A stretch of DNA of 64,000 nt from an uncultured Clostridia bacterium (GTDB lineage Bacteria; Bacillota; Clostridia; TANB77; CAG-465), in assembly GCA_948562205.1 (NCBI GenBank), contig CAOYAN010000009.1:187-64186 (forward strand), written 5' to 3'. Of the stretch, positions 1 through 64,000 are shown one piece after another (within the stretch, counting starts at the first letter, position 1; every line of letters starts with the position of its first letter). The notes beneath the pieces are model-generated. The model saw nothing but the letters and a program-made list of their open reading frames with translations. It ran no database searches and had not been told where the DNA came from. Made by a program: the position numbers and the translations under genes.

Positions 1-5
1 CATTA

Positions 6-233
6 GTGAATAATGGGAAAGAATGTAGAGATGAATACCCAAAGGGAATGTATCTTTTAGATGAGCTAAAAAAAGTTTATACATATGATAATAGTATATA
101 TTTTTTTAATATGGAGAAAATAGATCCATATATTTTTAGAGAATATGTATACAGATATGAAATAATAGGTGGATTTAGTAGGGAAGCTGCATTAAAAAAG
201 GCATTTGAAAAATACAAAAAAGATTTTTTCTAG
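6..233 (+). CDS. hypothetical small protein (75 aa); the frame is open to the window edge, so it may be 5'-partial
   Basis: ORF track; followed by the hairpin at 285-320; no recognisable motif. Confidence 0.35.
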   Translation: MNNGKECRDEYPKGMYLLDELKKVYTYDNSIYFFNMEKIDPYIFREYVYRYEIIGGFSREAALKKAFEKYKKDFF

Positions 234-284
234 ATAGATTAATTTTAAATTACAAGTATATTTAATGAATATATACAAAGAAAA

Positions 285-320
285 ACCGAGAAAATATTGA
301 TATTTCAATTTTTTCTCGGT
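285..320. terminator. bidirectional hairpin between the first ORF and tRNA-Cys
   Basis: ACCGAGAAAA (285-294) pairs with TTTTCTCGGT (311-320); A-run upstream and T-rich downstream. Confidence 0.6.
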
Positions 321-328
321 TATTATTT

Positions 329-402
329 TGGAGGCGACTATCAGATTTGAACTGATGATCAGGCTTTTGCAGAGCCGTGCCTTACCACTTGGCTAAGTCG
401 CC
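329..402 (-). tRNA. tRNA-Cys (anticodon GCA)
   Basis: The reverse complement reads GGCGACT...AGTCGCC-T-CCA. It has the T-arm ATCAG/TTCAAAT/CTGAT, the anticodon loop CT-GCA-AA, and an encoded CCA. Confidence 0.9.
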
Positions 403-504
403 GTTAATATATAATATTCATAAGTGAAAAAAATATTACACTTATAGTACGTATTTAATTATAGCTTAAAAAAAATGTTTTGTCAACCTAAAAAATAAAA
501 TTTA

Positions 505-533
505 TTTACAAAATATGTGTATTATGGTACAAT
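505..533 (+). promoter_or_regulatory. sigma-A-type promoter for the two-component operon
   Basis: TTTACA, 17-nt spacer, TACAAT, with TG at the extended -10 position. Confidence 0.5.
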
Positions 534-607
534 TTTTTATATAAAATTCATAAAACTATCACAAAAGCATGATAAACTAAAAATGTATTATTTAGAGGAG
601 GAATTTT

Positions 608-1282
608 GTGAGAATATTAGTAGTTGATGATGAGGAAAAAATAAGAAATGTAATAAGAGAGTATGCAGAATTTGAAGGATATGAAATTAAAGAGGCAAAT
701 GATGGAATGGAAGCTGTAAATATTTGTAAGATGGAAGATTTTGATATAATTATAATGGATATAATGATGCCAAAATTAGATGGTTTTTCTGCAATAAAAG
801 AAATAAAGAAGATAAATAATATACCAGTAATAATGCTTTCTGCAAGAGGAGAAGAATATGATAAGTTATTTGGCTTTGAAATAGGAATTGACGATTATGT
901 AGTAAAACCTTTTAGTCCAAAAGAACTTATGGCAAGAGTAAATGCTATTATTAAAAGAGGAAAAAAATCAAAAGAAGATGATATAAAAGATGGTAGATAT
1001 GAATTTGATGGTTTAATAATAGATACTTTGGCAAGAAACGTATACGTTGATGGAGAGAAAAAAGAATTAACACCAAAAGAATATGAATTATTACAATATT
1101 TAATTGTAAATAAAAATATTGCTCTGTCACGAGAAAAAATATTAAATGAAGTATGGGGATATGACTTTTATGGTGAAGATAGAACTGTAGATACACATGT
1201 AAAGATGCTTAGAAATAGTATTGGAAAATATAGAGATAAAATAATAACTGTTAGAGGAATGGGGTATAAATTTGAAGAATAA
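608..1282 (+). CDS. OmpR-family response regulator (GTG start)
   Basis: Receiver domain (VVDDE...MDIMMPKLDG) plus winged-helix C-terminus (TPKEYELL...VDTHV...LR.K); RBS GAGGAGG. Confidence 0.9.
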   Translation: MRILVVDDEEKIRNVIREYAEFEGYEIKEANDGMEAVNICKMEDFDIIIMDIMMPKLDGFSAIKEIKKINNIPVIMLSARGEEYDKLFGFEIGIDDYVVKPFSPKELMARVNAIIKRGKKSKEDDIKDGRYEFDGLIIDTLARNVYVDGEKKELTPKEYELLQYLIVNKNIALSREKILNEVWGYDFYGEDRTVDTHVKMLRNSIGKYRDKIITVRGMGYKFEE

Positions 1283-2783
1283 TGGAACAAATACACTTGC
1301 TTTTAAACTTTGGACATACTTTGTAGCATTTGCAATCTCGCTTTTTGTAATACTTTGGTTTATGCAAGTAATATTTTTACAAAGTTATTATAGTTCTATG
1401 AAAAAAGGAGAAGTAATAAAACTTGCAACAGATGTTGAAATAGCGTATAAAACTGGTAATTTTACAGATCTTATAGATAGTATTGCATATAGAAATTCAT
1501 CAAGCATATTTATATTTGATACTAATGGAGATGTTATATATACATCAAATCAAGCAAATATATCAGATACTGAAAAAATATCTACTATACCTGAAAGACA
1601 CATTGCAATAGACACAAGTGGAATTGTAGATAGAATAATTAGTAGTCCAAATCAAAAAATAAGTTATAATTTGAAAGTTGAAAAATTAAAGACTGAGCTT
1701 TTTGTATATGGTAAAAAGATACCAGACTCTGATGCATGTCTTGTAATAATAGCCTCAATTGATCCAATAGATGCAACAATTACAGTAGTACAAAGTCAAT
1801 TAGTATATATTACCATAATAGCTCTAGCTGTTGCATCTATAATTTCAGTTTTTTTATCAAGAAGACTATCAAGACCTATTTCAAAGATGAATGCTACAGC
1901 AAAAATGCTTGCAGTAGGAAATTATGATGTTACTTTTGATAAAGCTGGCTATCAAGAAATGGATGATCTTGCTGATACACTAAATTATACTACTAGTGAG
2001 CTTGCAAGAACTGATAAAGTAAAAAGGGAACTTATTGCAAACGTATCACATGATTTAAGAACTCCACTTACGATGATAAAAGCATATTCAGAAATGATAA
2101 GAGATTTATCAGGAGATAATAAAGAAAAAAGAGAAGAACATTTGAAAGTAATAATTGATGAAACAGATAGATTAACAAGACTTGTAAATGATATGATGGA
2201 TTTATCTAAAATCGAGTCTGGAGTACTTGATGTAGTAAAAGGAGTATTTGATTTTTCTGAAGTTGTTAAAAGTATGACAAATAATTTTAAAGCAATATAT
2301 GAAGAAGAAAACTGTAAAATTATTTTAGAATGTGCAGATGAAATATATGCAAATGCGGATAGAACAAAAATTGAACAAGTATTATATAATTTAATTGGAA
2401 ATGCAATAAATCATAGTGGAAATACAAATAAAGAAATAAAAATAAAGGTTACTACAACATTAAAGAGAATAAAAGTTCAAGTAATAGATAATGGAGAGGG
2501 AATATCAAAAGAAGATTTAACTCATATATGGGATAGATACTATAAAGCTAGTAAATCATTTAAAAGATCTAGTTCAGGAAGTGGATTAGGACTTTCTATA
2601 GTTAAAAATATACTTACAAAACATAAATCAGATTTTGGTGTATATAGTACAATTGGAAAAGGCTCTACATTTTGGTTTGACATCGAAAAAGCATCTAAAA
2701 AAGATATAAAAATAAATGATGTGATTGATGAAAAAGAGGCAAAAAATAAAAATAAGAATAAACAAAAAGAACAGAAAAAATAG
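1272..2783 (+). CDS. membrane sensor histidine kinase
   Basis: Two TM segments, H-box SHDLRTPLT, and N/G boxes (NLIGNAINH, DNGEGI, GSGLGLSIV); overlaps the regulator by 11 nt. Confidence 0.9.
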   Translation: MKNNGTNTLAFKLWTYFVAFAISLFVILWFMQVIFLQSYYSSMKKGEVIKLATDVEIAYKTGNFTDLIDSIAYRNSSSIFIFDTNGDVIYTSNQANISDTEKISTIPERHIAIDTSGIVDRIISSPNQKISYNLKVEKLKTELFVYGKKIPDSDACLVIIASIDPIDATITVVQSQLVYITIIALAVASIISVFLSRRLSRPISKMNATAKMLAVGNYDVTFDKAGYQEMDDLADTLNYTTSELARTDKVKRELIANVSHDLRTPLTMIKAYSEMIRDLSGDNKEKREEHLKVIIDETDRLTRLVNDMMDLSKIESGVLDVVKGVFDFSEVVKSMTNNFKAIYEEENCKIILECADEIYANADRTKIEQVLYNLIGNAINHSGNTNKEIKIKVTTTLKRIKVQVIDNGEGISKEDLTHIWDRYYKASKSFKRSSSGSGLGLSIVKNILTKHKSDFGVYSTIGKGSTFWFDIEKASKKDIKINDVIDEKEAKNKNKNKQKEQKK

Positions 2784-2790
2784 GAAATTT

Positions 2791-2815
2791 GAGTGTAAAA
2801 TTACACTCTTTTTTC
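2791..2815 (+). terminator. intrinsic terminator after the kinase gene
   Basis: GAGTGTAA/TTACACTC hairpin followed by TTTTTTC. Confidence 0.6.
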
Positions 2816-2821
2816 TATGTA

Positions 2822-2855
2822 TTATCATATAAATATCACAATACATTTGTATAAT
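2822..2855 (+). promoter_or_regulatory. copy A of a duplicated 34-nt promoter-like element ending in TATAAT
   Basis: TTATCATATAAATATCACAATACAT + TTG + TATAAT; the 25-nt core matches copy B at 23/25. Confidence 0.4.
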
Positions 2856-2939
2856 TAAAATGTAGAAATAAACTATATATTAATAAAACTAATCTCTAAC
2901 ACTATTAGTATATAGAAACATCATAAGTATTTTACTAAT

Positions 2940-2973
2940 TTATCATATAACTATCACAATATATAGATATAAT
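2940..2973 (+). promoter_or_regulatory. copy B of the duplicated 34-nt promoter-like element ending in TATAAT
   Basis: TTATCATATAACTATCACAATATAT + AGA + TATAAT. Confidence 0.4.
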
Positions 2974-3373
2974 ATAAGCATAGTTAGTGATAACTAACTT
3001 GGAAGGGGTGATATTTAATATATTTTATACAAAAGATAAAAAGCTATATAAAAAAGAAATAAAAAATTTAAATATATAAATTTAATAATTAATTTATTAA
3101 AATATAGTTTAGAATAGTTATCCATAATTTTTAAAATATAAAAGCAATTCCTATACATAAAATAAAATGAACGAATAAAGTAGGGTATAAACTAATCCGA
3201 ATTTATGCTTGTAGAATTAGTTACAAGAATTATTGTATTAACAATAAGTAGTTTAAAATAGGCTTTTTCATATTATAAATAAAACAAAGTGTAAAACTTT
3301 AAAAATAGTTTTGTTTTAAAAAAAGTAGTTTTATTTAAAAAACATAAACTTGATTTTAATAATAATATAAGTT

Positions 3374-3408
3374 AGAGATAAGTTGTACGTTTGACTTATC
3401 TCTTTTTG
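3374..3408 (+). terminator. orphan intrinsic terminator with no ORF upstream
   Basis: AGAGATAAGT (3374-3383) pairs with ACTTATCTCT (3394-3403), followed by TTTTT. Confidence 0.55.
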
Positions 3409-3477
3409 TAACTATTTTAAAAATTTTGAATACTATATATTATTAGCGTAGATCGCTAAGGGGGAGGATAGAGAAGT

Positions 3478-3660
3478 ATGTGTTGTTTTAATAATAATTG
3501 GAATAATAACAACTGTTGTTGCCAAAGACCACAAAGAAAATGCGAATGTGAAAAGAAACAAGAAATTGTTTGTTTTAAATGTTTCGTAAAAGAAGAGCCT
3601 AAAAAAGAAGAAAACAAATGTTGTTGTTGCTGTAACCAAAATCATAGAGAAGAATACTAA
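3478..3660 (+). CDS. cysteine-rich microprotein (60 aa, 17 Cys, CCC and CCCCC runs)
   Basis: Strong RBS GGGGGAGG 8 nt upstream of the ATG; own terminator downstream; no TM segment. Confidence 0.55.
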   Translation: MCCFNNNWNNNNCCCQRPQRKCECEKKQEIVCFKCFVKEEPKKEENKCCCCCNQNHREEY

Positions 3661-3667
3661 AATAAAA

Positions 3668-3694
3668 AGAAAAGCTAAGGCTTTTAGCTTTTCT
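3668..3694. terminator. bidirectional terminator between the Cys-rich ORF and the SDR gene
   Basis: AGAAAAGCTAA pairs with TTAGCTTTTCT; flanked by A and T runs. Confidence 0.6.
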
Positions 3695-3700
3695 TACATA

Positions 3701-4498
3701 TCACATACCAAATATCCTACCAAGCTGTGTTAGACATGACTGTATAAAAGGAGCAGAATATCTCTTTTTAAGTCTTTTTGTCTCCACAGCTTTTATGTAT
3801 TTTTTTACAATACTTCTATAGTTTTTACTTTCAATAAAATTCCATTTTTTTTCTTCTTTTAGTTTCATATCACTAAGTTTATATTTAAAATATGACACTT
3901 TACTCATCCAAGTATATTTTTTTTCGTTATTTTCTTTATTAAATCCTGTTGCATATGCACCAGGCTCTATTAAGCATACATCAATATTACATCCATCTAA
4001 TTTTTTAAGCTCACCTCTTAGGGACATAGAAAATGCTTCTATTGCAAATTTAGACGCTGTATATGGAGAAAGAAAAGGTATTGTAATTCTTCCAGCCAGG
4101 GATGATAAAAATATTATTCTACCATGTTTATTTTTTATCATAGTTTTAATAGCTTCTTGAGTTATTAAAATATTTGAAAATACATTTGTTTCAAATACGT
4201 TTTTAAATCTATCAATATTTATTTCAGCTACAGATCCAGAATCTCCAATTGCAGCATTATTTATTAATACATCAAAATCTAAATCATTTAATTTCTCTCT
4301 ATCTTCTTTTAGTAATATGTCAAGTTTAAATGATTTTAGTGGGAGTGAGTATTCTGCAGCATAATTATTTAATTCATCTGCCTCAGATTTATAATGAGTT
4401 GTTGCATATACTAAATGACCACGTTTTGCAAGAGCTATTGCGGCCATTTTGCCAAGTCCACTGCCACTGCCAGTTATAACTATAGTTTTTGTTTTCAT
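3701..4498 (-). CDS. short-chain dehydrogenase/reductase (SDR) family oxidoreductase
   Basis: TGSGSGLGK Rossmann motif, NNAA, YTASK catalytic motif; I moved the start to the ATG 5 nt after AAGGTGA. Confidence 0.85.
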   Translation of the reverse strand: MKTKTIVITGSGSGLGKMAAIALAKRGHLVYATTHYKSEADELNNYAAEYSLPLKSFKLDILLKEDREKLNDLDFDVLINNAAIGDSGSVAEINIDRFKNVFETNVFSNILITQEAIKTMIKNKHGRIIFLSSLAGRITIPFLSPYTASKFAIEAFSMSLRGELKKLDGCNIDVCLIEPGAYATGFNKENNEKKYTWMSKVSYFKYKLSDMKLKEEKKWNFIESKNYRSIVKKYIKAVETKRLKKRYSAPFIQSCLTQLGRIFGM

Positions 4499-4640
4499 AA
4501 ATTTCACCTTATATATTATTATGTTTTAATATATGTAATTTATTCAAATATTATTTGATAAAATATAAATTGTAATTAATATTGATTAGTTTTTAAAATT
4601 ATGTTAAATTATTTATATAATATTTAAGGAGAAATTCATT

Positions 4641-5126
4641 ATGAATAATATTAAAATAGAGCGACCAGGAATGAGAAATATAAAAACTGTAGTATCAGTA
4701 CTTATTTGTTTAATAATATGTGGGATGTTTAATAGAAATCCATTACTTTCAGCAGTTGCTGCAATACTTACAATAGAAAATAGTTTGGATAAAACAATAG
4801 ATACTGGAATAAATAGGATATTTGCTACAATATTTGGTGGGATTATAGGAACAATAGTAATGTGTTTTCTATATGTTATAAATAATGAGTATTCTGTTAT
4901 GATATTTATCCCATTTGGAATATTCATAATAATATATATTTGTAGTAAAATAATTAAAAGGTCAGAATTTATAACTATTGCATGTGTAGCATTTTTATCT
5001 GTAAACTTTGAAAATAGTAGTGAAAATTTAGATATAATGTATGCTGTTACTAGAACATGTGATACTTTAATTGGTGTAATTGTTGGAATGTTTGTAAATT
5101 TATATAATCCTAAGAGAAGAAAATAA
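4641..5126 (+). CDS. small integral membrane protein, FUSC/aromatic-acid-exporter-like
   Basis: RBS AAGGAG; N-terminal MRNIKT motif, 4 TM segments, C-terminal RTxDTLIG; terminator downstream. Confidence 0.55.
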   Translation: MNNIKIERPGMRNIKTVVSVLICLIICGMFNRNPLLSAVAAILTIENSLDKTIDTGINRIFATIFGGIIGTIVMCFLYVINNEYSVMIFIPFGIFIIIYICSKIIKRSEFITIACVAFLSVNFENSSENLDIMYAVTRTCDTLIGVIVGMFVNLYNPKRRK

Positions 5127-5190
5127 TATGAAAAATTTTTATAATGATATAATGTAACTATAACGTTGTTAATTAGTTCTGACAATGTAC

Positions 5191-5223
5191 GAGAAGATAG
5201 CTGTAACTATCTTCTCATTTTTT
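5191..5223 (+). terminator. intrinsic terminator
   Basis: GAGAAGATAG pairs with CTATCTTCTC, then ATTTTTT. Confidence 0.65.
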
Positions 5224-5372
5224 GTTATATAATATTTTAATTTTAAATCAGGTTACTTAAAATTCTATTTATTTTTATTTAAAATATATATATAAGTATA
5301 GATGATATAGGTTTTGTTGCAAGACCAGAAGATAGGGAAATTAGGGGCTCTATTGAAAGGGAGAAAGACTGG

Positions 5373-6263
5373 ATGCAGCTTGTGGGTACAAGTGTATTAC
5401 TTAGAACAGAACTTTTTAAAGATGATGAAGAAAAAAATTTTTGTAGTTATGCAGAACTTATTTTTGAGGAACTTGCAAAACAAGTAGATTTTCATTGTGC
5501 CCATTATGATTTAATTGAATATAAGGGTAAGAAGGGCGTATTATCAAGAGATGTAAGAACTAATGCTAAAGAAGAATTTTATACACTTGCAGATATTATT
5601 GGAAATCCAAATCAGGATCTTGGATCTAGTAGTGTTCCAACAGATTTTGAAGATGTAATACAAAAATTAAAAGAATTACTTAAAAGCGATGAGTTATATA
5701 AAGAGGATGTTTTAGACTTATCTAAAGATTTTGCTAAAATGCTTATACTTGATATATATTGTATGTCAACAGATAGACATATTGAAAATTGCGGAGTTAT
5801 TGTAGAGCCTGGAAATGATGGAAAAAAACATATAAGACTTGCACCTGTATTTGATAATGAATGTTCACTTATGTTAGATATTCCAATTTATGAGTTAGAG
5901 GAATTAAGTAAATCAGATCTAAGACTTAATAGTAGACAAGATGTTCAAGAACCTTTAATTGCACTTTCCGCTGAGAATTCATATGATGATATGAGTAGTT
6001 GGCAAAATATGATTGAGTTTCTATCAGAAAAAGATGAGTTTTTTGATTTTGCTACTCTTTGTAGTGAAAAATTAGATATAGAAAAAGCAATAGAGGAAGT
6101 AGAGAATAGAATTGGTACAAAAATACCATCTCTTGCAAAGGATATAGCAACTAGATCTTTTGATATGAGAAGAGATGCTATAAGAGAAGCTTTATTACTT
6201 GATCTTGATATGGAAATTGAAGAAAAACATGAGGATATAGAAGAGGATGATCCATGTTTGTAA
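5373..6263 (+). CDS. HipA-C-like kinase-fold protein
   Basis: Catalytic-loop-like STDRHIENCG and downstream APVFDNECSL; a paralogue of the degraded copy at 57552-58249. Confidence 0.55.
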   Translation: MQLVGTSVLLRTELFKDDEEKNFCSYAELIFEELAKQVDFHCAHYDLIEYKGKKGVLSRDVRTNAKEEFYTLADIIGNPNQDLGSSSVPTDFEDVIQKLKELLKSDELYKEDVLDLSKDFAKMLILDIYCMSTDRHIENCGVIVEPGNDGKKHIRLAPVFDNECSLMLDIPIYELEELSKSDLRLNSRQDVQEPLIALSAENSYDDMSSWQNMIEFLSEKDEFFDFATLCSEKLDIEKAIEEVENRIGTKIPSLAKDIATRSFDMRRDAIREALLLDLDMEIEEKHEDIEEDDPCL

Positions 6264-6278
6264 TTTATTTTTAAAAAG

Positions 6279-6307
6279 TTGACATAAAATTAGACGTATG
6301 GTATAAT
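6279..6307 (+). promoter_or_regulatory. consensus sigma-A promoter
   Basis: TTGACA, 17 nt, TATAAT, with TGn extended -10. Confidence 0.55.
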
Positions 6308-6353
6308 GTTATACGCAATTTATAAATAAACCTTAAAGATTGGAGGCTTGGAT

Positions 6354-6611
6354 ATGAAAAAATATGATTTATTTTGGAGAGAATTTTTTATTGGTAAACT
6401 GTTAATCAACGATAAAGGTGAGCATATGTTTATCGTTGATGAAGATGAGAAAAAAAAGGCAGTAAATTCAGGAATGCTTGGACTTTTATTGCCTGCAGAA
6501 CAAAAAGAGTGGGGAGATAAAATTGATTTTTTTTGTGAGAGACTAAAAGATGAGTCACTTACTGTAACAAAATTTCATACTGATGAATTTAAACTTAAAA
6601 GAAGGAGTTAG
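6354..6611 (+). CDS. hypothetical protein (about 85 aa)
   Basis: GGAGG 7 nt upstream of the ATG at 6354; terminator-like hairpin after the stop. Confidence 0.5.
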   Translation: MKKYDLFWREFFIGKLLINDKGEHMFIVDEDEKKKAVNSGMLGLLLPAEQKEWGDKIDFFCERLKDESLTVTKFHTDEFKLKRRS

Positions 6612-6706
6612 AATAAATTTCTAAACTTCTTCTTTTTTGTTAAAATATGTCGTTTTTGAGTAGTTCCAAAATATGGTAAAATATAGTATTAGAGCCCTAA
6701 ATTTAC

Positions 6707-6735
6707 TTGACATATATATTAAATTAAAGTATAAT
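6707..6735 (+). promoter_or_regulatory. consensus sigma-A promoter for the gat operon
   Basis: TTGACA, 17 nt, TATAAT. Confidence 0.5.
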
Positions 6736-6761
6736 TATGGGTATAAAAAGGGGGACTTTAA

Positions 6762-7049
6762 ATGAGCGTATCTAAAGAGGATGTAAAACACATAGCAAAA
6801 TTATCAAAATTATATTTAACAGAGAAAGAACTTGAAAAATATACAAAGGATTTATCAAATATTGTTACTTTTGCAAATGAGTTATCTAGTATAGATGTTG
6901 AAGGGGTAAGACCAACAGCACATATACTAGATATAAAAAATGTATTTAGAGAGGATATAAGAGAAGCTTCATATGATAGAGAACAAATACTAAAGAATGC
7001 ACCAACTAAAGAGGCTGGCTGTATTAGTGTACCAAAAGTAATGGAATAG
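6762..7049 (+). CDS. gatC: Asp/Glu-tRNA amidotransferase subunit C
   Basis: 95 aa; V.HIAKLSKL...E motif; directly upstream of gatA. Confidence 0.9.
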   Translation: MSVSKEDVKHIAKLSKLYLTEKELEKYTKDLSNIVTFANELSSIDVEGVRPTAHILDIKNVFREDIREASYDREQILKNAPTKEAGCISVPKVME

Positions 7050-7058
7050 GAGGATAAA

Positions 7059-8519
7059 ATGGAATTATATAATTTAACTTTAACAGAAATTGCAAAAAAA
7101 ATAAAAGATAGAGAAGTAAGTATAAAAGATGTATTAGACAGTACATTTAAAAGAATAGATGAAGTAGAAGGAAAAGTAGATGCTTTTATCACTATAACAA
7201 GAGAAGAGGCATATAAAGAAGCTGAAAAGTTACAACAAAGACTTGACAGTGGAGAAGATATAGGAGTACTTGGAGGTGTTCCTATAGCTATAAAAGATAA
7301 TATTTGTACAAATGGAATAAAAACTACTTGTGCATCAAAAATGCTAGAAAATTTTGTACCAATATATGATGCTACTGTTATAACTAAACTAAAAGAGGCA
7401 GGAGCAATTATTATTGGAAAAACAAATATGGACGAGTTTGCAATGGGATCTTCTACAGAGTCTTCATATATAAAGAAAACAAAAAATCCGTGGAATTTAG
7501 AAAAAGTTCCTGGTGGATCTAGCGGTGGAAGTGCAGTTACTGTATCTGGTGAAATGGCATTTGCAGCCCTAGGATCTGATACTGGTGGTTCTATTAGACA
7601 ACCTGCATCATATTGTTCAGTTGTAGGATTAAAACCAACTTATGGTTTGGTATCAAGATTTGGCTTAATTGCATATGCATCATCACTTGATCAAATAGGT
7701 CCATTTACTAAAAACGTTGAGGATGCTGCACTTATGTTAAATGTTATATCAGGTTATGATAAGCATGATACAACATCTGCAAACATAGAAAAAAAAGATT
7801 ATACAAAATTTTTAGTAAATGATATATCTAATATGAAAATTGGAGTTCCACATGAATTTGTTAAAGATGGTGTAAATGAAGATGTTAAAGCATCTTATAA
7901 CAATGCTATAAAAACATTAGAAAATGCAGGTGCAAAAATTGTAGATATAGATTTAGAATATGCTAAGTATTCTCTTGCTACATATTATATAATTGCAACA
8001 GCTGAGGCTTCATCAAATCTTGGAAGATATGATGGAATTAGATACGGTTTTAGAGCAGAGGAATTTAATGATTTAGAAGATTTATATAACAAATCAAGAA
8101 CAGAAGGTTTCGGAGAAGAAGTAAAGAAAAGAATAATGCTTGGTACTTATGTTCTATCATCAGGATATTATGATGCATATTACAAAAGAGCTCAACAAGT
8201 TAGAACTTTAATTATAGAAAACTTTAAAAAAGCATTTGAAAAATGTGATGCCATAATTATTCCAACAGCTCCAAACACTGCATTTAAGTTTGGAGAAAAA
8301 ACAGAAAATCCACTTGAAATGTACTTAGAAGATATATATACTGTTCCTGTAAATATAGCAGGACTTCCAGGAATATCAGTACCAGGTGGTTTTGATAGGG
8401 ATAATATGCCTATAGGTATACAATTTATATCAAATTCATTTGAAGAGGAAAAACTAATAAAAATTGCTTATACTTTTGAGAAGAATACAAATTTTAACGT
8501 GGAAAAACCAAATATATAG
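7059..8519 (+). CDS. gatA: Asp/Glu-tRNA amidotransferase subunit A
   Basis: Amidase signature GGSSGGSA...[12 protein letters not shown]. Confidence 0.95.
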
Positions 8520-8533
8520 AAAGGATGAGGTAA

Positions 8534-10252
8534 GTGTTACAATCAAAACTAATATCAAATACTAAAAAAGAATGGCCAAATGAGGCAACACTTAAAAGTC
8601 ATGGACTTTTAATAAAAGGTGGATATATAAAACAAATGGCAGCAGGAATATATACCTTAATGCCACTTGCAAGAAAAGTTACCTCTAAAATAGAGAATAT
8701 AATAAGGGAAGAAATGAATGCTCTTGGAGCACAAGAGGTTTTGATGCCTGTTGTTGCTACTAAAAAACTATGGGATATGTCTGGTAGATATTCAGCAATA
8801 AATGGTGAACTTTTAAAATTTAATGATAGAACAAAGGCTCCTATGGTACTTTCTATGACTCATGAAGAGGCAGTTGTATTTATGGCTATGACAGAGGCAA
8901 ATTCATATCAAAAATACCCATTTTCTGTATATCAAATACAAACAAAATTTAGAGATGAGGCAAGAAGTCGTGGTGGACTTATTCGTGTTAGAGAGTTTAC
9001 AATGAAAGATGCTTATTCTTTCCATACATCTAGTGAGTCTCTAGATAAAATATATGATGAATATTATGATGCATATAACAGAATATATAAAAGAGTAGGA
9101 ATTCCAGAAGTTATTGCTGTAGCATCTGATACAGGAATGATGGGAGGCAGTGGTGCTCATGAATATATGTTACTTTGTGATGCTGGTGAAGATAAAATTG
9201 TAGTATGTAAAGAGTGTGGATATAAAGCTAATATGGAAGTTGCATATACAGATGATTTTGAGCCATTTAACAAAAAAGAAGAAAACCTTGAAAAAATACA
9301 TACACCAAATACAAATACAATAGATACATTATGTGAATATATAAATAAGCCTAAAGAGGCTATGGCAAAAGCTGTAATATATACAAGAATGGATACAAAA
9401 GATCCTGTAGTTGTATTTATACGTGCTGATAAAGAAGTAAATGAAACAAAACTTACAAATTATATTGGATGTGATATAACTCCAAGAAAAGAAGTAGAAG
9501 ATGATAACATCACTTATGGATTTGTAGGCCCAGTAAATTTTAAAGGTAAAAATGCATCTGTAATATATGATAAATCATTACAAAATGAAAAATCATTAAT
9601 TTCAGGTGCAAATGAAAGAGATTATCATTATACTGGAATAAATATATTAAGAGATGTAGGAGAAGTCGAATTTATAGATGTTGCAAAGGTAACAGAAAAT
9701 GATACTTGTCCAATATGTAGTAAAAAAGCATTAACTATTTCAAATGGTATAGAAGTTGGTAATATTTTCAAACTTGGTACAAAATATACAAAATCAATGG
9801 GAATGACATATTTAGATGAAAATGGAAAGGAACAAAACCCTATAATGGGATGTTATGGTATAGGTGTTGGTCGTCTAATGGCATCTGTTCTTGAAGCAAG
9901 AGCGGATAAAAATGCTACTAATTGGCCAGCAAGTATAGCTCCATTTGATATTCATATTTTACCTATTGACTATACAAAATCTGATGATATAAAAAATATA
10001 AGTGACAGTCTATATGAAAAATTAAACGATATGGGATATGATGTATTATTTGATGATAGAGCCAAAAATCCTGGTGTTAAATTTGCAGATTCTGATTTAA
10101 TTGGTGCACCAATTAAAATAATAGTTAGTCGTAGAAATATAGAAAATAATGTATTTGAAATTAAAGTTTTAGGTAGTGATGAACCAAAACTTATAAATAT
10201 AGATGAAATATATGAATATATAAAAAATATAAGAGAAGAATTAATGAAATAA
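8534..10252 (+). CDS. proS: prolyl-tRNA synthetase, bacterial type with insertion domain (GTG start)
   Basis: Class II motifs (FRDE.R.R.GL.R.REF.MKDAYSF) and C-terminal anticodon-binding region; 572 aa. Confidence 0.93.
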   Translation: MLQSKLISNTKKEWPNEATLKSHGLLIKGGYIKQMAAGIYTLMPLARKVTSKIENIIREEMNALGAQEVLMPVVATKKLWDMSGRYSAINGELLKFNDRTKAPMVLSMTHEEAVVFMAMTEANSYQKYPFSVYQIQTKFRDEARSRGGLIRVREFTMKDAYSFHTSSESLDKIYDEYYDAYNRIYKRVGIPEVIAVASDTGMMGGSGAHEYMLLCDAGEDKIVVCKECGYKANMEVAYTDDFEPFNKKEENLEKIHTPNTNTIDTLCEYINKPKEAMAKAVIYTRMDTKDPVVVFIRADKEVNETKLTNYIGCDITPRKEVEDDNITYGFVGPVNFKGKNASVIYDKSLQNEKSLISGANERDYHYTGINILRDVGEVEFIDVAKVTENDTCPICSKKALTISNGIEVGNIFKLGTKYTKSMGMTYLDENGKEQNPIMGCYGIGVGRLMASVLEARADKNATNWPASIAPFDIHILPIDYTKSDDIKNISDSLYEKLNDMGYDVLFDDRAKNPGVKFADSDLIGAPIKIIVSRRNIENNVFEIKVLGSDEPKLINIDEIYEYIKNIREELMK

Positions 10253-10277
10253 ATTTTAGATTGGAGATTGGAATAAT

Positions 10278-11723
10278 ATGAAAGATTATGAAGTAATAAT
10301 TGGTTTAGAAGTACATGCAGAACTTTCTACAAATACAAAAATATATTGTAATTGTACAACAGAGTTTGGTGCAGATCCAAATACTCATTGTTGTCCAATA
10401 TGTACAGGAATGCCAGGAACACTTCCAGTATTAAATGAAAAAGTAGTAGAATATGCAGTAAAAGCAGGACTTGCTACAAACTGTGAAATATCTAGATTTT
10501 CAAAGCAAGACAGAAAGAACTACTTTTATCCAGATCTACCTAAAGCATATCAGACTTCACAATATGATTTACCGCTTTGTGAACATGGTAATTTAGAAAT
10601 AACAGTAGGTGAAAATGAGGATAAATACAAGAAAAATATTGGAATTACAAGAATACATATAGAAGAGGATGCAGGTAAACTAATACATGATGCATATACT
10701 GGAGATACATTAGTAGATATGAATAGATGTGCTGTTCCACTAATTGAGATCGTATCTGAACCTGATATAAGAAGTGCAGATGAGGCAGTAGCATATATGC
10801 AAACTCTAAAATCAATTTTAGAATATTTAGAGGTTTGTGATTGTAAAATGCAAGAGGGATCACTAAGATGTGATGTAAACTTATCTGTAAGAAAAATAGG
10901 AGAAAAAGAATTTGGTACTAGAACAGAAACTAAAAACTTAAACTCTTTTAAAGCAATTCACAACTGTATTACTTTTGAGACAAATAGACAAATTGAAGAA
11001 CTTGAAAATGGAGGAGAGATCTATCAAGAAACTAGACGTTTTGATGATGTAAAAGGTATTGGATATGCTATGCGTGCAAAAGAAGATGCACATGATTACA
11101 GATATTTTCCAGAGCCAGATTTAGCCCCTATTGTATTAAGTGATGAATATATTAATGATATAAAAGCATCCCTTCCAGAAATGCCACATATAAAGAAGGA
11201 AAGATATATTAGAGAATATGCACTTCCTGAGTATGATGCTACTCAACTTACAACTTCAAAATACGTTGCTAAGTTCTTTGAAGATACAAATGCTATATGT
11301 AATAATCCAAAAGCTGTTTCTAACTGGATTATGGGTGATTTATTTAGAATGATGAATGAGAGGGAAATAGAAATATCAGAGTGTAAAATATCATCAGAAT
11401 CTTTAGCTAAATTAATAGAGCTTATAGATAAAGGTGTTGTAAGTTCTAAAATTGCAAAGCAAGTTTTTGAAGAAATGTTTGAGAGTGGCAAAAATCCAGA
11501 ACAAATAGTAAAGGAAAAAGGTCTTGTTCAAATTTCTGATGAGAATGCTATAAAAGAAATGGTGGAGAGAGTAGTTTTAAATAATCCACAATCTGTAGCT
11601 GACTTTAAAGCTGGTAAAGATAGAGCACTAGGTTTCTTAGTTGGACAAATAATGAAAGAAACAAAGGGAAAAGCAAACCCACAAATTGTTAATAAACTAT
11701 TAATTGAAATATTAAATAAATAA
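10278..11723 (+). CDS. gatB: Asp/Glu-tRNA amidotransferase subunit B
   Basis: IGLEVHAEL, CPICTGMPGTLPVLN, C-terminal GatB/YqeY domain. Confidence 0.95.
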   Translation: MKDYEVIIGLEVHAELSTNTKIYCNCTTEFGADPNTHCCPICTGMPGTLPVLNEKVVEYAVKAGLATNCEISRFSKQDRKNYFYPDLPKAYQTSQYDLPLCEHGNLEITVGENEDKYKKNIGITRIHIEEDAGKLIHDAYTGDTLVDMNRCAVPLIEIVSEPDIRSADEAVAYMQTLKSILEYLEVCDCKMQEGSLRCDVNLSVRKIGEKEFGTRTETKNLNSFKAIHNCITFETNRQIEELENGGEIYQETRRFDDVKGIGYAMRAKEDAHDYRYFPEPDLAPIVLSDEYINDIKASLPEMPHIKKERYIREYALPEYDATQLTTSKYVAKFFEDTNAICNNPKAVSNWIMGDLFRMMNEREIEISECKISSESLAKLIELIDKGVVSSKIAKQVFEEMFESGKNPEQIVKEKGLVQISDENAIKEMVERVVLNNPQSVADFKAGKDRALGFLVGQIMKETKGKANPQIVNKLLIEILNK

Positions 11724-11750
11724 TATAATAATAGAAAATGGGGTGATTAA

Positions 11751-12233
11751 ATGAAAAAAAATAATATTATTTTAGCAATTGTCCTAGTTGCATTTGTGTT
11801 ATGTGTTATTCTTGTTATAGGATTTAGATTAAAGCCTACAGAAGAAGAGGTAGTAAATATAGATTTAAATGTACTTAAGACTAATATAGATACTGAGACT
11901 ACTTTTGGTGAGATGACAATGCAAGAAGTAGATAAAGACATTTTAAAGGATACTTTTAATATTAATGCAGAAATGATAGAAGAAGTAATTGGAAAGATAC
12001 CTTTAATTAATGTTCATTCAAGTACTTATGTAGTAGTTAAAACATCTACAGAAAATGTAAGTACTATAAAGGAAAAATTTGAAGAATATGGTAGAAATTA
12101 TGAAGAGCAGTGGAGAAAATATTTACCTGAAGAATATGAGCTTGTAAAGAAAAGAAAGATTGGATCAAAAGGTGATTATGTATATTTCATAGTTTCAGAC
12201 TCAGTAGAAGAAATAGTAGAAATGATTAAATAA
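11751..12233 (+). CDS. membrane-anchored hypothetical protein
   Basis: RBS GGGGTGA; single N-terminal TM segment. Confidence 0.55.
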   Translation: MKKNNIILAIVLVAFVLCVILVIGFRLKPTEEEVVNIDLNVLKTNIDTETTFGEMTMQEVDKDILKDTFNINAEMIEEVIGKIPLINVHSSTYVVVKTSTENVSTIKEKFEEYGRNYEEQWRKYLPEEYELVKKRKIGSKGDYVYFIVSDSVEEIVEMIK

Positions 12234-12304
12234 TAGCTAAAATTACCTACATTTTCAATATTTAAAGAGGGCAAAAGTATTAAGCTTTTACCCTCTAATT
12301 TTGA

Positions 12305-12670
12305 TTAACTTGCTTTCCAGTTTCTTCTATGGCAAATCTCGTTATAAATATGCTTAGGAACAGGATTATCGGTATATACAGTCAGAACAAGCGCAGACTC
12401 TATTGTTATAAATCCTTTGAAAACATCATAGATGAGTTCATATAACTCTGTAGAAAGCTTTCTTGTTGAAATCATGGCTCTTACTAAGCTTGCATAAAAT
12501 GATTCAGAGCCACGTATATCATTTATAAGTTCTTCAAAACCATCAGTACTTTCTGTATTATATAAAATACTTGCCAGAGCAGATATTTCTTCTGTTTTTT
12601 TAGGTAAATCTCTAATTGTAATTTCTTTTACATAGCTACGATCGTTACATTTGATTGTGATTGCTTTCAT
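12305..12670 (-). CDS. hypothetical protein (121 aa)
   Basis: RBS AGGAGG upstream on the minus strand; shared hairpin with the upstream convergent gene. Confidence 0.5.
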   Translation of the reverse strand: MKAITIKCNDRSYVKEITIRDLPKKTEEISALASILYNTESTDGFEELINDIRGSESFYASLVRAMISTRKLSTELYELIYDVFKGFITIESALVLTVYTDNPVPKHIYNEICHRRNWKAS

Positions 12671-12837
12671 AATATCCTCCTAAAAATTTGAGAATTAGTC
12701 TTAGTTATTAAAAAAGACTTGAATTTATTAGTGTGTACATTATATTATATGTTTACATAAAAAGCAAGATAATTGAAAAACTATTTAAAAATTTAGTTAA
12801 ATTTAATATCTATTTAATATAATTTAATATTAGGTAG

Positions 12838-13206
12838 GTGGTATTTTTGAATAAAAAATTAGTTTTTAATATACTTTTTAGATGTATAGTTATTTTTATA
12901 CTTGTAATTTATATAATTATTCCAAAAAATATTTCAGAAGATAAAGCATTGGATATATTACTTGAATATGATTTGGGACTTTATACAGGGATAGAAAATT
13001 TTCAAATACTTGGAAATGATTATAATGGAATAAAAGAACTTGATGATAAAAAATATTATATGTTTTCTTTTATGGAAAAAGAAAGTGAAAATTCACAAGG
13101 TAGTCATATAGCATATAACTTTGTTGTATCTATGGATGGAGAAGATGTATATAAGTATGATGTAGGAGAAGATGAATATATAAAACTTTTTAAGAAAAAA
13201 CAATAA
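12838..13206 (+). CDS. membrane-anchored hypothetical protein
   Basis: ORF track; N-terminal TM segment; non-ATG start. Confidence 0.4.
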   Translation: MVFLNKKLVFNILFRCIVIFILVIYIIIPKNISEDKALDILLEYDLGLYTGIENFQILGNDYNGIKELDDKKYYMFSFMEKESENSQGSHIAYNFVVSMDGEDVYKYDVGEDEYIKLFKKKQ

Positions 13207-13294
13207 TAAATGAATTTGATATAAAATTATAGTTATTTTTATTATAAATCTTGTGTAAACAGATGTTTTGATATATAATGTATATGGTGATATA

Positions 13295-15349
13295 ATGTCA
13301 ATTAATTTAGAACAGAATATACAATATATTAAAGGAGTAGGTCCTGCTAAAGCTTTACTTTTAAATAAACTTGGAATATTTACAGTAAAAGATTTAATGG
13401 AATATTATCCTAGAGTTTATGAAGATAGAACAAGATTAAAAAATATTTCTGAATTTTTAAATGGAGAGCAAGCTTTGTTTATAGCTACAGTATCTAGTCC
13501 TGTTAAAACACAAAGAATAAGAAAAAATTTAGTTATATATTCTACTTTTGTAAGTGACGATACAGGAGTTTGTAAAATGACTTGGTATAATCAAGCATAT
13601 ATAAAAACAAAACTTATAGAGGGAGAAAAATATTTATTTTATGGTAAGGTTGATATTGGACGTAGTAGAGCAAGTATTGATAGCTCACTTATATATAGCA
13701 TTTCAGATTTAGATAAAATACAAGGTATTTATCCTATATATTCGTTAACTGCTGGTATTACTCAAAATTATTTGTTTAAACTTGAGGATGAAATATATAA
13801 TAGTGATATATTAATAAGGGAGATATTTACTGATGAATTTAGAAAAAAGTATTCACTTGCAGAAGTAAACTATGCTATGAGAAACGTTCATTTTCCAAAG
13901 GATTTTAATGCTATAAATGTAGCAAGAAATAGGATTATATTTGAAGAATTATTTTTATTTCAGTTAGCACTTATGAATATTAAAAATAGTGGTATAGGAG
14001 TAAAGAAAAATACAATATATAAAGAAGTGGACTTAAAACCTTTTTTAGATCTCCTACCTTTTGAACTTACAAATGCTCAAAAAAATGTAGTAAATGAGAT
14101 AAGAAAAGATCTTACTAGTGATAAAGTTATGAATAGGCTTGTACAGGGAGACGTAGGTAGTGGTAAAACGATGGTTGCAGCACTTGCAATGTATATGGCA
14201 GTAAAAAATGGTTATCAAGCATCAATGATGGCTCCAACTACAATACTTGCAAATCAACACTATGATGAACTAAGTAAATATTTCGAAAAACTTGGTATTA
14301 GTACGGCTATAATTACTTCTAGTACAACAAAGAAAAATAAAAGAGAAATAGTAGAAAAATTAAAAAATAATGAAATAGATATATTAATTGGTACACATTC
14401 TCTAATAGAAGATGATATTTGTTTTAATAATCTTGGTATGGTTATAACTGATGAGCAACATAGATTTGGTGTAAAACAAAGAATGAAATTAAGTACTAAA
14501 GGAAATACAGTTGAAACATTGGTTATGACTGCGACTCCAATTCCTAGAACACTTGCAATAATACTATATGGTGATCTAGACCTATCTATAATTGATGAGA
14601 TGCCACCTGGACGTTCTCCAGTTATTACTGCTGTAAGAGATGAGAGCAGTGAAGATAAAATAAATGCTTTCTTAAAGTCTCAAATAAATGAGGGAAGACA
14701 AATATATGTAGTATGTCCATTAGTTGAAGAAAATGAAGATCTTGATTTAAATTCTGTAAATGTACTATTTGAAAGATATAAAAATGATGTATTTAAAGAT
14801 TACTCAGTTGAATTTCTACATGGCAAAATGAAGAATAAAGAAAAAGATGAAATAATGCAAAGATTTAAGGAAAATAAAATTAATATACTTATTTCTACTA
14901 CTGTAATAGAGGTAGGAATTAGTGTAAGCAATGCAACAGTTATGGTTATAGAAAATGCTGATAGATTTGGACTTGCTGCACTTCACCAATTAAGAGGTAG
15001 AGTAGGTAGAGGTAAGTATCAATCATATTGTATATTAAAAAGTAGTAATAGATCTGTTAATGCTCGTGAAAGGCTTAAAATAATGGAGAAGAGTAATAGT
15101 GGATTTGATATAGCAGAAAAAGACTTAGAGCTTAGAGGACCTGGAGACTTCTTTGGAATAAGGCAGTCTGGTATGCCAGAATTTAAACTTGCAAATCTTC
15201 TTACTGATACAAGTATTTTAAAATCTTCTCAAGAAGCTGCAAAAGAATTAGTACAAAAAGATAAAAATTTTGAACTTGAAGAAAATGCAAAGATTAAAGA
15301 AGCATTATTTGAAAAATTTGGTGAGCAACTAAATAATATAGCTACATAG
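13295..15349 (+). CDS. recG: ATP-dependent DNA helicase RecG
   Basis: Wedge domain; Walker A GDVGSGKT; DEQHRFG; TATPIPRT; QLRGRVGRG. I moved the start to the ATG after GGTGA. Confidence 0.92.
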   Translation: MSINLEQNIQYIKGVGPAKALLLNKLGIFTVKDLMEYYPRVYEDRTRLKNISEFLNGEQALFIATVSSPVKTQRIRKNLVIYSTFVSDDTGVCKMTWYNQAYIKTKLIEGEKYLFYGKVDIGRSRASIDSSLIYSISDLDKIQGIYPIYSLTAGITQNYLFKLEDEIYNSDILIREIFTDEFRKKYSLAEVNYAMRNVHFPKDFNAINVARNRIIFEELFLFQLALMNIKNSGIGVKKNTIYKEVDLKPFLDLLPFELTNAQKNVVNEIRKDLTSDKVMNRLVQGDVGSGKTMVAALAMYMAVKNGYQASMMAPTTILANQHYDELSKYFEKLGISTAIITSSTTKKNKREIVEKLKNNEIDILIGTHSLIEDDICFNNLGMVITDEQHRFGVKQRMKLSTKGNTVETLVMTATPIPRTLAIILYGDLDLSIIDEMPPGRSPVITAVRDESSEDKINAFLKSQINEGRQIYVVCPLVEENEDLDLNSVNVLFERYKNDVFKDYSVEFLHGKMKNKEKDEIMQRFKENKINILISTTVIEVGISVSNATVMVIENADRFGLAALHQLRGRVGRGKYQSYCILKSSNRSVNARERLKIMEKSNSGFDIAEKDLELRGPGDFFGIRQSGMPEFKLANLLTDTSILKSSQEAAKELVQKDKNFELEENAKIKEALFEKFGEQLNNIAT

Positions 15350-15454
15350 AATTACCACATTTATTCTTATTTACTTTATTTGACAATTATAAAATGGTGA
15401 TATATAATATATGAACGACACTATGAATAAAGCCTTTAGAATAGGAGTGCTTAA

Positions 15455-16123
15455 ATGGAGAAAAATAATTTTGTTGTTTTATTAGATCTTGATAATACTA
15501 TTTGGAATCATGTACCATTTGCTATACAAATTGTTGAGATGGCAAAATATTTAAATATTCCATATGAAGAAGAATTTTATAATCAATTATCTAACTTTTG
15601 GGCAGGTGATACTTTACAAGATATATTAGTAAGTATGAATTCTATTGGTGATATGGCTGAAAAGGAAATACCATATTTAACCAAACATGGAGCAAGAGGA
15701 GTAGATTTCTTGGATTCTATGACAATTACAGATACAGTTAGCTTAAATGAAGGAGCAAAAGAATTCTTAAGTTTTCTTAAAAGTAGTGGCTATACAGTAC
15801 TTGCATATACGGACTGGTTTATGAAATATCAATGTTTTATTATGGAAAGATTAGGTATTAGAGAGTATTTTGATGAAATATATGCATGGGATGGAACATA
15901 TCAAAAACCAAATAAGAAAAGGATACAAAATCTTGTAGCTAAATTTCCGAGTAAGAGATTTATATATGTAGGTGATAGCTTGCAAAGAGATATGGAAAGC
16001 GCAAATCATATAGATTGTATTGCTATATGGTATACAAATAAATATGTAGAAAATGATTTAAAGATTGATTATCATACTAATAATTTAAGTTCTATAATAG
16101 AGTATTTAAAAAGTATAAAATGA
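15455..16123 (+). CDS. HAD-superfamily hydrolase
   Basis: DLDNT motif I and a late GDS..D motif. Confidence 0.7.
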   Translation: MEKNNFVVLLDLDNTIWNHVPFAIQIVEMAKYLNIPYEEEFYNQLSNFWAGDTLQDILVSMNSIGDMAEKEIPYLTKHGARGVDFLDSMTITDTVSLNEGAKEFLSFLKSSGYTVLAYTDWFMKYQCFIMERLGIREYFDEIYAWDGTYQKPNKKRIQNLVAKFPSKRFIYVGDSLQRDMESANHIDCIAIWYTNKYVENDLKIDYHTNNLSSIIEYLKSIK

Positions 16124-16150
16124 AAGTAAAGCAGTGCTTTTGGCACTGCT

Positions 16151-16732
16151 TTATTGTATGATCTTAGTACTTATTTTTACTCCTAAATTATATAGTCCAA
16201 ACACTATTAGAATAGATATAATTGATGTAAGTATACTAGTAATTAGCGCTATATAAAATGGAACTACAAATTCTTCTTCATTTACTACTATATTATTTTC
16301 ATTGTTTTCTTTTCTTGGCTTTATATTTAATTTTTGTTTTACTTTAAATCTAATATATCCAAACAATTTCTTATAATCTATATTTATTGCATAATATGTA
16401 AATGATTGTATTAAAATAGTAATTATTGTAAGAATTACACCTACTATTATTAAATCTTTTTTATTTGTAATAGAAGATGGAGTCATAACAAGAGTTAATA
16501 TCATATCTTCTAAACCATTTGAAAAAGTATTTTTAAATATTAAGTAAAATGTAAGGATTGCAATCATCCATATTATCATTATAAGAATAGAGGGTATTAT
16601 TAACTTCCTTGAATCGTAATTGTGTCTATTTGTTATAATTAGACCAATCTTCATTGATGTAGATATAATTACTAATATTATAAGAAAAATTAGTAGTATT
16701 AGTAGTGTAGTTAAAAGCCACATATTTTTCAC
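16151..16732 (-). CDS. polytopic membrane protein, unknown function
   Basis: ORF track; 5-6 hydrophobic segments. Confidence 0.5.
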   Translation of the reverse strand: MKNMWLLTTLLILLIFLIILVIISTSMKIGLIITNRHNYDSRKLIIPSILIMIIWMIAILTFYLIFKNTFSNGLEDMILTLVMTPSSITNKKDLIIVGVILTIITILIQSFTYYAINIDYKKLFGYIRFKVKQKLNIKPRKENNENNIVVNEEEFVVPFYIALITSILTSIISILIVFGLYNLGVKISTKIIQ

Positions 16733-16744
16733 TTCTTTCTATAT

Positions 16745-18028
16745 TTATTGCTTCTTTAATCTTGTAAGTTCTAATAGCTTATTTGCTATTCTTTTATAAA
16801 TTGTTCTACTATGTTTTTGTTTTTCATTTGTTGATAGATCTTTTCTAGTTTTGTATGAGGCTATTATTTCTGTATATAACATTTCAAGTTTATCACCAAA
16901 TTCTTCTACAGAATTCATTTTTGCTGTTTCTAGTCCATTTGATATTAGCTTATCTGAAAGAGATTTATTAGTTAGTACATTTATAATTGAATTTGCAAAA
17001 TCAGTTTCTCTTTTTACAAGTATACCATTTTTATTATTTGTTATAAATTCCGATAAGTTAGGTGCATATTTGGCAACAATAGGTACACTTGCAGCCATAG
17101 CTTCTATAAAAGTAAGTCCTTGTGTCTCTGTAACAGATGCATTTACAAATACATCTCCAATACTATAGTATTTTGGTACTTCATTCCAAGGAATTTTACC
17201 TGTAAATATAACTTTATCATCTATTTTTAATTTTTTTGCTTGTTCTTCTAAATCTGTTTTTGATGGGCCATCACCAACAATTAAGAATTTTGTATTAGGT
17301 AATGATTTAAATACTAGTGGCATGTTATTCATAATAACATCTATACTTTTTTCTTCAGCTACTCTTCCTAAAAATAATATAACTTTATCATCTTTTTTTA
17401 TTCCTAAAGATTTTTTTAATTCATCTTTTTGACTAGTAGAAAAATTTTCTTTTTTAAAAGGAATAATATCTATTCCTGTTGGTATTACATATATAGGTTT
17501 ATTTTTTATCTTGCATTTATATTTTAAGTACTTTTCAGTTTTTTTAGATGGTGTAATAATGCATTCTGCTTTTGTAGCAAAGTTTTTTGAGAAAGTACGA
17601 GCAAAACGTTTTGTATAAATATTTCTACCACCTTTTATAGGTATAATATAATGTATGTAATCTTCCCACATAGTATGATAAGTATGAATAAAAGGAATAT
17701 TATATTTTCTTGATATAATTTTACCAAAAAGTCCTAGTGAAAATTCACTTTGAGTATGGACTATATCTAAGTTTAGTTCCTTTATTTTTTTGGCTACATC
17801 TCTAGAGTAGAATGCAGCAATTCTATTTTTATACTGTCTAGCAACAATTAGAGGCATGCTCTTTAACATATATAAACTTTGATTTTCGTTTGGTTGTGTT
17901 GACTTAGACGGCGCAAAAACGTAAACTTCATGTCCACGTTTTTTCATTTCTTGTTCTAACATATTTATTGATGTAACAACTCCAGATGTTACTGGGTTAT
18001 ATGCATCTGTAAAAATACCAATTTTCAT
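16745..18028 (-). CDS. GT4-family glycosyltransferase (diacylglycerol glucosyltransferase-like)
   Basis: MKIGIFTD..P..SGV N-terminus; E.QGLT.IEAMA.G.P motif. Confidence 0.85.
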   Translation of the reverse strand: MKIGIFTDAYNPVTSGVVTSINMLEQEMKKRGHEVYVFAPSKSTQPNENQSLYMLKSMPLIVARQYKNRIAAFYSRDVAKKIKELNLDIVHTQSEFSLGLFGKIISRKYNIPFIHTYHTMWEDYIHYIIPIKGGRNIYTKRFARTFSKNFATKAECIITPSKKTEKYLKYKCKIKNKPIYVIPTGIDIIPFKKENFSTSQKDELKKSLGIKKDDKVILFLGRVAEEKSIDVIMNNMPLVFKSLPNTKFLIVGDGPSKTDLEEQAKKLKIDDKVIFTGKIPWNEVPKYYSIGDVFVNASVTETQGLTFIEAMAASVPIVAKYAPNLSEFITNNKNGILVKRETDFANSIINVLTNKSLSDKLISNGLETAKMNSVEEFGDKLEMLYTEIIASYKTRKDLSTNEKQKHSRTIYKRIANKLLELTRLKKQ

Positions 18029-18327
18029 TAAATTTTACAACTCCTTATGTTTTTTCATTAAACATTTATATAAACAATTGTATGCATATTATATATTAAA
18101 AAATAACAATTGTCAAGAAAGGTATTTTTTTAGAATAATCTAGGTATATAAATATAATTAGTATATTTATATGTATAGTATAAATTAAATTTACATAAAA
18201 TAAAAAAATACATATTGACTTATTTTTTAAATACATGTTATAATATAATTATACGAGTAAAAATAACAAAAGATAACATTATTATTTGCCTAAAACTAGG
18301 CAGAAAATAAGAAAGGAATGAATTTTA

Positions 18328-18942
18328 ATGAGAAAACATAAAATTAAGTTTAATGAAATATTAATACTTATTGTATTTATAGCAGTAGTATCTTTTACTG
18401 CTATAAACATAAAAAATCTATTAAAAAGAGAAGAAGTAAAAAACATTACTGAGGCAATTACAACAGGATCTAATGAAAAGAAAAGTGGTGGTATTTTTGC
18501 ATCTTTATACTCAAATGAGGATACTCCACTAAAAGTTACTGGAAATGCAATAGCAGTACTAGATATTCCATCTCGTGGAATTAGAGGTCAAGTTGTAAAT
18601 GGCATTGATGATGAAACACTAAAAAATTATATTGGTAGATTTGAATCATCTGCAGAGCCAGGTCAAGTTGGTAATTTTTGTGTAGCCGCTCACAATAACA
18701 TATATACTGAATTATTTGCAAATCTACATAATGTTCAAATAGGTGATAGAGTAAGAATTGTAACTATGACTAATGAATATATTTATAGGGTTACTTCAAA
18801 GGAAGTAGTAACTCCTGATAGAACTGATGTATTAGAGGGAAGTACTAAAAGAGAAATAACTATGATAACTTGTACAGATGCTGCTACAAGAAGAGTTGTT
18901 GTAAAAGGTGAACTTTTATCTGAGAAAATAATTGAGGAATAA
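18328..18942 (+). CDS. sortase family transpeptidase
   Basis: N-terminal TM anchor; AAHN His region; TMITC catalytic Cys; downstream Arg (RRVVV). Confidence 0.85.
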   Translation: MRKHKIKFNEILILIVFIAVVSFTAINIKNLLKREEVKNITEAITTGSNEKKSGGIFASLYSNEDTPLKVTGNAIAVLDIPSRGIRGQVVNGIDDETLKNYIGRFESSAEPGQVGNFCVAAHNNIYTELFANLHNVQIGDRVRIVTMTNEYIYRVTSKEVVTPDRTDVLEGSTKREITMITCTDAATRRVVVKGELLSEKIIEE

Positions 18943-18976
18943 TATATAAAGCACTTATTTAAAATAGGTGCCTTAT

Positions 18977-19044
18977 TCAGACTATTGACAAAGTAATTTT
19001 GTCAATAGTCTGACACAAATACTATGAATATATAGTATCTGTGT
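18977..19044. repeat. two abutting palindromes (16-bp perfect stem, then a 13-bp stem with 1 mismatch)
   Basis: TCAGACTATTGACAAA-GTAAT-TTTGTCAATAGTCTGA, then ACACAAATACTAT-GAATAT-ATAGTATCTGTGT. Confidence 0.7.
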
Positions 19045-19421
19045 TTCTCTTTAGTATATAATTATATCTCTTTTATAAGTTGAAATAATAAAAAATATAT
19101 ATGTAACTATAGTATGTTTTATCCACCATGTTTCTACATAAAAAATATCTTAAAATATAGTATTTAACTAGTTTTGTCGAATGTTTAAAAATTTTAGAAA
19201 AACACTTTACAAACGATAAAAAAGATGTATAATAGTTACTATCACTAATATGTGTTACTCAAAATAAATTTTTTATCTAATTTAATTTATTTATTTAATT
19301 TTTTCAAAAATAATTTTTAAATATTTAATTCTAATAAATATCCAAAGTAAAGAAAGAATTTGAAAATATATTGCATATATTAAATTTATGTGATAGAATG
19401 GTGGTGTTAAAAATAATACAT

Positions 19422-20282
19422 ATGGACTATACAGAAAATAATAAAAATAAAAAACTATCTATGAGAAATGATTATGTATTTAAGAGAATATTTACTAAAA
19501 AAGGTAATGAAGATTTCTTAAAAGAGTTTTTATCTAACTTGTTAAAAATAGATATAAAAAAGATAGAAGTAGAACATGATATAGCACTAGAGAAAGAACT
19601 AAAAGATGAAAAACTAGGAGTGCTTGATGTAAAAGCAGTACTAAATGATAATATGGAAATAGATATAGAGTTACAAATAGAAAATGAACATAATATAATA
19701 GAGAGAAGTACATTTTATGGAACAAGGCTTATATCATCACAATTAGAGTCAGGACAAGATTATTTAAATATAAAGCCATCAATAGTAATATCGATACTAA
19801 ATTTTAATGTATTTGAATATGAAGAATATATAAATAGTACAGTAACAGTATTAGACAAACATAGGGAACGTGAAGTAAATAAATACTTAAAGTATTATTA
19901 TATAGAGTTACCAAAATTTAGAAAAAGAAAAATAGATGAAAAAGATAAAGTATCAGATTGGCTAGCATTTATAGATAGTAAAGATGAAAAAAGGATTGGT
20001 GAAGTAATGGAAAGAAATGAAAATGTTAAAAAGGCAAATGAAGAATTAGAATATTTGTCAGGAGATGCTGCAGAAAGAAGAAAAGCAGAGCTTAGAGAAA
20101 AGTATAAAAAAGATATTACTTCAGCAAGAGAGCATGGCATTAGAATAGGCGAGGAAAAAGGTAAAATAGAAAGAAATTATGAAATAGTAAAGGCTATGCT
20201 AAAAAAGAAAATGAATATAGAAGATATTATAGAAATTACTGATTTAACTAAGGAAGAAATTGATAAAATTTGTGAAAAATAA
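19422..20282 (+). CDS. Rpn-family recombination-promoting nuclease / putative transposase (PD-(D/E)XK)
   Basis: N-terminal DYVFKRIF, then LDV...IDIELQ nuclease core; start uncertain. Confidence 0.7.
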   Translation: MDYTENNKNKKLSMRNDYVFKRIFTKKGNEDFLKEFLSNLLKIDIKKIEVEHDIALEKELKDEKLGVLDVKAVLNDNMEIDIELQIENEHNIIERSTFYGTRLISSQLESGQDYLNIKPSIVISILNFNVFEYEEYINSTVTVLDKHREREVNKYLKYYYIELPKFRKRKIDEKDKVSDWLAFIDSKDEKRIGEVMERNENVKKANEELEYLSGDAAERRKAELREKYKKDITSAREHGIRIGEEKGKIERNYEIVKAMLKKKMNIEDIIEITDLTKEEIDKICEK

Positions 20283-20401
20283 AGACATATTTTTATTATT
20301 AGTTCCTATACAAATTTATATTAAATATGATAAATTCATTTTATGTGGATTTATCATATTTTTTCCATTTTTTCTTTTATTCTAAAATTTATTTATAATT
20401 C

Positions 20402-20430
20402 TTGACAAACAAATGTTTAGAGTGTATAAT
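20402..20430 (+). promoter_or_regulatory. consensus sigma-A promoter (lies inside the track ORF's N-terminal extension)
   Basis: TTGACA, 17 nt, TATAAT. Confidence 0.55.
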
Positions 20431-20455
20431 TATATCGAAATTTATGGTGAATAAT

Positions 20456-21301
20456 ATGAAAGTAAAAGAAATAACTGTAAAAGATTATCTAACAAAATCT
20501 AATTTACCAACTATAGATTATGTTATTAATCCATATGTTGGTTGTCCACATGGATGTAAATATTGTTATGCAAGTTTTATGAAAAGGTTTACTGGACATG
20601 ATGAAGAATGGGGAACTTTTATAGATATAAAAAGATGTGATAAAAAAATTGATGTAAAAAAGTTAGAAAATAAAAGTCTTTTTATATCTTCTGTTACAGA
20701 TTGTTATAATGAATATGAAGAAAAGTATGAGATTACAAGAGATATTTTAAAACAATTTATTGATGTTAATGTTGATATAACTATTTCTACAAAATCAAAA
20801 CTCATTTTAAGAGATTTAGATATTTTGAAAAAATTAAAAAAACTTACTGTATCTATGTCTATAAATACGTTAGATGAAAAATTTAGAAGTGATATGGACA
20901 GTGGTAGTAGTATAGAAGATAGATTAAATACTCTTAAGATATTACATGAAAATGGTATCTATGTTGTAATTTTCATGTCTCCTATATTTCCATATGTAAC
21001 TAATTTTAAAAGTATTATAGAAAAAAGTAGAGACTTTGTAGATGAATATTATTTTGAAAACTTAAATCTTAGAGGAAGTTATAAAAATAAAATTCTAAAT
21101 TACATATACAAAAATTATCCTACTATTTATAATGAATATATAAAAATATATTATAGAAATGATAAAAATTACTGGATAAATTTATCAAAAGAAATAGAAA
21201 AATACTGTTTTGATAATAATATAAAATATAGAAATTATTTCTATCATGAAAAATTAGTAAATAAGAAAAAAGCAAATAATGGAGGAAGTAGAAATGAATG
21301 A
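20456..21301 (+). CDS. radical SAM protein, SplB/DNA-photolyase-like
   Basis: [10 protein letters not shown] (CxxxCxxC); GGTGA RBS before the ATG at 20456; overlaps uvrA by 8 nt. Confidence 0.78.
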
Positions 21302-24134
21302 TAAATTAATTATTAAAAATGCAAAAGAGAACAATTTAAAAAATATTGATTTAGAAATACCAAGAGATAAACTTGTTGTATTTACTGGTCTTTCAGGTTC
21401 TGGCAAATCATCTCTTGCTTTCGATACTATTTATGCAGAAGGACAGAGAAGATATGTAGAATCTTTATCATCATATGCAAGACAATTTTTAGGACTTATG
21501 GAAAAGCCAGATGTAGAACTTATTGAAGGACTTTCACCAGCTATATCTATTGATCAAAAAACTACTTCTAAAAATCCTAGGTCTACAGTTGGAACAGTTA
21601 CAGAAATATATGATTATTTGAGACTTCTTTATGCAAGAGTTGGTGTTCCATATTGTCCAAATTGTGGAAAAAGAATTAAAAAACAAACAATAGATGAAAT
21701 AGTAGATCAAATACTAGAATATGAAGAAGGTACTAAAATACTTGTAATGGCACCAGTAATTCGTGGCAAAAAGGGAGAATATGTAAAACTTTTTGAGCAA
21801 ACTTTAAAGGATGGCTTTATAAGAGTTAGAGTGGACTCAGAAGTGTATGATTTATCTGATGGAATTCCAGAGCTTGATAAACAAAAAAAGCATAATATTG
21901 AAATAATTGTAGACAGACTTGTTGTATCAAGCAATATTAGGCAAAGACTTGCAGATTCAGTAGAGCTTGCATCAAATCATGCAAATAATCTAGTACTTGT
22001 AGCAAAAGTTGGAGCAGATGAGCAACTATTTAGTCAAAATTATGCATGCCCTGATTGTGGAATAAATATAGAAGAGTTAACACCTAGAATGTTTTCATTT
22101 AATAGCCCTTTTGGTGCATGTCCTGATTGTACTGGACTTGGAGAACTTTTAAAAATAGATGTTGATAAAATTATGCCAGATAAAGAAAAAAAATTAAATG
22201 ATTATATGGCTATTAGGGGATGGTCTGGCGCAGGTAGTATTGTAGATACTATAAGTAATATGTATATAACTGGTCTATGTAAGCATTATGGAATTGATCC
22301 AAATACAAAATTAAAAGATTTACCTAAAGATTTTATGAATGTATTACTTTATGGAAGTAATGGAGAAAAGATTAAATTTGAACATATAACTAAAACTTTA
22401 AAAAGAGACTTTGAGTCTGAGTTTGAGGGTGTTGTACATACTTTAGAGAGAAGATTTGCTGAAACAAAATCTGCGGGTATGAAGACTTATTATGAGCAAT
22501 TTATGAGTACAAGTCATTGTGATTTATGTGATGGAGCAAGACTTAAAAGAGAAGCTTTGTCAGTAAAAATTGGTGGTTTAAATATTCATGAGTTATGTAA
22601 TAGAAATGTTAAAGCTATAAAAGAGTTTATAAATCAAGTGTATGAAACTAAAATGTCACAAAAAAATAAAATGATTGCAGAACAAATTGTAAAAGAATTA
22701 AATAGTAGATTACAGTTTTTAATAGATGTTGGACTTTCATATTTAACACTTTCAAGAAGTGCAGGGACTTTGTCTGGTGGTGAGTCTCAAAGGATTAGAC
22801 TTGCAACACAAATAGGCTCAGGACTTACAGGAGTATTATACATATTAGATGAGCCAAGTATTGGACTTCATCAAAGAGATAATGAAAAACTACTTAATTC
22901 TCTTAAAAAAATGAGAGATTTAGGTAATACATTAATAGTGGTTGAGCATGACGAAGATACAATGAATGAGGCAGACTATATTGTGGACATTGGACCAGGA
23001 GCTGGTGTACATGGTGGAAATGTAGTATTTTCTGGTACTCCAAAAGAAATCCTTAATTGTGAAGAATCAATTACTGGTAAATATCTAAGTGGTAAATTAA
23101 AAATAGAGGTACCTAAAAAAAGAAGAAAAGCAGAAAATGGATATATAGAAGTAAAAGGTGCAAGAGAACATAATTTAAAAAATATAAATGTAAAATTTCC
23201 AATAGGACTATTTACTTGTGTTACAGGTGTATCTGGAAGTGGTAAGTCTACACTTGTAAATGAAATATTATACAAAACTCTTGCAGGAAAAATAAATCGT
23301 GCAATTACAAAACCTGGCAAGCATCAAAAAATACTTGGAATAGAAAATATTGATAAGGTTATAAATATTGATCAGTCTCCAATTGGTAGAACTCCTAGAT
23401 CAAATCCTGCTACATATACAGGAATGTTTGATGCAATAAGAGATATTTTTGCATCAACAAATGAAGCTAAACTTAGAGGTTATCAAAAGGGAAGATTTAG
23501 TTTTAATGTTCCAGGTGGTAGATGTGAGGCTTGTTCTGGTGATGGAATTATAAAAATTGAAATGCACTTTTTACCTGATGTATACGTTCCTTGTGAGATA
23601 TGTAAAGGAAAAAGATATGCAAGAGAGACTTTAGAAGTAAAATATAAGGGAAAGAGTATTAGCGATGTACTTGATATGACAGTAGAAGAGGGATTAGAGT
23701 TCTTTAAAAATATTCCTACAATTAAAAATAAATTACAAACACTTATGGATGTAGGACTTGGATATATTAAGCTTGGTCAACCATCTACAACTCTATCAGG
23801 TGGAGAAGCCCAAAGAATAAAACTTGCAACAGAGCTTTCTAAAAGGGCTACTGGTAAAACAGTATATATACTAGATGAGCCAACAACTGGACTACATATG
23901 GATGATGTAGCAAAGCTTATAAAAATACTTCAAAGACTAACTGATGCAAATAATACATTAGTTGTTATTGAACATAATTTAGATGTTATAAAATCGGCAG
24001 ATTATATTGTTGATTTAGGACCTGAGGGTGGAGATAATGGTGGTACAATTGTAGCTACTGGTACACCTGAAAAAATATCAAAATGTGAAGAAAGCTATAC
24101 TGGTAAATTCTTAAAAAAAGTATTAAATAAATAA
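21294..24134 (+). CDS. uvrA: excinuclease ABC subunit A
   Basis: Two ABC modules ([25 protein letters not shown] x2) and zinc-finger cysteines. Confidence 0.97.
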
Positions 24135-24158
24135 CAAGAGGGGGTTACCCTCTTGTTT
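24133..24158. terminator. GC-rich hairpin between convergent genes
   Basis: AACAAGAGGG pairs with CCCTCTTGTT. Confidence 0.5.
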
Positions 24159-24189
24159 CGTATGTATTATTATAAATGTGCTTATTTAA

Positions 24190-24351
24190 TTAGCAGCAAC
24201 AACAACAAAGAACGATTATGATTAATATGATCCATATACAGCAGTTTCCACCACCAAAGATTCCATTGTTGCATCCACATCCGTTACCACATCCGCAACC
24301 ATTGTTGCATCCGCATCCACAGCCACATCCGCATCTTTCATCCATCATCAT
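24190..24351 (-). CDS. unlisted 53-aa Cys/Gly-rich microprotein with a TM segment and a C-terminal CCCCC
   Basis: My translation: MMMDERCGCGCGCGCNNGCGCGNGCGCNNGIFGGGNCCIWIILIIIVLCCCCC. The RBS GAGAGGTGAAT abuts the ATG. Confidence 0.5.
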   Translation of the reverse strand: MMMDERCGCGCGCGCNNGCGCGNGCGCNNGIFGGGNCCIWIILIIIVLCCCCC

Positions 24352-24370
24352 ATTCACCTCTCTTTTTATA

Positions 24371-24499
24371 TTATGAACTTTCTAACTCAAAAAAAGTATC
24401 GAAGTTCAATGGTGTAGATGAATTATCTTTATTACTATTACAACCAAAAAGTATAGCTAAAAGTAAAAGTAACCATATAATTGAGTTGTCTTTGCACAT
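24371..24499 (-). CDS. unlisted 42-aa microprotein with a hydrophobic segment and a lipobox-like LFGC
   Basis: My translation: MCKDNSIIWLLLLLAILFGCNSNKDNSSTPLNFDTFFELESS. RBS AAGGAG; ends 19 nt before the next micro-ORF. Confidence 0.4.
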   Translation of the reverse strand: MCKDNSIIWLLLLLAILFGCNSNKDNSSTPLNFDTFFELESS

Positions 24500-24651
24500 A
24501 TATAACACTCCTTTGAACTAGTTAACTATTTGTTAACTAATATACTATATTCCAATTTTTAATCTTTGTTACATTTGTTTTGAAAAATATTTATTAAATT
24601 TTTAAACTAAAAAGTGATATAAAAAGTTTATGAATAAATGTCAAAATAAAG

Positions 24652-24680
24652 TTGACATAAGTAAGAAAGAGTGATATAAT
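24652..24680 (+). promoter_or_regulatory. consensus sigma-A promoter
   Basis: TTGACA, 17 nt, TATAAT. Confidence 0.6.
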
Positions 24681-24753
24681 GTATGCGAAACTTTTAAATG
24701 TATGCTAGTAATTTCTAGCAAAACGTCTATTATTAAATTTAAGGAGGACATGT

Positions 24754-26538
24754 ATGGACGGAAAGATAACAGTTAGAAAGATTGCAGTAAGTATTGGTAC
24801 TGTAATAGCATTTTTTATATTGCGGTATTTATTTCTGCCTGCAACATCATTTAACTATTTTGACTCTGTAGCTTTTTATGGATTTTTCCTTACACTTGCT
24901 ATTGCATCTTGTTTAAGTTATCTTTTTGATGATGATAAAGGATGGATAGCTTTTGGATGGACTATATTAGCTGGTGTAGTAATTATATTTCTTATATGGG
25001 CAGTTACGTCTGTTGTTTCATGGAGCGCTTTTAGAGCAGATGACTATTATACACAGCTCGGAGAAGTAGAAAAAAAGACATATGTTGATGAAATTACACC
25101 AATTGATTTGTCACAGGTACCATATGTCGATGAAGAATATGCAAGAATTCTTGGTGAGAAGACTTTGGGTCAGGAACCTGATTTGGGCTCTAGAGTAAAA
25201 ATTGGTGATTTCGCAATGCAGGAAGTCGCAGGAAAACTTGTGCTTGTTGCACCGCTTGAGCATATTTCACTTGGAAAATGGTGGAGAAATCAGGAAGGAA
25301 CACCAGGATATATTGTGGTATCTGCTTCAAATTCTGAAGACATTAAACTTGTAACTGAACTTGATGGAAAACCACTTAAGATCAAATATCAGATGGGTGC
25401 TTTCTTATCAGATTACTTACCTCGCCATATCAGAAATGAAGGGTATTGGAACACTGATCTTACAGAGTATACTTTTGAGATTGATCATAGTGGAAAACCT
25501 TACTGGGTTGTTACAACTTACAAGAATACAATTGGTTTTGGTGCACCTGAAGCTACTGGAACAGTTGTTGTTGATGCACAGTCAGGAGAAACTGAGTGGT
25601 ATTCTATTGAGGATACACCAGACTGGGTAGACATTATTCAGCCCAAATCTTTTATTGCAAAGCAAATTAAAGGCTGGGGCAAATATGTTCATGGTTGGCT
25701 TAATCCAGATGATAAGGACAGAGTAAAAGCAACTGATGGTATGGATACTATTTATAACGAGGGAAATTGTTATTATTACACTGGTATCACAAGCTACAGT
25801 TCAGACACTTCTACCAATGGTTTTATTCTTATTAACACAAGAACTAAAGAGGCTGTTAAGTATAACTTGGTTGGTGGACATGAGAATGCAGCTCAAGCCT
25901 CTGCTGAGGGAGAAGTACAGCATCTTGGATATACAGCAAGCTTTCCACTTCCTGTAAACTTAGATGGAGAGCCAACATATTTTATGGCTCTTAAAGATAA
26001 GGCAGGATATGTTAAGAAGTTTGCTTTTGTAAACATCAAGTATATTCAAACTGTTGCTGTTGGTGATAGTATTGGAGCTGCTAAAAATGCATATGTTGCT
26101 AAAATGAGTGCAAGCGGAAATAACATGGCATTCACAGACGATGCATTTGCTTCTGAAAAAGAAGGTACTATTGCAAGAATTGCATTTACAATGCTTGATG
26201 GTGGATCAACAGTATATATGTTTACACTTGAGGGCGAAAATGTAATTTACCAGATTTCACCAAATCTTTCAACTGAAGTAATTCTTACAGAAGCAGGGGA
26301 CAAAATCAAATTTGAGTGTGTTGATGACCAAAATGGGAACATCACGGTAACTAAATTTGAAAATCCAGCAGTATATGTAAGAAGAAGTGAGGCTCAAGAG
26401 AAGGTCGACGAGGAGGCTGCAAAAGTTACCAATGATCAGAATAAGGTAATTGATGTTAATCCTGAAGAAGATCAGAAAAAGTGGGACAGCTTAACCGACG
26501 AGGAGAAAGCAAAACTGCTTGAGGGTCTTGGAGAGTAA
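24754..26538 (+). CDS. membrane protein (3 N-terminal TM segments plus a large extracytoplasmic domain), compositionally foreign
   Basis: RBS AAGGAGG; markedly higher GC than its neighbours; no family recognised. Confidence 0.75.
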   Translation: MDGKITVRKIAVSIGTVIAFFILRYLFLPATSFNYFDSVAFYGFFLTLAIASCLSYLFDDDKGWIAFGWTILAGVVIIFLIWAVTSVVSWSAFRADDYYTQLGEVEKKTYVDEITPIDLSQVPYVDEEYARILGEKTLGQEPDLGSRVKIGDFAMQEVAGKLVLVAPLEHISLGKWWRNQEGTPGYIVVSASNSEDIKLVTELDGKPLKIKYQMGAFLSDYLPRHIRNEGYWNTDLTEYTFEIDHSGKPYWVVTTYKNTIGFGAPEATGTVVVDAQSGETEWYSIEDTPDWVDIIQPKSFIAKQIKGWGKYVHGWLNPDDKDRVKATDGMDTIYNEGNCYYYTGITSYSSDTSTNGFILINTRTKEAVKYNLVGGHENAAQASAEGEVQHLGYTASFPLPVNLDGEPTYFMALKDKAGYVKKFAFVNIKYIQTVAVGDSIGAAKNAYVAKMSASGNNMAFTDDAFASEKEGTIARIAFTMLDGGSTVYMFTLEGENVIYQISPNLSTEVILTEAGDKIKFECVDDQNGNITVTKFENPAVYVRRSEAQEKVDEEAAKVTNDQNKVIDVNPEEDQKKWDSLTDEEKAKLLEGLGE

Positions 26539-26546
26539 GAAACATG

Positions 26547-26573
26547 GAGAGGAGAACGGTATGTTCTCCTCTC
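26547..26573 (+). terminator. GC-rich 11-bp hairpin after the foreign gene (no U-tract)
   Basis: GAGAGGAGAAC pairs with GTTCTCCTCTC. Confidence 0.45.
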
Positions 26574-26688
26574 AAAATATTTAAAAAAGTTTTAAGATGT
26601 GTAATTTCTTAAACTTTTTTCTTTTTCTATTTATTGATTATGTATACTATATATGGTATAATATTTATATAGTTTAAGGAGAAAATTT

Positions 26689-27243
26689 ATGAAAAATAAA
26701 CTTTTTAATGTTATATTTCCAATATGGTTTTTAATTATATTTCCGATGTCTTGGATAATTGTACTACCAGCAAATTATATTATAGATTCAGTAATATTTT
26801 TATGCTCAATAAAAATACTTAAAATTTCTAATATAAAAGAGATGTATAAAAAATGTATTTTAAAAATATGGATAGTAGGTTTTGTTGCAGATATTATTGG
26901 TAGTGTTATATTATTAATACCACAGTTATTACCACAAAATGAGATTTTTGAAGATATAATAAGAGCAAGTATTGCAAATCCTTTTGATAATATAACAGGA
27001 TTTTTATTTGTTACATTTGCTTTTTTGTTATCAGCTGTAGTAATATATTTTCTAAACTTAAAATATACATTTAAAAAGGTTGATGTAGATAATAAAATAA
27101 AGGTAAAAATTGCAGTAATTCTAGCAGCTTTTACAGCTCCATATTTTTTCTTTTACCCAACTAATCCTAATTTTTTAAAATCTGAGGTAAATAGAGTAGA
27201 AGAACATATTATATGTGAGTATATTGATATGGAAAATATTTAG
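26689..27243 (+). CDS. polytopic membrane protein, unknown function
   Basis: RBS AAGGAG; 5 hydrophobic segments. Confidence 0.55.
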   Translation: MKNKLFNVIFPIWFLIIFPMSWIIVLPANYIIDSVIFLCSIKILKISNIKEMYKKCILKIWIVGFVADIIGSVILLIPQLLPQNEIFEDIIRASIANPFDNITGFLFVTFAFLLSAVVIYFLNLKYTFKKVDVDNKIKVKIAVILAAFTAPYFFFYPTNPNFLKSEVNRVEEHIICEYIDMENI

Positions 27244-27253
27244 AGGTAAAATA

Positions 27254-28621
27254 ATGAATAAAAATGATAGATATGATTTAGAAATAATAGATAGTGGTAT
27301 GAATTTTGAAGGAATTGCAAAGTATGATAATCAAGTAGTATTTATACCAGAGGCACTAAAAGGAGAGATTATAGATACTAAAATTATTAAGAAAAATAAG
27401 TCGTATAGTATTGGTAAAATTGAAAATATAAAGAAAAAAAGTATTTCAAGATGTGAGCCTTTTTGTGAAGTGTTTAAAAGATGTGGTGGATGTAGTAGTC
27501 AGCATATTGATTATAATGAGCAGTTAAAACTTAAAAAAGAAATTGTAGAAAATTCAGTAAAAAAACAAAATATATGTGTAGAAAAAATAAATAATACTAT
27601 TGGTATGGGAATTCCAATGTATTATAGGAATAAGGGACAATATCCAGTAAGAAGAGATAAAAACAATATTACTAAAATAGGATTTTATTCAAAAAGAAGT
27701 CATGATATAGTTGAAAATAAAATTTGCTATATTCAAGATAATGTTATAGATAGTGTAGCAAAAGCTACATTTGATATTTTATTAGAATATGGATTTATTG
27801 GATATAGTGATATAGAAAAAAATGGAGATATTAGACATATTATAATTAGACGCTCAAAAAATACAGATGAGATTATGGTAATAATTGTTGTAAATAACAA
27901 AGAGACTTTTAATTCAAAGAAATTTGTAAATATTGCCAAAAGGCTTAAAAGTAAATTTGATGATATAAAAAGTATATATTTAAATTTAAATAGTAGTAAT
28001 ACAAATGAAATTTTAGGGAAAGAAGAAAAAGTTATATTTGGAGAAAAATATATTTTTGACTTTATTGGAAATTATAAATATGCTATAAGTTCAAAATCTT
28101 TTTTTCAAGTAAATACAATGCAAGCTGAAGTATTATATGAGACTTTAAAACATGAGCTAGATTTAGATAAAGATGATATATTATTTGATTTATATAGTGG
28201 TGTTGGATCAATTGGTATATTTTTAAGTGATAGTGTATCAAAAGTTTATGGTATAGAAATTGAAAAACAAGCAGTGGAAATGGCAAATATAAACTTAAAG
28301 CAAAATAGTGTATTAAATGCAGAATATATCGCAGGGAGTGTTGAAGACAAAATAGTTGAGTTTAAGAAAAGAAAAATAGTACCAGATGTAATTGTTGTAG
28401 ATCCACCAAGAAGAGGGCTTGATGATGTAAGTATAAACTATATCATAGATTTTAAACCTAAAAAGATAGGGTATGTTAGTTGTGATTTTAAAACACTTGC
28501 AAGAGATCTTAAAATGTTATCTGAAAAATATGATATATTAAGTATTACACCAGTTGATATGTTTCCACAGACCAGTAGTATAGAGTGTGTAGCAGTGCTA
28601 CAACTAAAACGATACATGTAA
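27254..28621 (+). CDS. rlmD: 23S rRNA (uracil-5-)-methyltransferase, RumA/RlmD family
   Basis: TRAM-like N-terminus; Fe-S cysteines C..C......CGGC; SAM motif DLYSGVG; VDPPRRG; start moved to the ATG after GAGGT. Confidence 0.85.
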   Translation: MNKNDRYDLEIIDSGMNFEGIAKYDNQVVFIPEALKGEIIDTKIIKKNKSYSIGKIENIKKKSISRCEPFCEVFKRCGGCSSQHIDYNEQLKLKKEIVENSVKKQNICVEKINNTIGMGIPMYYRNKGQYPVRRDKNNITKIGFYSKRSHDIVENKICYIQDNVIDSVAKATFDILLEYGFIGYSDIEKNGDIRHIIIRRSKNTDEIMVIIVVNNKETFNSKKFVNIAKRLKSKFDDIKSIYLNLNSSNTNEILGKEEKVIFGEKYIFDFIGNYKYAISSKSFFQVNTMQAEVLYETLKHELDLDKDDILFDLYSGVGSIGIFLSDSVSKVYGIEIEKQAVEMANINLKQNSVLNAEYIAGSVEDKIVEFKKRKIVPDVIVVDPPRRGLDDVSINYIIDFKPKKIGYVSCDFKTLARDLKMLSEKYDILSITPVDMFPQTSSIECVAVLQLKRYM

Positions 28622-29232
28622 TACTTGATTTTGATATATTTTCAAAGATTATAGCTTTTGAATAAAAGTCAGATTTTGGAAAGAAAAACATCGAAATTTA
28701 GGTGTGAAAGTTAAAGTAGTTGCTTAAGTGATAAGTGGAAACACATAAACTGATTTTTATAAATTAAAGCGAAGATTTCGAAATACTGGAAAGCTTGCAA
28801 TTGTATATATGGTAAGCATAATAGATATAGGTTGTGTTGATTAGTAGATATAAGGCAAATATAGGTATTTAAAAAGTAAGAAAAAATTTATTAAAATTAG
28901 TTATAAAGAATCTTTATTAAATGGGTGTCAGTAGATATGTGCTGATGTCTATTTTTTGACTTATAAATTTATGTAGGTCAAAAATATTGAAAAATTAGCC
29001 CTATACATTTGTAATTCAATTCTAATCTACAATAAAAATAATATCAAGAGTAAATAAACTTACTATCATTCGCTCTTGACATTATTTCTATTGGAGATTT
29101 TGTAGCAATTAAGCAAATGTAAGGATAAATATGTTTACAAATATTGGCAAAACACTATGAAAAATTGTTAATTTGTGATATAAATTAGGAAGAAAGATTA
29201 AAAAATATAATTGTTTAAAGTAGGAGTAAGAA

Positions 29233-29667
29233 ATGAAAAGAGATAACATAGTAAGTAATATAGAGGAAAAAGACCTAGAACAATTACAACAAATATTAAA
29301 GAGTGTTTTTAATAATAATATAAGCTATGAAAAAATTAAAAATTTATATGAAATGACTAAAGATAATAAAGATATTCATATATTAGGCTATTATATAAAT
29401 GATAATTTAGTAGGAACAGTAACTTTAAATATCTTAACTTTGCCATCAGGAAAAGATGCAACTATATGGGATTTAGCAATAAGAGAAGAATATAGAAGAT
29501 TAGGAATTGCAACAAAACTAATGAATAAAGCAGAAGAAATAGCAAAACAAGAAGATATCTCAAGAATATGGTTATTTAGTGGATTTCATAGAAAATGTGC
29601 ACATGAATTATATAGAAAACTAGGATATGATGAAAATAGAGATAAAGCGTTTGTAAAACAAATATAA
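29233..29667 (+). CDS. GNAT-family N-acetyltransferase
   Basis: RRLGIATKLM acetyl-CoA motif; RBS TAGGAG. Confidence 0.8.
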   Translation: MKRDNIVSNIEEKDLEQLQQILKSVFNNNISYEKIKNLYEMTKDNKDIHILGYYINDNLVGTVTLNILTLPSGKDATIWDLAIREEYRRLGIATKLMNKAEEIAKQEDISRIWLFSGFHRKCAHELYRKLGYDENRDKAFVKQI

Positions 29668-29692
29668 TAAAAAGTAAGGAGAATGTAATTAA

Positions 29693-29893
29693 TTGAAAAT
29701 AGGAATAGATATATATCATACAATGGCAGATACATTTGACTATTTAATACCATATATAGCAGAATTTTTTGATGTAGATATAAAATATTTGAAAGATAAT
29801 AATATTTCATATAGTAATTTACCAAAGGAAATGAAAGAGCGAGAACTTGAATTTGTAAGAAAATATTATGATAAAGTTATATTCATAACATGA
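29693..29893 (+). pseudogene. possible truncated HAD/nucleotidase-like fragment
   Basis: The MKIGIDI.. N-terminus resembles HAD motif I, but the ORF stops after 66 aa; TTG start. Confidence 0.3.
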
Positions 29894-29955
29894 ATGGAGA
29901 AAAATTCACGAAAATTATAGAGAAAATAAAAATTTATTTTGAGAGGAGTAAAAAT

Positions 29956-30518
29956 ATGAAAAATATATTAATTATTGGTCCACCTAGGGTTGGCAAATCA
30001 ACTTTAGCATCACTTTTATGTAAAAAATATAACTTTAATTATATTAGTGGAGATAGTATTAGAAATGCCTTTATAAATATATATCCAGAACTAGGTTATT
30101 CTACAAAAAATACTATTGAAAAAATAGAATTTTGCAAATTTATAAGGTGGATAAGTGATGAAAATAATATTCATTTAAAAAGAAATATCTATTATGTAAT
30201 AGATTCAGCTGATATTTCTATTGAGAATGTAAAAAAGTTTTTAAAGATTTTTTGATTATTGGAATAGGTTGTAAAGATATTAGTCCAAATAAACAATTAG
30301 AAAATATAAAGGCTCATGACACTAAACTAGATTGGACATATGGATATAGTGATGAAGAATTATTAGAAATTATCAATACTACCATATCCAAAAGTAAATT
30401 ATTATATAATCAATGTAGTTTAAATAATATTCCATATTTTGATACTTCTATAGATAGAAATAAGACTTATAATGAAATTTATGAGTTTATAGAAAGAAGT
30501 GAAAATAATAATGAGTAA
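29956..30518 (+). pseudogene. P-loop NTPase/kinase-like gene split by a frameshift at a T6 run
   Basis: Walker A GPPRVGKST; ORF 29890-30255 and ORF 30252-30518 fuse if one T is added at 30246-30251. Confidence 0.55.
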
Positions 30519-31110
30519 AATATTTTTATTTGATTTAGGGAATGTATTAGCCTATCCGATTGATAATAAAGTTTTGTATAATAAATTAAATTGTAAGATT
30601 TCATATAAAGATTTTGAAGAATACTGGCTATGTAATGACCTCATAATAAAATCTCATATGGGATTAGTATCTGATGATGTGTCTATAAGAGAATTATTAA
30701 AATATTGTAAAAGTAATTTATCTATTAAAGACTTTTATAAAATATATAATGATTTAGATGCGACCTTTTTTTCTGATACATTAGAGATAATAAAACAACT
30801 AAAAGAAAAAGGATATAAAGTTGGATTGCTTTCAAATTTGAGACTTATAGATTACAATAGATATAATAACAAAATAGAAAAAATTAAGTTTGATTATATT
30901 TTTTTATCGTATGAGATGAAATGCCTTAAACCAAATGATGAAATATACAAAAAAGTCATTAATGATTGTAATTGTAATCCAAATGATATAGTTTTCTTTG
31001 ATGATAATGATAAAAACGTTATAGCAGCAAAGAATAATGGAATTAATTGTTATAAAGTTACAGGTAATAATATAAAGAATATATTTAAATTATATTTTGC
31101 TAATATTTAA
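30511..31110 (+). CDS. HAD-superfamily hydrolase
   Basis: FDLGNVL motif I; LSN; FFDDN.KN motif. Confidence 0.7.
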   Translation: MSKIFLFDLGNVLAYPIDNKVLYNKLNCKISYKDFEEYWLCNDLIIKSHMGLVSDDVSIRELLKYCKSNLSIKDFYKIYNDLDATFFSDTLEIIKQLKEKGYKVGLLSNLRLIDYNRYNNKIEKIKFDYIFLSYEMKCLKPNDEIYKKVINDCNCNPNDIVFFDDNDKNVIAAKNNGINCYKVTGNNIKNIFKLYFANI

Positions 31111-31358
31111 TAAAATGTAAATAATAATTGTTTAGTTTGGTTACTATCAGCAATAAGGTTGAATTAGAGGTTATAAAAGAAATTAAATCCTCTACATAAT
31201 AGTAAAATGCATTCTAAAATCAAGTTAAGGTTGTACTATTCTTCTATACTTGCATTGCAACAAGAACCGTGATAAAATAATATTGATAAAAAATGGAGTG
31301 GGAAAGAGATATTTATAGAACAAATTGTATAAAATAATAAAATTAAGGAAAAAATAGT

Positions 31359-32150
31359 ATGAATATTTATGTAGAGTTAAATAAAATAATAGATTATATA
31401 GAAGAAAATTTAGAAAATAAAATAGATTATGGTAAGCTTGCAAACATGATAGGTGTAAATGAATATACATTCCAAAAAATATTTTCACTTATTGCAGGTA
31501 TTTCTATATCAGAATATATTAGAAATAGAAGAATGTCAAATTCTGGACAAGATATATTACTTTCAAATTGTAAGGTTATTGATATAGCTTTAAAATATCA
31601 ATATAATAATGCTACTTCTTTTTCTAGAGCGTTTGAAAAGTTTCATGGTATAAAGCCAAGTGAGGTAAGAAAAAGACAAAATAATTTGAAACTTTATTCC
31701 AAACTACATTTTAATGAAATATGTGATAGTAGTAAAAATATAAATTATGATATTGTTGAAATTGATAGTATGACTTTATATGGTAATTATGTAATTACAA
31801 CAAATGAAAAAGTAGGAAGAGATGCACCAAACTTTTATAAAAAGATGTCTAAAATATATGGTGAGCCAAAATATGGTATGGTAGAATACTATGCAAAAGA
31901 TAGAATTAGAGTAAAATCATATTGGATATTATATGATGAAAATAAAAAAGGATTAATAAAAATTAAAATTCCAAAAAGTAGATGGATATTAATTAGAATA
32001 CTATCACAAGAGGCAAAAGATATTCAAGAAGCATCTACAACATTTTATAATAATTTTCTACCAAGTTGTAAGTATAATTTTAGGGATTTACCTGAGATAG
32101 AATATTATCATGATGATATAACAGATTTTTTAATTCCAATAGAGGACTGA
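31359..32150 (+). CDS. AraC-family regulator with a GyrI-like effector domain
   Basis: HTH_18-like N-terminus (SFSRAFEKFHGIKPSE) and a GyrI-like C-terminal half. Confidence 0.85.
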   Translation: MNIYVELNKIIDYIEENLENKIDYGKLANMIGVNEYTFQKIFSLIAGISISEYIRNRRMSNSGQDILLSNCKVIDIALKYQYNNATSFSRAFEKFHGIKPSEVRKRQNNLKLYSKLHFNEICDSSKNINYDIVEIDSMTLYGNYVITTNEKVGRDAPNFYKKMSKIYGEPKYGMVEYYAKDRIRVKSYWILYDENKKGLIKIKIPKSRWILIRILSQEAKDIQEASTTFYNNFLPSCKYNFRDLPEIEYYHDDITDFLIPIED

Positions 32151-32180
32151 CTTTTTTTGTAATGAAAAAGTCAGTTTTTA
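32147..32180 (+). terminator. intrinsic terminator after the AraC gene
   Basis: CTGACTTTTT pairs with AAAAAGTCAG, then TTTTTA. Confidence 0.6.
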
Positions 32181-32227
32181 TACGTATAAATTTGATATAA
32201 TATTTATAATTTAAAATGGTGATTGAA

Positions 32228-34114
32228 ATGAATAAAAATGTTTTTGAAATATATCTTACTTCACCATATGTAAGAGGTGAAGAGTGGTTAAGATTTATAT
32301 ACAAAATATCAAAAATAAATGGAATATTTAGATACTGGAATTTATGGATATGTTTTGAGAAAAGTTATATAAAATATTATATAGAAACAGATAGAATACT
32401 TCCACCAATAGTAGGAGAGATAGGACAGTTTCTAATAAAGAGGACAGATATTTCTCTAAGAAGCAAAACATCACTTAGTATGCCATATGTATTAACTAAA
32501 AATTATAAAACACTACTTGATTTATACGATAGATTTGATGCTAAAAACTCACAAAAAGTAAAAAGTGTAAAAATTACTTTTTTTCCATATAAATGTGATA
32601 ACTATTTATCAACTACTCATTTATATTTAGAAGATGATTTTGGTAATGTTATAGATAAAAAAGTTTTTTTAAATAGTGAAATATATAATTTTATAAGTCT
32701 TGATTTTAGTACACATATAAGATTTTTATATAGTAAAAATGAAGCAAAGTATTTAAATCCAAAAAAGATAATAAATTTACTTAGTAGTGATAAAAATAAT
32801 GCAATACTTAGAGCTGATGTTTTTCCATATTTGCAAGATGAACTTTATCTAAATTACACAAATTATGATTTTGCTACTCATTCTCTAGTAGTGGGGGCTA
32901 GTGGCACTGGGAAGACTAAACTTATTAGCTCTATGATTAAGAATATGTCATATAATACTCAAAATAAGTTAAATTATAAAATAGTCGTAATTGATCCACA
33001 TGACTCAATAAAAGAAGATATTGGTGGTCTAGAGGAGAGTTGTGTGATAGATTTTAAGACTAGTGATAAGAGTGTAAATTTATTTGTAAATTCTACGTCT
33101 GATATACTTGCAACAACAGAGTCTATAATTTCAATACTTAAAAATATAATCGCAGATAGATATAATTCAAAGCTTGAAAGAGTGCTTAGATATAGTATTC
33201 ATTTGTTACTAGAAAACAAAGAATTTAGTCTTGTAACTTTAAGGAAATTACTTACTGAGATAGAGTATAGAAATAAAGTTATAAGAGAGGTTGAAGATTT
33301 TATTGCACCTAATGTAATAGAGTTTTTTAGAGTAGATTTTAGTGAGCTTAAAAATAAATCATATCAAGAAGCTATTTCACCTATAATCTCTTTTATAGAT
33401 GAAATGGAAATGTTACCTGCTCTAAATTCTACTGATGGAATAAGTACTATTGAAGATAAAATAAGAAAAAATTTTGTGACAATTTTATCTCTTGATCAAA
33501 TGAGTCTAGGATTAAATATTACTAAGACTATAGCAGGATTTGCAATGCAACAACTTTTACAACTAGTTCAGTCACATAGTTTTTATGAACATATTATATT
33601 AGTTGTAGATGAGGTTGCCGTAATTGAAAATCCAATACTTAATAGATTTTTAGCAGAGGCTAGAAAGTATAATTTATCTTTAATTTTAGCTAGTCAATAT
33701 TTTGAACAGATAAGTGAAGAACTTCAAAAATCTATTTTTACTAATGTAATAAATTATTTTATATTTAGAATTTCTAGAATGGATGCTATAAAACTTGAGA
33801 GAAATATACAAATGGAGCTTGCAGTAAACGATACTACTGCTATGAGAGTTAAGATGTTTTCAGAGTTAAATAATAGAGAATGCATTGTAAGGATTGGTAG
33901 TGGTGGTAAGATGTTTTCTGCTTTTAAAGGAAAAACACTAGATTTTATACCTGTTCCATATATAGAAAAAGATATAGTAGAAAAAAAGTTTAAAGAAAAC
34001 AAAAATATAGAAAAAAAGAAATCTTTTAGTATAAATACAAATAGTTCTCTAAAAGATATAATGTCTAAACAATCTACATCAAGAAAGAAGGTGAATTTCA
34101 TAAATGAAGGATAA
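32228..34114 (+). CDS. FtsK/HerA-superfamily (DUF87-like) P-loop ATPase with an unknown 220-aa N-terminal domain
   Basis: HSLVVGASGTGKT, VVIDPHDS, ILVVDE, LILASQ; GGTGA RBS before the ATG at 32228. Confidence 0.75.
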   Translation: MNKNVFEIYLTSPYVRGEEWLRFIYKISKINGIFRYWNLWICFEKSYIKYYIETDRILPPIVGEIGQFLIKRTDISLRSKTSLSMPYVLTKNYKTLLDLYDRFDAKNSQKVKSVKITFFPYKCDNYLSTTHLYLEDDFGNVIDKKVFLNSEIYNFISLDFSTHIRFLYSKNEAKYLNPKKIINLLSSDKNNAILRADVFPYLQDELYLNYTNYDFATHSLVVGASGTGKTKLISSMIKNMSYNTQNKLNYKIVVIDPHDSIKEDIGGLEESCVIDFKTSDKSVNLFVNSTSDILATTESIISILKNIIADRYNSKLERVLRYSIHLLLENKEFSLVTLRKLLTEIEYRNKVIREVEDFIAPNVIEFFRVDFSELKNKSYQEAISPIISFIDEMEMLPALNSTDGISTIEDKIRKNFVTILSLDQMSLGLNITKTIAGFAMQQLLQLVQSHSFYEHIILVVDEVAVIENPILNRFLAEARKYNLSLILASQYFEQISEELQKSIFTNVINYFIFRISRMDAIKLERNIQMELAVNDTTAMRVKMFSELNNRECIVRIGSGGKMFSAFKGKTLDFIPVPYIEKDIVEKKFKENKNIEKKKSFSINTNSSLKDIMSKQSTSRKKVNFINEG

Positions 34115-34817
34115 GGAATGCATGCAAGTGCTAGATGATATATTTATGGAAATATTTAGTAAGAAGTGTACTTTAAATTTAGATCAAGTATTATCTGAAT
34201 TTGCTTTTGATGTAAGGCTTCCAAATAAAGTAATAGATGCAGTGGACTCAAAGGATACATGGGCATCATCTATTAATTCAAATAAATATATAAGTCAAAC
34301 TAATATGGAAAAATATGATGAGTATAAAGGTTGGATGAGAGAAAAAGAAGAAATATCTTCACTAGACGATATTTTAAATCTTTGGAATGTAATAAATTAT
34401 ACTACTACAGAAAGAGTTTATGATAGTGATAATGTATCTAAAAGTGACACTATTTATGGCTGTGAGAATGTGTATAGGAGTCAAGACTGTAGAAGATGTA
34501 AAAATGTAGTATTTTCTGATGGTTGTGCAAATTCTGAATATATTCTTGCGTGTCAAAGAAGTGCCAATTTAAATTATTGTATTAAAGTAGATGATTCTTC
34601 TGATTGTTCTAATTGCTATAGTGTTGTGTGTGCAGGAAAAATTAGTAATTCTTTTTTTATACAAGATGCAAATTCTCTACATGAATGTATGTTTTGTTCA
34701 CATATTTCAAATCGCAGATATTGTATAGCAAATATGCAATTTGAAAAAGATGAGTACATGGAAATAAAAGAACAAGTTATAAAATGGTTAATAGAACAGT
34801 TTAAAAATAATGAATAG
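34104..34817 (+). CDS. Cys-rich protein with a roughly 12-residue periodic C-terminal half, unknown family
   Basis: Overlaps the ATPase gene by 11 nt; 14 Cys within about 95 aa, including three CxxC. Confidence 0.6.
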   Translation: MKDKECMQVLDDIFMEIFSKKCTLNLDQVLSEFAFDVRLPNKVIDAVDSKDTWASSINSNKYISQTNMEKYDEYKGWMREKEEISSLDDILNLWNVINYTTTERVYDSDNVSKSDTIYGCENVYRSQDCRRCKNVVFSDGCANSEYILACQRSANLNYCIKVDDSSDCSNCYSVVCAGKISNSFFIQDANSLHECMFCSHISNRRYCIANMQFEKDEYMEIKEQVIKWLIEQFKNNE

Positions 34818-35130
34818 AATATATGGAACTTTAAAAATAGCCCTATAGGTTTTTTATACACTTTTTGTGTGTTATCCTGTAAGGTACATTTTATTTTTTA
34901 TAATCTCTTATTTTTTTAGATTCTAAAAAAAATATAAATATATGTATATTAGAAAATAATGCTGAAGTCATTTATGCATTCCAATAAATATTTCACAGTA
35001 TAAGAAAACAAAAATTTTTATTTTATACTTGAAAAAAATTTAGAAAAATGCTAAGATAAATATGTAATCAAGTAAAAAAAGAAAGGAAAATGATTATGGT
35101 AACTAAAATGAGCACAAGTATGAATGAACT

Positions 35131-35149
35131 ACACACACACACACACACA
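35131..35149. repeat. (AC)9 dinucleotide microsatellite
   Basis: ACACACACACACACACACA read directly. Confidence 0.95.
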
Positions 35150-35367
35150 ACTAAGTTTTAAAAACACAAGAAAATATGAAATAACAAGGGGAGATTCTGC
35201 CTTAAAATATATAGACTGATACTAGATAATGGTACCAGTTATTTTTGCGTGTAAAAACAAGTACAATAGGTCATGTTAACAAGTATAATAAGTCATTCAA
35301 TATTTTTAAAAAATAGTATATTATATAAAAATAGGAGAAAAATAAAGAATAGGAGGCAAATAGATAT

Positions 35368-38300
35368 ATGGAAGAAATGAATAAAAATAATAGCAAAATA
35401 GATAAGAAAAAAAAGAGAAAAAAGAACAAAATAAAGAGGCAAATATCAATATTTACAATGATGCTTTGGGTGTTTTTAATAAGTGTAATGATAACGATAA
35501 CAGTAAATAGTACAAAAAAGACAAATGCATTAGAGGTAGAAGATGAAAATTGGAATATACAGCTAGTAATGTATGATAGAAGTAGTGATACACCAAATCA
35601 AGCAATAACAGAATTTACATGGAATGCAGAAAGGAGTTTAAGAAATCAGCAACTATGCATGCAAATAAACTATGCATGCACAACAAATAAGGGATATCAA
35701 TCAGGAGAAATAGAAATAACAATACCAGGTTTTGGAAATAGTGGAAGTGAGTCACATAGAAGTTATTATCCTAATGTAACTATAGCTGCAGATAAAGTAA
35801 GTGATAATAATAAAAAGTATGATTGGAGTTATAGCTATGATAACGAAAATAACTTATATACATTTATAAATAATGGAATAATAGAAGAAAATGAGCATTT
35901 TGAGGGAACAATACAAATCGTATATGACTTGGAACCTATATTTAAAATAAAAACAGATTTAGAGTTTAGTGCAAAGATAAAAGAGAATAAAGAAAATCTA
36001 GATGAAATAATAGCAAAAGAATCAAATATATGTAATTTTCATTATACATCAATAAAAACTACATATATCTTAACAAAAAAAGCAGCAGCTGCTCCAAAGA
36101 TAGATTATACCAAAATAGAAGAAATATTAGATGATTATTATTGGGTAAAATATAATTTTGAGTTTATAAGTAGTATTTTAGGAATAATACAAGCATATGG
36201 AGATGATAATAAAACATTTGGAGAGAATAATAAATCAAATTGTATAAAGGATACATTACCAGAGGGATGTGTTCTTTATGATAATGAATTAAATAGGATT
36301 TATCCTAAAGAAGATAATACCTATTATTATTTAAAATGTAGAACAGATTACTATGTTGGGTATCCTAAAGATAAATATAATGAAAATGATAATATAACTA
36401 ATACTGCAGAGTTATGGGGAAGATATGAAGATGAAGAAGAAAAACAAAAGCTTGCTGAAGCAAATATAAGTATAGATTTAAAAGATCACGATTTTGAATA
36501 TAAAGGATCATTATATAGTATGTCAAAATATAATAGTGGTAGTGCTGTTGATAAGTATATAAGTAAAATAAAAAGTAATAATGGAGAAACAATGTCATGG
36601 TATTTAGATCCAAGAGTTTTCTATACAGATAATAAAATGGATGTAGAGATAGGAGATGATTTGTTATATATAACAAGAGAGAATGGCGAAGTAACAAAAT
36701 TAAATGATGATGAATATAATTTTACACAAATAGATATGCCAATATTTTATACATATAATAAGTATACTGGAACTAAAGGAGATAAATTGGTAGGATATAA
36801 ATATGAAATAGAAGTAAGATATAAAAATACCAGTGAATATGTAATATATAGAAAAGGAACAATAGGAAGAGAAACTATAAAATTTGATAGTAAAGATATA
36901 GTAGGATTAAAAATAACAATAAAAGATTTAGATAAAACATTATATACTACTAATGATTATAAGGATTGTATATCAGTACAAACTAATATACATACACAAG
37001 ATAGTAATATTGGTAAATTGTACAATTTTGCCTATTATAATGTGTATAAAAGAGATGAAGATGGGAATAAAACACTTGTAAATGGTGTGACAGGTGAAAA
37101 TTATAGTGCATTTTCCAAACAATTAAAAGTAGATGAAAATGATATTGGGGTATATGGAATGTATTTGCCTAGGAGAAGTGCTGAATATAGAATAGTAAAT
37201 GGATATCCATTTAGATTGTCTACAGAAAAGGAAAAGTTAGAAAGTAGCAATAATGTTCAAGAAAGAAAATATGAAATAAATTATACATTAAGTAGTTTGT
37301 TAACAGAATTAAAATATTATAATATTGATAAAGATGTAATAATAAAACAATATGATATATTACCAAGTGGAATGAATCTTGTAAGTAGCGAAAATGATAT
37401 AATAGAGAGTATAACATCAAATTTACCATATGAAAAATTAAAATTAAAAAATGGCACATTATTCAATACAAAAGAAGAATTTGAAAGTTATATAAAAGGA
37501 AATACAATAGTGGATATAGATTATAATTATAGAGAAAGTGGAAGAACTAAAATAAGTATAATATATAATTTAAATGAAATAGATTGGAGCTATTATTTAG
37601 AAAATAGTTTTACTCTTAATGGTTTTTATGGGATGTTATTAGTTTTAAAAACAGAAATACCATATGATAGTATATTAGAATATGGAACAAGATATGAGAA
37701 TTATACATATGCTATGTGGAATAATCAAGAATATAGTTATTATTATCGTAATTATAGTGTAGATGATGGTAGATATGATCCACTAGCAAGTGATATAGAT
37801 GAAGATGGAGATACAACAGAAAAGGTTTCATATGCATTAGATACTTTAAACATAACGCATGCCGTATCATCACAACAAGCAGTAATAAAACAAGTAAGAA
37901 CTGATCTTACAAAAGGAAAATTTATTGAAGGAACAGTAGAAGCAACTGCTAGAAGTGAGTATACATATAAACTAAGGGTTACAACGGGTGCAAATAGTCT
38001 AAAAGATCTTATTATTTATGATACACTAGAAACAATTTATGATGAAAGTGGTAATAATATAAGTAATGGATGGAATGGTAAATTTTTAGGAGTAGATACA
38101 TCATATGCTATGTCTAAAGGATATGCACCTAAAGTATATTATTCAGTGGAAAAGAACCCTGGAAAACTAACAGAAGTACCAGAAAAATGGATAGAGCTAA
38201 CAGATGAAGTAGATAAGACAACAGTAAAATCAATATGTGTAGATTTAAGATATATGTCAGATGGAACAGAGATGGAACTTTCTGGAAACAATGTAGTATT

Positions 38301-40845
38301 TGTATTAATAAATATGCAAGCACCAGAAGATGATACACTACTTACATCAGCAAATAATATGTTTAGTACAAATTGGAGAGCAATAGATCCACTAGGAACA
38401 GTTATAGATAATATAGAGGGAATATATTCAAATGAGGTAAATGTAGAAATACACAAAGAAGATATAAGAACTAATATAAGTGGAGCAAAGACATGGGAGG
38501 ATGAGAATAACAAATATAATTTAAGACCAGAAAATATAACAGTAAAATTATTACAAGATGGTAGAGAATATGAAACAAAAGAGGTTACAGAGACTGATAA
38601 TTGGCAATATACATTTGAAAATGTACCAGTATATGCAAGCAATACAAGAGAATATGAATATGAAATAATAGAAGATGAGGTAACAAATTATAAAACAACA
38701 TATGATGGATATAATATAACAAATAGTATAAAACTAAAAGATATAGAAGTAGAAAAGATATGGGAAGATAATAACAATGAAGCAGGAAAGAGACCAAGTA
38801 GTATAATTTTGCAAATATTTGACACAGATAAACTAATAAAAGAAGCAGAAGTAAATGAAGAAAGTGAATGGAAACATAAATTTACCAATTTACCAAAATA
38901 TAGAGATGATGGAAGTGAAATAAAATATAGAGTAGATGAAAAAAGTTTTGCAACAGATAAATTTTATACAAAAGAAATAGTAGAAAATGTAATAACAAAT
39001 AGATTTACAGTACCAGAGGATACAATAGAGTTTTATGCACTTAAAATATGGGATGACAATAATGATGAGGCAGGAAAAAGGCCAGGAGCATTAGACCTAA
39101 AAATAATTAACTCTAAAGGAAAAGTAGTTATTTCTAGTGGTTTAATGTTTCCTACATGGACAGAAAAATATAAATTACCAAAATATGATGAATTTGGTAA
39201 TGAAGAATGGTATTATGTGGAAGAAAAACTTTATACTGATCTTTATTATCAGTCAAATGTAAGTGGGGGAACAATAACAAATAGTTTCAGTGTACCAAGT
39301 GATAAAACGTTAAGAATAAAGGTAAAAAAAGTATGGGATGATAATGAAAATGTAGCGGGAAAAAGGCCAGAAAGTATAAAATTGCAAATAAAAGATGGAG
39401 AAAGAGTAGTACAAGAAGTAGTAGTAAATGAAGAAAAGAATTGGGAGCGTTTGGTTGAAGTACCTGTATATGATAGTTTAGGTAATGAGATAACATATAC
39501 AGTAGATGAAGAATATACAAATAAATTCTATATAAAGGAAATAGTAGGAAACACTATAACAAATAGATTTGCAGTACCAGAAGATAAAATAAAAGTAGTA
39601 GGAACAAAAATATGGGAAGATAGTGAAGATTTTGCTAAAAAGAGACCAGATAGTGTAACACTACAAGTAATAGCAAATGAAGAAGTAATAACAGAACATG
39701 AAGTAAATGAAGCAAATAATTGGAGCTATGAGTTTGAACTTGCAAAATATGATGAGCTAGGAAATGAAATTAAGTATCATATAGATGAAAGAGATGTTGG
39801 TAGTAAATTCTATGAAAAGGAACTTACAAATGAAACAACAGTAACAAATAAATTTAAAGTACCAGATGAGATGATAAACTTGGAAGTAATGAAAATATGG
39901 GATGACAATGAAAATGAAGCAGGAAAAAGGCCAGAAAGTATAACATTACAAATAAAAAATAATGGAGTAGTAGTAGCAGAACAAATAGTGGGTGATGAGA
40001 ATAACTGGAAACATACATTTAATTTACCAAAATATAATGAAACAGGAGATGTAATAGAATATACAGTAGATGAGAAAGAATTCGATAGTGAAGTAAGTAA
40101 ATACTATGTAAAAAATATAGTTGGAAATGTTATAACAAATAAATTTGTAGTACCAGAAGATAGAGTAAAAATCATGGGTACAAAAGTATGGCAAGACACA
40201 GGAAATGCAGGTGGAAAAAGAGATACAAACGTTATTTTACAATTAAAATCAAAAGATAACATTATATCAGAAGCAGAAGTAAGTGATAAGAACAATTGGA
40301 GCTATGAATTTGAAGCACCTAAATATGATGAGTTAGGTAATGAAATAGAGTATTACATAGATGAAAGATATAGTGATAATAAATTCTATAAAAAAATACT
40401 TACAGATAAAAATACAGTAACAAATGAGTTTGTAGTACCAGAAGAAGTAGTACTTGTAAAAGCAGTAAAAAAATGGGAAGATAAAAATGATGAGTACTCA
40501 AAACGTCCAGAAAGTGTAGTATTACAAGTATATGATAAAGATAAACTTATTGCAGAAGAAAAAGTATCAGAGAATAACAATTGGTCATATGAATTTAAAC
40601 TACCAAAATATGATGAGTATGGAGATGAGATTAAGTATACAGTAGATGAGAAAGAAACATCTAAATATTATGAAAAAGTAGTTGAAGGAAATGTAGTAAT
40701 AAATAGATGTGTATATGAACCAGTAGTAGATACAAGTGATATGAATGTATTTTTATATATTTGTACATTTATAGTAGCAATAGTTGGAATAATTGTTGGA
40801 ATAGTTTTTGTAAGAAAAAATAATATAAGTAAAAAGAGTAAATAA
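35368..40845 (+). CDS. giant surface adhesin with 8 CnaB-type repeats
   Basis: N-terminal basic region plus TM signal; repeats of K.W.D..N.AGKRP.S..LQ...; C-terminal hydrophobic segment and basic tail. Confidence 0.85.
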   Translation: MEEMNKNNSKIDKKKKRKKNKIKRQISIFTMMLWVFLISVMITITVNSTKKTNALEVEDENWNIQLVMYDRSSDTPNQAITEFTWNAERSLRNQQLCMQINYACTTNKGYQSGEIEITIPGFGNSGSESHRSYYPNVTIAADKVSDNNKKYDWSYSYDNENNLYTFINNGIIEENEHFEGTIQIVYDLEPIFKIKTDLEFSAKIKENKENLDEIIAKESNICNFHYTSIKTTYILTKKAAAAPKIDYTKIEEILDDYYWVKYNFEFISSILGIIQAYGDDNKTFGENNKSNCIKDTLPEGCVLYDNELNRIYPKEDNTYYYLKCRTDYYVGYPKDKYNENDNITNTAELWGRYEDEEEKQKLAEANISIDLKDHDFEYKGSLYSMSKYNSGSAVDKYISKIKSNNGETMSWYLDPRVFYTDNKMDVEIGDDLLYITRENGEVTKLNDDEYNFTQIDMPIFYTYNKYTGTKGDKLVGYKYEIEVRYKNTSEYVIYRKGTIGRETIKFDSKDIVGLKITIKDLDKTLYTTNDYKDCISVQTNIHTQDSNIGKLYNFAYYNVYKRDEDGNKTLVNGVTGENYSAFSKQLKVDENDIGVYGMYLPRRSAEYRIVNGYPFRLSTEKEKLESSNNVQERKYEINYTLSSLLTELKYYNIDKDVIIKQYDILPSGMNLVSSENDIIESITSNLPYEKLKLKNGTLFNTKEEFESYIKGNTIVDIDYNYRESGRTKISIIYNLNEIDWSYYLENSFTLNGFYGMLLVLKTEIPYDSILEYGTRYENYTYAMWNNQEYSYYYRNYSVDDGRYDPLASDIDEDGDTTEKVSYALDTLNITHAVSSQQAVIKQVRTDLTKGKFIEGTVEATARSEYTYKLRVTTGANSLKDLIIYDTLETIYDESGNNISNGWNGKFLGVDTSYAMSKGYAPKVYYSVEKNPGKLTEVPEKWIELTDEVDKTTVKSICVDLRYMSDGTEMELSGNNVVFVLINMQAPEDDTLLTSANNMFSTNWRAIDPLGTVIDNIEGIYSNEVNVEIHKEDIRTNISGAKTWEDENNKYNLRPENITVKLLQDGREYETKEVTETDNWQYTFENVPVYASNTREYEYEIIEDEVTNYKTTYDGYNITNSIKLKDIEVEKIWEDNNNEAGKRPSSIILQIFDTDKLIKEAEVNEESEWKHKFTNLPKYRDDGSEIKYRVDEKSFATDKFYTKEIVENVITNRFTVPEDTIEFYALKIWDDNNDEAGKRPGALDLKIINSKGKVVISSGLMFPTWTEKYKLPKYDEFGNEEWYYVEEKLYTDLYYQSNVSGGTITNSFSVPSDKTLRIKVKKVWDDNENVAGKRPESIKLQIKDGERVVQEVVVNEEKNWERLVEVPVYDSLGNEITYTVDEEYTNKFYIKEIVGNTITNRFAVPEDKIKVVGTKIWEDSEDFAKKRPDSVTLQVIANEEVITEHEVNEANNWSYEFELAKYDELGNEIKYHIDERDVGSKFYEKELTNETTVTNKFKVPDEMINLEVMKIWDDNENEAGKRPESITLQIKNNGVVVAEQIVGDENNWKHTFNLPKYNETGDVIEYTVDEKEFDSEVSKYYVKNIVGNVITNKFVVPEDRVKIMGTKVWQDTGNAGGKRDTNVILQLKSKDNIISEAEVSDKNNWSYEFEAPKYDELGNEIEYYIDERYSDNKFYKKILTDKNTVTNEFVVPEEVVLVKAVKKWEDKNDEYSKRPESVVLQVYDKDKLIAEEKVSENNNWSYEFKLPKYDEYGDEIKYTVDEKETSKYYEKVVEGNVVINRCVYEPVVDTSDMNVFLYICTFIVAIVGIIVGIVFVRKNNISKKSK
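38470..40722 (+). repeat. array of 8 tandem CnaB-type domain-coding repeats (about 285 nt each, diverged)
   Basis: Periodic KIWDDNxNEAGKRPxS ... NW.H.F.LPKYDE.G.EI.Y.VDE in translation. Confidence 0.8.
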
Positions 40846-40974
40846 CTTTAATAAAATTAATGAGTATATGTAGAGTTTCTAGGTATGCTCATTTTACTTT
40901 TATTTTATATATTAAAATTTACTAACTACTTGAAAAATATATAAAAAAAATATACAATATATTCAGGTGATATA

Positions 40975-42495
40975 ATGAAAAAATTAGCTTTAAATTGTGG
41001 TATTACCCTAACAGTGCTTATGATTACAATAGTTATAATGGTAATACTTTCATCTACAATAATTATAAATGTTGGAAGTGCTATAACAGATACAAGAAAA
41101 ACTACTTTTGCAAGTGATTTGAAAGTAGTAGAAGATGCAGTATCTGTTTATTATATACAAAATGGTAAATTTCCATCAGATGAGGGAGTAATGTCAGAAA
41201 AAGAGATACTTACCTTATCTGGTAGTAGTAATATAAATTATTTAAGAGAAGAATTTGTATTAAATGGCGATGATAATGAAAATTTAGATATGGGATCTTT
41301 TTATAAAATAGATTTATCTAAATTAGATATTGAAAATTCAAGTAAGGGATTGGGAGAAGGAAATGATGTATATGTTGCATCTTCTAATTCACTTAAAGTA
41401 TACTATCTTGCTGGAATAAGTGCAGATAATACAAAATATTTTTCTCTTGTAAGACTTACAAATCTAAATCGTATAGAAGATAGTGTGAGTCCTAATAATG
41501 ATGAAAATGTAGAAGTTAAAACTGTATCAGGTGTTACTGTAAAAAAACAAATTAGAACATGGACAAATGATGCTAAAATTTTAATACAATCAAATATTGC
41601 AAGTGATGAGAGTATGTATCTATCTATTGCAGGAGGAGATAAAAAAAGAATTGAGACTGCCCTTGGGTATAATACACTATCTTTTGGAAGTTTAGAAGAT
41701 ATAAAAAACAGAAAAGCAAATTTAAAGGCAGATATTTTATCAAGTGATATAGAGTATTTTAATGGTCTTCCTCAAAGTGATAAGTATATATCAATTATAA
41801 AAGAAAAAAGTGGTGAAACAGTATCAAATGTAAAAATAGATTTATCAAATTATGAAAATAATCCACCTATAATTTCTAATATTTTAAGTAGAGAGATAGA
41901 TGATGTAAATATTATTGAATTTAATGTAGAAGACAGTATTAGTGGAATTAATAATGTATATTATGAGTATTTAGAATGCTATAATGATAAAATGGAGAAG
42001 AAAAGTTACTTTATAGATGTATATGACTATGATTTCTCATATATGAGAACAAGGGCTAAAAAAACTAATATATCAGATAATGGAGTATATCAAATAAAAG
42101 TTCCTAAAAATGTTACTAAAATACAAATAACAGCAGTAGATAACGCAGGAAATTTTGTTAGTGTAAAAAGTGATGTTACAAATGATATATATGCTACAGT
42201 TTTAGGTAAAAATATTTCAAATAAAAATGTTAGTTTAAAACTTGCTATATTATCAAATAAAGAAGTAGAGAGCGTTAAGACATATATTAGTACAAACGGT
42301 GTTGACTTTGAAGATGAAAAAAATATAGAACTTTTAAATGAGGATGATAAAATTATTGGAAATGTATTATATAGTAATGTTTTAGTAATTAAAGAAGATA
42401 TATATGTAAAAATAGTAGTAAAAAGTAGTGATATGTCAGAATATATAAGGATTGTTAATTTAAAAGATATAGAAAGTATTGAAGATATAAGTTAA
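40975..42495 (+). CDS. secreted/anchored protein with a prepilin-like N-terminus and an Ig-like (..TAVDNAGN..) region
   Basis: MKKLALNCG|ITLTVLMITIVIMVIL resembles a class III signal peptide but lacks Glu at +5. Confidence 0.6.
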   Translation: MKKLALNCGITLTVLMITIVIMVILSSTIIINVGSAITDTRKTTFASDLKVVEDAVSVYYIQNGKFPSDEGVMSEKEILTLSGSSNINYLREEFVLNGDDNENLDMGSFYKIDLSKLDIENSSKGLGEGNDVYVASSNSLKVYYLAGISADNTKYFSLVRLTNLNRIEDSVSPNNDENVEVKTVSGVTVKKQIRTWTNDAKILIQSNIASDESMYLSIAGGDKKRIETALGYNTLSFGSLEDIKNRKANLKADILSSDIEYFNGLPQSDKYISIIKEKSGETVSNVKIDLSNYENNPPIISNILSREIDDVNIIEFNVEDSISGINNVYYEYLECYNDKMEKKSYFIDVYDYDFSYMRTRAKKTNISDNGVYQIKVPKNVTKIQITAVDNAGNFVSVKSDVTNDIYATVLGKNISNKNVSLKLAILSNKEVESVKTYISTNGVDFEDEKNIELLNEDDKIIGNVLYSNVLVIKEDIYVKIVVKSSDMSEYIRIVNLKDIESIEDIS

Positions 42496-42511
42496 AAAAG
42501 GAGATTTTAAA

Positions 42512-45500
42512 ATGGCAAATAAATGGACAATAGAACAACAAATGGCAATAGATAAGAAAAATGCAAATATACTTGTATCAGCATCTGCTGGAAGTGGTAA
42601 AACTGCCGTTTTAGTTGAACGTGTTATAAAAAGAGTTATAGAAGATGCTATAAATATTGATGAATTACTTGTAGTTACTTTTACTAATGCATCAGCTATT
42701 GAATTAAAAGAAAGACTACTTCTTGCAATATATAAGGAATTGTCTAAAAATCCTAAAAATATATTTTTAAAGAAACAATTAGATTATATAAATAGAGCAA
42801 GTATAACAACAATTCATGCGTTTTGTTTAGAGCTTATTAGATCTAACTTTCATATATTAAATATTGATCCAAACTTTAGAATATGTGATGAGTCAGAAAG
42901 TAGTTTAATTAAGAACAAAATAATGGATGATATATTAGAGGGAGAATATGAAAACTATTCAAGTGTAGAAGATGCATCATCAAAGTTATACAAAGTACTT
43001 GAATTATTTAATGGAAAAGATGAAAACTTAGTTAGTAGTTTGTTTAAAATATATTCATATATTCAAAGTTTTGCATATCCACTTAAATGGTTAAAGTCAG
43101 AAATAGAAAAGTATAACATAGATACTAGTAAAGACTTGTATGATACAGAATTTGGACATGAAATATATGAAGATGCAATATCAGAACTTAAAATAGTACA
43201 AAAAAGAGGAAATGAATTATATGATGAAATCTGTAAGAGTGAAGGCTTTGAAAAGTTTGCTATATGTATAGATGAGGACTTAAGTAAAATAAAATATGTA
43301 ATTTCATCTTGTAATAATTCATGGGATAAATTATATGAACTATTAAATGGTATAACCTTTGGTAGACTCCCTATATATAAAGGTGAAAACATATTTTTAA
43401 AAGAAAAAATTGTATCTTTTAGAAATGATGTATTAAAAAAGACAGTTGAAACTTTAAGAAAAAGTATATATTCAATTAGTAGTAATATATTAAAAGATAA
43501 TAAGATAGCCTATGAATATATAAGTTATTTATATGAATTTTTAGAAAAATTCGATACAGAATATACTATGCAAAAAAGAAAAGCTGGACTAGTTGATTTT
43601 AGTGATATAGAACATTTAGCACTAAAACTTTTAATGAGGAAAAATGATGATGGAGTATTTGAAAGTACTGAAGTAGCACAAAGGATTCAAAAGAAATTTA
43701 AGGAAGTATATACAGATGAATATCAAGATACAAGTTTTGTACAAGAAGCAATTTTAGAGGCTGTGTCTGGATCTAAAAATAGATTTATGGTTGGAGATAT
43801 TAAACAAAGTATATATAGATTTAGACAAGCAATGCCAGATATATTTAATAATAAGTATAACGAATATGATTTAGTTGATTTAGAAAATAATGATGATAGT
43901 AAATTTACAAATACAAAAATAGTACTTGCTAAAAATTTTAGAAGTAGAAAAAATGTAATAGATAGTATAAACTATATTTTTGAAAAGATAATGAGTAAAG
44001 AAAATGGAGAATGTAATTACTCAGATGTAGAAACTCTAAAGTTTGGTGCTACTAAGTATGAAGATGCAGAAAATGTAAATTATAACACAGAAATAAATGT
44101 TGTAAATTTAAAAAAAGAAGAAGGAAAAATGGTCTATTTCAAAGATAGAGAAGATATAGAAGAAAGTGAGGCCTCAGAATATATTAGCGAGCTTAAAGAT
44201 TTTGAAATAGAGGCTTTTTGTATTGCAAGTAGAATAAAGAAAATAATAAATGAATTTAGTGTATATGATATAAAAGAAGATAAGTTTAGAAGGGCAGAGT
44301 ATAGAGATATTGTGATTTTGCTTAGAGGAATAAAAGATAAAGGAGAAATACTTTCTAAAACTTTAAAATCACAAGATATACCAGTATTTTCAGATGCTAG
44401 TAGTAGTTTGTTTGATGGAGATGAGATAAAACTTGTTTTATCTTTTTTAAGAATATTAGATAATCCATATCAAGATATATATATGGTTAGTGTAATGTTT
44501 AGTATAATAGGTAACTTTACTCTTGATGATTTAGTATATTTAAAAAATCATGATAAATCAAAAAATATGTATGACAATCTATTGGATATAGAAAAGGAAC
44601 TTTTAGAAAAAGATAAAAAAGATGATTACGAAGAATACATTTTAGATAAAATTACAAAGTTTATAAATCTTTTAGATAAATTTACGAAGTATTCTAAAAT
44701 AGTAAATGTAGATGATTTGCTTATCAAAATATATAAAGATACAAATATGTATTATCAATTTTCATTAGAGGAACTTTCAAGTTCTAAGAAAGCAAATCTT
44801 GATATGTTAATTGAACTTGCAAAGTCATATGTTACAAATGGTAATAAAACACTTAGTTCATACATATCATATGTAGATAATCTAAAAGATAAGGCAGACA
44901 GTTCTATATCTGCTGCCAAAATTATTGGAGAAAATGAAAATGTTGTAAGAATTATGACTATACATAAATCAAAAGGACTTGAATTTCCAGTAGTAATTCT
45001 TGCTGATACTATGAGAAAATATAATATGATGGATACATCTTCATCTGTTACTACACATCATAGACTTGGTATTGGCATAAATATAGTAAAAGAAGAGTTA
45101 GGTATTACATATCCATCAGTAATAAAACAGGCAATTAAAAGCGCTGTTATAAAAGAAACAAAATCAGAAGAGTTAAGAATGTTATATGTTGCTCTTACTC
45201 GTGCTAAGGAGAAATTAATAATTTTTGCTACAACTAAAGACTATGATAAATTAAGAGATAATTTATTTGTTATAAAAAAGGAAAATAAAATAGAAGATGT
45301 ACTAGTTGCTAAAAATAGTAGATATTTTGAGAATATTTTGATGGCACTTAAAGTATATGAGGAAGAAAAAAGAGATGATATTTTTGATGTTAATGTAATA
45401 AATATAAATGAATATGATACCCAAGAAAAACTATCTGAAGTATTTAGACAAGATGATAAAAATACTAATAGTCCACTTATTCAGAAAATAGAAGAACTAA

Positions 45501-46270
45501 ATAAGTTTGATAAAAAAGATTGTAATAAAGATATTTTAGAAAATATTAATATTATAAATAAAAATATAGATATGTTATATAAAAATATAGAAGATACAAA
45601 AACACCTAGCAGAATAAGTGTTAGTGAGCTTAAAAAAAGAGAAATGGAAGAACAGGATATTATTGAAAATATTTATAAATCTAAAGATTTGTTAAATGAT
45701 TTAGAACTTGTAGAAGATGAAGTGGTAAACGATGAGAAAAAAGAAAGTTTTAAAATACCTTCTATTTTATGTGATGAAAATGAGGGCTATACTGCTGTTA
45801 GAAAAGGTATACTTGTACATTTTATACTAGAAAATTTAGATATGAGTATTTCAAGTAGAGATGAATTAAAAAAATATATAGATGATTTAGTTTTAAAAGG
45901 TACTATAAGTGAGAAAGATAAAAAGTATATAAATGTTACAAGAATATATAATTTCTTAAATTCTAAAATTGGAATGGAACTTAAAAAGTCTCAAAAAATC
46001 TTTAGAGAATATGAATTTATATTAAAGGATAAAACTATTTCTAATAGTGTTATTCAAGGTGTTATAGATTTATTTTATGTTAAAGATAATGGAGAAGTTA
46101 TACTTGTAGATTTTAAGACAGATAGATTATTTGAAGAAGATGTATTTATTACAAGATATAAGAAACAGTTAGATATTTATAAAGAGGCAATAGAAAAATT
46201 ATTAAGTATTAAAGTTTCAAATACATATATATATTCTTTTTCGCTAAATAAGGAAATAGAAATAAAATAA
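42512..46270 (+). CDS. addA: helicase-nuclease AddA (UvrD-like helicase plus C-terminal RecB-type nuclease)
   Basis: ASAGSGKT, TFTN.A, DEYQDT, C-terminal GVIDLFY...VDFKTD nuclease motif; 1252 aa. Confidence 0.88.
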   Translation: MANKWTIEQQMAIDKKNANILVSASAGSGKTAVLVERVIKRVIEDAINIDELLVVTFTNASAIELKERLLLAIYKELSKNPKNIFLKKQLDYINRASITTIHAFCLELIRSNFHILNIDPNFRICDESESSLIKNKIMDDILEGEYENYSSVEDASSKLYKVLELFNGKDENLVSSLFKIYSYIQSFAYPLKWLKSEIEKYNIDTSKDLYDTEFGHEIYEDAISELKIVQKRGNELYDEICKSEGFEKFAICIDEDLSKIKYVISSCNNSWDKLYELLNGITFGRLPIYKGENIFLKEKIVSFRNDVLKKTVETLRKSIYSISSNILKDNKIAYEYISYLYEFLEKFDTEYTMQKRKAGLVDFSDIEHLALKLLMRKNDDGVFESTEVAQRIQKKFKEVYTDEYQDTSFVQEAILEAVSGSKNRFMVGDIKQSIYRFRQAMPDIFNNKYNEYDLVDLENNDDSKFTNTKIVLAKNFRSRKNVIDSINYIFEKIMSKENGECNYSDVETLKFGATKYEDAENVNYNTEINVVNLKKEEGKMVYFKDREDIEESEASEYISELKDFEIEAFCIASRIKKIINEFSVYDIKEDKFRRAEYRDIVILLRGIKDKGEILSKTLKSQDIPVFSDASSSLFDGDEIKLVLSFLRILDNPYQDIYMVSVMFSIIGNFTLDDLVYLKNHDKSKNMYDNLLDIEKELLEKDKKDDYEEYILDKITKFINLLDKFTKYSKIVNVDDLLIKIYKDTNMYYQFSLEELSSSKKANLDMLIELAKSYVTNGNKTLSSYISYVDNLKDKADSSISAAKIIGENENVVRIMTIHKSKGLEFPVVILADTMRKYNMMDTSSSVTTHHRLGIGINIVKEELGITYPSVIKQAIKSAVIKETKSEELRMLYVALTRAKEKLIIFATTKDYDKLRDNLFVIKKENKIEDVLVAKNSRYFENILMALKVYEEEKRDDIFDVNVININEYDTQEKLSEVFRQDDKNTNSPLIQKIEELNKFDKKDCNKDILENINIINKNIDMLYKNIEDTKTPSRISVSELKKREMEEQDIIENIYKSKDLLNDLELVEDEVVNDEKKESFKIPSILCDENEGYTAVRKGILVHFILENLDMSISSRDELKKYIDDLVLKGTISEKDKKYINVTRIYNFLNSKIGMELKKSQKIFREYEFILKDKTISNSVIQGVIDLFYVKDNGEVILVDFKTDRLFEEDVFITRYKKQLDIYKEAIEKLLSIKVSNTYIYSFSLNKEIEIK

Positions 46271-46281
46271 AAGGAGTAAAT

Positions 46282-47127
46282 ATGAAAGATTATACAAATG
46301 ATCAAGTAACGTTAATAAAAGAGGGAGATGTATATTATTTACAGTTTAATATACTAAATAAATATAGTGATAAATTAAAGCATGCTATAACTCTAAGACA
46401 TGGTGGTGCAAGTAAATATCCAATAGATACACTAAATTTTAGAACTACTGGAAATGATAAAATAGAAAATGTATTAGAAAATGTTAATATTATAAGTAAT
46501 GTGGTAGGATTTAGTAAAATATACAAAGCAAAACAAAAGCATACAGATAATATACTTATTTTAGATAATAATAATAAAAAAGAATATAAATTTGAAAATC
46601 TATCAAGTGATGAATATGATGGCTATATTACTAAAGAAAAAAATATAGCAACTCTAGTTACAACAGCTGATTGTAATCCTATAATAATATATGATCCAAA
46701 GCAAAATATTATAGCTAATGTTCATAGTGGATGGGCAGGTACAATTAAAAAAATTACTATAAAGGCTATTAAAATATTAAATGAGAAGTTTAACTCAAGA
46801 TTAGAAGATCTAATTGTATGTATTGGACCATCTATTAGAAAATGTTGCTTTAGTAGTGAAGATGAGCTTTTTAAGAAAAAGTTTACTGATATATGGAATT
46901 TTGAAGATGAGTATATATATTACGTGGAAGATAAAAAAAGATTTCATATTGATCTTTTGTATGTTATAAAAAAAGATTTGATAGATATGGGGATAAAAAA
47001 GGAAAATATTGCAGATGCAAATATTTGTACTATGTGTAATAGTGAAGACTTTTTTTCATATAGAACTTATACCAAAAACAAATTAAATGATTATGGTGTA
47101 ATGGCTACAATTGTAGAACTTATATAA
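46282..47127 (+). CDS. pgeF: YfiH/PgeF-family (laccase-domain) protein
   Basis: TADC.P, HSGW.GT, C...C..C..FFSYR motifs. Confidence 0.8.
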   Translation: MKDYTNDQVTLIKEGDVYYLQFNILNKYSDKLKHAITLRHGGASKYPIDTLNFRTTGNDKIENVLENVNIISNVVGFSKIYKAKQKHTDNILILDNNNKKEYKFENLSSDEYDGYITKEKNIATLVTTADCNPIIIYDPKQNIIANVHSGWAGTIKKITIKAIKILNEKFNSRLEDLIVCIGPSIRKCCFSSEDELFKKKFTDIWNFEDEYIYYVEDKKRFHIDLLYVIKKDLIDMGIKKENIADANICTMCNSEDFFSYRTYTKNKLNDYGVMATIVELI

Positions 47128-47174
47128 AATATGTGTGTATTTAGTGAAATATAAAGTATTATGTTACCCAAATG

Positions 47175-47203
47175 TTGACTATGAAATTTAGGTTTGATAT
47201 AAT
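47175..47203 (+). promoter_or_regulatory. sigma-A promoter for pgsA
   Basis: TTGACT, 17 nt, TATAAT. Confidence 0.55.
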
Positions 47204-47227
47204 CTATGAAAAAGGGAGGAATTTTAA

Positions 47228-47842
47228 ATGCTTAAAAAAATGAATTTGCCAAATAAATTAACATGTTTAAGAATTATATTAGTACCACTGTTTGTGATAG
47301 CAATGTGTCTACCAACTGAGTGGGTATGGCCTATATATACTGCACTTGGAATATATATAGTTGCAGCGCTAACAGACTTTTTAGATGGTTATATTTCAAG
47401 AAAAAAAGGTCTTGTTACTAAGTTTGGAAAGATAATGGATCCACTTGCTGATAAACTTCTTGTATCTACAGGATTTATCATGCTTACAGGTTTTGGAATT
47501 ATTCCAGCATGGATTACAGTAATCATTGTATTTAGAGATTTCTTTGTAAATGCTCTAAGAATGTTTGGAACAGATAATAACAAAGATTTAGCAGCATCTC
47601 TAAGTGGAAAGATTAAAACTATGTTCCAACTTGTTGGTATTCCACTTGGAATATTAAACATTGCATTATTACCAGAATATGGTTATCTTTCATTTATAGA
47701 AAATGCATCAAAAATGGATATGGTAGGACTTGGAATAAATGTATTTATGACAGTTGCAATATCTGTTGCGGTAATTGCTACACTTTGGTCTTTTGTAGCA
47801 TATTTAATAAGATTTAAAAATGATATAGACTATGAAAATTAA
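47228..47842 (+). CDS. pgsA: CDP-diacylglycerol--glycerol-3-phosphate 3-phosphatidyltransferase
   Basis: NKLT..R, DFLDGY.SRK....T.FGK.MDPLADK (CDP-alcohol transferase motif). Confidence 0.9.
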   Translation: MLKKMNLPNKLTCLRIILVPLFVIAMCLPTEWVWPIYTALGIYIVAALTDFLDGYISRKKGLVTKFGKIMDPLADKLLVSTGFIMLTGFGIIPAWITVIIVFRDFFVNALRMFGTDNNKDLAASLSGKIKTMFQLVGIPLGILNIALLPEYGYLSFIENASKMDMVGLGINVFMTVAISVAVIATLWSFVAYLIRFKNDIDYEN

Positions 47843-47850
47843 GAAAATAA

Positions 47851-47880
47851 AATAGTGGAGAATAAAAACTCCACTATTTT
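47851..47880. terminator. bidirectional terminator
   Basis: AATAGTGGAG pairs with CTCCACTATT; flanked by A and T runs. Confidence 0.65.
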
Positions 47881-47881
47881 G

Positions 47882-48103
47882 CTATTTCATCCAATCTTTT
47901 TTCCCAAGTACTGCATTATTTAATTCATCATAACTTAAATTATATAAATCTGAAATAATAGTACATGTAGCTTTATAATATTCATAACTATAGTTTCTTT
48001 TTACCTCTATTAGCAGTTCTAAAGCTTTACTAAGAGGTCTTTTTTCTTTTAATTTTTCTTTTTGTTTCTTTTTAGGATTTGTTTCTTTTTCTAATTTACT
48101 CAT
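47882..48103 (-). CDS. hypothetical small basic protein (73 aa)
   Basis: RBS AAGGAGG upstream on the minus strand; Lys-rich N-terminus. Confidence 0.45.
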   Translation of the reverse strand: MSKLEKETNPKKKQKEKLKEKRPLSKALELLIEVKRNYSYEYYKATCTIISDLYNLSYDELNNAVLGKKDWMK

Positions 48104-48340
48104 AATATTTCCTCCTTTAGAGAATATAGGCTTGATAAAAATTATCTTATCAATAAAAAAATTAACAAGCTTAGTATACTACTAAAAATATTAAATGTAA
48201 ATAGTAAAAATATGGATAGAAAAAATAATTAGTAAATTTGTAAAAATAAATCAATTAAAATGCATATATTTTAAGATAAATGTAGTAATCTTTCAATTAT
48301 TATGATATACTTTTATAAAATATAGTTAGGGAGAAAATAA

Positions 48341-48994
48341 ATGCAAGATAAATATAAGTTGACATTAGAACAAAATATATTTTTTGCTAAAAGAAATTTA
48401 GTAGATAATATATATGCTAACGCTAAAATGGAGGAAATTAATATAACTTTAGAGCAAATAAAAACAATACTAGATGGTGTAAGTGTTTCTAATTTAAGAA
48501 TAGATGAGATTGAATGTATTCTTAATTTAAGGGATGCTTGGAAATATATTATAACACATATAGAGGATGAATTTAATCTAGAATATATATGTAAAATAAA
48601 TTCTTTAGTAGCAAGAAATGAAAGTCTAAAATGGGGAGTTTTAAGAACTGGTAAAGTTGAAATAACTGGTACAAAGTATATCCCATCAATTCCAAAGAAA
48701 GATAAAGTATTAGAAGAAATAAGAAATATATTAAAAATAAAAAATACTACTGAAAAAGCAATAGAATATATGTTATATGGAATGAGAAATCAATTATTTT
48801 GGGATGGAAATAAAAGAACTAGTACAATATGTGCTAATAAGATTATGATACAAAATGGAGCTGGAATTATTAAAGTATCAGAAGAAAATTTGGAGGAATT
48901 TAATACCTTACTTAAAGAGTTTTATGATACAAATGAAAAAGAGAAAATAAAATCATTTATATATGAAAAGTGCATAGATGGTATTTCATTTTAA
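48341..48994 (+). CDS. Fic/Doc-family protein with a degenerate active-site motif
   Basis: QLFWDGNKRTSTICAN aligns to HxFx(D/E)GN(G/K)RxxR, with His replaced by Gln. Confidence 0.65.
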   Translation: MQDKYKLTLEQNIFFAKRNLVDNIYANAKMEEINITLEQIKTILDGVSVSNLRIDEIECILNLRDAWKYIITHIEDEFNLEYICKINSLVARNESLKWGVLRTGKVEITGTKYIPSIPKKDKVLEEIRNILKIKNTTEKAIEYMLYGMRNQLFWDGNKRTSTICANKIMIQNGAGIIKVSEENLEEFNTLLKEFYDTNEKEKIKSFIYEKCIDGISF

Positions 48995-49102
48995 CTTATT
49001 TCAATTTATGAATATTTTTAATTATATGGCGTTAATATATTGATTTTGTAATAAATTTGATGTATAATATATATAATAAAAATGATAATTAATTATCATT
49101 TA

Positions 49103-49218
49103 TAAAAAGTTAGAATACCCTTGCTATAGTAGGGAATTAAAAAAGTAGGAATATCCTTGCCAAAGTAGGAAATTAAAAAAGTAGGAATATCCTTGCCAAA
49201 GTAGGAAATTAAAAAAGT
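49103..49218 (+). ncRNA. ToxI/antiQ-like type III antitoxin RNA: 36-nt tandem repeats (about 3.2 units)
   Basis: 49139-49174 and 49175-49210 are identical (AAAAAAGTAGGAATATCCTTGCCAAAGTAGGAAATT); 49103-49138 is a diverged copy; an 8-nt partial unit follows. Confidence 0.75.
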
Positions 49219-49255
49219 GATATGGCAATTTTCGAATTGCCATATCTTTTGTTTT
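49219..49255 (+). terminator. intrinsic terminator between the repeat RNA and the toxin gene
   Basis: GATATGGCAATT-TTCG-AATTGCCATATC, then TTTTGTTTT. Confidence 0.75.
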
Positions 49256-49267
49256 AAGGAGAAATAG

Positions 49268-49753
49268 ATGAAAAATTTAAAAATATATTATATAAGTGAA
49301 AGCTATGTTAATTATTTAAGGCAATTTGATAAAAATGTTGCATATAATAAAAATACTAAAAGACCATATATTGGAATTGTATATACATATAACAATTATA
49401 ATTATTTTTCACCATTAGCATCCCCTAAAGAAAAGCATAAAAATATAAATTCAAAAGCATTAGATATTTTTAAAATAAAAGATGGAGAACTTGGTGTTGT
49501 TAATATAAATAATATGATTCCAACTCCAATTGAAGAACTAACAGAAGTTTTACCATGCATAACTGATGAAAAATACAAAAAAATGTTAGAAGGGCAATTA
49601 ACTTTTTTAAATAACCATAAATCAGATTTGTTAAAAAAGGTAAATAATTTTCAAAATATGTATAGAAAAGGGCATTTAAATAAAAGTGTTTTAGATAGAT
49701 GTTGTAACTTTTTATTACTTGAAGAAAAATTTAAGGAGTATGTAAAAGAATAA
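49268..49753 (+). CDS. ToxN/AbiQ-family type III toxin endoribonuclease
   Basis: 161 aa; N-terminus MK..KIYYIS..YV.YL..FD..V, then YIGIV...F.PL.SPK.KH, and C-terminal CNF.LLEEK; preceded by repeats and a terminator. Confidence 0.82.
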   Translation: MKNLKIYYISESYVNYLRQFDKNVAYNKNTKRPYIGIVYTYNNYNYFSPLASPKEKHKNINSKALDIFKIKDGELGVVNINNMIPTPIEELTEVLPCITDEKYKKMLEGQLTFLNNHKSDLLKKVNNFQNMYRKGHLNKSVLDRCCNFLLLEEKFKEYVKE

Positions 49754-49842
49754 TATATAATATAATTGTGATTTAAAAAATTATTTATATATTTCTTGCA
49801 AATGGTAATAATATATAGTAAAATAAAGTTAAATTAATAACT

Positions 49843-49878
49843 GACATATATCGTAACAGTATTGTTACGTTATATGTC
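49843..49878. other. 16-bp inverted repeat (1 mismatch) 25 nt upstream of the ligA start
   Basis: GACATATATCGTAACA-GTAT-TGTTACGTTATATGTC. Confidence 0.6.
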
Positions 49879-49891
49879 TATGTGTATTTAA

Positions 49892-51925
<2,034 letters not shown>

Positions 51926-51935
51926 GGGGGAAAAT

Positions 51936-54900
51936 ATGAATCCATTTATATCAAATATATCAAAAAGTATAAGTTATAAAAATATACTAAAAGATATAAA
52001 AAATAAAAGTAATAATTTAAGTATAATTGGACTTACTGATAGTAGTAAAGCTCATATTATATCTTCTTTAACTAGTGAGAGTAATAAAAGTTCACTTATA
52101 GTTTGTAGTAATAGTATTACTGCAAATAAAATTATTCAAGATTTAAAGTTTTTTACAGATATTGATGTGTCATATTTCCCTGCAAGAAAAATTGAATACT
52201 ATGATATAGAGGCAGAGACAAAAGATTTTTCAAATATTAGAATGGAAATAATTGAAAAAATTAATAGTGGTAATTTGAATATAATAGTTACCACTATTGA
52301 TGCACTTCTTGTAAAAATGCTACCTAGTACAAACTATAAAGGACAGGATTTAACACTTAAAGTAGGAGATAGTATTGATTTGTCAGAACTTGTAGAAAAT
52401 CTTGTAAAACTTGGGTTTGAGAGAAGTGAAACTGTTGAAGGAAAAGGTCAATTTGCAATACGTGGTGGAATAATTGACTTATATAATTTAAACAATGAGT
52501 ATCCATATAGAATAGAGCTTTTTGGAAATGAGATAGATAGTATTAGAACTTTTGATCCATTTACTCAAAGAAGTATTGATACTGTAAAAGAAATTCATAC
52601 ATCATATGTTTCAGATAACCTTATAAGTTCTGACAAGAAAAATATTATTATTGATAAATTAGAAAAGCTATTGGAAAATAAAGATATTTCAGATGATCTT
52701 AAAAACAATATATCAAAAGATATTGAAAAAATTGAAAGTGGTATGTTAGATAGTGTATTAGATAAATATTTTGACTTAATAGTACCATATTATGAAACAT
52801 TACTAGACTATGTAAAAGATTATAACATATATATTGATGAGCCATTAAAAAACATGGAAAAAGCAAGAAATATATGCTATGAAAATACAGAAACTATAAA
52901 AATTTTAGGTGATAGAGAATATATATATACGCCATATGCCAATAAATATATTACTTATGAAGAAGTAGAGAAAAAAATAAAAGATATGACAAATATATAT
53001 ATGGAAAAAATTAATACAGATAAATTAATTCATTCAAGTAGAAAATCATATTATTTGAATACTAGAGAAGAAAATTACTACAAAAATAGTATGGAAGTAT
53101 TACTAAGTGATATTAATAGATCAAAAGATAAAATTGTAATACTTGTTTTTTCTACTCTTGCAAGAGTAGATCAGATAAAAGGATATCTTTTATCAAATAA
53201 AGTAGATGTAGTAGAAGTAGATAATGTATTATCTAAAGATAGACTAGATAAGGGAAATGTCTATATAACGAAGGGGATATTATCTGGTGGATTTTCTAGT
53301 GAGGAATTTAATCTTTTAATTATTGCAGAACCTGTAAGTGGAGTAAATACTACTAAGGTTAAAAAACTTAAGAAAACTAGTATTGGACAAAGTATTAATA
53401 CATATGCTGATTTAGAAGTAGGAGATTATGTAGTACATGAAAATCATGGAATAGGAATATATAGAGGCGTTGAGACTATAAGCGTTCAGGAAACTAGGAA
53501 AGATTATATTAAAATTGAATACTCAGATAAGGGGATGCTATATGTTCCTATAACTCAACTTGATTCTGTTGGAAAGTTTGTATGTGATGATGATACATTG
53601 CCAAAACTTAATTCACTTGGTACTAAAGAATGGCAAAAAACAAAGTCTAAGGTTACAAAGCATGTAGAAGAAATTGCAAAAGAGCTTGTATTACTTTATG
53701 CTAAAAGAGAAAAAGCTGTAGGATTTGCTTTCTCACCTGATACTCCATGGCAAGCTGAGTTTGAAGAATCATTTAAATATGAACTTACTAAAGATCAGAA
53801 AACATCTTTAGAAGAAATAAAAAAAGATATGGAAGACGAAAAGCCTATGGATAGGCTACTTTGTGGGGATGTTGGATATGGTAAAACAGAACTTGCACTA
53901 AGGGCGGCTTTTAAAGCTGTAATGGATGGAAAGCAAGTAGCTTATCTTGTTCCTACAACTGTACTTTCACTTCAACAATATAGAACTTTTAAAAGTAGAA
54001 TGGAAAGTTTTGGAATAAGAGTTGAGATGCTTAGTAGATTTAAGAGTCAAAAAGAACAAACACAGATTTTAAAGAAGCTTATTGATGGACAAATTGATGT
54101 AATTGTTGGAACACATAGACTTCTTTCAAAAGATGTATTTTTTAAAGATTTAGGACTTCTTATAATTGATGAGGAGCATAGATTTGGTGTAAAAGCTAAA
54201 GAGGCTATAAAAGTGTTAAAGGAGACAATTGATGTATTATCAATGACTGCTACACCAATTCCAAGAACTCTACATATGTCAATGATTGGTATAAGACAAA
54301 TGAGTACTTTAACAGAGCCACCAATGGAGAGACTTCCAGTACATACATATGTTGTAGAATATGATGATAACTTGATAAAAGATGCAATTGAAAAGGAACT
54401 TTTAAGAGATGGTCAAGTAATTTATTTAAATAATAGAGTTGAGGCAATTGATGAAGTAACAGAGCGTGTTAGAAGATTAGTTCCAAATGCAAGAATTGGT
54501 AGTGCACATGGTCAGATGAATCCTGAGCAAGTTGAAAATATAATGTTAAAATTTATAAAACATGAGCTTGATATAATAGTTTGTACAACAATATTAGAAT
54601 CTGGTATTGATATACCAAATGCCAATACTTTAGTTGTAGAAAACTCTGATAAACTAGGTCTTGCACAATTATACCAAATAAGGGGGAGAGTTGGACGTTC
54701 TAATAAACTTGCATATGCATATATTACATATGAGAAAAATAAACAATTATCAGAAGTCTCAGAAAAAAGACTTAAAGCTATAAGAGATTTTACAGAGTTT
54801 GGAAGTGGATTTAAGATAGCTCTAAGAGATCTAGAAATTAGAGGAGCAGGTAATTTACTTGGTAGAGAACAACATGGTCATATGGCAAAAGTAGGTTATG

Positions 54901-55355
54901 AGCTGTACTTAACAATGCTTGAGCGTGCTGTAGCACAAGAAAAACAAGGAAAGAATATATCTGCTATAGGTGATGTTCAAAAAGAAGTTAAGATTGATAT
55001 AGATATATCAGCATATATTAGTGATATGTATATTAAAGATCCAATACAAAAAATACTTATGTATCAAAAAATTTCTGATATAAAGTGTGAAGAAGATAGT
55101 TTAGAAGTAATAGATGAATTACTTGATAGATATGGTGACCTACCTAAAGAGACTGAAAATTTAATTAAAATTGTAGAAATAAGAAATGAAGCAAGAAAAC
55201 TTGGAATTACTAGAATTGTTGCAAATAGAGACTTTATAAAATTTGAACCTTTAAGTCATGTTATAAGATTGACAAATATTACAAATAATGATATACTAAT
55301 TCGTGTACAGTTAGAGATTAGTAAATATAAGAATTTATTAGAAGAAAAGGGGTAA
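51936..55355 (+). CDS. mfd: transcription-repair coupling factor
   Basis: UvrB-homology N-terminus; CarD-like region (GDYVVHENHGIG); helicase motifs GDVGYGKTE, DEEHRFG, TATPIPRT. Confidence 0.95.
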   Translation: MNPFISNISKSISYKNILKDIKNKSNNLSIIGLTDSSKAHIISSLTSESNKSSLIVCSNSITANKIIQDLKFFTDIDVSYFPARKIEYYDIEAETKDFSNIRMEIIEKINSGNLNIIVTTIDALLVKMLPSTNYKGQDLTLKVGDSIDLSELVENLVKLGFERSETVEGKGQFAIRGGIIDLYNLNNEYPYRIELFGNEIDSIRTFDPFTQRSIDTVKEIHTSYVSDNLISSDKKNIIIDKLEKLLENKDISDDLKNNISKDIEKIESGMLDSVLDKYFDLIVPYYETLLDYVKDYNIYIDEPLKNMEKARNICYENTETIKILGDREYIYTPYANKYITYEEVEKKIKDMTNIYMEKINTDKLIHSSRKSYYLNTREENYYKNSMEVLLSDINRSKDKIVILVFSTLARVDQIKGYLLSNKVDVVEVDNVLSKDRLDKGNVYITKGILSGGFSSEEFNLLIIAEPVSGVNTTKVKKLKKTSIGQSINTYADLEVGDYVVHENHGIGIYRGVETISVQETRKDYIKIEYSDKGMLYVPITQLDSVGKFVCDDDTLPKLNSLGTKEWQKTKSKVTKHVEEIAKELVLLYAKREKAVGFAFSPDTPWQAEFEESFKYELTKDQKTSLEEIKKDMEDEKPMDRLLCGDVGYGKTELALRAAFKAVMDGKQVAYLVPTTVLSLQQYRTFKSRMESFGIRVEMLSRFKSQKEQTQILKKLIDGQIDVIVGTHRLLSKDVFFKDLGLLIIDEEHRFGVKAKEAIKVLKETIDVLSMTATPIPRTLHMSMIGIRQMSTLTEPPMERLPVHTYVVEYDDNLIKDAIEKELLRDGQVIYLNNRVEAIDEVTERVRRLVPNARIGSAHGQMNPEQVENIMLKFIKHELDIIVCTTILESGIDIPNANTLVVENSDKLGLAQLYQIRGRVGRSNKLAYAYITYEKNKQLSEVSEKRLKAIRDFTEFGSGFKIALRDLEIRGAGNLLGREQHGHMAKVGYELYLTMLERAVAQEKQGKNISAIGDVQKEVKIDIDISAYISDMYIKDPIQKILMYQKISDIKCEEDSLEVIDELLDRYGDLPKETENLIKIVEIRNEARKLGITRIVANRDFIKFEPLSHVIRLTNITNNDILIRVQLEISKYKNLLEEKG

Positions 55356-55359
55356 AAAA

Positions 55360-56451
55360 ATGGAAAAAAATGAAGAAGAAGTAACAAAAAAAGCAATATC
55401 TAAAAAAGTAAAAGGAGCAAATACAGATAAAATTGTAATAGCTTCTATTGTAGTAATTTGTGTAGTATTTGCATTTGCTATATTTGGAGTATTTTATTAT
55501 AATACAAATTTAAAACCAATTGCAAAATTTGATGGTGGAACGCTAACTATTTCAGAATATACAGTATATTATAAAATGTATGCACAATATTTAACATATT
55601 CTGGATATAGTGAAGAAGATATACCAAATGAAATAGCACAACAAGCAGCACTTGAGAAAATACTTGTTACAGAAGCTAAAAATGCTGGTATGAAAATATC
55701 AGATGAAGATAAAAAAGAAATAGATGAAATGTTTCAAGAAGAAGATACAGTTGCACAATATAAACAAATGGGATTTGATATGACTGCACTTAAAAATGTA
55801 TTTTATGATAATGCAATAATAAATGAATATATGGAAAAATTACAACAAGAAGCAACAGATGAGGAAATCTCAAATTATATTAAGTCTTCATATGGTGAAG
55901 ATGCTGATCTTACTGAATACGTAACAAGACATATTTTATTTAAAACTGTTGATACTAATACAAGACAACCATTATCAGATGAAGAAAAAGCAGCTGCAAA
56001 AGAGAAGGCTGAAGCTATTCTTGCTAGAGCATTAAATGGAGAAGACTTTGAAACACTTGCAAGAGAAAACTCAGAAGATACTACAGCTCAAGATGGTGGA
56101 CTATATAAAATGTATGCAGATGGTAGAACTGATAGTGCATATTCAAAAGCTGTAATGGAATTACAAGTGGGTGGAATAACAGCTACTCTTGTAGAATCAA
56201 GTTATGGATATCATATAATAAAACTTGATGATAAAGTTGAAAATGGTAGAATAAATAGTGAAACTGAAAGATCAAGCTATGTAAATAGAAAAATAACTAC
56301 TATAACTGAAGAGAAAAATCTCCAAGTTGATGAAATAGCACTTGCAAAAGCTGTTGAGACTATTACAGGTAAAAAAGCTACAAGCACAAACAATACAGTT
56401 GAAAACGAAACATCAAATGAAACAGTAGATAACACTACTACAGAAGAATAA
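55360..56451 (+). CDS. membrane-anchored parvulin-type peptidyl-prolyl isomerase (PrsA/SurA-like)
   Basis: N-terminal TM segment; parvulin core HILF...GG....S.YGYHIIKL. Confidence 0.8.
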   Translation: MEKNEEEVTKKAISKKVKGANTDKIVIASIVVICVVFAFAIFGVFYYNTNLKPIAKFDGGTLTISEYTVYYKMYAQYLTYSGYSEEDIPNEIAQQAALEKILVTEAKNAGMKISDEDKKEIDEMFQEEDTVAQYKQMGFDMTALKNVFYDNAIINEYMEKLQQEATDEEISNYIKSSYGEDADLTEYVTRHILFKTVDTNTRQPLSDEEKAAAKEKAEAILARALNGEDFETLARENSEDTTAQDGGLYKMYADGRTDSAYSKAVMELQVGGITATLVESSYGYHIIKLDDKVENGRINSETERSSYVNRKITTITEEKNLQVDEIALAKAVETITGKKATSTNNTVENETSNETVDNTTTEE

Positions 56452-56464
56452 AATAGGAGATATT

Positions 56465-57274
56465 ATGGATACAATTATTAGTAAATCTAATGAAAAAGTA
56501 AAATTTATAAAATCACTAAATGATAAGAAATTTAGAAATAAATATATGGCTTTTTACATAGAGGGAATAAAAGTTGTAACTGAGATATTGAATTTGAAAG
56601 AAGCGATAGACATTATGTTTATCGCTTATTCTAAAGATTTACTTGAAAATTCAAATGGAGGCACTACACTTTTACAAAGAATTGAAAATGAAAAAAGCAT
56701 AGAAAGTTTAAGTTTTAGTAAAGAAGTATTTAAATATATAACTGATACTGTAACACCACAAGGAGTACTTGCAGTTGTAAAAATACCAGAATATAATGTT
56801 TTTGATGAAATTGATAAAACAAAATCTGACATATTAATTTTAGATAAAGTTCAAGATTTAGGAAATCTTGGTACAATAATTAGAAGTGCTAATTCTTTTG
56901 ATACACGACTTATAATATGTAATGTTGGTACTGCAGATATATATTCACCAAAGGTTGTACGCTCAACAATGGGCTCTATCTTTAAAGTTAAAGTAGTATA
57001 TACATCCAAAATATTAGAAGCAATCAAGTATTTAAGAGATAAAGGCTATGATGTTATTGGTACAAGCTTAAAAACTAATAATAATTTAAAAGATTTAGAT
57101 TATTCAAATAAACATGTATATGTTATGGGAAATGAGGCAAATGGAGTAGATATAGAGATTTTAAATAGTTGTAGCAGTCTTGTAAAGATTGATATGGAGA
57201 ATACAGCAGAATCACTTAATGTATCTATTGCAACAAGTATAATACTTTATGAAGCGTATAAAAATAAGAAGTAA
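56465..57274 (+). CDS. TrmH/SpoU-family RNA 2'-O-methyltransferase
   Basis: DPGNLGTIIRSA-like DLGNLGTIIRSA; GNE..G; SLNVS.A motifs. Confidence 0.85.
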   Translation: MDTIISKSNEKVKFIKSLNDKKFRNKYMAFYIEGIKVVTEILNLKEAIDIMFIAYSKDLLENSNGGTTLLQRIENEKSIESLSFSKEVFKYITDTVTPQGVLAVVKIPEYNVFDEIDKTKSDILILDKVQDLGNLGTIIRSANSFDTRLIICNVGTADIYSPKVVRSTMGSIFKVKVVYTSKILEAIKYLRDKGYDVIGTSLKTNNNLKDLDYSNKHVYVMGNEANGVDIEILNSCSSLVKIDMENTAESLNVSIATSIILYEAYKNKK

Positions 57275-57428
57275 AAAAATTAATAAATTTTATAAAAAAT
57301 GTATAAAATTTTAAGAATTACACATTATATTATTAAGTATATCATTAGTTTAAAATATATTAAAAATAATATATAAAACAAAGATATGATATGCGTTAAG
57401 TACTTGCTATGTATTTATATGGCAAGTG

Positions 57429-57467
57429 AAAAACATGGACATTTTTTTATCAAGTCCATGTTTTTTT
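57429..57467. terminator. bidirectional intrinsic terminator
   Basis: AAAAACATGGAC pairs with GTCCATGTTTTT. Confidence 0.65.
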
Positions 57468-57551
57468 ATATATAATATTTTAATAAAATAAATAGTGTTT
57501 TGCAAAAATATATGTTATACTAAAAATATATAAATTTTAAAGGAGGATAAT

Positions 57552-58249
57552 ATGATAGACTTTACTAAATGTCTAGAAATGTTAAATAGTTATAAAGGGT
57601 CTGAGAAGAAAAAAACTTTAATATATTATATATAATGGAAATCAAAAAATTGTTTGTGCTTGTGAAGATTTTACTGATGAGAATAATATATTATATGAAT
57701 TTGAAAATTTAGCATTAAGTAATAATCCAAATAGAAAAATTGAAACTGAATTTAGAGATATAATTGAGGTTATAGAAACAAATGCATGATAAATAGTACT
57801 AATATAAGAGAGAAATTTTTTGATATGTTCATTGTGGATAGCTTAATAGGTAATACAGATAGACACAATGGTAATTGGGGAATATTAATAAGAAAGATAG
57901 TGTTATTTTATTTGCACCAATATATGATTGTGGATCATGCTTAAATCCTATTTTAGAAGATAGAGAAATAGAAGAATTAACTAATGCTGAAATGAAAAAT
58001 TTAGCAATAAATTCATATTCATGTATAAAAGAAAATGGCAAGAAAATTAATTATATGTCATATATTAGTTCTATGAAAAATGAAGAATGTAACAAAGCTA
58101 TACAAAGAATATTTAAAAGAATTAATTTAGATAAAATAAATAGATTTATTGATAGCATTGATTGTATGTCTGTATCAAGAAAAAACTTTTATAAGAAAAT
58201 GATAGAGATAAGATATAATATATTAAATGATGTGTATAATAAACTATAA
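57552..58249 (+). pseudogene. degraded HipA-C-like kinase gene (at least 3 frame disruptions plus an internal deletion)
   Basis: Fragments in three frames: MIDFTKC..KGSEKKK; NGNQKIVCACEDFTDE; FDMFIVDSLIGNTDRHNGNWGILI; VILFAPIYDCGSCLNP... Confidence 0.65.
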
Positions 58250-58258
58250 TAAAATCAA

Positions 58259-58296
58259 GTGAAAGATTTTTTAAAATATAGAAAATCTTTCAGTAA
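58259..58296 (+). repeat. 38-nt direct repeat, copy 1 (contains an 11-bp internal hairpin)
   Basis: GTGAAAGATTTTTTAAAATATAGAAAATCTTTCAGTAA. Confidence 0.9.
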
Positions 58297-58354
58297 TAGT
58301 GAAAGATATTGACAAAATTGAAAAACTATAATATAATAGCTTTGAGGTGGTGTT

Positions 58355-59551
58355 ATGATTTATAGAGAACATTATATAGCTCCAGTACGTGAATTTTATG
58401 ACTCTGATTTAATAAAAATTATAACTGGAATAAGACGTTCTGGAAAGTCTATAATATTGGAACAAATAAAAAATGAAATAGGTGAAAAAACAGATAATGT
58501 AATATATTTAAATTTTGAAGATAAAAGAGTTTTAGCTAATATTTTAAATAGTGACGCTCTAATAGAATATATTGAAAATAATAGAAAAGATGGAAAATGT
58601 TATATATTTTTAGATGAAATTCAAATGTTAAATGGTTGGCAAGAGGCATGTAAAACATTAAGATTATATAATAATTCTATTTTTATAACAGGATCAAATT
58701 CTAAATTATTATCAAAAGAATTTACAAAAGAGTTAAGTGGAAGATATGTATCTTTTAAAGTGAGACCTTTTGTGTATAAAGAAATTTTAGAATATACTAA
58801 AGAACTTGGAAAAGAATACCAAATAGCAGAATATCTTATATGGGGAGGATTTCCTAAGATTTTTGAGTTTGATACATTAGATGCTAGAATAAGATATTTA
58901 AATGATTTAGATGATACTATTGTAATTAATGATTTAATTAATAGGTATAAGATTAAAAAAGAAAATTTATTTAAAAATTTGGTTAATTATATTTTACGTT
59001 CTAATAGTAGAATAGTATCAGCAAATTCTATACGTGATTATATAAAAGGAAAAAACGAAGAATGTTCTATAAATACTATAATCAAATATATAAGCTATTT
59101 AGAAGAAGCTTATATTATTGAAAATGTACGACAATTTTCTACTAAAACTAAAAGTGAACTTGCATATTATTTAAAAACATATGATACTGATGTTTCATTT
59201 AATTCAATTAGATGTATGGACAATAGATATGACATTACTCATAATTTAGAAAATATAGTATATAATGAATTAATCTATATGGGATATAAAGTAAATGTAT
59301 TTAATAATAATGGTAGAGAAATTGATTTTATTGCTAAAAAAGAAAACAAAACTTATTATATACAAGTTGCATATAGTATTGCTGAAGATAAAACATATGA
59401 GCGTGAATTTTCAGCATTTAAAAATTTAGATAATTTATCACAAAAAATAATAATTACAAATGATGAAATAGATTATTCTACAAGTGTAGTTAAGCATATT
59501 AAATTAAAAGATTTTTTACTTATGGAATCTTTAGATGATGATATTAGATAA
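58355..59551 (+). CDS. AAA-type ATPase with a C-terminal DUF4143/PD-(D/E)XK-like domain
   Basis: Walker A GIRRSGKS; Walker B FLDEIQ; C-terminal GREIDFIA...Q nuclease-fold-like motif. Confidence 0.8.
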   Translation: MIYREHYIAPVREFYDSDLIKIITGIRRSGKSIILEQIKNEIGEKTDNVIYLNFEDKRVLANILNSDALIEYIENNRKDGKCYIFLDEIQMLNGWQEACKTLRLYNNSIFITGSNSKLLSKEFTKELSGRYVSFKVRPFVYKEILEYTKELGKEYQIAEYLIWGGFPKIFEFDTLDARIRYLNDLDDTIVINDLINRYKIKKENLFKNLVNYILRSNSRIVSANSIRDYIKGKNEECSINTIIKYISYLEEAYIIENVRQFSTKTKSELAYYLKTYDTDVSFNSIRCMDNRYDITHNLENIVYNELIYMGYKVNVFNNNGREIDFIAKKENKTYYIQVAYSIAEDKTYEREFSAFKNLDNLSQKIIITNDEIDYSTSVVKHIKLKDFLLMESLDDDIR

Positions 59552-59565
59552 ATATTAAAATTATA

Positions 59566-59603
59566 GTGAAAAATTTTTTAAAATATAGAAAATCTTTCAG
59601 TAA
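59566..59603 (+). repeat. 38-nt direct repeat, copy 2 (37/38 identical to copy 1)
   Basis: GTGAAAAATTTTTTAAAATATAGAAAATCTTTCAGTAA. Confidence 0.9.
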
Positions 59604-59762
59604 AATTATAAATATTTAAAATTTTATATTTGAGAACATGGATAAATAATTCCATGTTTTAATTATTTAACAAAAAATAATTACTTACAAATTTTAATGT
59701 ATAATATTTAATAAATTACACATGATATAATTAGACAAATTATTTTTTGTCGGGAGGTCTAT

Positions 59763-59972
59763 ATGAAAGTTTTAAATAACATAATACTTGCATTAGTTAT
59801 TATAGGTGCTGTAAACTGGGGTTGTGTTGGTTTATTTGGAATAGATTTAGTCGGCACACTTTTTGGTGGTATGAGTTCTGCACTTAGTAGAATAATCTTT
59901 GCAATAGTAGGAGTTGCAGGCCTTTGGTCACTTACTTTCTTTGGCAGAGTATCAGATGAAGAGCATGAATAA
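59763..59972 (+). CDS. DUF378-like small membrane protein
   Basis: 69 aa, two TM segments, IGA.NWG..G motif. Confidence 0.7.
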   Translation: MKVLNNIILALVIIGAVNWGCVGLFGIDLVGTLFGGMSSALSRIIFAIVGVAGLWSLTFFGRVSDEEHE

Positions 59973-59988
59973 TAACTACATAAAACAC

Positions 59989-60612
59989 CTATAAATTTAG
60001 GTGTTTTTGTATGTTTTTTAAAATTTCTTTTAATTTAAAATCATAATTTTTAGTTTCCTTTTCTAAATTTTCATCTTCATATATATTTGATATACCAGGA
60101 AGTATAGTATCTAGTTCTTCTATACTTTTTATGGTTTCTTTGTTTGGAAATATAATTGTCCATATATTTTTACCATTTCCTTCTCCTAAAATAAGTCTTG
60201 CACTGTTGTATGATCCTTCTTCCATATTGTATAATACATTTTCTTTTTCGTCATAATGTATTTTTCCAATATCTAACTTTGATGAATAATTTTTACTTTC
60301 TTTATTTAAAATATTATTTGAAATTTTTAGAATATTAGAAGAGTTTGAATTTAATATTTCATATATATTATCATTTTCATCATAGTTTATTTCATTTAAA
60401 AATTTTTCTACTTCTGTTTCAACTTTGAGTTTTGTTATTTGATCATCTATACTGTTACTATTTGCTACTACATGAAGTCTAAAAATATTATCTTTTTTAT
60501 TATTTTTCATAGTTATTGAAACTAGTATATATGTATTTAATATTACAATTGAGAGTAAAAATAGTATGAGAGAATAATTTATTTCCTTTTTTTTCAATAT
60601 ATTTTTTATCAT
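59989..60612 (-). CDS. spoIIR: stage II sporulation protein R
   Basis: Signal/TM segment, then FRLHVVANSNS..DQ..K motif; ATG 5 nt after AGGTGA. Confidence 0.8.
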   Translation of the reverse strand: MIKNILKKKEINYSLILFLLSIVILNTYILVSITMKNNKKDNIFRLHVVANSNSIDDQITKLKVETEVEKFLNEINYDENDNIYEILNSNSSNILKISNNILNKESKNYSSKLDIGKIHYDEKENVLYNMEEGSYNSARLILGEGNGKNIWTIIFPNKETIKSIEELDTILPGISNIYEDENLEKETKNYDFKLKEILKNIQKHLNL

Positions 60613-60817
60613 TTTTATCACCTAAAATTATTATTTGAAAAAATTCAAAAAATATACTAAAAAAAGTGTCTAAATTATACATATTTTGTCTAATGATATT
60701 ATGTAGAATTGTGTATGATAAAATATAACAAAAATCAACAAAACTATACAAAAAATATGGTTGACTTCTATATAGTCTAGGTGGTAAAATAAAAGACGTA
60801 AGAGGGGGTAACAAAAG

Positions 60818-61249
60818 ATGGAGAAGGTAAGAATTTGCTGTTTTACAGTAAGTTATACTCATGCATGTATTATTGCAAATAATTTTATAAATAAAGAACT
60901 TAAAAATGTAAAAGTAATCTATATTAATGAAAAAAGTGAGGAGATAAAATTAAAAAATATAGTATCAAGATTTTACAAAAAAATGGATGATCAACTATTT
61001 TATACTGAATGGTTAAATGAGAAAATAACAAATGATTACAAAAATGAAAATTTTGTTTTTGTAGTAAATGGAAAAGAGAATTTTGTAAACAGAGTAAATA
61101 AGTATATACAAATAAATGAGGCAAAAGGTTATATTATAAATTGTTATAATATATTTGATATTAGAGAGCGTGTAGAGGATATAATTTCAAAACATGATTA
61201 TTATATTAATACAAATGGTCTTGTAAAAAAAGAATTTTTAAATTTGTAA
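60818..61249 (+). CDS. hypothetical protein (143 aa)
   Basis: ORF track; terminator at 61287-61322. Confidence 0.5.
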   Translation: MEKVRICCFTVSYTHACIIANNFINKELKNVKVIYINEKSEEIKLKNIVSRFYKKMDDQLFYTEWLNEKITNDYKNENFVFVVNGKENFVNRVNKYIQINEAKGYIINCYNIFDIRERVEDIISKHDYYINTNGLVKKEFLNL

Positions 61250-61286
61250 GCCGCTATAAAACCTTAATATATTTTAATCTTTATGT

Positions 61287-61322
61287 CTAATCTTACAATT
61301 AAGTAAGATTAGGCTATTTTTT
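61287..61322 (+). terminator. intrinsic terminator
   Basis: CTAATCTTAC pairs with GTAAGATTAG, then GCTATTTTTT. Confidence 0.65.
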
Positions 61323-61374
61323 GTACTTTTTATTGTTTTAGTGAAATAAAAAGTATATAATTTAAATAAAGGAT

Positions 61375-62097
61375 GTGAAATATTTGAAAGGTATATTTAA
61401 ATTTATACGAAATATAATAATACTTTGTATAATTGTTTGTTTAATTTTTGGTGGAACAGTTGTATATAAAGGATATAATATGTATAAGGAGGCTACATCA
61501 AAAATTAGTATTGAAGATAAAGTAAATGAAATAATGTTAGATGACAATTATGTTTTTCTAAAAGATTTACCAGATGACTATATAAAAGCTGTAATTTCTG
61601 TAGAAGATCATAGGTTTTATAACCATTTTGGCATTGATGTTATAGCTCTTACAAGAGCAGTTATAAATAATATTGCTACTATGAGTCTTGCAGAGGGTGG
61701 AAGTACTATAACCCAACAACTTGCAAAGAATTTGTACTTTACTCAGGAAAAAGTTTTCTCAAGGAAAGTAGCTGAAGTTTTTGTAGCTTTTGAATTAGAA
61801 CAAAAATATTCTAAAGATGATATTGTGGAGATGTATGTAAATGTATCATATTTTGGAGATGGATATTATGGTATAGGAGATGCAGCAAAAGGATATTTAA
61901 ATAAAGAGCCAAAAGATATGACACTTGAAGAGTGTACACTTCTTGCAGGACTTCCAAATGCACCAAGTGTGTATGCCTTAAGTAATAATTCAAAACTTAC
62001 TTTACAAAGGCAAAAACAAGTTATTGATGCTATGGTAAAATATGATAATATAGATGCTAAAGAGGCAGAAAAATTAAAAGATAAAATTGGGAAATAG
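61375..62097 (+). CDS. monofunctional peptidoglycan glycosyltransferase (GT51)
   Basis: N-terminal TM segment; EDHRFYNHFGID; GGSTITQQLAKN; RK..E motifs; start codon uncertain. Confidence 0.8.
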   Translation: MKYLKGIFKFIRNIIILCIIVCLIFGGTVVYKGYNMYKEATSKISIEDKVNEIMLDDNYVFLKDLPDDYIKAVISVEDHRFYNHFGIDVIALTRAVINNIATMSLAEGGSTITQQLAKNLYFTQEKVFSRKVAEVFVAFELEQKYSKDDIVEMYVNVSYFGDGYYGIGDAAKGYLNKEPKDMTLEECTLLAGLPNAPSVYALSNNSKLTLQRQKQVIDAMVKYDNIDAKEAEKLKDKIGK

Positions 62098-62195
62098 GTA
62101 AGATAGTAATATCTTATCTATTATGCTTTTTTCTTCTTAAATATTATAATTTTTCTTGACTTTTGAGGTAAATTAATATAAAATAATTATGAAAA

Positions 62196-62210
62196 TAGTA
62201 ATTATTACTA
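62196..62210. promoter_or_regulatory. Fur/PerR-type 7-1-7 operator
   Basis: TAGTAAT-T-ATTACTA is a perfect palindrome 24 nt upstream of the Fur-family gene. Confidence 0.55.
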
Positions 62211-62233
62211 TTTAGAAATGAGGATATAGTATT

Positions 62234-62611
62234 ATGAAATATTCTAAGCAAAGAGAGCAGATTTTGAGATATCTTAAATCTGTAAAAACTCATCCTACTG
62301 CTGAAGATATTTATAAAGAAGTTCGAAAGATAAGTCCAAACATTAGTCTTGGAACAATTTATAGAAATCTTGAATTTTTATCAAATAGTGGTAATATAAA
62401 TAGAATAAAAATAGCAGGAGATAAGGATAGATTTGATTATGATACATCTCATCATTATCATGCAAAATGTATTAAATGCGGAAATATTGAAGATATATTT
62501 GTTGATTATTTAGAAGATATTGATGAAAAAATTAGTAGTATATCAAATATTAAGATTTTATCTCATGATATTATATTTAATACTATATGTAATAATTGTA
62601 ATAAGGTTTAA
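62234..62611 (+). CDS. Fur-family regulator, PerR-like
   Basis: Winged-helix N-terminus; H.HH; CxxC...CxxC; adjacent to rubrerythrin. Confidence 0.8.
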   Translation: MKYSKQREQILRYLKSVKTHPTAEDIYKEVRKISPNISLGTIYRNLEFLSNSGNINRIKIAGDKDRFDYDTSHHYHAKCIKCGNIEDIFVDYLEDIDEKISSISNIKILSHDIIFNTICNNCNKV

Positions 62612-62623
62612 GGAGGATTTTTT

Positions 62624-63163
62624 ATGGATTTAAAAGGAACAAAAACAGAAGCAAATTTACTTGCAGCTTTTGCAGGAGAATCTCAAGCAAGAAACAAGTA
62701 TACATATTATGCTTCTAAAGCAAAAAAAGAAGGATATGAGCAAATTGCTGCTATATTTACAGAAACAGCAGATAATGAAAAAGAACATGCAAAAATGTGG
62801 TTTAAATTATTAAATGGTGGAGATGTTCCAACAACTACACAAAACTTAAAAGATGCTGCAGCAGGTGAAAATTTTGAATGGACTGATATGTATGATGGAT
62901 TTGCAAAAACAGCAAAAGAAGAAGGTTTTGATCATATAGCATATCTATTTGAAGCAGTTGCAAAAATTGAAAAAGAGCATGAAGAAAGATACAAAAAACT
63001 TCTTTCAAATATTGAAGAAGGAAAAGTATTTGAATGTGGGGAAGTTAAAATGTGGAAATGTAGAAATTGCGGACACATACATGTAGCAGTATCTGCACCA
63101 GCAGTATGTCCTGTATGTACTCATCCACAAAGTTACTTTGAAATAAAAGCAGAAAATTATTAA
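62624..63163 (+). CDS. rbr: rubrerythrin
   Basis: Diiron E..H motifs (ESQARN, EKEH x2) plus a C-terminal rubredoxin CxxC...CxxC. Confidence 0.9.
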
Positions 63164-63217
63164 TAGAGATTTTTAAGTCAAACATTGGGTTTGACTTTTC
63201 TATATGGAGGTAAAAAT

Positions 63218-63601
63218 ATGTTAAATATAAAATTTTATTATTGTAAAAAACATGATAATATAATAGAAATTACAAATGCAAAAAATAATGATATATACAT
63301 CGAAAAAGAAGGTTTAGTAGAACTTTTACCAAACACTGTAGATGCAGCAGTTGAAAAACATGTACCATGTGTAGAGTTTGATGGAAATACTCTAAAAGTA
63401 AATGTTGGAGAAGTATCACATCCTATGTCAGATGAGCACTTAATTAGTGCTATATATGTTGTAACTGATAAAGGAACAATATATAGAAAATATCTAACTT
63501 CTAGTGATATGCCAGTATTTGAAATAGAAAATATTGATTCAAAACATATAGATGTATATTCATATTGCAATTTACATGGACTTTGGAAGAAAAGTATATA
63601 G
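63218..63601 (+). CDS. superoxide reductase (desulfoferrodoxin/neelaredoxin family)
   Basis: EKHVP, HPM..EH, CN.HGLW ligand motifs; start after GGAGGT. Confidence 0.8.
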   Translation: MLNIKFYYCKKHDNIIEITNAKNNDIYIEKEGLVELLPNTVDAAVEKHVPCVEFDGNTLKVNVGEVSHPMSDEHLISAIYVVTDKGTIYRKYLTSSDMPVFEIENIDSKHIDVYSYCNLHGLWKKSI

Positions 63602-63629
63602 TAAAATAAACAAAAGTTTAACTTTTGCA

Positions 63630-63657
63630 TTGACTTTTATTGATAATATGGTAAAAT
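63630..63657 (+). promoter_or_regulatory. sigma-A-type promoter for the micro-ORF transcript
   Basis: TTGACT, 16 nt, TAAAAT, with TGn extended -10. Confidence 0.5.
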
Positions 63658-63694
63658 ATTAACACCTACTCAGGTAGAGAGGAGGTGTACTCAA

Positions 63695-63763
63695 TTGATT
63701 GACGTTATTATGCTTATTCTTTTTATAATACTTGTAAGAGAATTAAATAAAATGAATAAGTAG
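63695..63763 (+). CDS. unlisted 22-aa hydrophobic micro-ORF (candidate type I toxin)
   Basis: AGAGGAGG is 9 nt before the TTG; my translation is MIDVIMLILFIILVRELNKMNK; an in-frame ATG lies at 63710. Confidence 0.4.
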   Translation: MIDVIMLILFIILVRELNKMNK

Positions 63764-63773
63764 TAGGAGTAAA

Positions 63774-63799
63774 GTAGTTAGTGTTGCCACATTAACTAC
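63774..63799 (+). terminator. 11-bp hairpin with a UGCC loop after the micro-ORF
   Basis: GTAGTTAGTGT-TGCC-ACATTAACTAC (one G-U pair), followed by T-rich sequence. Confidence 0.5.
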
Positions 63800-63830
63800 T
63801 TATATTTTATGTAAAATAAGAAAATATATG

Positions 63831-63897
63831 CAAAAAAGATAAGATAGTTGCCACTATCTTATCGTACTCAATTGATTTTCATTATTTTACAAGCTTG
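63831..63897 (-). ncRNA. candidate antisense/trans-pairing sRNA of about 65 nt (antitoxin-like)
   Basis: Consensus promoter upstream; 14 nt complementary to the micro-ORF initiation region; 11-bp hairpin plus T6 terminator on the minus strand. Confidence 0.45.
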
Positions 63898-63904
63898 TAA
63901 CTAT

Positions 63905-63933
63905 ATTATACTATAATATATAGTATTTGTCAA
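63905..63933 (-). promoter_or_regulatory. consensus sigma-A promoter on the minus strand
   Basis: The reverse complement reads TTGACA, 17 nt, TATAAT. Confidence 0.55.
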
Positions 63934-64000
63934 TAAGATTTAAAATTTCTAAGGATAAAGATATAAAAAGTAACTTGAAAAAGTAAAATCCATAAAAGAA

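Follow-up and report, generated by a model that had tools for sequence, protein, structure and literature searches.

Organization of the locus

The locus described here lies in a window of 64,000 nucleotides (the whole stretch of DNA that was analysed) and consists of a gene for a P-loop ATPase followed by a gene for a smaller, cysteine-rich protein, here called the partner, with a regulator gene upstream (Table 1). Both open reading frames are present as given in the preliminary description of this DNA, including their overlap of 11 nt, and AGAAGGTGA is found 5' of the partner ATG. The start chosen for the ATPase has GGTGA 5 nt upstream and agrees with the lengths of its homologues (627-628 aa); residue numbers of the ATPase are counted throughout from the ATG at 32216.

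Table 1. Features of the ATPase-partner locus and their positions in the window
Feature	Position	Strand	Remarks
AraC-family regulator with GyrI-like/Cass2 effector-binding domain	31359..32150	+	Pfam
Terminator-like hairpin with T-run, overlapping the AraC stop codon	32142..32179	+	RNA fold
Extended -10-like element TGATATAAT	32193..32201	+	read by eye; candidate promoter ahead of the ATPase gene
ATPase gene	32228..34114	+	628 aa; 632 aa from the upstream ATG at 32216
Partner gene	34104..34817	+	237 aa, Cys-rich

The regulator matches HTH_18 (4.7e-17), Cass2 (1.5e-7) and GyrI-like (3.6e-7) in Pfam. A terminator had been proposed for this gene, and the hairpin found at its stop codon is strong (-17.7 kcal/mol, z = -6.26), with none of 200 shuffles as stable; it is absent from the output of a consensus terminator scan. 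The hairpin looks like a terminator separating the regulator from the pair. The weak promoter that had been assigned to the pair was not confirmed: promoter-like hexamers in this AT-rich region are not found above the level of shuffled sequence (36 found vs 39 expected).

The ATPase

The 628/632-aa protein is a soluble P-loop ATPase of the FtsK/HerA/TrwB class. The motifs originally quoted for it were all found, namely HSLVVGASGTGKT at residues 222-234, VVIDPHDS at 257-264, ILVVDE at 461-466 and LILASQ at 489-494. Within them, GASGTGKT (227-234) and VVDE (463-466) satisfy the Walker A (GxxGxGK[ST]) and Walker B (hhhhDE) signature of the FtsK/HerA superfamily, and the Walker A, Walker B and DPH motifs are invariant across 58 homologues. 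Two Pfam families exceed their gathering scores, TrwB_AAD_bind (2.1e-9, aligned to residues 220-520) and DUF87 (4.8e-6), and TraG-D_C stays below threshold (19.6 bits vs a cut-off of 22).

The AlphaFold2 (AF2) model of the ATPase (pLDDT 74) comprises a beta-rich, family-specific and soluble N-terminal domain (~1-200), a core with an all-alpha insert (~205-580) and a disordered basic tail (586-632). The helices of the insert (297-404) lie between Walker A and Walker B. The N-terminal domain of ~200 aa, which could not be placed in the preliminary description, has no Pfam match, all matches beginning at about residue 211 or later. The protein has no transmembrane (TM) helix (the maximum Kyte-Doolittle 19-residue window is 1.23). 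When the model was compared with the PDB using Foldseek, 83 fold matches were obtained at E <= 0.001, led by DndH, TrwB and HerA; the single best is the DndH C-domain (7es4; E 2.5e-11, TMt 0.64), followed by TrwB (3e-11), and Cagbeta, HerA and DotL are also among the top matches (E ~1e-10 to 1e-11).

The TrwB_AAD_bind match, the TraG-D_C score just under its cut-off and the place of TrwB among the top folds could be taken to mean that the ATPase is what remains of a decayed conjugative type IV coupling protein (T4CP) and that the downstream ORF is fortuitous. This reading is effectively refuted: both genes are intact and have been under purifying selection across >1,000 homologues, they are strictly adjacent and co-evolve (see below), the ATPase has no TM anchor, and T4SS and relaxase genes are absent from every context. 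The ATPase has no phage match, and on plasmids only distant relatives were found (22% identity).

The cysteine-rich partner

The partner is predicted (AF2 model; pLDDT 83.8, pTM 0.75) to fold into an N-terminal alpha/beta domain (~1-100), a Cys-rich, short-strand beta-solenoid (~100-212) and a C-terminal helix (215-234). The 12-residue periodicity noticed earlier was recovered as a lag-12 self-similarity of z = 6.9 over 90 homologues; lags 6, 18 and 24 give weaker peaks. In a narrow 12-residue solenoid, small interior residues (Cys, Ser, Ala) are required by packing alone; the beetle antifreeze protein is a comparable 12-residue Cys-rich solenoid. The three CxxC motifs that had been reported are present (129-132, 168-171 and 195-198), but the reported count of 14 Cys in ~95 aa needs correction: there are 12 in the 88 residues 120-207, and 14 in the entire 237 aa.

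This Cys content is 3-4 times typical, and the archaeal forms have a median of 21.5 Cys per ~525 aa. About 10 Cys positions, roughly one per rung, and His200 are kept in 74-100% of the bacterial clade. At the level of the whole family, the best Cys positions are conserved in 42-69% of modules and none is kept throughout, which rules out a universal metal site; nor is there a family-wide invariant Cys/His ligand set of the kind that a ferredoxin-type Fe-S or zinc-ribbon protein would need. Only F197, I208, N210, Y218 and K222 reach >= 78% conservation across the family. Judged by its conserved positions, the partner looks non-enzymatic, with no nuclease-, NADase- or protease-like site among them. 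The window partner is acidic (pI 4.7), which had suggested a DNA-mimic role for the solenoid; the archaeal relatives have a median pI of 7.7, and we dropped the idea as a general property.

A search with the partner found 1,136 close homologues; the family forms 451 clusters at 50% identity, and its members amount to thousands of sequences across bacteria and archaea. Neither the single sequence nor the profiles A1 and A3 gave a match in Pfam, NCBIfam, PADLOC or the PDB, and a search of PHROGs returned one marginal match (E 0.0098). With the partner model, Foldseek found nothing at E <= 0.001 in the PDB and BFVD, the best matches being weak ones to left-handed beta-helices (E 0.05-0.5, TM < 0.25). 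Searches of 50,697 phage records, 72,556 plasmids and IMG/VR yielded no homologue, and full-text literature searches found no description of the family. The original impression that the partner belongs to no recognisable family is thus upheld by sequence, profile and fold searches. The solenoid partner, which has no Pfam or DUF entry, may represent a new protein family, and its fold may be new as well.

Linkage and co-evolution of the two genes

The ATPase gene stands immediately upstream of the partner gene in all 28 of the genome loci that hold upstream DNA, often with an overlap of 4-11 nt, and reverse look-ups starting from the ATPase also recover the partner. Pairwise identities of the two proteins are closely correlated over 231 genome pairs (r = 0.96). 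The partner is the more conserved protein in 99.6% of comparisons, i.e. its gene is the slower evolving of the two, and in one MAG both are encoded by an in-frame fusion ORF.

Strict adjacency, co-evolution and a partner outside described families all support the proposal, made from the window alone, of an uncharacterised two-gene system. On the three points that the preliminary description had singled out as able to overturn it, we find that the partner matches no characterised family, that homologues of the ATPase are not embedded in T4SS clusters and that the two genes co-occur across genomes. The pair is a real, functionally linked and apparently undescribed two-gene module.

Regulators and genomic setting

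An AraC homologue lies directly 5' of the ATPase gene in most loci (cluster c1; 21 loci among L001-L034) and also occurs in L113 and L122. Other lineages have a MerR, HTH_23, HTH_10 or Lrp/AsnC regulator in the same place. The AraC/GyrI protein is probably a dedicated regulator of the pair.

The pair had been thought to lie in an accessory island of decaying genes. At most two short kinase-like ORFs (29890-30518) fit that picture; the wider window is core chromosome, with genes for UvrA, LigA, Mfd, PrsA and RNA methyltransferases, and the GC and GC3 of the pair are those of the host core genes (UvrA, LigA and Mfd). Housekeeping genes also flank the pair in related contexts. The usual HerA partners are missing from the window, as had been stated (no NurA, Sir2, DUF4297, T4SS or relaxase genes), and no related context holds T4SS or relaxase genes or a conserved membrane-channel gene. 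A ToxIN module and a Fic gene lie ~14 kb downstream of the pair.

In a census of 123 flanking proteins from 17 contexts, no family was found in more than three of them, and restriction, Cas, integrase and transposase families are not enriched. DNA-repair genes stand near the pair in several contexts (MutL/DisA/RadA, AlkD-like/UDG, Ogt/Tag and UvrB); as no family exceeds 3 of the 17 contexts, we take an enrichment of DNA-repair neighbours as no more than a weak hint. Across the low-GC lineage, nearly every species has different genes around the regulator-ATPase-partner triad, a variability that could also arise if the triad moved as a cassette.

The preliminary description saw in this arrangement the typical layout of a defence or conflict system in an island. 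Such a system would provide anti-phage or anti-plasmid defence of the HerA-plus-effector type, with the ring sensing or translocating invader DNA and the Cys-rich partner as effector or sensor. The two-gene operon of a HerA/DndH-like ATPase and a partner of no known family would suit it, and the closest solved assemblies include Sir2-HerA, DUF4297-HerA and DndH. It could also draw on weak PADLOC HerA matches and a mad8 match (1.9e-16) of the ATPase, on the varying flanks of the triad among low-GC clade species and on the downstream ToxIN and Fic genes. The mad8 lead was dropped, however, because the same PADLOC model matches the UvrA of this genome far more strongly (1.5e-42) and is non-specific. 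In PADLOC-DB v2, the ATPase matches mad8, HerA and SspH only via its P-loop region, and the partner, which has no effector-like conserved site, has 0 matches. Moreover, the phage, plasmid and IMG/VR collections contain no homologues, the neighbours show no enrichment of defence or mobile-element families, the composition of the pair is native to its host, conservation of the partner is high, and the arrays of paralogues described below are ancient and not diversifying. In the light of a host-like composition and no link to phages, plasmids or known defence genes, we consider the defence interpretation unsupported and unlikely.

Archaeal arrays

The same ATPase architecture is found on environmental, apparently archaeal contigs, where 2 to 13+ partner modules stand in tandem next to it. 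Bacterial and array-linked archaeal ATPases align with an hhalign probability of 99.9% over their full length, including the N-terminal domain. In one MAG locus (L117), exactly six paralogues accompany the ATPase and an HTH regulator. Array paralogues are 42-79% identical to their positional orthologues elsewhere, vs 31-42% to their neighbours in the same array. The archaeal arrays are old, positionally orthologous and not fast-diversifying, and this positional orthology fits distinct, non-redundant subunits. A fixed 6:6 stoichiometry, suggested by L117, L047 and L051, was rejected as a general rule, as the number of modules per ATPase varies (1, 2, 4, 6, 8, 10 and 13+). Another 41 complete archaeal loci encode a double-module protein with no ATPase within the locus, so the solenoid family evidently can act, or be encoded, apart from the ATPase.

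Several features of the archaeal loci bear on a metal or sulfur module, in which the cysteine ladder of the solenoid would bind Zn, Fe-S or another thiophilic ligand under the control of a sensor, and the ATPase would load or remodel the solenoid. Archaeal second modules carry CxxCxxC(H)...CxxC, and a PLP-dependent PALP enzyme (cysteine/threonine-synthase fold) lies beside the ATPase in several archaeal loci. The high Cys content of the partner, its cysteines and His200 kept in the bacterial clade and the MerR- and AraC/GyrI-type sensors adjoining the pair agree with this. Against it, archaeal first modules and some L117 paralogues have as few as 4 Cys, no Cys position is kept family-wide, the partner has no ferredoxin, metallothionein or metal-binding Pfam match, and packing could explain the small interior residues. 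We regard a metal or sulfur role as quite improbable.

The arrays also recall a protein-handling machine, in which the ATPase would be an assembly chaperone, unfoldase or coupling/secretion ATPase and the solenoid proteins its clients or cargo. EssC and VirD4 are encoded beside arrays of their substrates, and all-alpha inserts bind substrates or regulators in Cagbeta and DotL. In the archaeal loci one ATPase is paired with arrays of many paralogous, non-enzymatic proteins, and many solenoid genes stand alone, as expected of dispersed substrates. The ATPase itself has T4CP-like features (TrwB_AAD_bind, sub-threshold TraG-D_C and an all-alpha insert as in Cagbeta and DotL). Furthermore, CPR genomes are rich in orphan VirD4-like T4CP homologues, which may have been exapted for other functions (bioRxiv 10.1101/2025.01.22.634366). 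Against this explanation, neither the ATPase nor the partner has a TM segment or signal peptide, no context holds a conserved membrane-channel gene, VirB4 and other T4SS/T7SS components are not nearby, and in bacteria the ATPase is paired with one strongly conserved partner instead of a variable cargo set. A protein-handling role appears unlikely to us.

Comparison with known systems

The pair can be compared with the HerA-effector complexes (NurA-HerA, Sir2-HerA/Nezha and DUF4297-HerA). These too are two-gene operons of an FtsK/HerA-superfamily ring ATPase and a smaller partner, the ATPase has an extra N-terminal domain, and the partner is believed to sit on the ring; HerA chains are among the significant fold matches of our ATPase (8yhx, 8xau, 8uae, 8j4u and 8ziq). 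Here, however, the partner is a non-enzymatic Cys-rich beta-solenoid and not a nuclease or NADase, the ATPase has a TrwB-like all-alpha insert, and the setting is core-like and not a defence island. HerA in the strict sense has an N-terminal HAS beta-barrel domain; the N-terminal domain of our ATPase is modelled as beta-rich, and the full-length alignments to HerA are loose, long but poor (TM 0.36-0.42, rmsd 13-15 A).

Type IV coupling proteins share with the ATPase the TrwB_AAD_bind match above threshold and the all-alpha insert in the nucleotide-binding domain, and TrwB, Cagbeta and DotL are among its best fold matches. In Cagbeta-CagZ and DotL-IcmSW, a small adjacent protein binds the all-alpha domain or the tail. 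Unlike TrwB and VirD4, our ATPase has no N-terminal membrane anchor, is not found on plasmids and is accompanied by no VirB4, T4SS or relaxase genes in any context. The orphan T4CP homologues described from CPR genomes may be its counterparts. As for the DndH/SspH-type ATPases, which provide the single best fold match, their DndF/G, Ssp or Pbe partners are missing at the pair, the PADLOC SspH match is negligible (E 0.002), and the N-terminal domain is unrelated to anything annotated.

The partner resembles hexapeptide-type left-handed beta-helix proteins in its short, regularly spaced strands with a 6/12-residue period, and, as in narrow beta-helices, small residues (Cys, Ser and Asn) recur at fixed positions. 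It differs from the acyltransferases and gamma-carbonic anhydrases of this type in that there is no significant fold match (E >= 0.05), no match to Pfam Hexapep and indeed no Pfam match at E <= 1. It is a cytoplasmic protein with its own N-terminal alpha/beta domain and C-terminal helix, coupled to an ATPase.

Proposed role of the pair

Our preferred explanation, which we put forward tentatively as possible rather than probable, is that the pair forms a two-part, ATP-driven cytoplasmic machine that is vertically inherited on the chromosome and switched on by a ligand-sensing transcription factor. The ATPase would be a soluble ring translocase of the FtsK/HerA/TrwB/DndH class, presumably hexameric, and its N-terminal domain or conserved basic tail may dock the Cys-rich beta-solenoid protein. 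The solenoid, with no enzyme-like conserved site, would act as a ring-associated adaptor, either a target-recognition or a gating subunit. In this bacterium there is a single partner type, presumably a homo-oligomer on the ring; in the archaeal relatives, each ATPase has up to six or more partner modules that differ from one another and diverged long ago. ATP hydrolysis would move a polymer along the ring or through it, most likely DNA, since the nearest structural relatives of the ATPase translocate DNA; relatives such as T4CP and EssC-type ATPases handle proteins as well. The physiological role may be a regulated, stress-responsive DNA transaction or a housekeeping task, and not phage defence. 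In short, the pair may be a regulated, chromosomally inherited complex of an ATPase ring and a solenoid adaptor, with DNA as its probable substrate.

In broader terms, it is nearly an even call whether the pair represents, in minimal form, an ancient and so far undescribed ATPase-solenoid machine whose function is unlike that of any characterised HerA/FtsK system and whose solenoid constitutes a new family, probably with a new fold. On the same reading, the machine would be common to small-genome gut Firmicutes, Saccharibacteria-labelled MAGs and DPANN-like archaea, the last with one ATPase and about six or more solenoids. Some of the unexplained orphan T4CP homologues, which number in the thousands in CPR genomes, might be accounted for in this way.

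Ring translocases play a central part in chromosome segregation, conjugation and DNA repair, and in several defence complexes solved recently. The solenoid partner is a large unannotated family tightly tied to a specific branch of the FtsK/HerA/TrwB motor ATPases, and a non-enzymatic solenoid adaptor with up to six or more paralogues per motor would be a new way to equip such translocases. The labels that annotation pipelines would give the ATPase, 'T4SS coupling protein' or 'HerA helicase', call for caution, as neither fits. The carriers of the module include a 1.5-Mb circular low-GC MAG, MAGs labelled Saccharibacteria and an archaeon labelled Micrarchaeota; since reduced genomes such as these retain little that is dispensable, the module is probably important for the biology of its carriers.

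Gene layout and expression signals

Our ORF reading of the window returned both genes at exactly the coordinates assigned to them in the preliminary description (see table), including the 11-nt overlap of the partner start with the ATPase stop. The table counts the ATPase from its first ATG; the next one, at 32228, is preceded at a distance of 5 nt by a Shine-Dalgarno sequence (GGTGA) and yields 628 aa, the length found in most homologs, and for these two reasons we regard it as the likelier start. AGAAGGTGA lies upstream of the partner start. Where a terminator was proposed for the AraC gene ahead of the pair, a 16-bp hairpin with a T-run overlaps the AraC stop codon (-17.7 kcal/mol, z = -6.3), so that the pair is probably transcribed apart from the regulator. 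The promoter attributed to the pair was not borne out: promoter-like hexamers are as frequent in shuffled sequence, and the extended -10 TGATATAAT readable at 32193-32201 is therefore discounted as evidence and kept as a candidate only. No convincing terminator was found 3' of the partner.

Linkage of the two genes

Close homologs of the partner number 1,136; they measure ~235-241 aa throughout and none is annotated. A locus scan with one genome per species gave 30 loci, 28 of them with upstream DNA, and in all 28 the ATPase lies immediately upstream of the partner. Look-ups begun at ATPase homologs led in turn to an unannotated 235/236-aa gene downstream. Across 22 genomes, the pairwise identities of one protein are correlated with those of the other (r = 0.96). 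The adjacency and this correlation support the earlier proposal of an uncharacterized, co-inherited two-gene system, which extends to a cross-domain family. In 99.6% of comparisons the partner is better conserved than the ATPase (mean 60% versus 47%), the most conserved part being its solenoid half (67%) and the least conserved the N-domain of the ATPase (37%).

At locus L020, in a MAG labeled Saccharibacteria, a 629-aa ORF carries the ATPase core, without N-domain and tail, fused in frame to a partner without its first ~42 residues, and a separate 107-aa ORF carries an N-domain fragment. Either the fusion is real or the locus is decaying or mis-assembled; we give it little weight because the N-terminal part of the ATPase looks disrupted there.

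The ATPase and its relatives

Residues 211-520 of the ATPase match Pfam TrwB_AAD_bind (2.1e-9) and DUF87/HerA (4.8e-6), both above the gathering thresholds. The first ~200 residues have no Pfam match, and NCBIfam gives only EccC, TraD and FtsK matches, all far below threshold. An AlphaFold2 model built on 58 homologs (pLDDT 74) begins with a beta-rich region (residues 1-200), continues with a RecA-like core into which an all-alpha insert (~297-404) is set, and ends in a basic, disordered tail (586-632). A Foldseek search of the PDB with this model gave the DndH C-domain (2.5e-11) and TrwB (3e-11), besides Cagbeta, DotL and a number of HerA complexes. The homologs show no variation in either Walker motif, in the DPH motif or at several Arg/Gln positions, and no transmembrane segment was found. 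Given these matches, the invariant catalytic motifs and the lack of a membrane segment, the ATPase is an active-looking, soluble member of the FtsK/HerA superfamily, with the T4CP, DndH and HerA branches nearest.

The protein carries the defining features of the superfamily but differs from each of these branches, since the membrane anchor and T4SS neighborhood of T4CPs are absent, as are the NurA, Sir2 or DUF4297 partner of HerA sensu stricto and the Dnd partners of DndH. A decayed coupling protein is effectively excluded. In CPR genomes, only 148 of 5,713 VirD4-like T4CP homologs lie near virB4, and exaptation for other functions is considered possible by the authors (bioRxiv 10.1101/2025.01.22.634366); these homologs might include the family of the window ATPase. 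Full-text searching found no description of the ATPase-solenoid pair in the literature. What is new here is the partner family, a ring ATPase with a partner being of an already known type.

HerA-effector complexes and T4CP-adaptor pairs serve as analogies for the most economical model, to which we hold tentatively: the solenoid would dock on the ring of the ATPase, either as its adaptor or as a gating subunit, and the ring would act on a polymer, probably DNA in view of the nearest structural relatives of the ATPase. Complex formation, stoichiometry, substrate and role of the pair are all points that we infer.

The solenoid partner

The partner, family profiles included, has no match in Pfam, NCBIfam, PADLOC or PDB sequences, and a single marginal one in PHROGs (E 0.0098). 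Its AlphaFold2 model, built on 90 homologs, is fairly confident (pLDDT 83.8, pTM 0.75; lower confidence at residues 105-150) and consists of an N-terminal alpha/beta domain, then short strands spaced 10-12 residues apart between ~135 and 200, and finally a long helix at the C-terminus. The 12-residue periodicity noted in the preliminary description holds up statistically (z = 6.9 at lag 12; lags 6, 18 and 24 are positive too). Among PDB and viral structures none matched the fold at E <= 0.001; the best matches are weak and belong to proteins of the left-handed beta-helix type, at TM < 0.25. We read the partner as a non-enzymatic beta-solenoid scaffold belonging to no family described so far.

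Conservation reaches 74-100% at some ten Cys positions and at His200 within the bacterial clade, versus at most 69% for Cys at any position in the whole family, where F197, I208, N210, Y218 and K222 are best conserved and look structural. Metal binding is possible in some clades and is not a family-defining property; metal or sulfur handling as the role of the pair seems to us quite improbable. The partner is acidic (pI 4.7), whereas its archaeal relatives are not.

Arrays in apparently archaeal loci

An exhaustive search of 1.84 billion representatives gave 451 clusters of the partner family, none with a Pfam domain; many are 520-540-aa proteins with two copies of the module, the partner-type solenoid unit. 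A metagenome scan added 78 environmental loci (mean GC 48%), whose neighbors suggest archaea: HTH_10 and Lrp/AsnC regulators, and aconitase X with an amino-acid-kinase-family gene, which we take to be archaeal mevalonate-pathway genes. One family member is labeled Candidatus Micrarchaeota.

In these loci the family genes form tandem, often overlapping arrays of 2-8, typically with the ATPase at the array end. By hhalign, the homology of array and window ATPases extends from end to end and takes in the N-domain (probability 99.9%, E 2e-35). Paralogs are 42-79% identical to positional orthologs elsewhere, as against 31-42% to neighbors in their own array, which indicates old sets of distinct subunits rather than fast-evolving cassettes. 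Locus L117, from a MAG, combines an HTH regulator, the ATPase and exactly six single-module paralogs. Six is common but was rejected as a fixed number, since counts per ATPase include 1, 2, 4, 6, 8, 10 and 13+. In 41 complete loci a double-module gene stands alone, without an ATPase.

Such arrays favor a machine for protein handling, or one of secretion type, whose clients would be the solenoids; no membrane component is present, and we think this reading unlikely. The data show a conserved module in which a motor ATPase is accompanied by a regulator and by at least one solenoid protein.

The tails of the array-linked archaeal ATPases are 150-350 aa long, of low complexity and rich in Glu, Lys, Pro and Ala, while the bacterial tail is only short, and is basic with a conserved KDIM-x-KQS-x-SRKKV motif. 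In several archaeal arrays the ATPase has beside it a PALP-fold PLP-dependent enzyme of the cysteine/threonine-synthase family, extended at its C-terminus by ~190 aa, which could be functionally linked to the Cys/Ser-rich solenoid proteins.

Carriers and genomic setting

Carriers fall into two groups, a low-GC one (24-29% GC) of gut MAGs labeled Clostridia, Clostridium or Bacilli, including one circular 1.5-Mb genome, and one of 40-50% GC labeled Candidatus Saccharibacteria by the submitters. The settings are chromosomal and housekeeping. A prevalent mouse-gut species has RadA-DisA-MutL-MiaA upstream and CCA-adding enzyme-AspRS-PFK downstream; the mid-GC group has ThyA-AlkD-like-ABC1 kinase upstream and YggU-GNAT-UDG downstream; further contexts show NUDIX and HtrA, Ogt-HAD upstream with Tag downstream, or rpoBC nearby. 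The wider region of the window holds UvrA, a RumA-like methyltransferase, LigA, Mfd, PrsA and SpoU. Many lineages have an adjacent transcription factor of varying family (AraC/GyrI, MerR, HTH_23, HTH_10 or Lrp). Nearly every species of the low-GC group has different genes around the AraC-ATPase-partner triad, a pattern compatible with heavy rearrangement or with occasional movement as a cassette.

The preliminary description had placed the pair in an accessory island of decaying genes and called its layout typical of defense or conflict systems, which it does fit. This framing finds no positive support in the genomic context, and several observations run contrary: a census covering 17 contexts (123 flanking proteins) found 138 Pfam families, each in at most 3 of the 17, with no enrichment of restriction, Cas, integrase or transposase families; GC and GC3 of the pair are those of the window core genes; and no partner relatives were found in phage, plasmid or IMG/VR collections. 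We now consider a defense role doubtful. Of the decay, two abutting short ORFs are the only sign in the window; they look like a single gene split by a frameshift.

Other features of the window

Features of the window and of homologous loci (L-numbers; other genomes or metagenome contigs)
Feature	Location	Orientation	Remarks
UvrA	21279-24134
Abutting short ORFs	29890-30518		121 aa (P-loop kinase-like matches), then 88 aa
ATPase	32216-34114	co-directional with partner	632 aa from first ATG
Partner	34104-34817	co-directional with ATPase	237 aa
(CA)9 dinucleotide microsatellite	35133-35150		in 550-nt intergenic region upstream of surface protein
Surface protein	35368-40845		1,825 aa; eight Cna_B repeats; C-terminal membrane anchor
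506-aa protein	40975-42495		no Pfam domain; directly after Cna_B adhesin
UvrD-helicase + PD-(D/E)XK nuclease protein (AddA-like)	42512-46270		1,252 aa
Fic-domain gene	48341-48994		just ahead of ToxIN-like module
36-nt tandem repeat	49104-49218		3.2 copies, 92% match; directly upstream of ToxN-family gene
ToxN-family toxin gene	49268-49753		Pfam ToxN_toxin 3.5e-38
ATPase-partner fusion	L020 8678-10567
Archaeal ATPases with long low-complexity tails	L062 15106-17865; L049 7617-10301; L060 15145-17535
PALP-fold enzyme	L047 14857-16347; L051 13289-14821
PALP-fold enzyme, three copies	L102 10407-11879, 13972-15630, 15627-17084

The UvrA of the window genome matches the PADLOC models mad8 (PDLC04140; E 1.5e-42) and mad3 (4.5e-111), so a mad8 match is no indicator of a MADS defense system, and that of the ATPase was ruled out as a MADS lead. 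This matters for PADLOC-style annotation of such genomes. Next to the AddA-like protein no AddB-like gene is encoded; its numerous PADLOC GajB matches reflect the shared UvrD helicase core only.

Neither the Cna_B adhesin nor the gene for the 506-aa protein occurs beside the pair in any related locus. The N-terminus of the latter (MKKLALNCGITLTVLMITIVIMVIL...) resembles the hydrophobic segment of type IV pilins and pseudopilins, and the (CA)9 microsatellite could be a putative slipped-strand phase-variation switch. The tandem repeat and the ToxN-family gene (49104-49753) are likely a type III toxin-antitoxin (ToxIN-like) module.

Follow-up and report, generated by a model that had tools for sequence, protein, structure and literature searches.

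The window analyzed here is a 64,000-nucleotide stretch of DNA from an uncultured Clostridia bacterium, in which the locus under study (hereafter module A) fills a gap of ~300 bases between ordinary genes. Its neighbor is an oxidative-stress operon (Fur-rubrerythrin-desulfoferrodoxin), and an ABC exporter follows it in some strains. The features of its two strands are as follows:

63630–63657, plus strand: predicted promoter of the peptide mRNA, with −35 TTGACT (63630–35), a 16-nt spacer and an extended −10 TGgTAAAAT (63649–57)
63664–63810, plus strand: predicted peptide (toxin) mRNA of ~147 nt, its start placed 7 nt past the −10 and its 3′ end after the U-tract of hairpin 1
63663–63687, plus strand: predicted 5′ stem-loop CACCUACUC / GAGGAGGUG, 8 pairs and 1 mismatch, with the Shine–Dalgarno (SD) sequence GGAGG in its 3′ arm
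63687–63709, plus strand: direct-repeat copy 1, the predicted sRNA target site, extending from the SD-to-start spacer across the TTG start codon to codon 5
63695–63763, plus strand: micro-ORF with a TTG start, 22 codons and stop TAG; product MIDVIMLILFIILVRELNKMNK
63772–63810, plus strand: hairpin 1, the putative intrinsic terminator of the peptide mRNA; stem-loop 63772–63801, loop UGCC at 63785–88, apex GUUGCCAC at 63783–90, then AUAUUUUAU
63832–63898, minus strand: predicted antisense sRNA (antitoxin) of ~67 nt, with an unstructured 5′ region, a terminator hairpin and U6, deduced from sequence and folds
63832–63863, minus strand: hairpin 2, the putative sRNA terminator; stem-loop 63838–63863, 11 bp, loop GGCA, apex GUGGCAAC, T6 run at 63832–37
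63864–63886, minus strand: direct-repeat copy 2, the predicted sRNA seed, complementary to the micro-ORF start region
63905–63933, minus strand: predicted sRNA promoter, TTGACA, 17-nt spacer, TATAAT, 12/12 consensus matches

An earlier sequence-only reading had described a convergent micro-ORF and antisense RNA locus with par(Fst)-like architecture, and every element that it named is present where it was placed: the plus-strand promoter (TTGACT, 16 nt, TGnTAAAAT), a strong SD in the proper position, the 22-codon hydrophobic ORF with a basic tail, the perfect TTGACA-17-TATAAT minus-strand promoter (63933–63905), the 11-bp minus-strand hairpin with a GGCA loop followed by T6 (63863–63838), and a minus-strand RNA of about 65 nt, predicted here at ~67 nt. 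The par-like layout was likewise recovered, with convergent promoters, a direct repeat covering the start and complementary terminator apexes all found. Some details needed correction. Hairpin 1 has the UGCC loop ascribed to it, but our scan gives 13 pairs, including one G·U, instead of 11; and the 8-nt complementarity between the terminator loops is a genuine 8-nt match in which only four of the eight bases are loop, the other four belonging to two closing pairs per stem.

The plus-strand promoter matches the consensus at 10/12 positions and carries the additional TG. GGAGG at 63681–85 (within AGAGGAGG, 63678–85) lies 9 nt from the TTG start and, as the sequence-only reading overlooked, lies in the 3′ arm of the predicted 5′ hairpin (63663–63687). 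In the encoded peptide, residue 3 is acidic, the hydrophobic core runs for 11 residues without a break and the tail is basic; among the 649 small ORFs in the window, this is the sole one with both a properly spaced GGAGG and an ILVFM run of at least 11 residues. Composition alone is weak evidence, since ORFs rich in Ile, Leu, Phe, Lys and Asn arise readily in AT-rich DNA. The fold predicted for the whole peptide mRNA has a minimum free energy of −36.3 kcal/mol, and the body of the ORF also folds into a long predicted hairpin. Terminator-like sites number four between 62500 and 64000, against 0.2 expected; promoter-like matches as a class are not enriched, the hexamers being equally frequent in shuffled sequence.

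The two predicted RNAs are complementary at two places. The 14-mer GTACTCAATTGATT occurs at 63687 and 63864 on the plus strand, and both positions bear out the earlier description of a first copy across the SD-to-start region and a second inside the minus-strand RNA; the repeat extends to 20/23 positions. The corresponding RNA pairing comprises 14 Watson–Crick pairs, two mismatches and seven further pairs, one of them G·U. Duplex scoring, which had been suggested as a check, makes the micro-ORF start region the best non-self target of the sRNA 5′ region in the window (−27.3 kcal/mol, with the next unrelated site at −20.2), with a shuffle z-score of −6.3 and 0/1,000 shuffles reaching the observed value. 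Repeats of 14 nt are not in themselves rare in DNA of 26% GC, and several others occur within the window. At the terminators, the apexes GUUGCCAC and GUGGCAAC are complementary over 8 nt, and GTTGCCAC is found in the 64 kb only at both hairpin apexes, with 0.066 occurrences expected per strand. As a set, the features of the locus go far beyond chance expectation.

Element-specific constraint among module A alleles

Related contigs provide a series of module A alleles (A1 to A5), of which three (A1 to A3) are intact: despite diverged spacers, each has the promoter hexamers, the SD hairpin and the ORF, and the two terminators with their complementary loops. One outcome that would have refuted the sequence-only reading was a failure of homologous loci to preserve the repeats and the matching loops. 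The comparison favors that reading: both are kept in these three alleles and co-vary in the diverged paralogue described below. Between A1 and A2, the Dfx genes of which differ at 9.4% of sites, the predicted elements differ at 10/224 positions (4.5%) and the spacers and flanks at 32/129 (24.8%; Fisher p = 3e-8). Neither the four promoter hexamers nor the two spacings have changed between these two alleles, despite the divergence of the spacers: the plus-strand hexamers are identical in A1, A2 and A3, with changes at 3/16 spacer positions, and the sRNA promoter of A2 retains both hexamers and the 17-nt spacing with 6/17 spacer bases changed. The sequence of the 5′ stem is invariant in A1–A4, A3 differing at one loop base only. 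In hairpin 1, 97% of cells stay paired across alleles, one pair appearing as G·U, G-C or A-U; hairpin 2 is identical in A1–A3, and A4 and A5 share one compensatory A-U to G-C pair. The covariation counts on both hairpins, drawn from 3–4 distinct sequences, are non-significant.

Differences within the ORF are confined to D3Y in A3 and, in A2, to V4I, a single synonymous substitution and a TAA stop in place of TAG. Each of the two amino-acid replacements makes the predicted duplex stronger, and A2 also carries an A-to-G change at 63693 in repeat copy 1 that is mirrored in copy 2; among the module A alleles, cognate duplexes score best in each row and column. With only three informative substitutions within module A, coding constraint cannot be separated from constraint on RNA structure. 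A possible long-range helix between the 5′ and 3′ regions, of the kind that stabilizes the toxin RNA in par, is predicted in A1 and A3 (5 bp, UACUC/GAGUA); in A2 it becomes CGC/GCG in a shifted register, and the covariation is not clean.

A diverged paralogue with its own contact sites

A conspecific contig carries a second module, B, 5.7 kb downstream and outside the window (L001:16682–16960), which matches module A by nhmmer at E = 1e-12 with 54% identity; within the 64-kb window itself, tblastn and nhmmer found no second copy. Module B has the same architecture: its promoters are equivalent, its ORF of 22 codons starts with TTG, and its two terminators are separate as in A (here with a gap of 15 nt). 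In both modules the mRNA is predicted to fold its SD into an intramolecular 5′ stem-loop, formed in B by CACCAUCC / GGAGGUG. The 22-codon, TTG-initiated ORF of module B encodes MGELILVLFLMLIFVKEINNKK. Relatedness of the two peptides rests on the DNA-level match and on position, because BLASTP does not align one with the other. Features kept in both paralogues are GGAGG at 8–9 nt from TTG, the 22 codons, an acidic third residue (Asp or Glu, with Tyr in A3), the hydrophobic core and a basic [R/K]-E-[L/I]-N tail (RELNKMNK in A, KEINNKK in B). The hydrophobic core, at 11–12 residues, is short for a membrane span.

The contact sites behave differently. The repeats of module B (GACUAU-UUGG and UUAAUCCUUG, with matching blocks of 6, 4 and 10 nt) differ from those of A, and in both modules the repeats reach from the spacer past the start codon into the first codons. 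The module B apex AAUUGCCGUU, common to both of its hairpins, also differs from that of A and pairs with AACGGCAAUU over 10 nt. Repeats and apexes have therefore diverged between the modules yet match within each. Predicted binding follows the same division, with ΔΔG values of −24.7 kcal/mol for A with A and −16.2 for B with B, as against −1.5 for A with B and −6.4 for B with A; by these predictions, two paralogues in one genome would have insulated specificity.

Repeated loss of the peptide gene with the sRNA gene kept

In every defective allele the peptide gene is lost or damaged, amounting to four independent lesions on the putative toxin side (in A4, in A5, and in module B of contigs L003 and L002); among the alleles compared, none pairs an intact ORF with a damaged sRNA. 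In A4 the −35 is mutated to TTAGTT and the ORF is killed by the loss of 4 nt at its start and by a 5-nt frameshift; its sRNA seed and loop have decayed too, and the allele has evolved 3.4 times faster than the flanking Dfx gene (p = 1e-6). A5 has lost the entire peptide half and retains the sRNA gene with its promoter, seed, hairpin and U-run. In L003, a 98-nt deletion has removed module B from the promoter through codon 14, leaving an sRNA half that is 100% identical, and in L002 module B carries a −35 point mutation. The loops are complementary in module B and in A1–A3 but no longer so in the toxin-defective A4 and A5, where the match was abolished by a change in hairpin 2 in one case and in hairpin 1 in the other; the hairpin 1 apex is retained in every ORF-carrying allele, whereas alleles without the ORF have GUUCAUUGC. 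Loss of a gene with its sRNA spared would be expected of a harmful gene and its antidote, not of a useful protein and its repressor.

We also considered A5 as the ancestral state, into which a peptide cassette was later inserted, and rejected this idea: the Dfx tree nests A5 in a clade with A2 and A4, and A4 shares derived sRNA features with A5 yet still has a decayed ORF. Slightly more distant relatives with the same flanking genes have no module.

Proposed mechanism, known systems and alternative readings

In the mechanism that we propose, a moderately strong promoter would yield the ~147-nt mRNA and a 22-residue peptide expected to insert into the membrane, and the nascent mRNA would conceal its own SD in the 5′ hairpin. 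The perfect-consensus convergent promoter would supply the ~67-nt sRNA. First contact may be a kiss between the sRNA terminator apex GUGGCAAC and the mRNA terminator apex GUUGCCAC; the single-stranded 5′ region of the sRNA would next engage 23 nt of the mRNA, from the SD-to-start spacer to codon 5, blocking ribosome entry and possibly triggering cleavage of the duplex.

The locus has the generic attributes of a type I system, a hydrophobic peptide gene of less than 60 aa and an sRNA with extended complementarity to its mRNA. It is probably a self-contained two-gene RNA module, a chromosomal type I toxin–antitoxin pair of an undescribed family. On balance, we lean toward a more specific proposal as well, in which modules A and B found a type I family whose 22-residue toxin is among the shortest known; whose par-style recognition proceeds without a shared terminator through co-evolving, paralogue-insulating apexes (UGCC and GGCA with their closing pairs); and whose natural allelic series, with the peptide gene repeatedly lost and the sRNA spared, would be population-level evidence of toxicity. 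If true, par-type two-step recognition (a loop kiss, then occlusion of the start region) would be possible without a shared terminator, which suggests its convergent evolution, and the 22-residue peptide would help set the minimal size of a membrane toxin. The candidate is compact: both RNA contact sites are legible from sequence, the two paralogues constitute a natural specificity swap, and toxin-less natural alleles exist.

Judged on these features, the locus appears to work like par of the Enterococcus faecalis plasmid pAD1 (RNA I/Fst and RNA II) without being an Fst homologue. With par (features taken from PMC7472228) and the wider Fst/Ldr loci it shares convergent promoters and a small, hydrophobic peptide whose C-terminal tail is charged. 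Also in common are oppositely transcribed direct repeats that let the sRNA pair across the start region, terminator stem-loops whose complementarity probably provides the first contact, a predicted 5′ stem-loop that sequesters the SD, and interaction sites that differ between paralogues and thereby insulate them. The differences lie mainly in the peptide and the terminators. The Fst/Ldr hydrophobic domain has an essential PXXXG motif and a conserved Trp (PMC7472228); our peptide has 22 aa against 33 for Fst and shows no PXXXG, no conserved Trp and no match to Pfam PF13955 or NCBIfam. Neither MIDVIMLILFIILVRELNKMNK nor MGELILVLFLMLIFVKEINNKK contains Pro or Trp, and their sole Gly, residue 2 of the module B peptide, lies outside a PXXXG context; the charged C-terminal tail and the charge near the N-terminus of Fst/Ldr are present. 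Where par has a shared bidirectional terminator, module A has separate terminators 36 nt apart and RNAs without predicted overlap, so that loop complementarity is encoded twice. The YUNR U-turn motif, which is not universal among par homologues (PMC7472228), is absent from the loop UGCC, from the apex GUUGCCAC and from either loop. Module A also has no Rfam match, and its host is an uncultured Clostridia bacterium.

Other type I systems resemble the locus in part. In SprA1/SprA1AS (PepA1) of Staphylococcus aureus, a system summarized in PMC7472228 and PMC6563280, the 5′ domain of the sRNA represses translation in trans at the start region, apart from the 3′ regions that face each other. The same separation of start-region pairing by an sRNA 5′ domain from facing 3′ regions is predicted here; unlike module A, that system has overlapping 3′ ends, a 30-aa Fst-family peptide and a pathogenicity-island location. 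Escherichia coli has very short hydrophobic toxins repressed by small RNAs in ibs/Sib (19 aa) and shoB/OhsC (26 aa). A length of 22 aa is plausible for a toxin because IbsC, of 19 aa, is still toxic when truncated to 15 aa with 10 hydrophobic residues (PMC8309996). These proteobacterial systems differ in that Sib is fully antisense to ibs, the divergently encoded OhsC pairs within the 5′ UTR, and the toxins have no basic tail and no sequence relation to peptide A. Among Clostridia, the Clostridioides difficile type I modules (CD0956.2-RCd10, CD2517.1-RCd8) likewise combine a hydrophobic toxin bearing a charged, lysine-rich C-terminus with several paralogues per genome and cognate specificity (PMC6563280); their toxins are longer (34–59 aa), their antisense RNAs overlap the toxin gene, and they lie in prophages or beside CRISPR arrays. 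Sequence similarity to these modules was not detected.

In wider searches across contigs, plasmids, phages, viral contigs and JGI metagenomes, the family turned up only in one narrow clade of uncultured Clostridia. Rfam 15 gave only chance-level matches on 62000–64000 (E > 3, with E up to 10 allowed), and its gathering-threshold scan of the whole window returned one tRNA and no toxin or antitoxin family. The peptide had no match in Pfam or NCBIfam (E up to 10), PADLOC or PHROGs, and searches of PLSDB plasmids and INPHARED phages, by blastn with the locus and by tblastn with the peptide, gave chance AT-rich matches or none. Scanning genome contigs with the neighboring Dfx protein, in a collection that lacks this species, returned only relatives of ≤46% identity. 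Degenerate peptide patterns gave 10 chance matches in viral contigs, none with the RELNKMNK tail after the motif; stricter and SD-anchored patterns gave none in viral contigs and JGI metagenomes, a weak negative since their fixed core length would miss paralogue B. Neither the A/B-consensus patterns nor the sequence that lies rightward of the breakpoint in the window had a match in viral contigs.

Several alternatives to a toxin–antitoxin pair need to be weighed. All of the RNA-level evidence would fit equally well a small membrane protein that is repressed by the sRNA and plays a physiological role without being toxic (as a transporter modulator or stress protein, for instance), and the proximity of module A to the Fur-rubrerythrin-desulfoferrodoxin operon and, in some strains, to the ABC exporter accords with such a role. 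We regard this explanation as unlikely: the peptide gene is dispensable, having been repeatedly deleted or pseudogenized in close relatives that spare the sRNA; one genome holds two paralogues with predicted insulated specificity; and slightly more distant relatives that retain the flanking genes do without the module. It is also very improbable that the locus is a chance constellation or a non-functional relic in AT-rich intergenic DNA. Such DNA does produce hydrophobic ORFs, 14-nt repeats at several other window sites and promoter-like hexamers as frequent as in shuffles; however, conservation is specific to the elements (p = 3e-8), both contact sites co-vary in the paralogue with predicted binding that is cognate only, the apex 8-mer is unique to the two hairpins, and the SD and hydrophobic run are jointly rare. 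The element-specific conservation, together with the co-variation and predicted cognate binding of the paralogue, effectively refutes this reading.

Leader-peptide attenuation is known for heterodimeric ABC exporters, such as B. subtilis bmrCD, and in L001–L003 an exporter of this type is encoded downstream in the same orientation. The micro-ORF could then be a leader peptide and the hairpins an attenuator of a downstream operon comprising a 287-aa gene and the exporter. We rejected this scarcely credible reading because the downstream gene has its own conserved promoter, which relatives without the module keep, the sequence to the right of the module varies among conspecific contigs including the window, and a consensus minus-strand promoter and terminator intervene between the ORF and the downstream gene; moreover, the gene downstream of module B is convergent. 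In the remaining alternative, the minus-strand sRNA would be the functional unit, acting in trans on other targets, and the plus-strand RNA would be a duplicate in decay or else a non-coding RNA serving as decoy or sponge, its ORF untranslated. An intact sRNA gene does survive in alleles without the ORF (A5 and module B in L003), retention after toxin loss could also mean an independent role for the sRNA, and conservation of the module A ORF could reflect its predicted internal hairpin. This possibility is nonetheless distinctly improbable, given that paralogue B, whose DNA is 54% identical, preserves the SD spacing, the 22 codons, the acidic third residue, the core and the tail, and that a 5′ hairpin sequestering the SD would be purposeless on a non-coding RNA. 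The sRNA has no other strong seed target within the 64-kb window, and in A4, where the ORF is dead, the sRNA seed, the loop and the −35 show decay as well.

Anatomy of Module A and Chance Expectations

Module A, the locus at 63630-63933, occupies an intergenic site after a Fur-rubrerythrin-desulfoferrodoxin (Dfx) operon, whose Dfx gene ends at 63601, in a window of 26.2% GC. A sequence-only reading had proposed here a type I toxin-antitoxin locus like par(Fst), in which the plus-strand mRNA of a micro-ORF (the putative toxin) faces a convergent minus-strand sRNA (the putative antitoxin). The promoters, SD, ORF, hairpins, and 14-mer that it listed are all found in the window sequence, together with a 5' hairpin that it overlooked.

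Predicted elements of module A
63630-63635 and 63649-63657, plus strand: promoter, -35 TTGACT, 16-nt gap, TGgTAAAAT
63663-63687, plus strand: 5' hairpin CACCUACUC/GAGGAGGUG, with the SD within its 3' arm
63681-63685, plus strand: SD of the micro-ORF, GGAGG, 9 nt before the TTG start
63695-63763, plus strand: micro-ORF, TTG-initiated, 22 codons, MIDVIMLILFIILVRELNKMNK
63687 and 63864: direct repeat, a 14-mer whose longer version matches at 20/23 positions (copy 1, start region of the micro-ORF; copy 2, sRNA seed)
63772-63801, plus strand: hairpin 1, terminator of the predicted mRNA, loop UGCC, U-rich tail
63863-63838, minus strand: hairpin 2, terminator of the predicted sRNA, loop GGCA, then T6
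63933-63905, minus strand: promoter, TTGACA-17-TATAAT, 12/12 consensus matches

Some of these features are weak individually; combined, they are not. Promoter-like hexamer pairs are equally frequent in shuffled and real sequence, 14-nt repeats at most 300 nt apart occur at a few further sites in the AT-rich window, and hydrophobic ORFs arise readily in AT-rich DNA. Among 649 window ORFs of 15-40 codons, an ILVFM run of at least 11 occurs in two and a GGAGG at 4-10 nt in three, and the micro-ORF is the only one with both. The sequence GTTGCCAC occurs twice in 64 kb (expected, 0.066 per strand), both times at a hairpin apex (loop plus closing pairs). A duplex-energy scan of the predicted sRNA's 5' region over both window strands ranked the micro-ORF start region first among non-self targets (-27.3 kcal/mol), ahead of the next unrelated site at -20.2 kcal/mol (window mean -8.2, SD 2.8); dinucleotide shuffles gave z = -6.3, with 0/1000 attaining the observed value. 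Co-folding of sRNA and mRNA yields a net gain of -24.7 kcal/mol, and the predicted pairing covers the spacer, the start codon, and codons 2-5. A long-range 5-bp pairing is also predicted between 63687-63691 (UACUC, the start of repeat copy 1) and 63766-63770 (GAGUA, in the 3' UTR before hairpin 1), and may represent a par-like upstream helix; in allele A2 both segments are altered and CGC/GCG pair in a shifted register, so that the covariation is not clean.

Alleles, Constraint, and a Diverged Paralogue

Module A is identical in the conspecific contigs L001-L009, which were gathered by exact-protein look-ups of neighboring genes. Contigs of close relatives were collected from Dfx homologues and members of the Dfx 90% cluster, and the spacer between Dfx and the next gene was compared. 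The tree from Dfx nucleotide distances is ((A1,A3),(A2,A4,A5)), which makes the module ancestral to a small clade and A4 and A5 derived losses.

Alleles of module A
A1 (window): intact
A3 (L040-42, Dfx 95%): intact; D3Y; one loop change in the 5' hairpin
A2 (L014-17, Dfx 91%): intact; V4I, one synonymous change, TAG->TAA
A4 (L044-47): decayed
A5 (L048-51): peptide half wholly absent; sRNA gene intact; hairpin 1 retained as Dfx terminator
More distant relatives (Dfx 67-83%): Dfx-to-next-gene spacers of 85-176 nt, module absent without trace

Divergence between the Dfx genes of A1 and A2 is 9.4% over all sites and 16% at third positions. The predicted elements, a set of 224 positions defined from A1 alone (four hexamers, 5' UTR, ORF, two hairpins, U-run, and sRNA 5' region), differ at 10/224, as against 32/129 in spacers and flanks (Fisher P = 3e-8). 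Both promoters keep their hexamers and spacing, with changes at 3/16 (plus strand) and 6/17 (minus strand) spacer positions. One pair of hairpin 1 varies as G.U, G-C, and A-U across alleles and hairpin 2 carries one double change (A-U to G-C), counts that alone are not significant with three to four distinct sequences. In the A2 repeat, an A-to-G change falls at the same position in both copies. D3Y in A3 and V4I in A2 each turn a duplex mismatch or wobble into a Watson-Crick pair; within the ORF body, coding and RNA-structure constraint are inseparable with the available substitutions. In the matrix of allele pairings, every row and every column has its strongest duplex at the cognate pair.

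A profile of module A matches a second site in L001 and L002 (16682-16960, E = 1e-12), 5.7 kb downstream of module A and past the window end, flanked by a DUF1287 gene on one side and a peptide deformylase gene on the other. This paralogue, module B, shares 54% overall identity with module A and is alike in architecture: a plus-strand promoter (TTGATG-17-TGgTATAAT); a 5' hairpin (CACCAUCC/GGAGGUG) covering the SD; GGAGG, 8 nt, and TTG; a 22-codon ORF (MGELILVLFLMLIFVKEINNKK) whose third residue is acidic, whose hydrophobic core spans 12 residues, and whose basic tail is of the K-E-I-N type; a plus-strand terminator, A7, and a minus-strand terminator; and a minus-strand promoter (TTGACT-17-TATAAT). 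SD spacing, TTG, exactly 22 codons, and the residue pattern are thus kept at 54% DNA identity, which argues that the micro-ORF is translated. BLASTP of the two peptides, which are too short for it, returned no alignment.

The repeat blocks of module B (GACUAU-UUGG and UUAAUCCUUG) are found in the start region and again past hairpin 2, and its two hairpin apexes read AAUUGCCGUU where those of module A read GUUGCCAC; the two contact sites have both changed, in concert. Predicted binding gains are -24.7 (A/A) and -16.2 kcal/mol (B/B) for cognate pairs, and -1.5 and -6.4 kcal/mol for noncognate ones. The sequence-only reading had staked its proposal on conservation of the repeats and loop complementarity in homologous loci, and both are borne out, co-varying in module B with cognate-only predicted binding.

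Natural Knock-Outs

All defective alleles carry a lesion on the peptide side. In A4, the -35 reads TTAGTT where TTGACT stood, the start-codon frame is lost through a 4-nt deletion, and a further deletion, of 5 nt, introduces a stop after codon 15. Erosion on the sRNA side (seed, loop, and -35) is confined to this defective allele, whose module has diverged from A2 at 3.4 times the rate of the Dfx gene beside it (P = 1e-6). In A5, where the peptide half is lost, the hairpin 1 apex has become GUUCAUUGC, and the requirement for a partner no longer applies. Module B is intact in L001, carries a -35 point change in L002, and in L003 has lost promoter through codon 14 in a 98-nt deletion between ATTTTT microhomologies, with the sRNA half 100% identical. 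In no contig examined does damage to the sRNA accompany an intact ORF. All four intact modules have complementary loops; the complementarity is missing from both toxin-defective module A alleles. Such an asymmetry is the pattern predicted for a harmful gene guarded by an antidote, and is indirect support drawn from few lineages.

Separately, the last 52 nt of the low-coverage contig L005 (5511-5566, corresponding to the window from 63864) differ from those of all other contigs, and the break falls precisely where hairpin 2 meets repeat copy 2; possibly the assembly is chimeric here, or the contig represents a variant with the sRNA seed and promoter replaced.

Relation to Known Systems and Neighboring Elements

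The likeness to pAD1 par holds, at the level of sequence, as an analogy of mechanism; as membership in the Fst/Ldr family it fails. The module A peptide lacks the PXXXG motif and conserved Trp of that family and has no Pfam match; its two hairpins are separate, 36 nt apart, whereas par has a shared bidirectional terminator; the par U-turn motif is absent, and no Rfam family matches the locus. With its 22 aa, the peptide is longer than IbsC (19 aa) and shorter than ShoB (26 aa). IbsC is still toxic when cut to 15 aa, of which 10 are hydrophobic (PMC8309996), and the type I toxins of C. difficile have 34-59 aa, with overlapping antisense RNAs (PMC6563280).

We propose that the nascent mRNA would fold its SD into the 5' hairpin; the sRNA, more strongly promoted, would first touch the mRNA via the terminator apexes, and its 5' region would then zip over the start region, keeping a membrane-active peptide from being translated. 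This succession of binding steps is modelled on par (PMC7472228). Anatomy, element-specific constraint, contact-site co-variation, and cognate-specific predicted binding are established from sequence comparison, and we consider it probable that module A is an sRNA-repressed toxic micro-peptide module. We regard it as a candidate type I toxin-antitoxin pair: its logic is par-like, its two terminators are separate, and its peptide is unrelated and very short. Modules A and B would form a well-supported, testable new family of a kind that is itself no surprise. The family was seen in one narrow clade only; the patterns used in the collection scans were too rigid and would have missed module B.

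Elsewhere in the window, the sole Rfam gathering-threshold match is a tRNA gene (332-402, minus strand). At 57552-57635 a 27-codon ORF with a strong SD precedes a separate 124-aa ORF (57875-58249); neither has a Pfam match, gene calls vary among conspecific contigs (50 aa vs. 124 aa), and the region looks like a broken gene, a frameshifted pseudogene. DNA just right of the sRNA promoter (63945-64000) varies in structure between near-identical contigs: one continuation after ~63969 is common to the window, L004, L006, and L007; another, in L001-L003, runs on to a 287-aa gene and an ABC exporter; and L040 carries a further insertion, ~480 nt long. Viral contigs scanned for the sequence right of the breakpoint gave nothing. 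Two assemblies stop 17-89 nt beyond the window end, a hint of a repeat or mobile element at that point.

After three tandem 36-nt copies of AAAAAGTAGGAATATCCTTGCCAAAGTAGGAAATTA (49104-49218; no Rfam family at gathering threshold) come a hairpin plus T-run and then a 161-aa ORF (49268-49753) matching Pfam ToxN_toxin (E = 3.5e-38); by these features 49104-49753 is a ToxIN-like, type III toxin-antitoxin locus. Directly upstream lies a 217-aa Fic/DOC-family protein (48341-48994, Pfam E = 6e-8), so that with module A the window holds several toxin-type elements.
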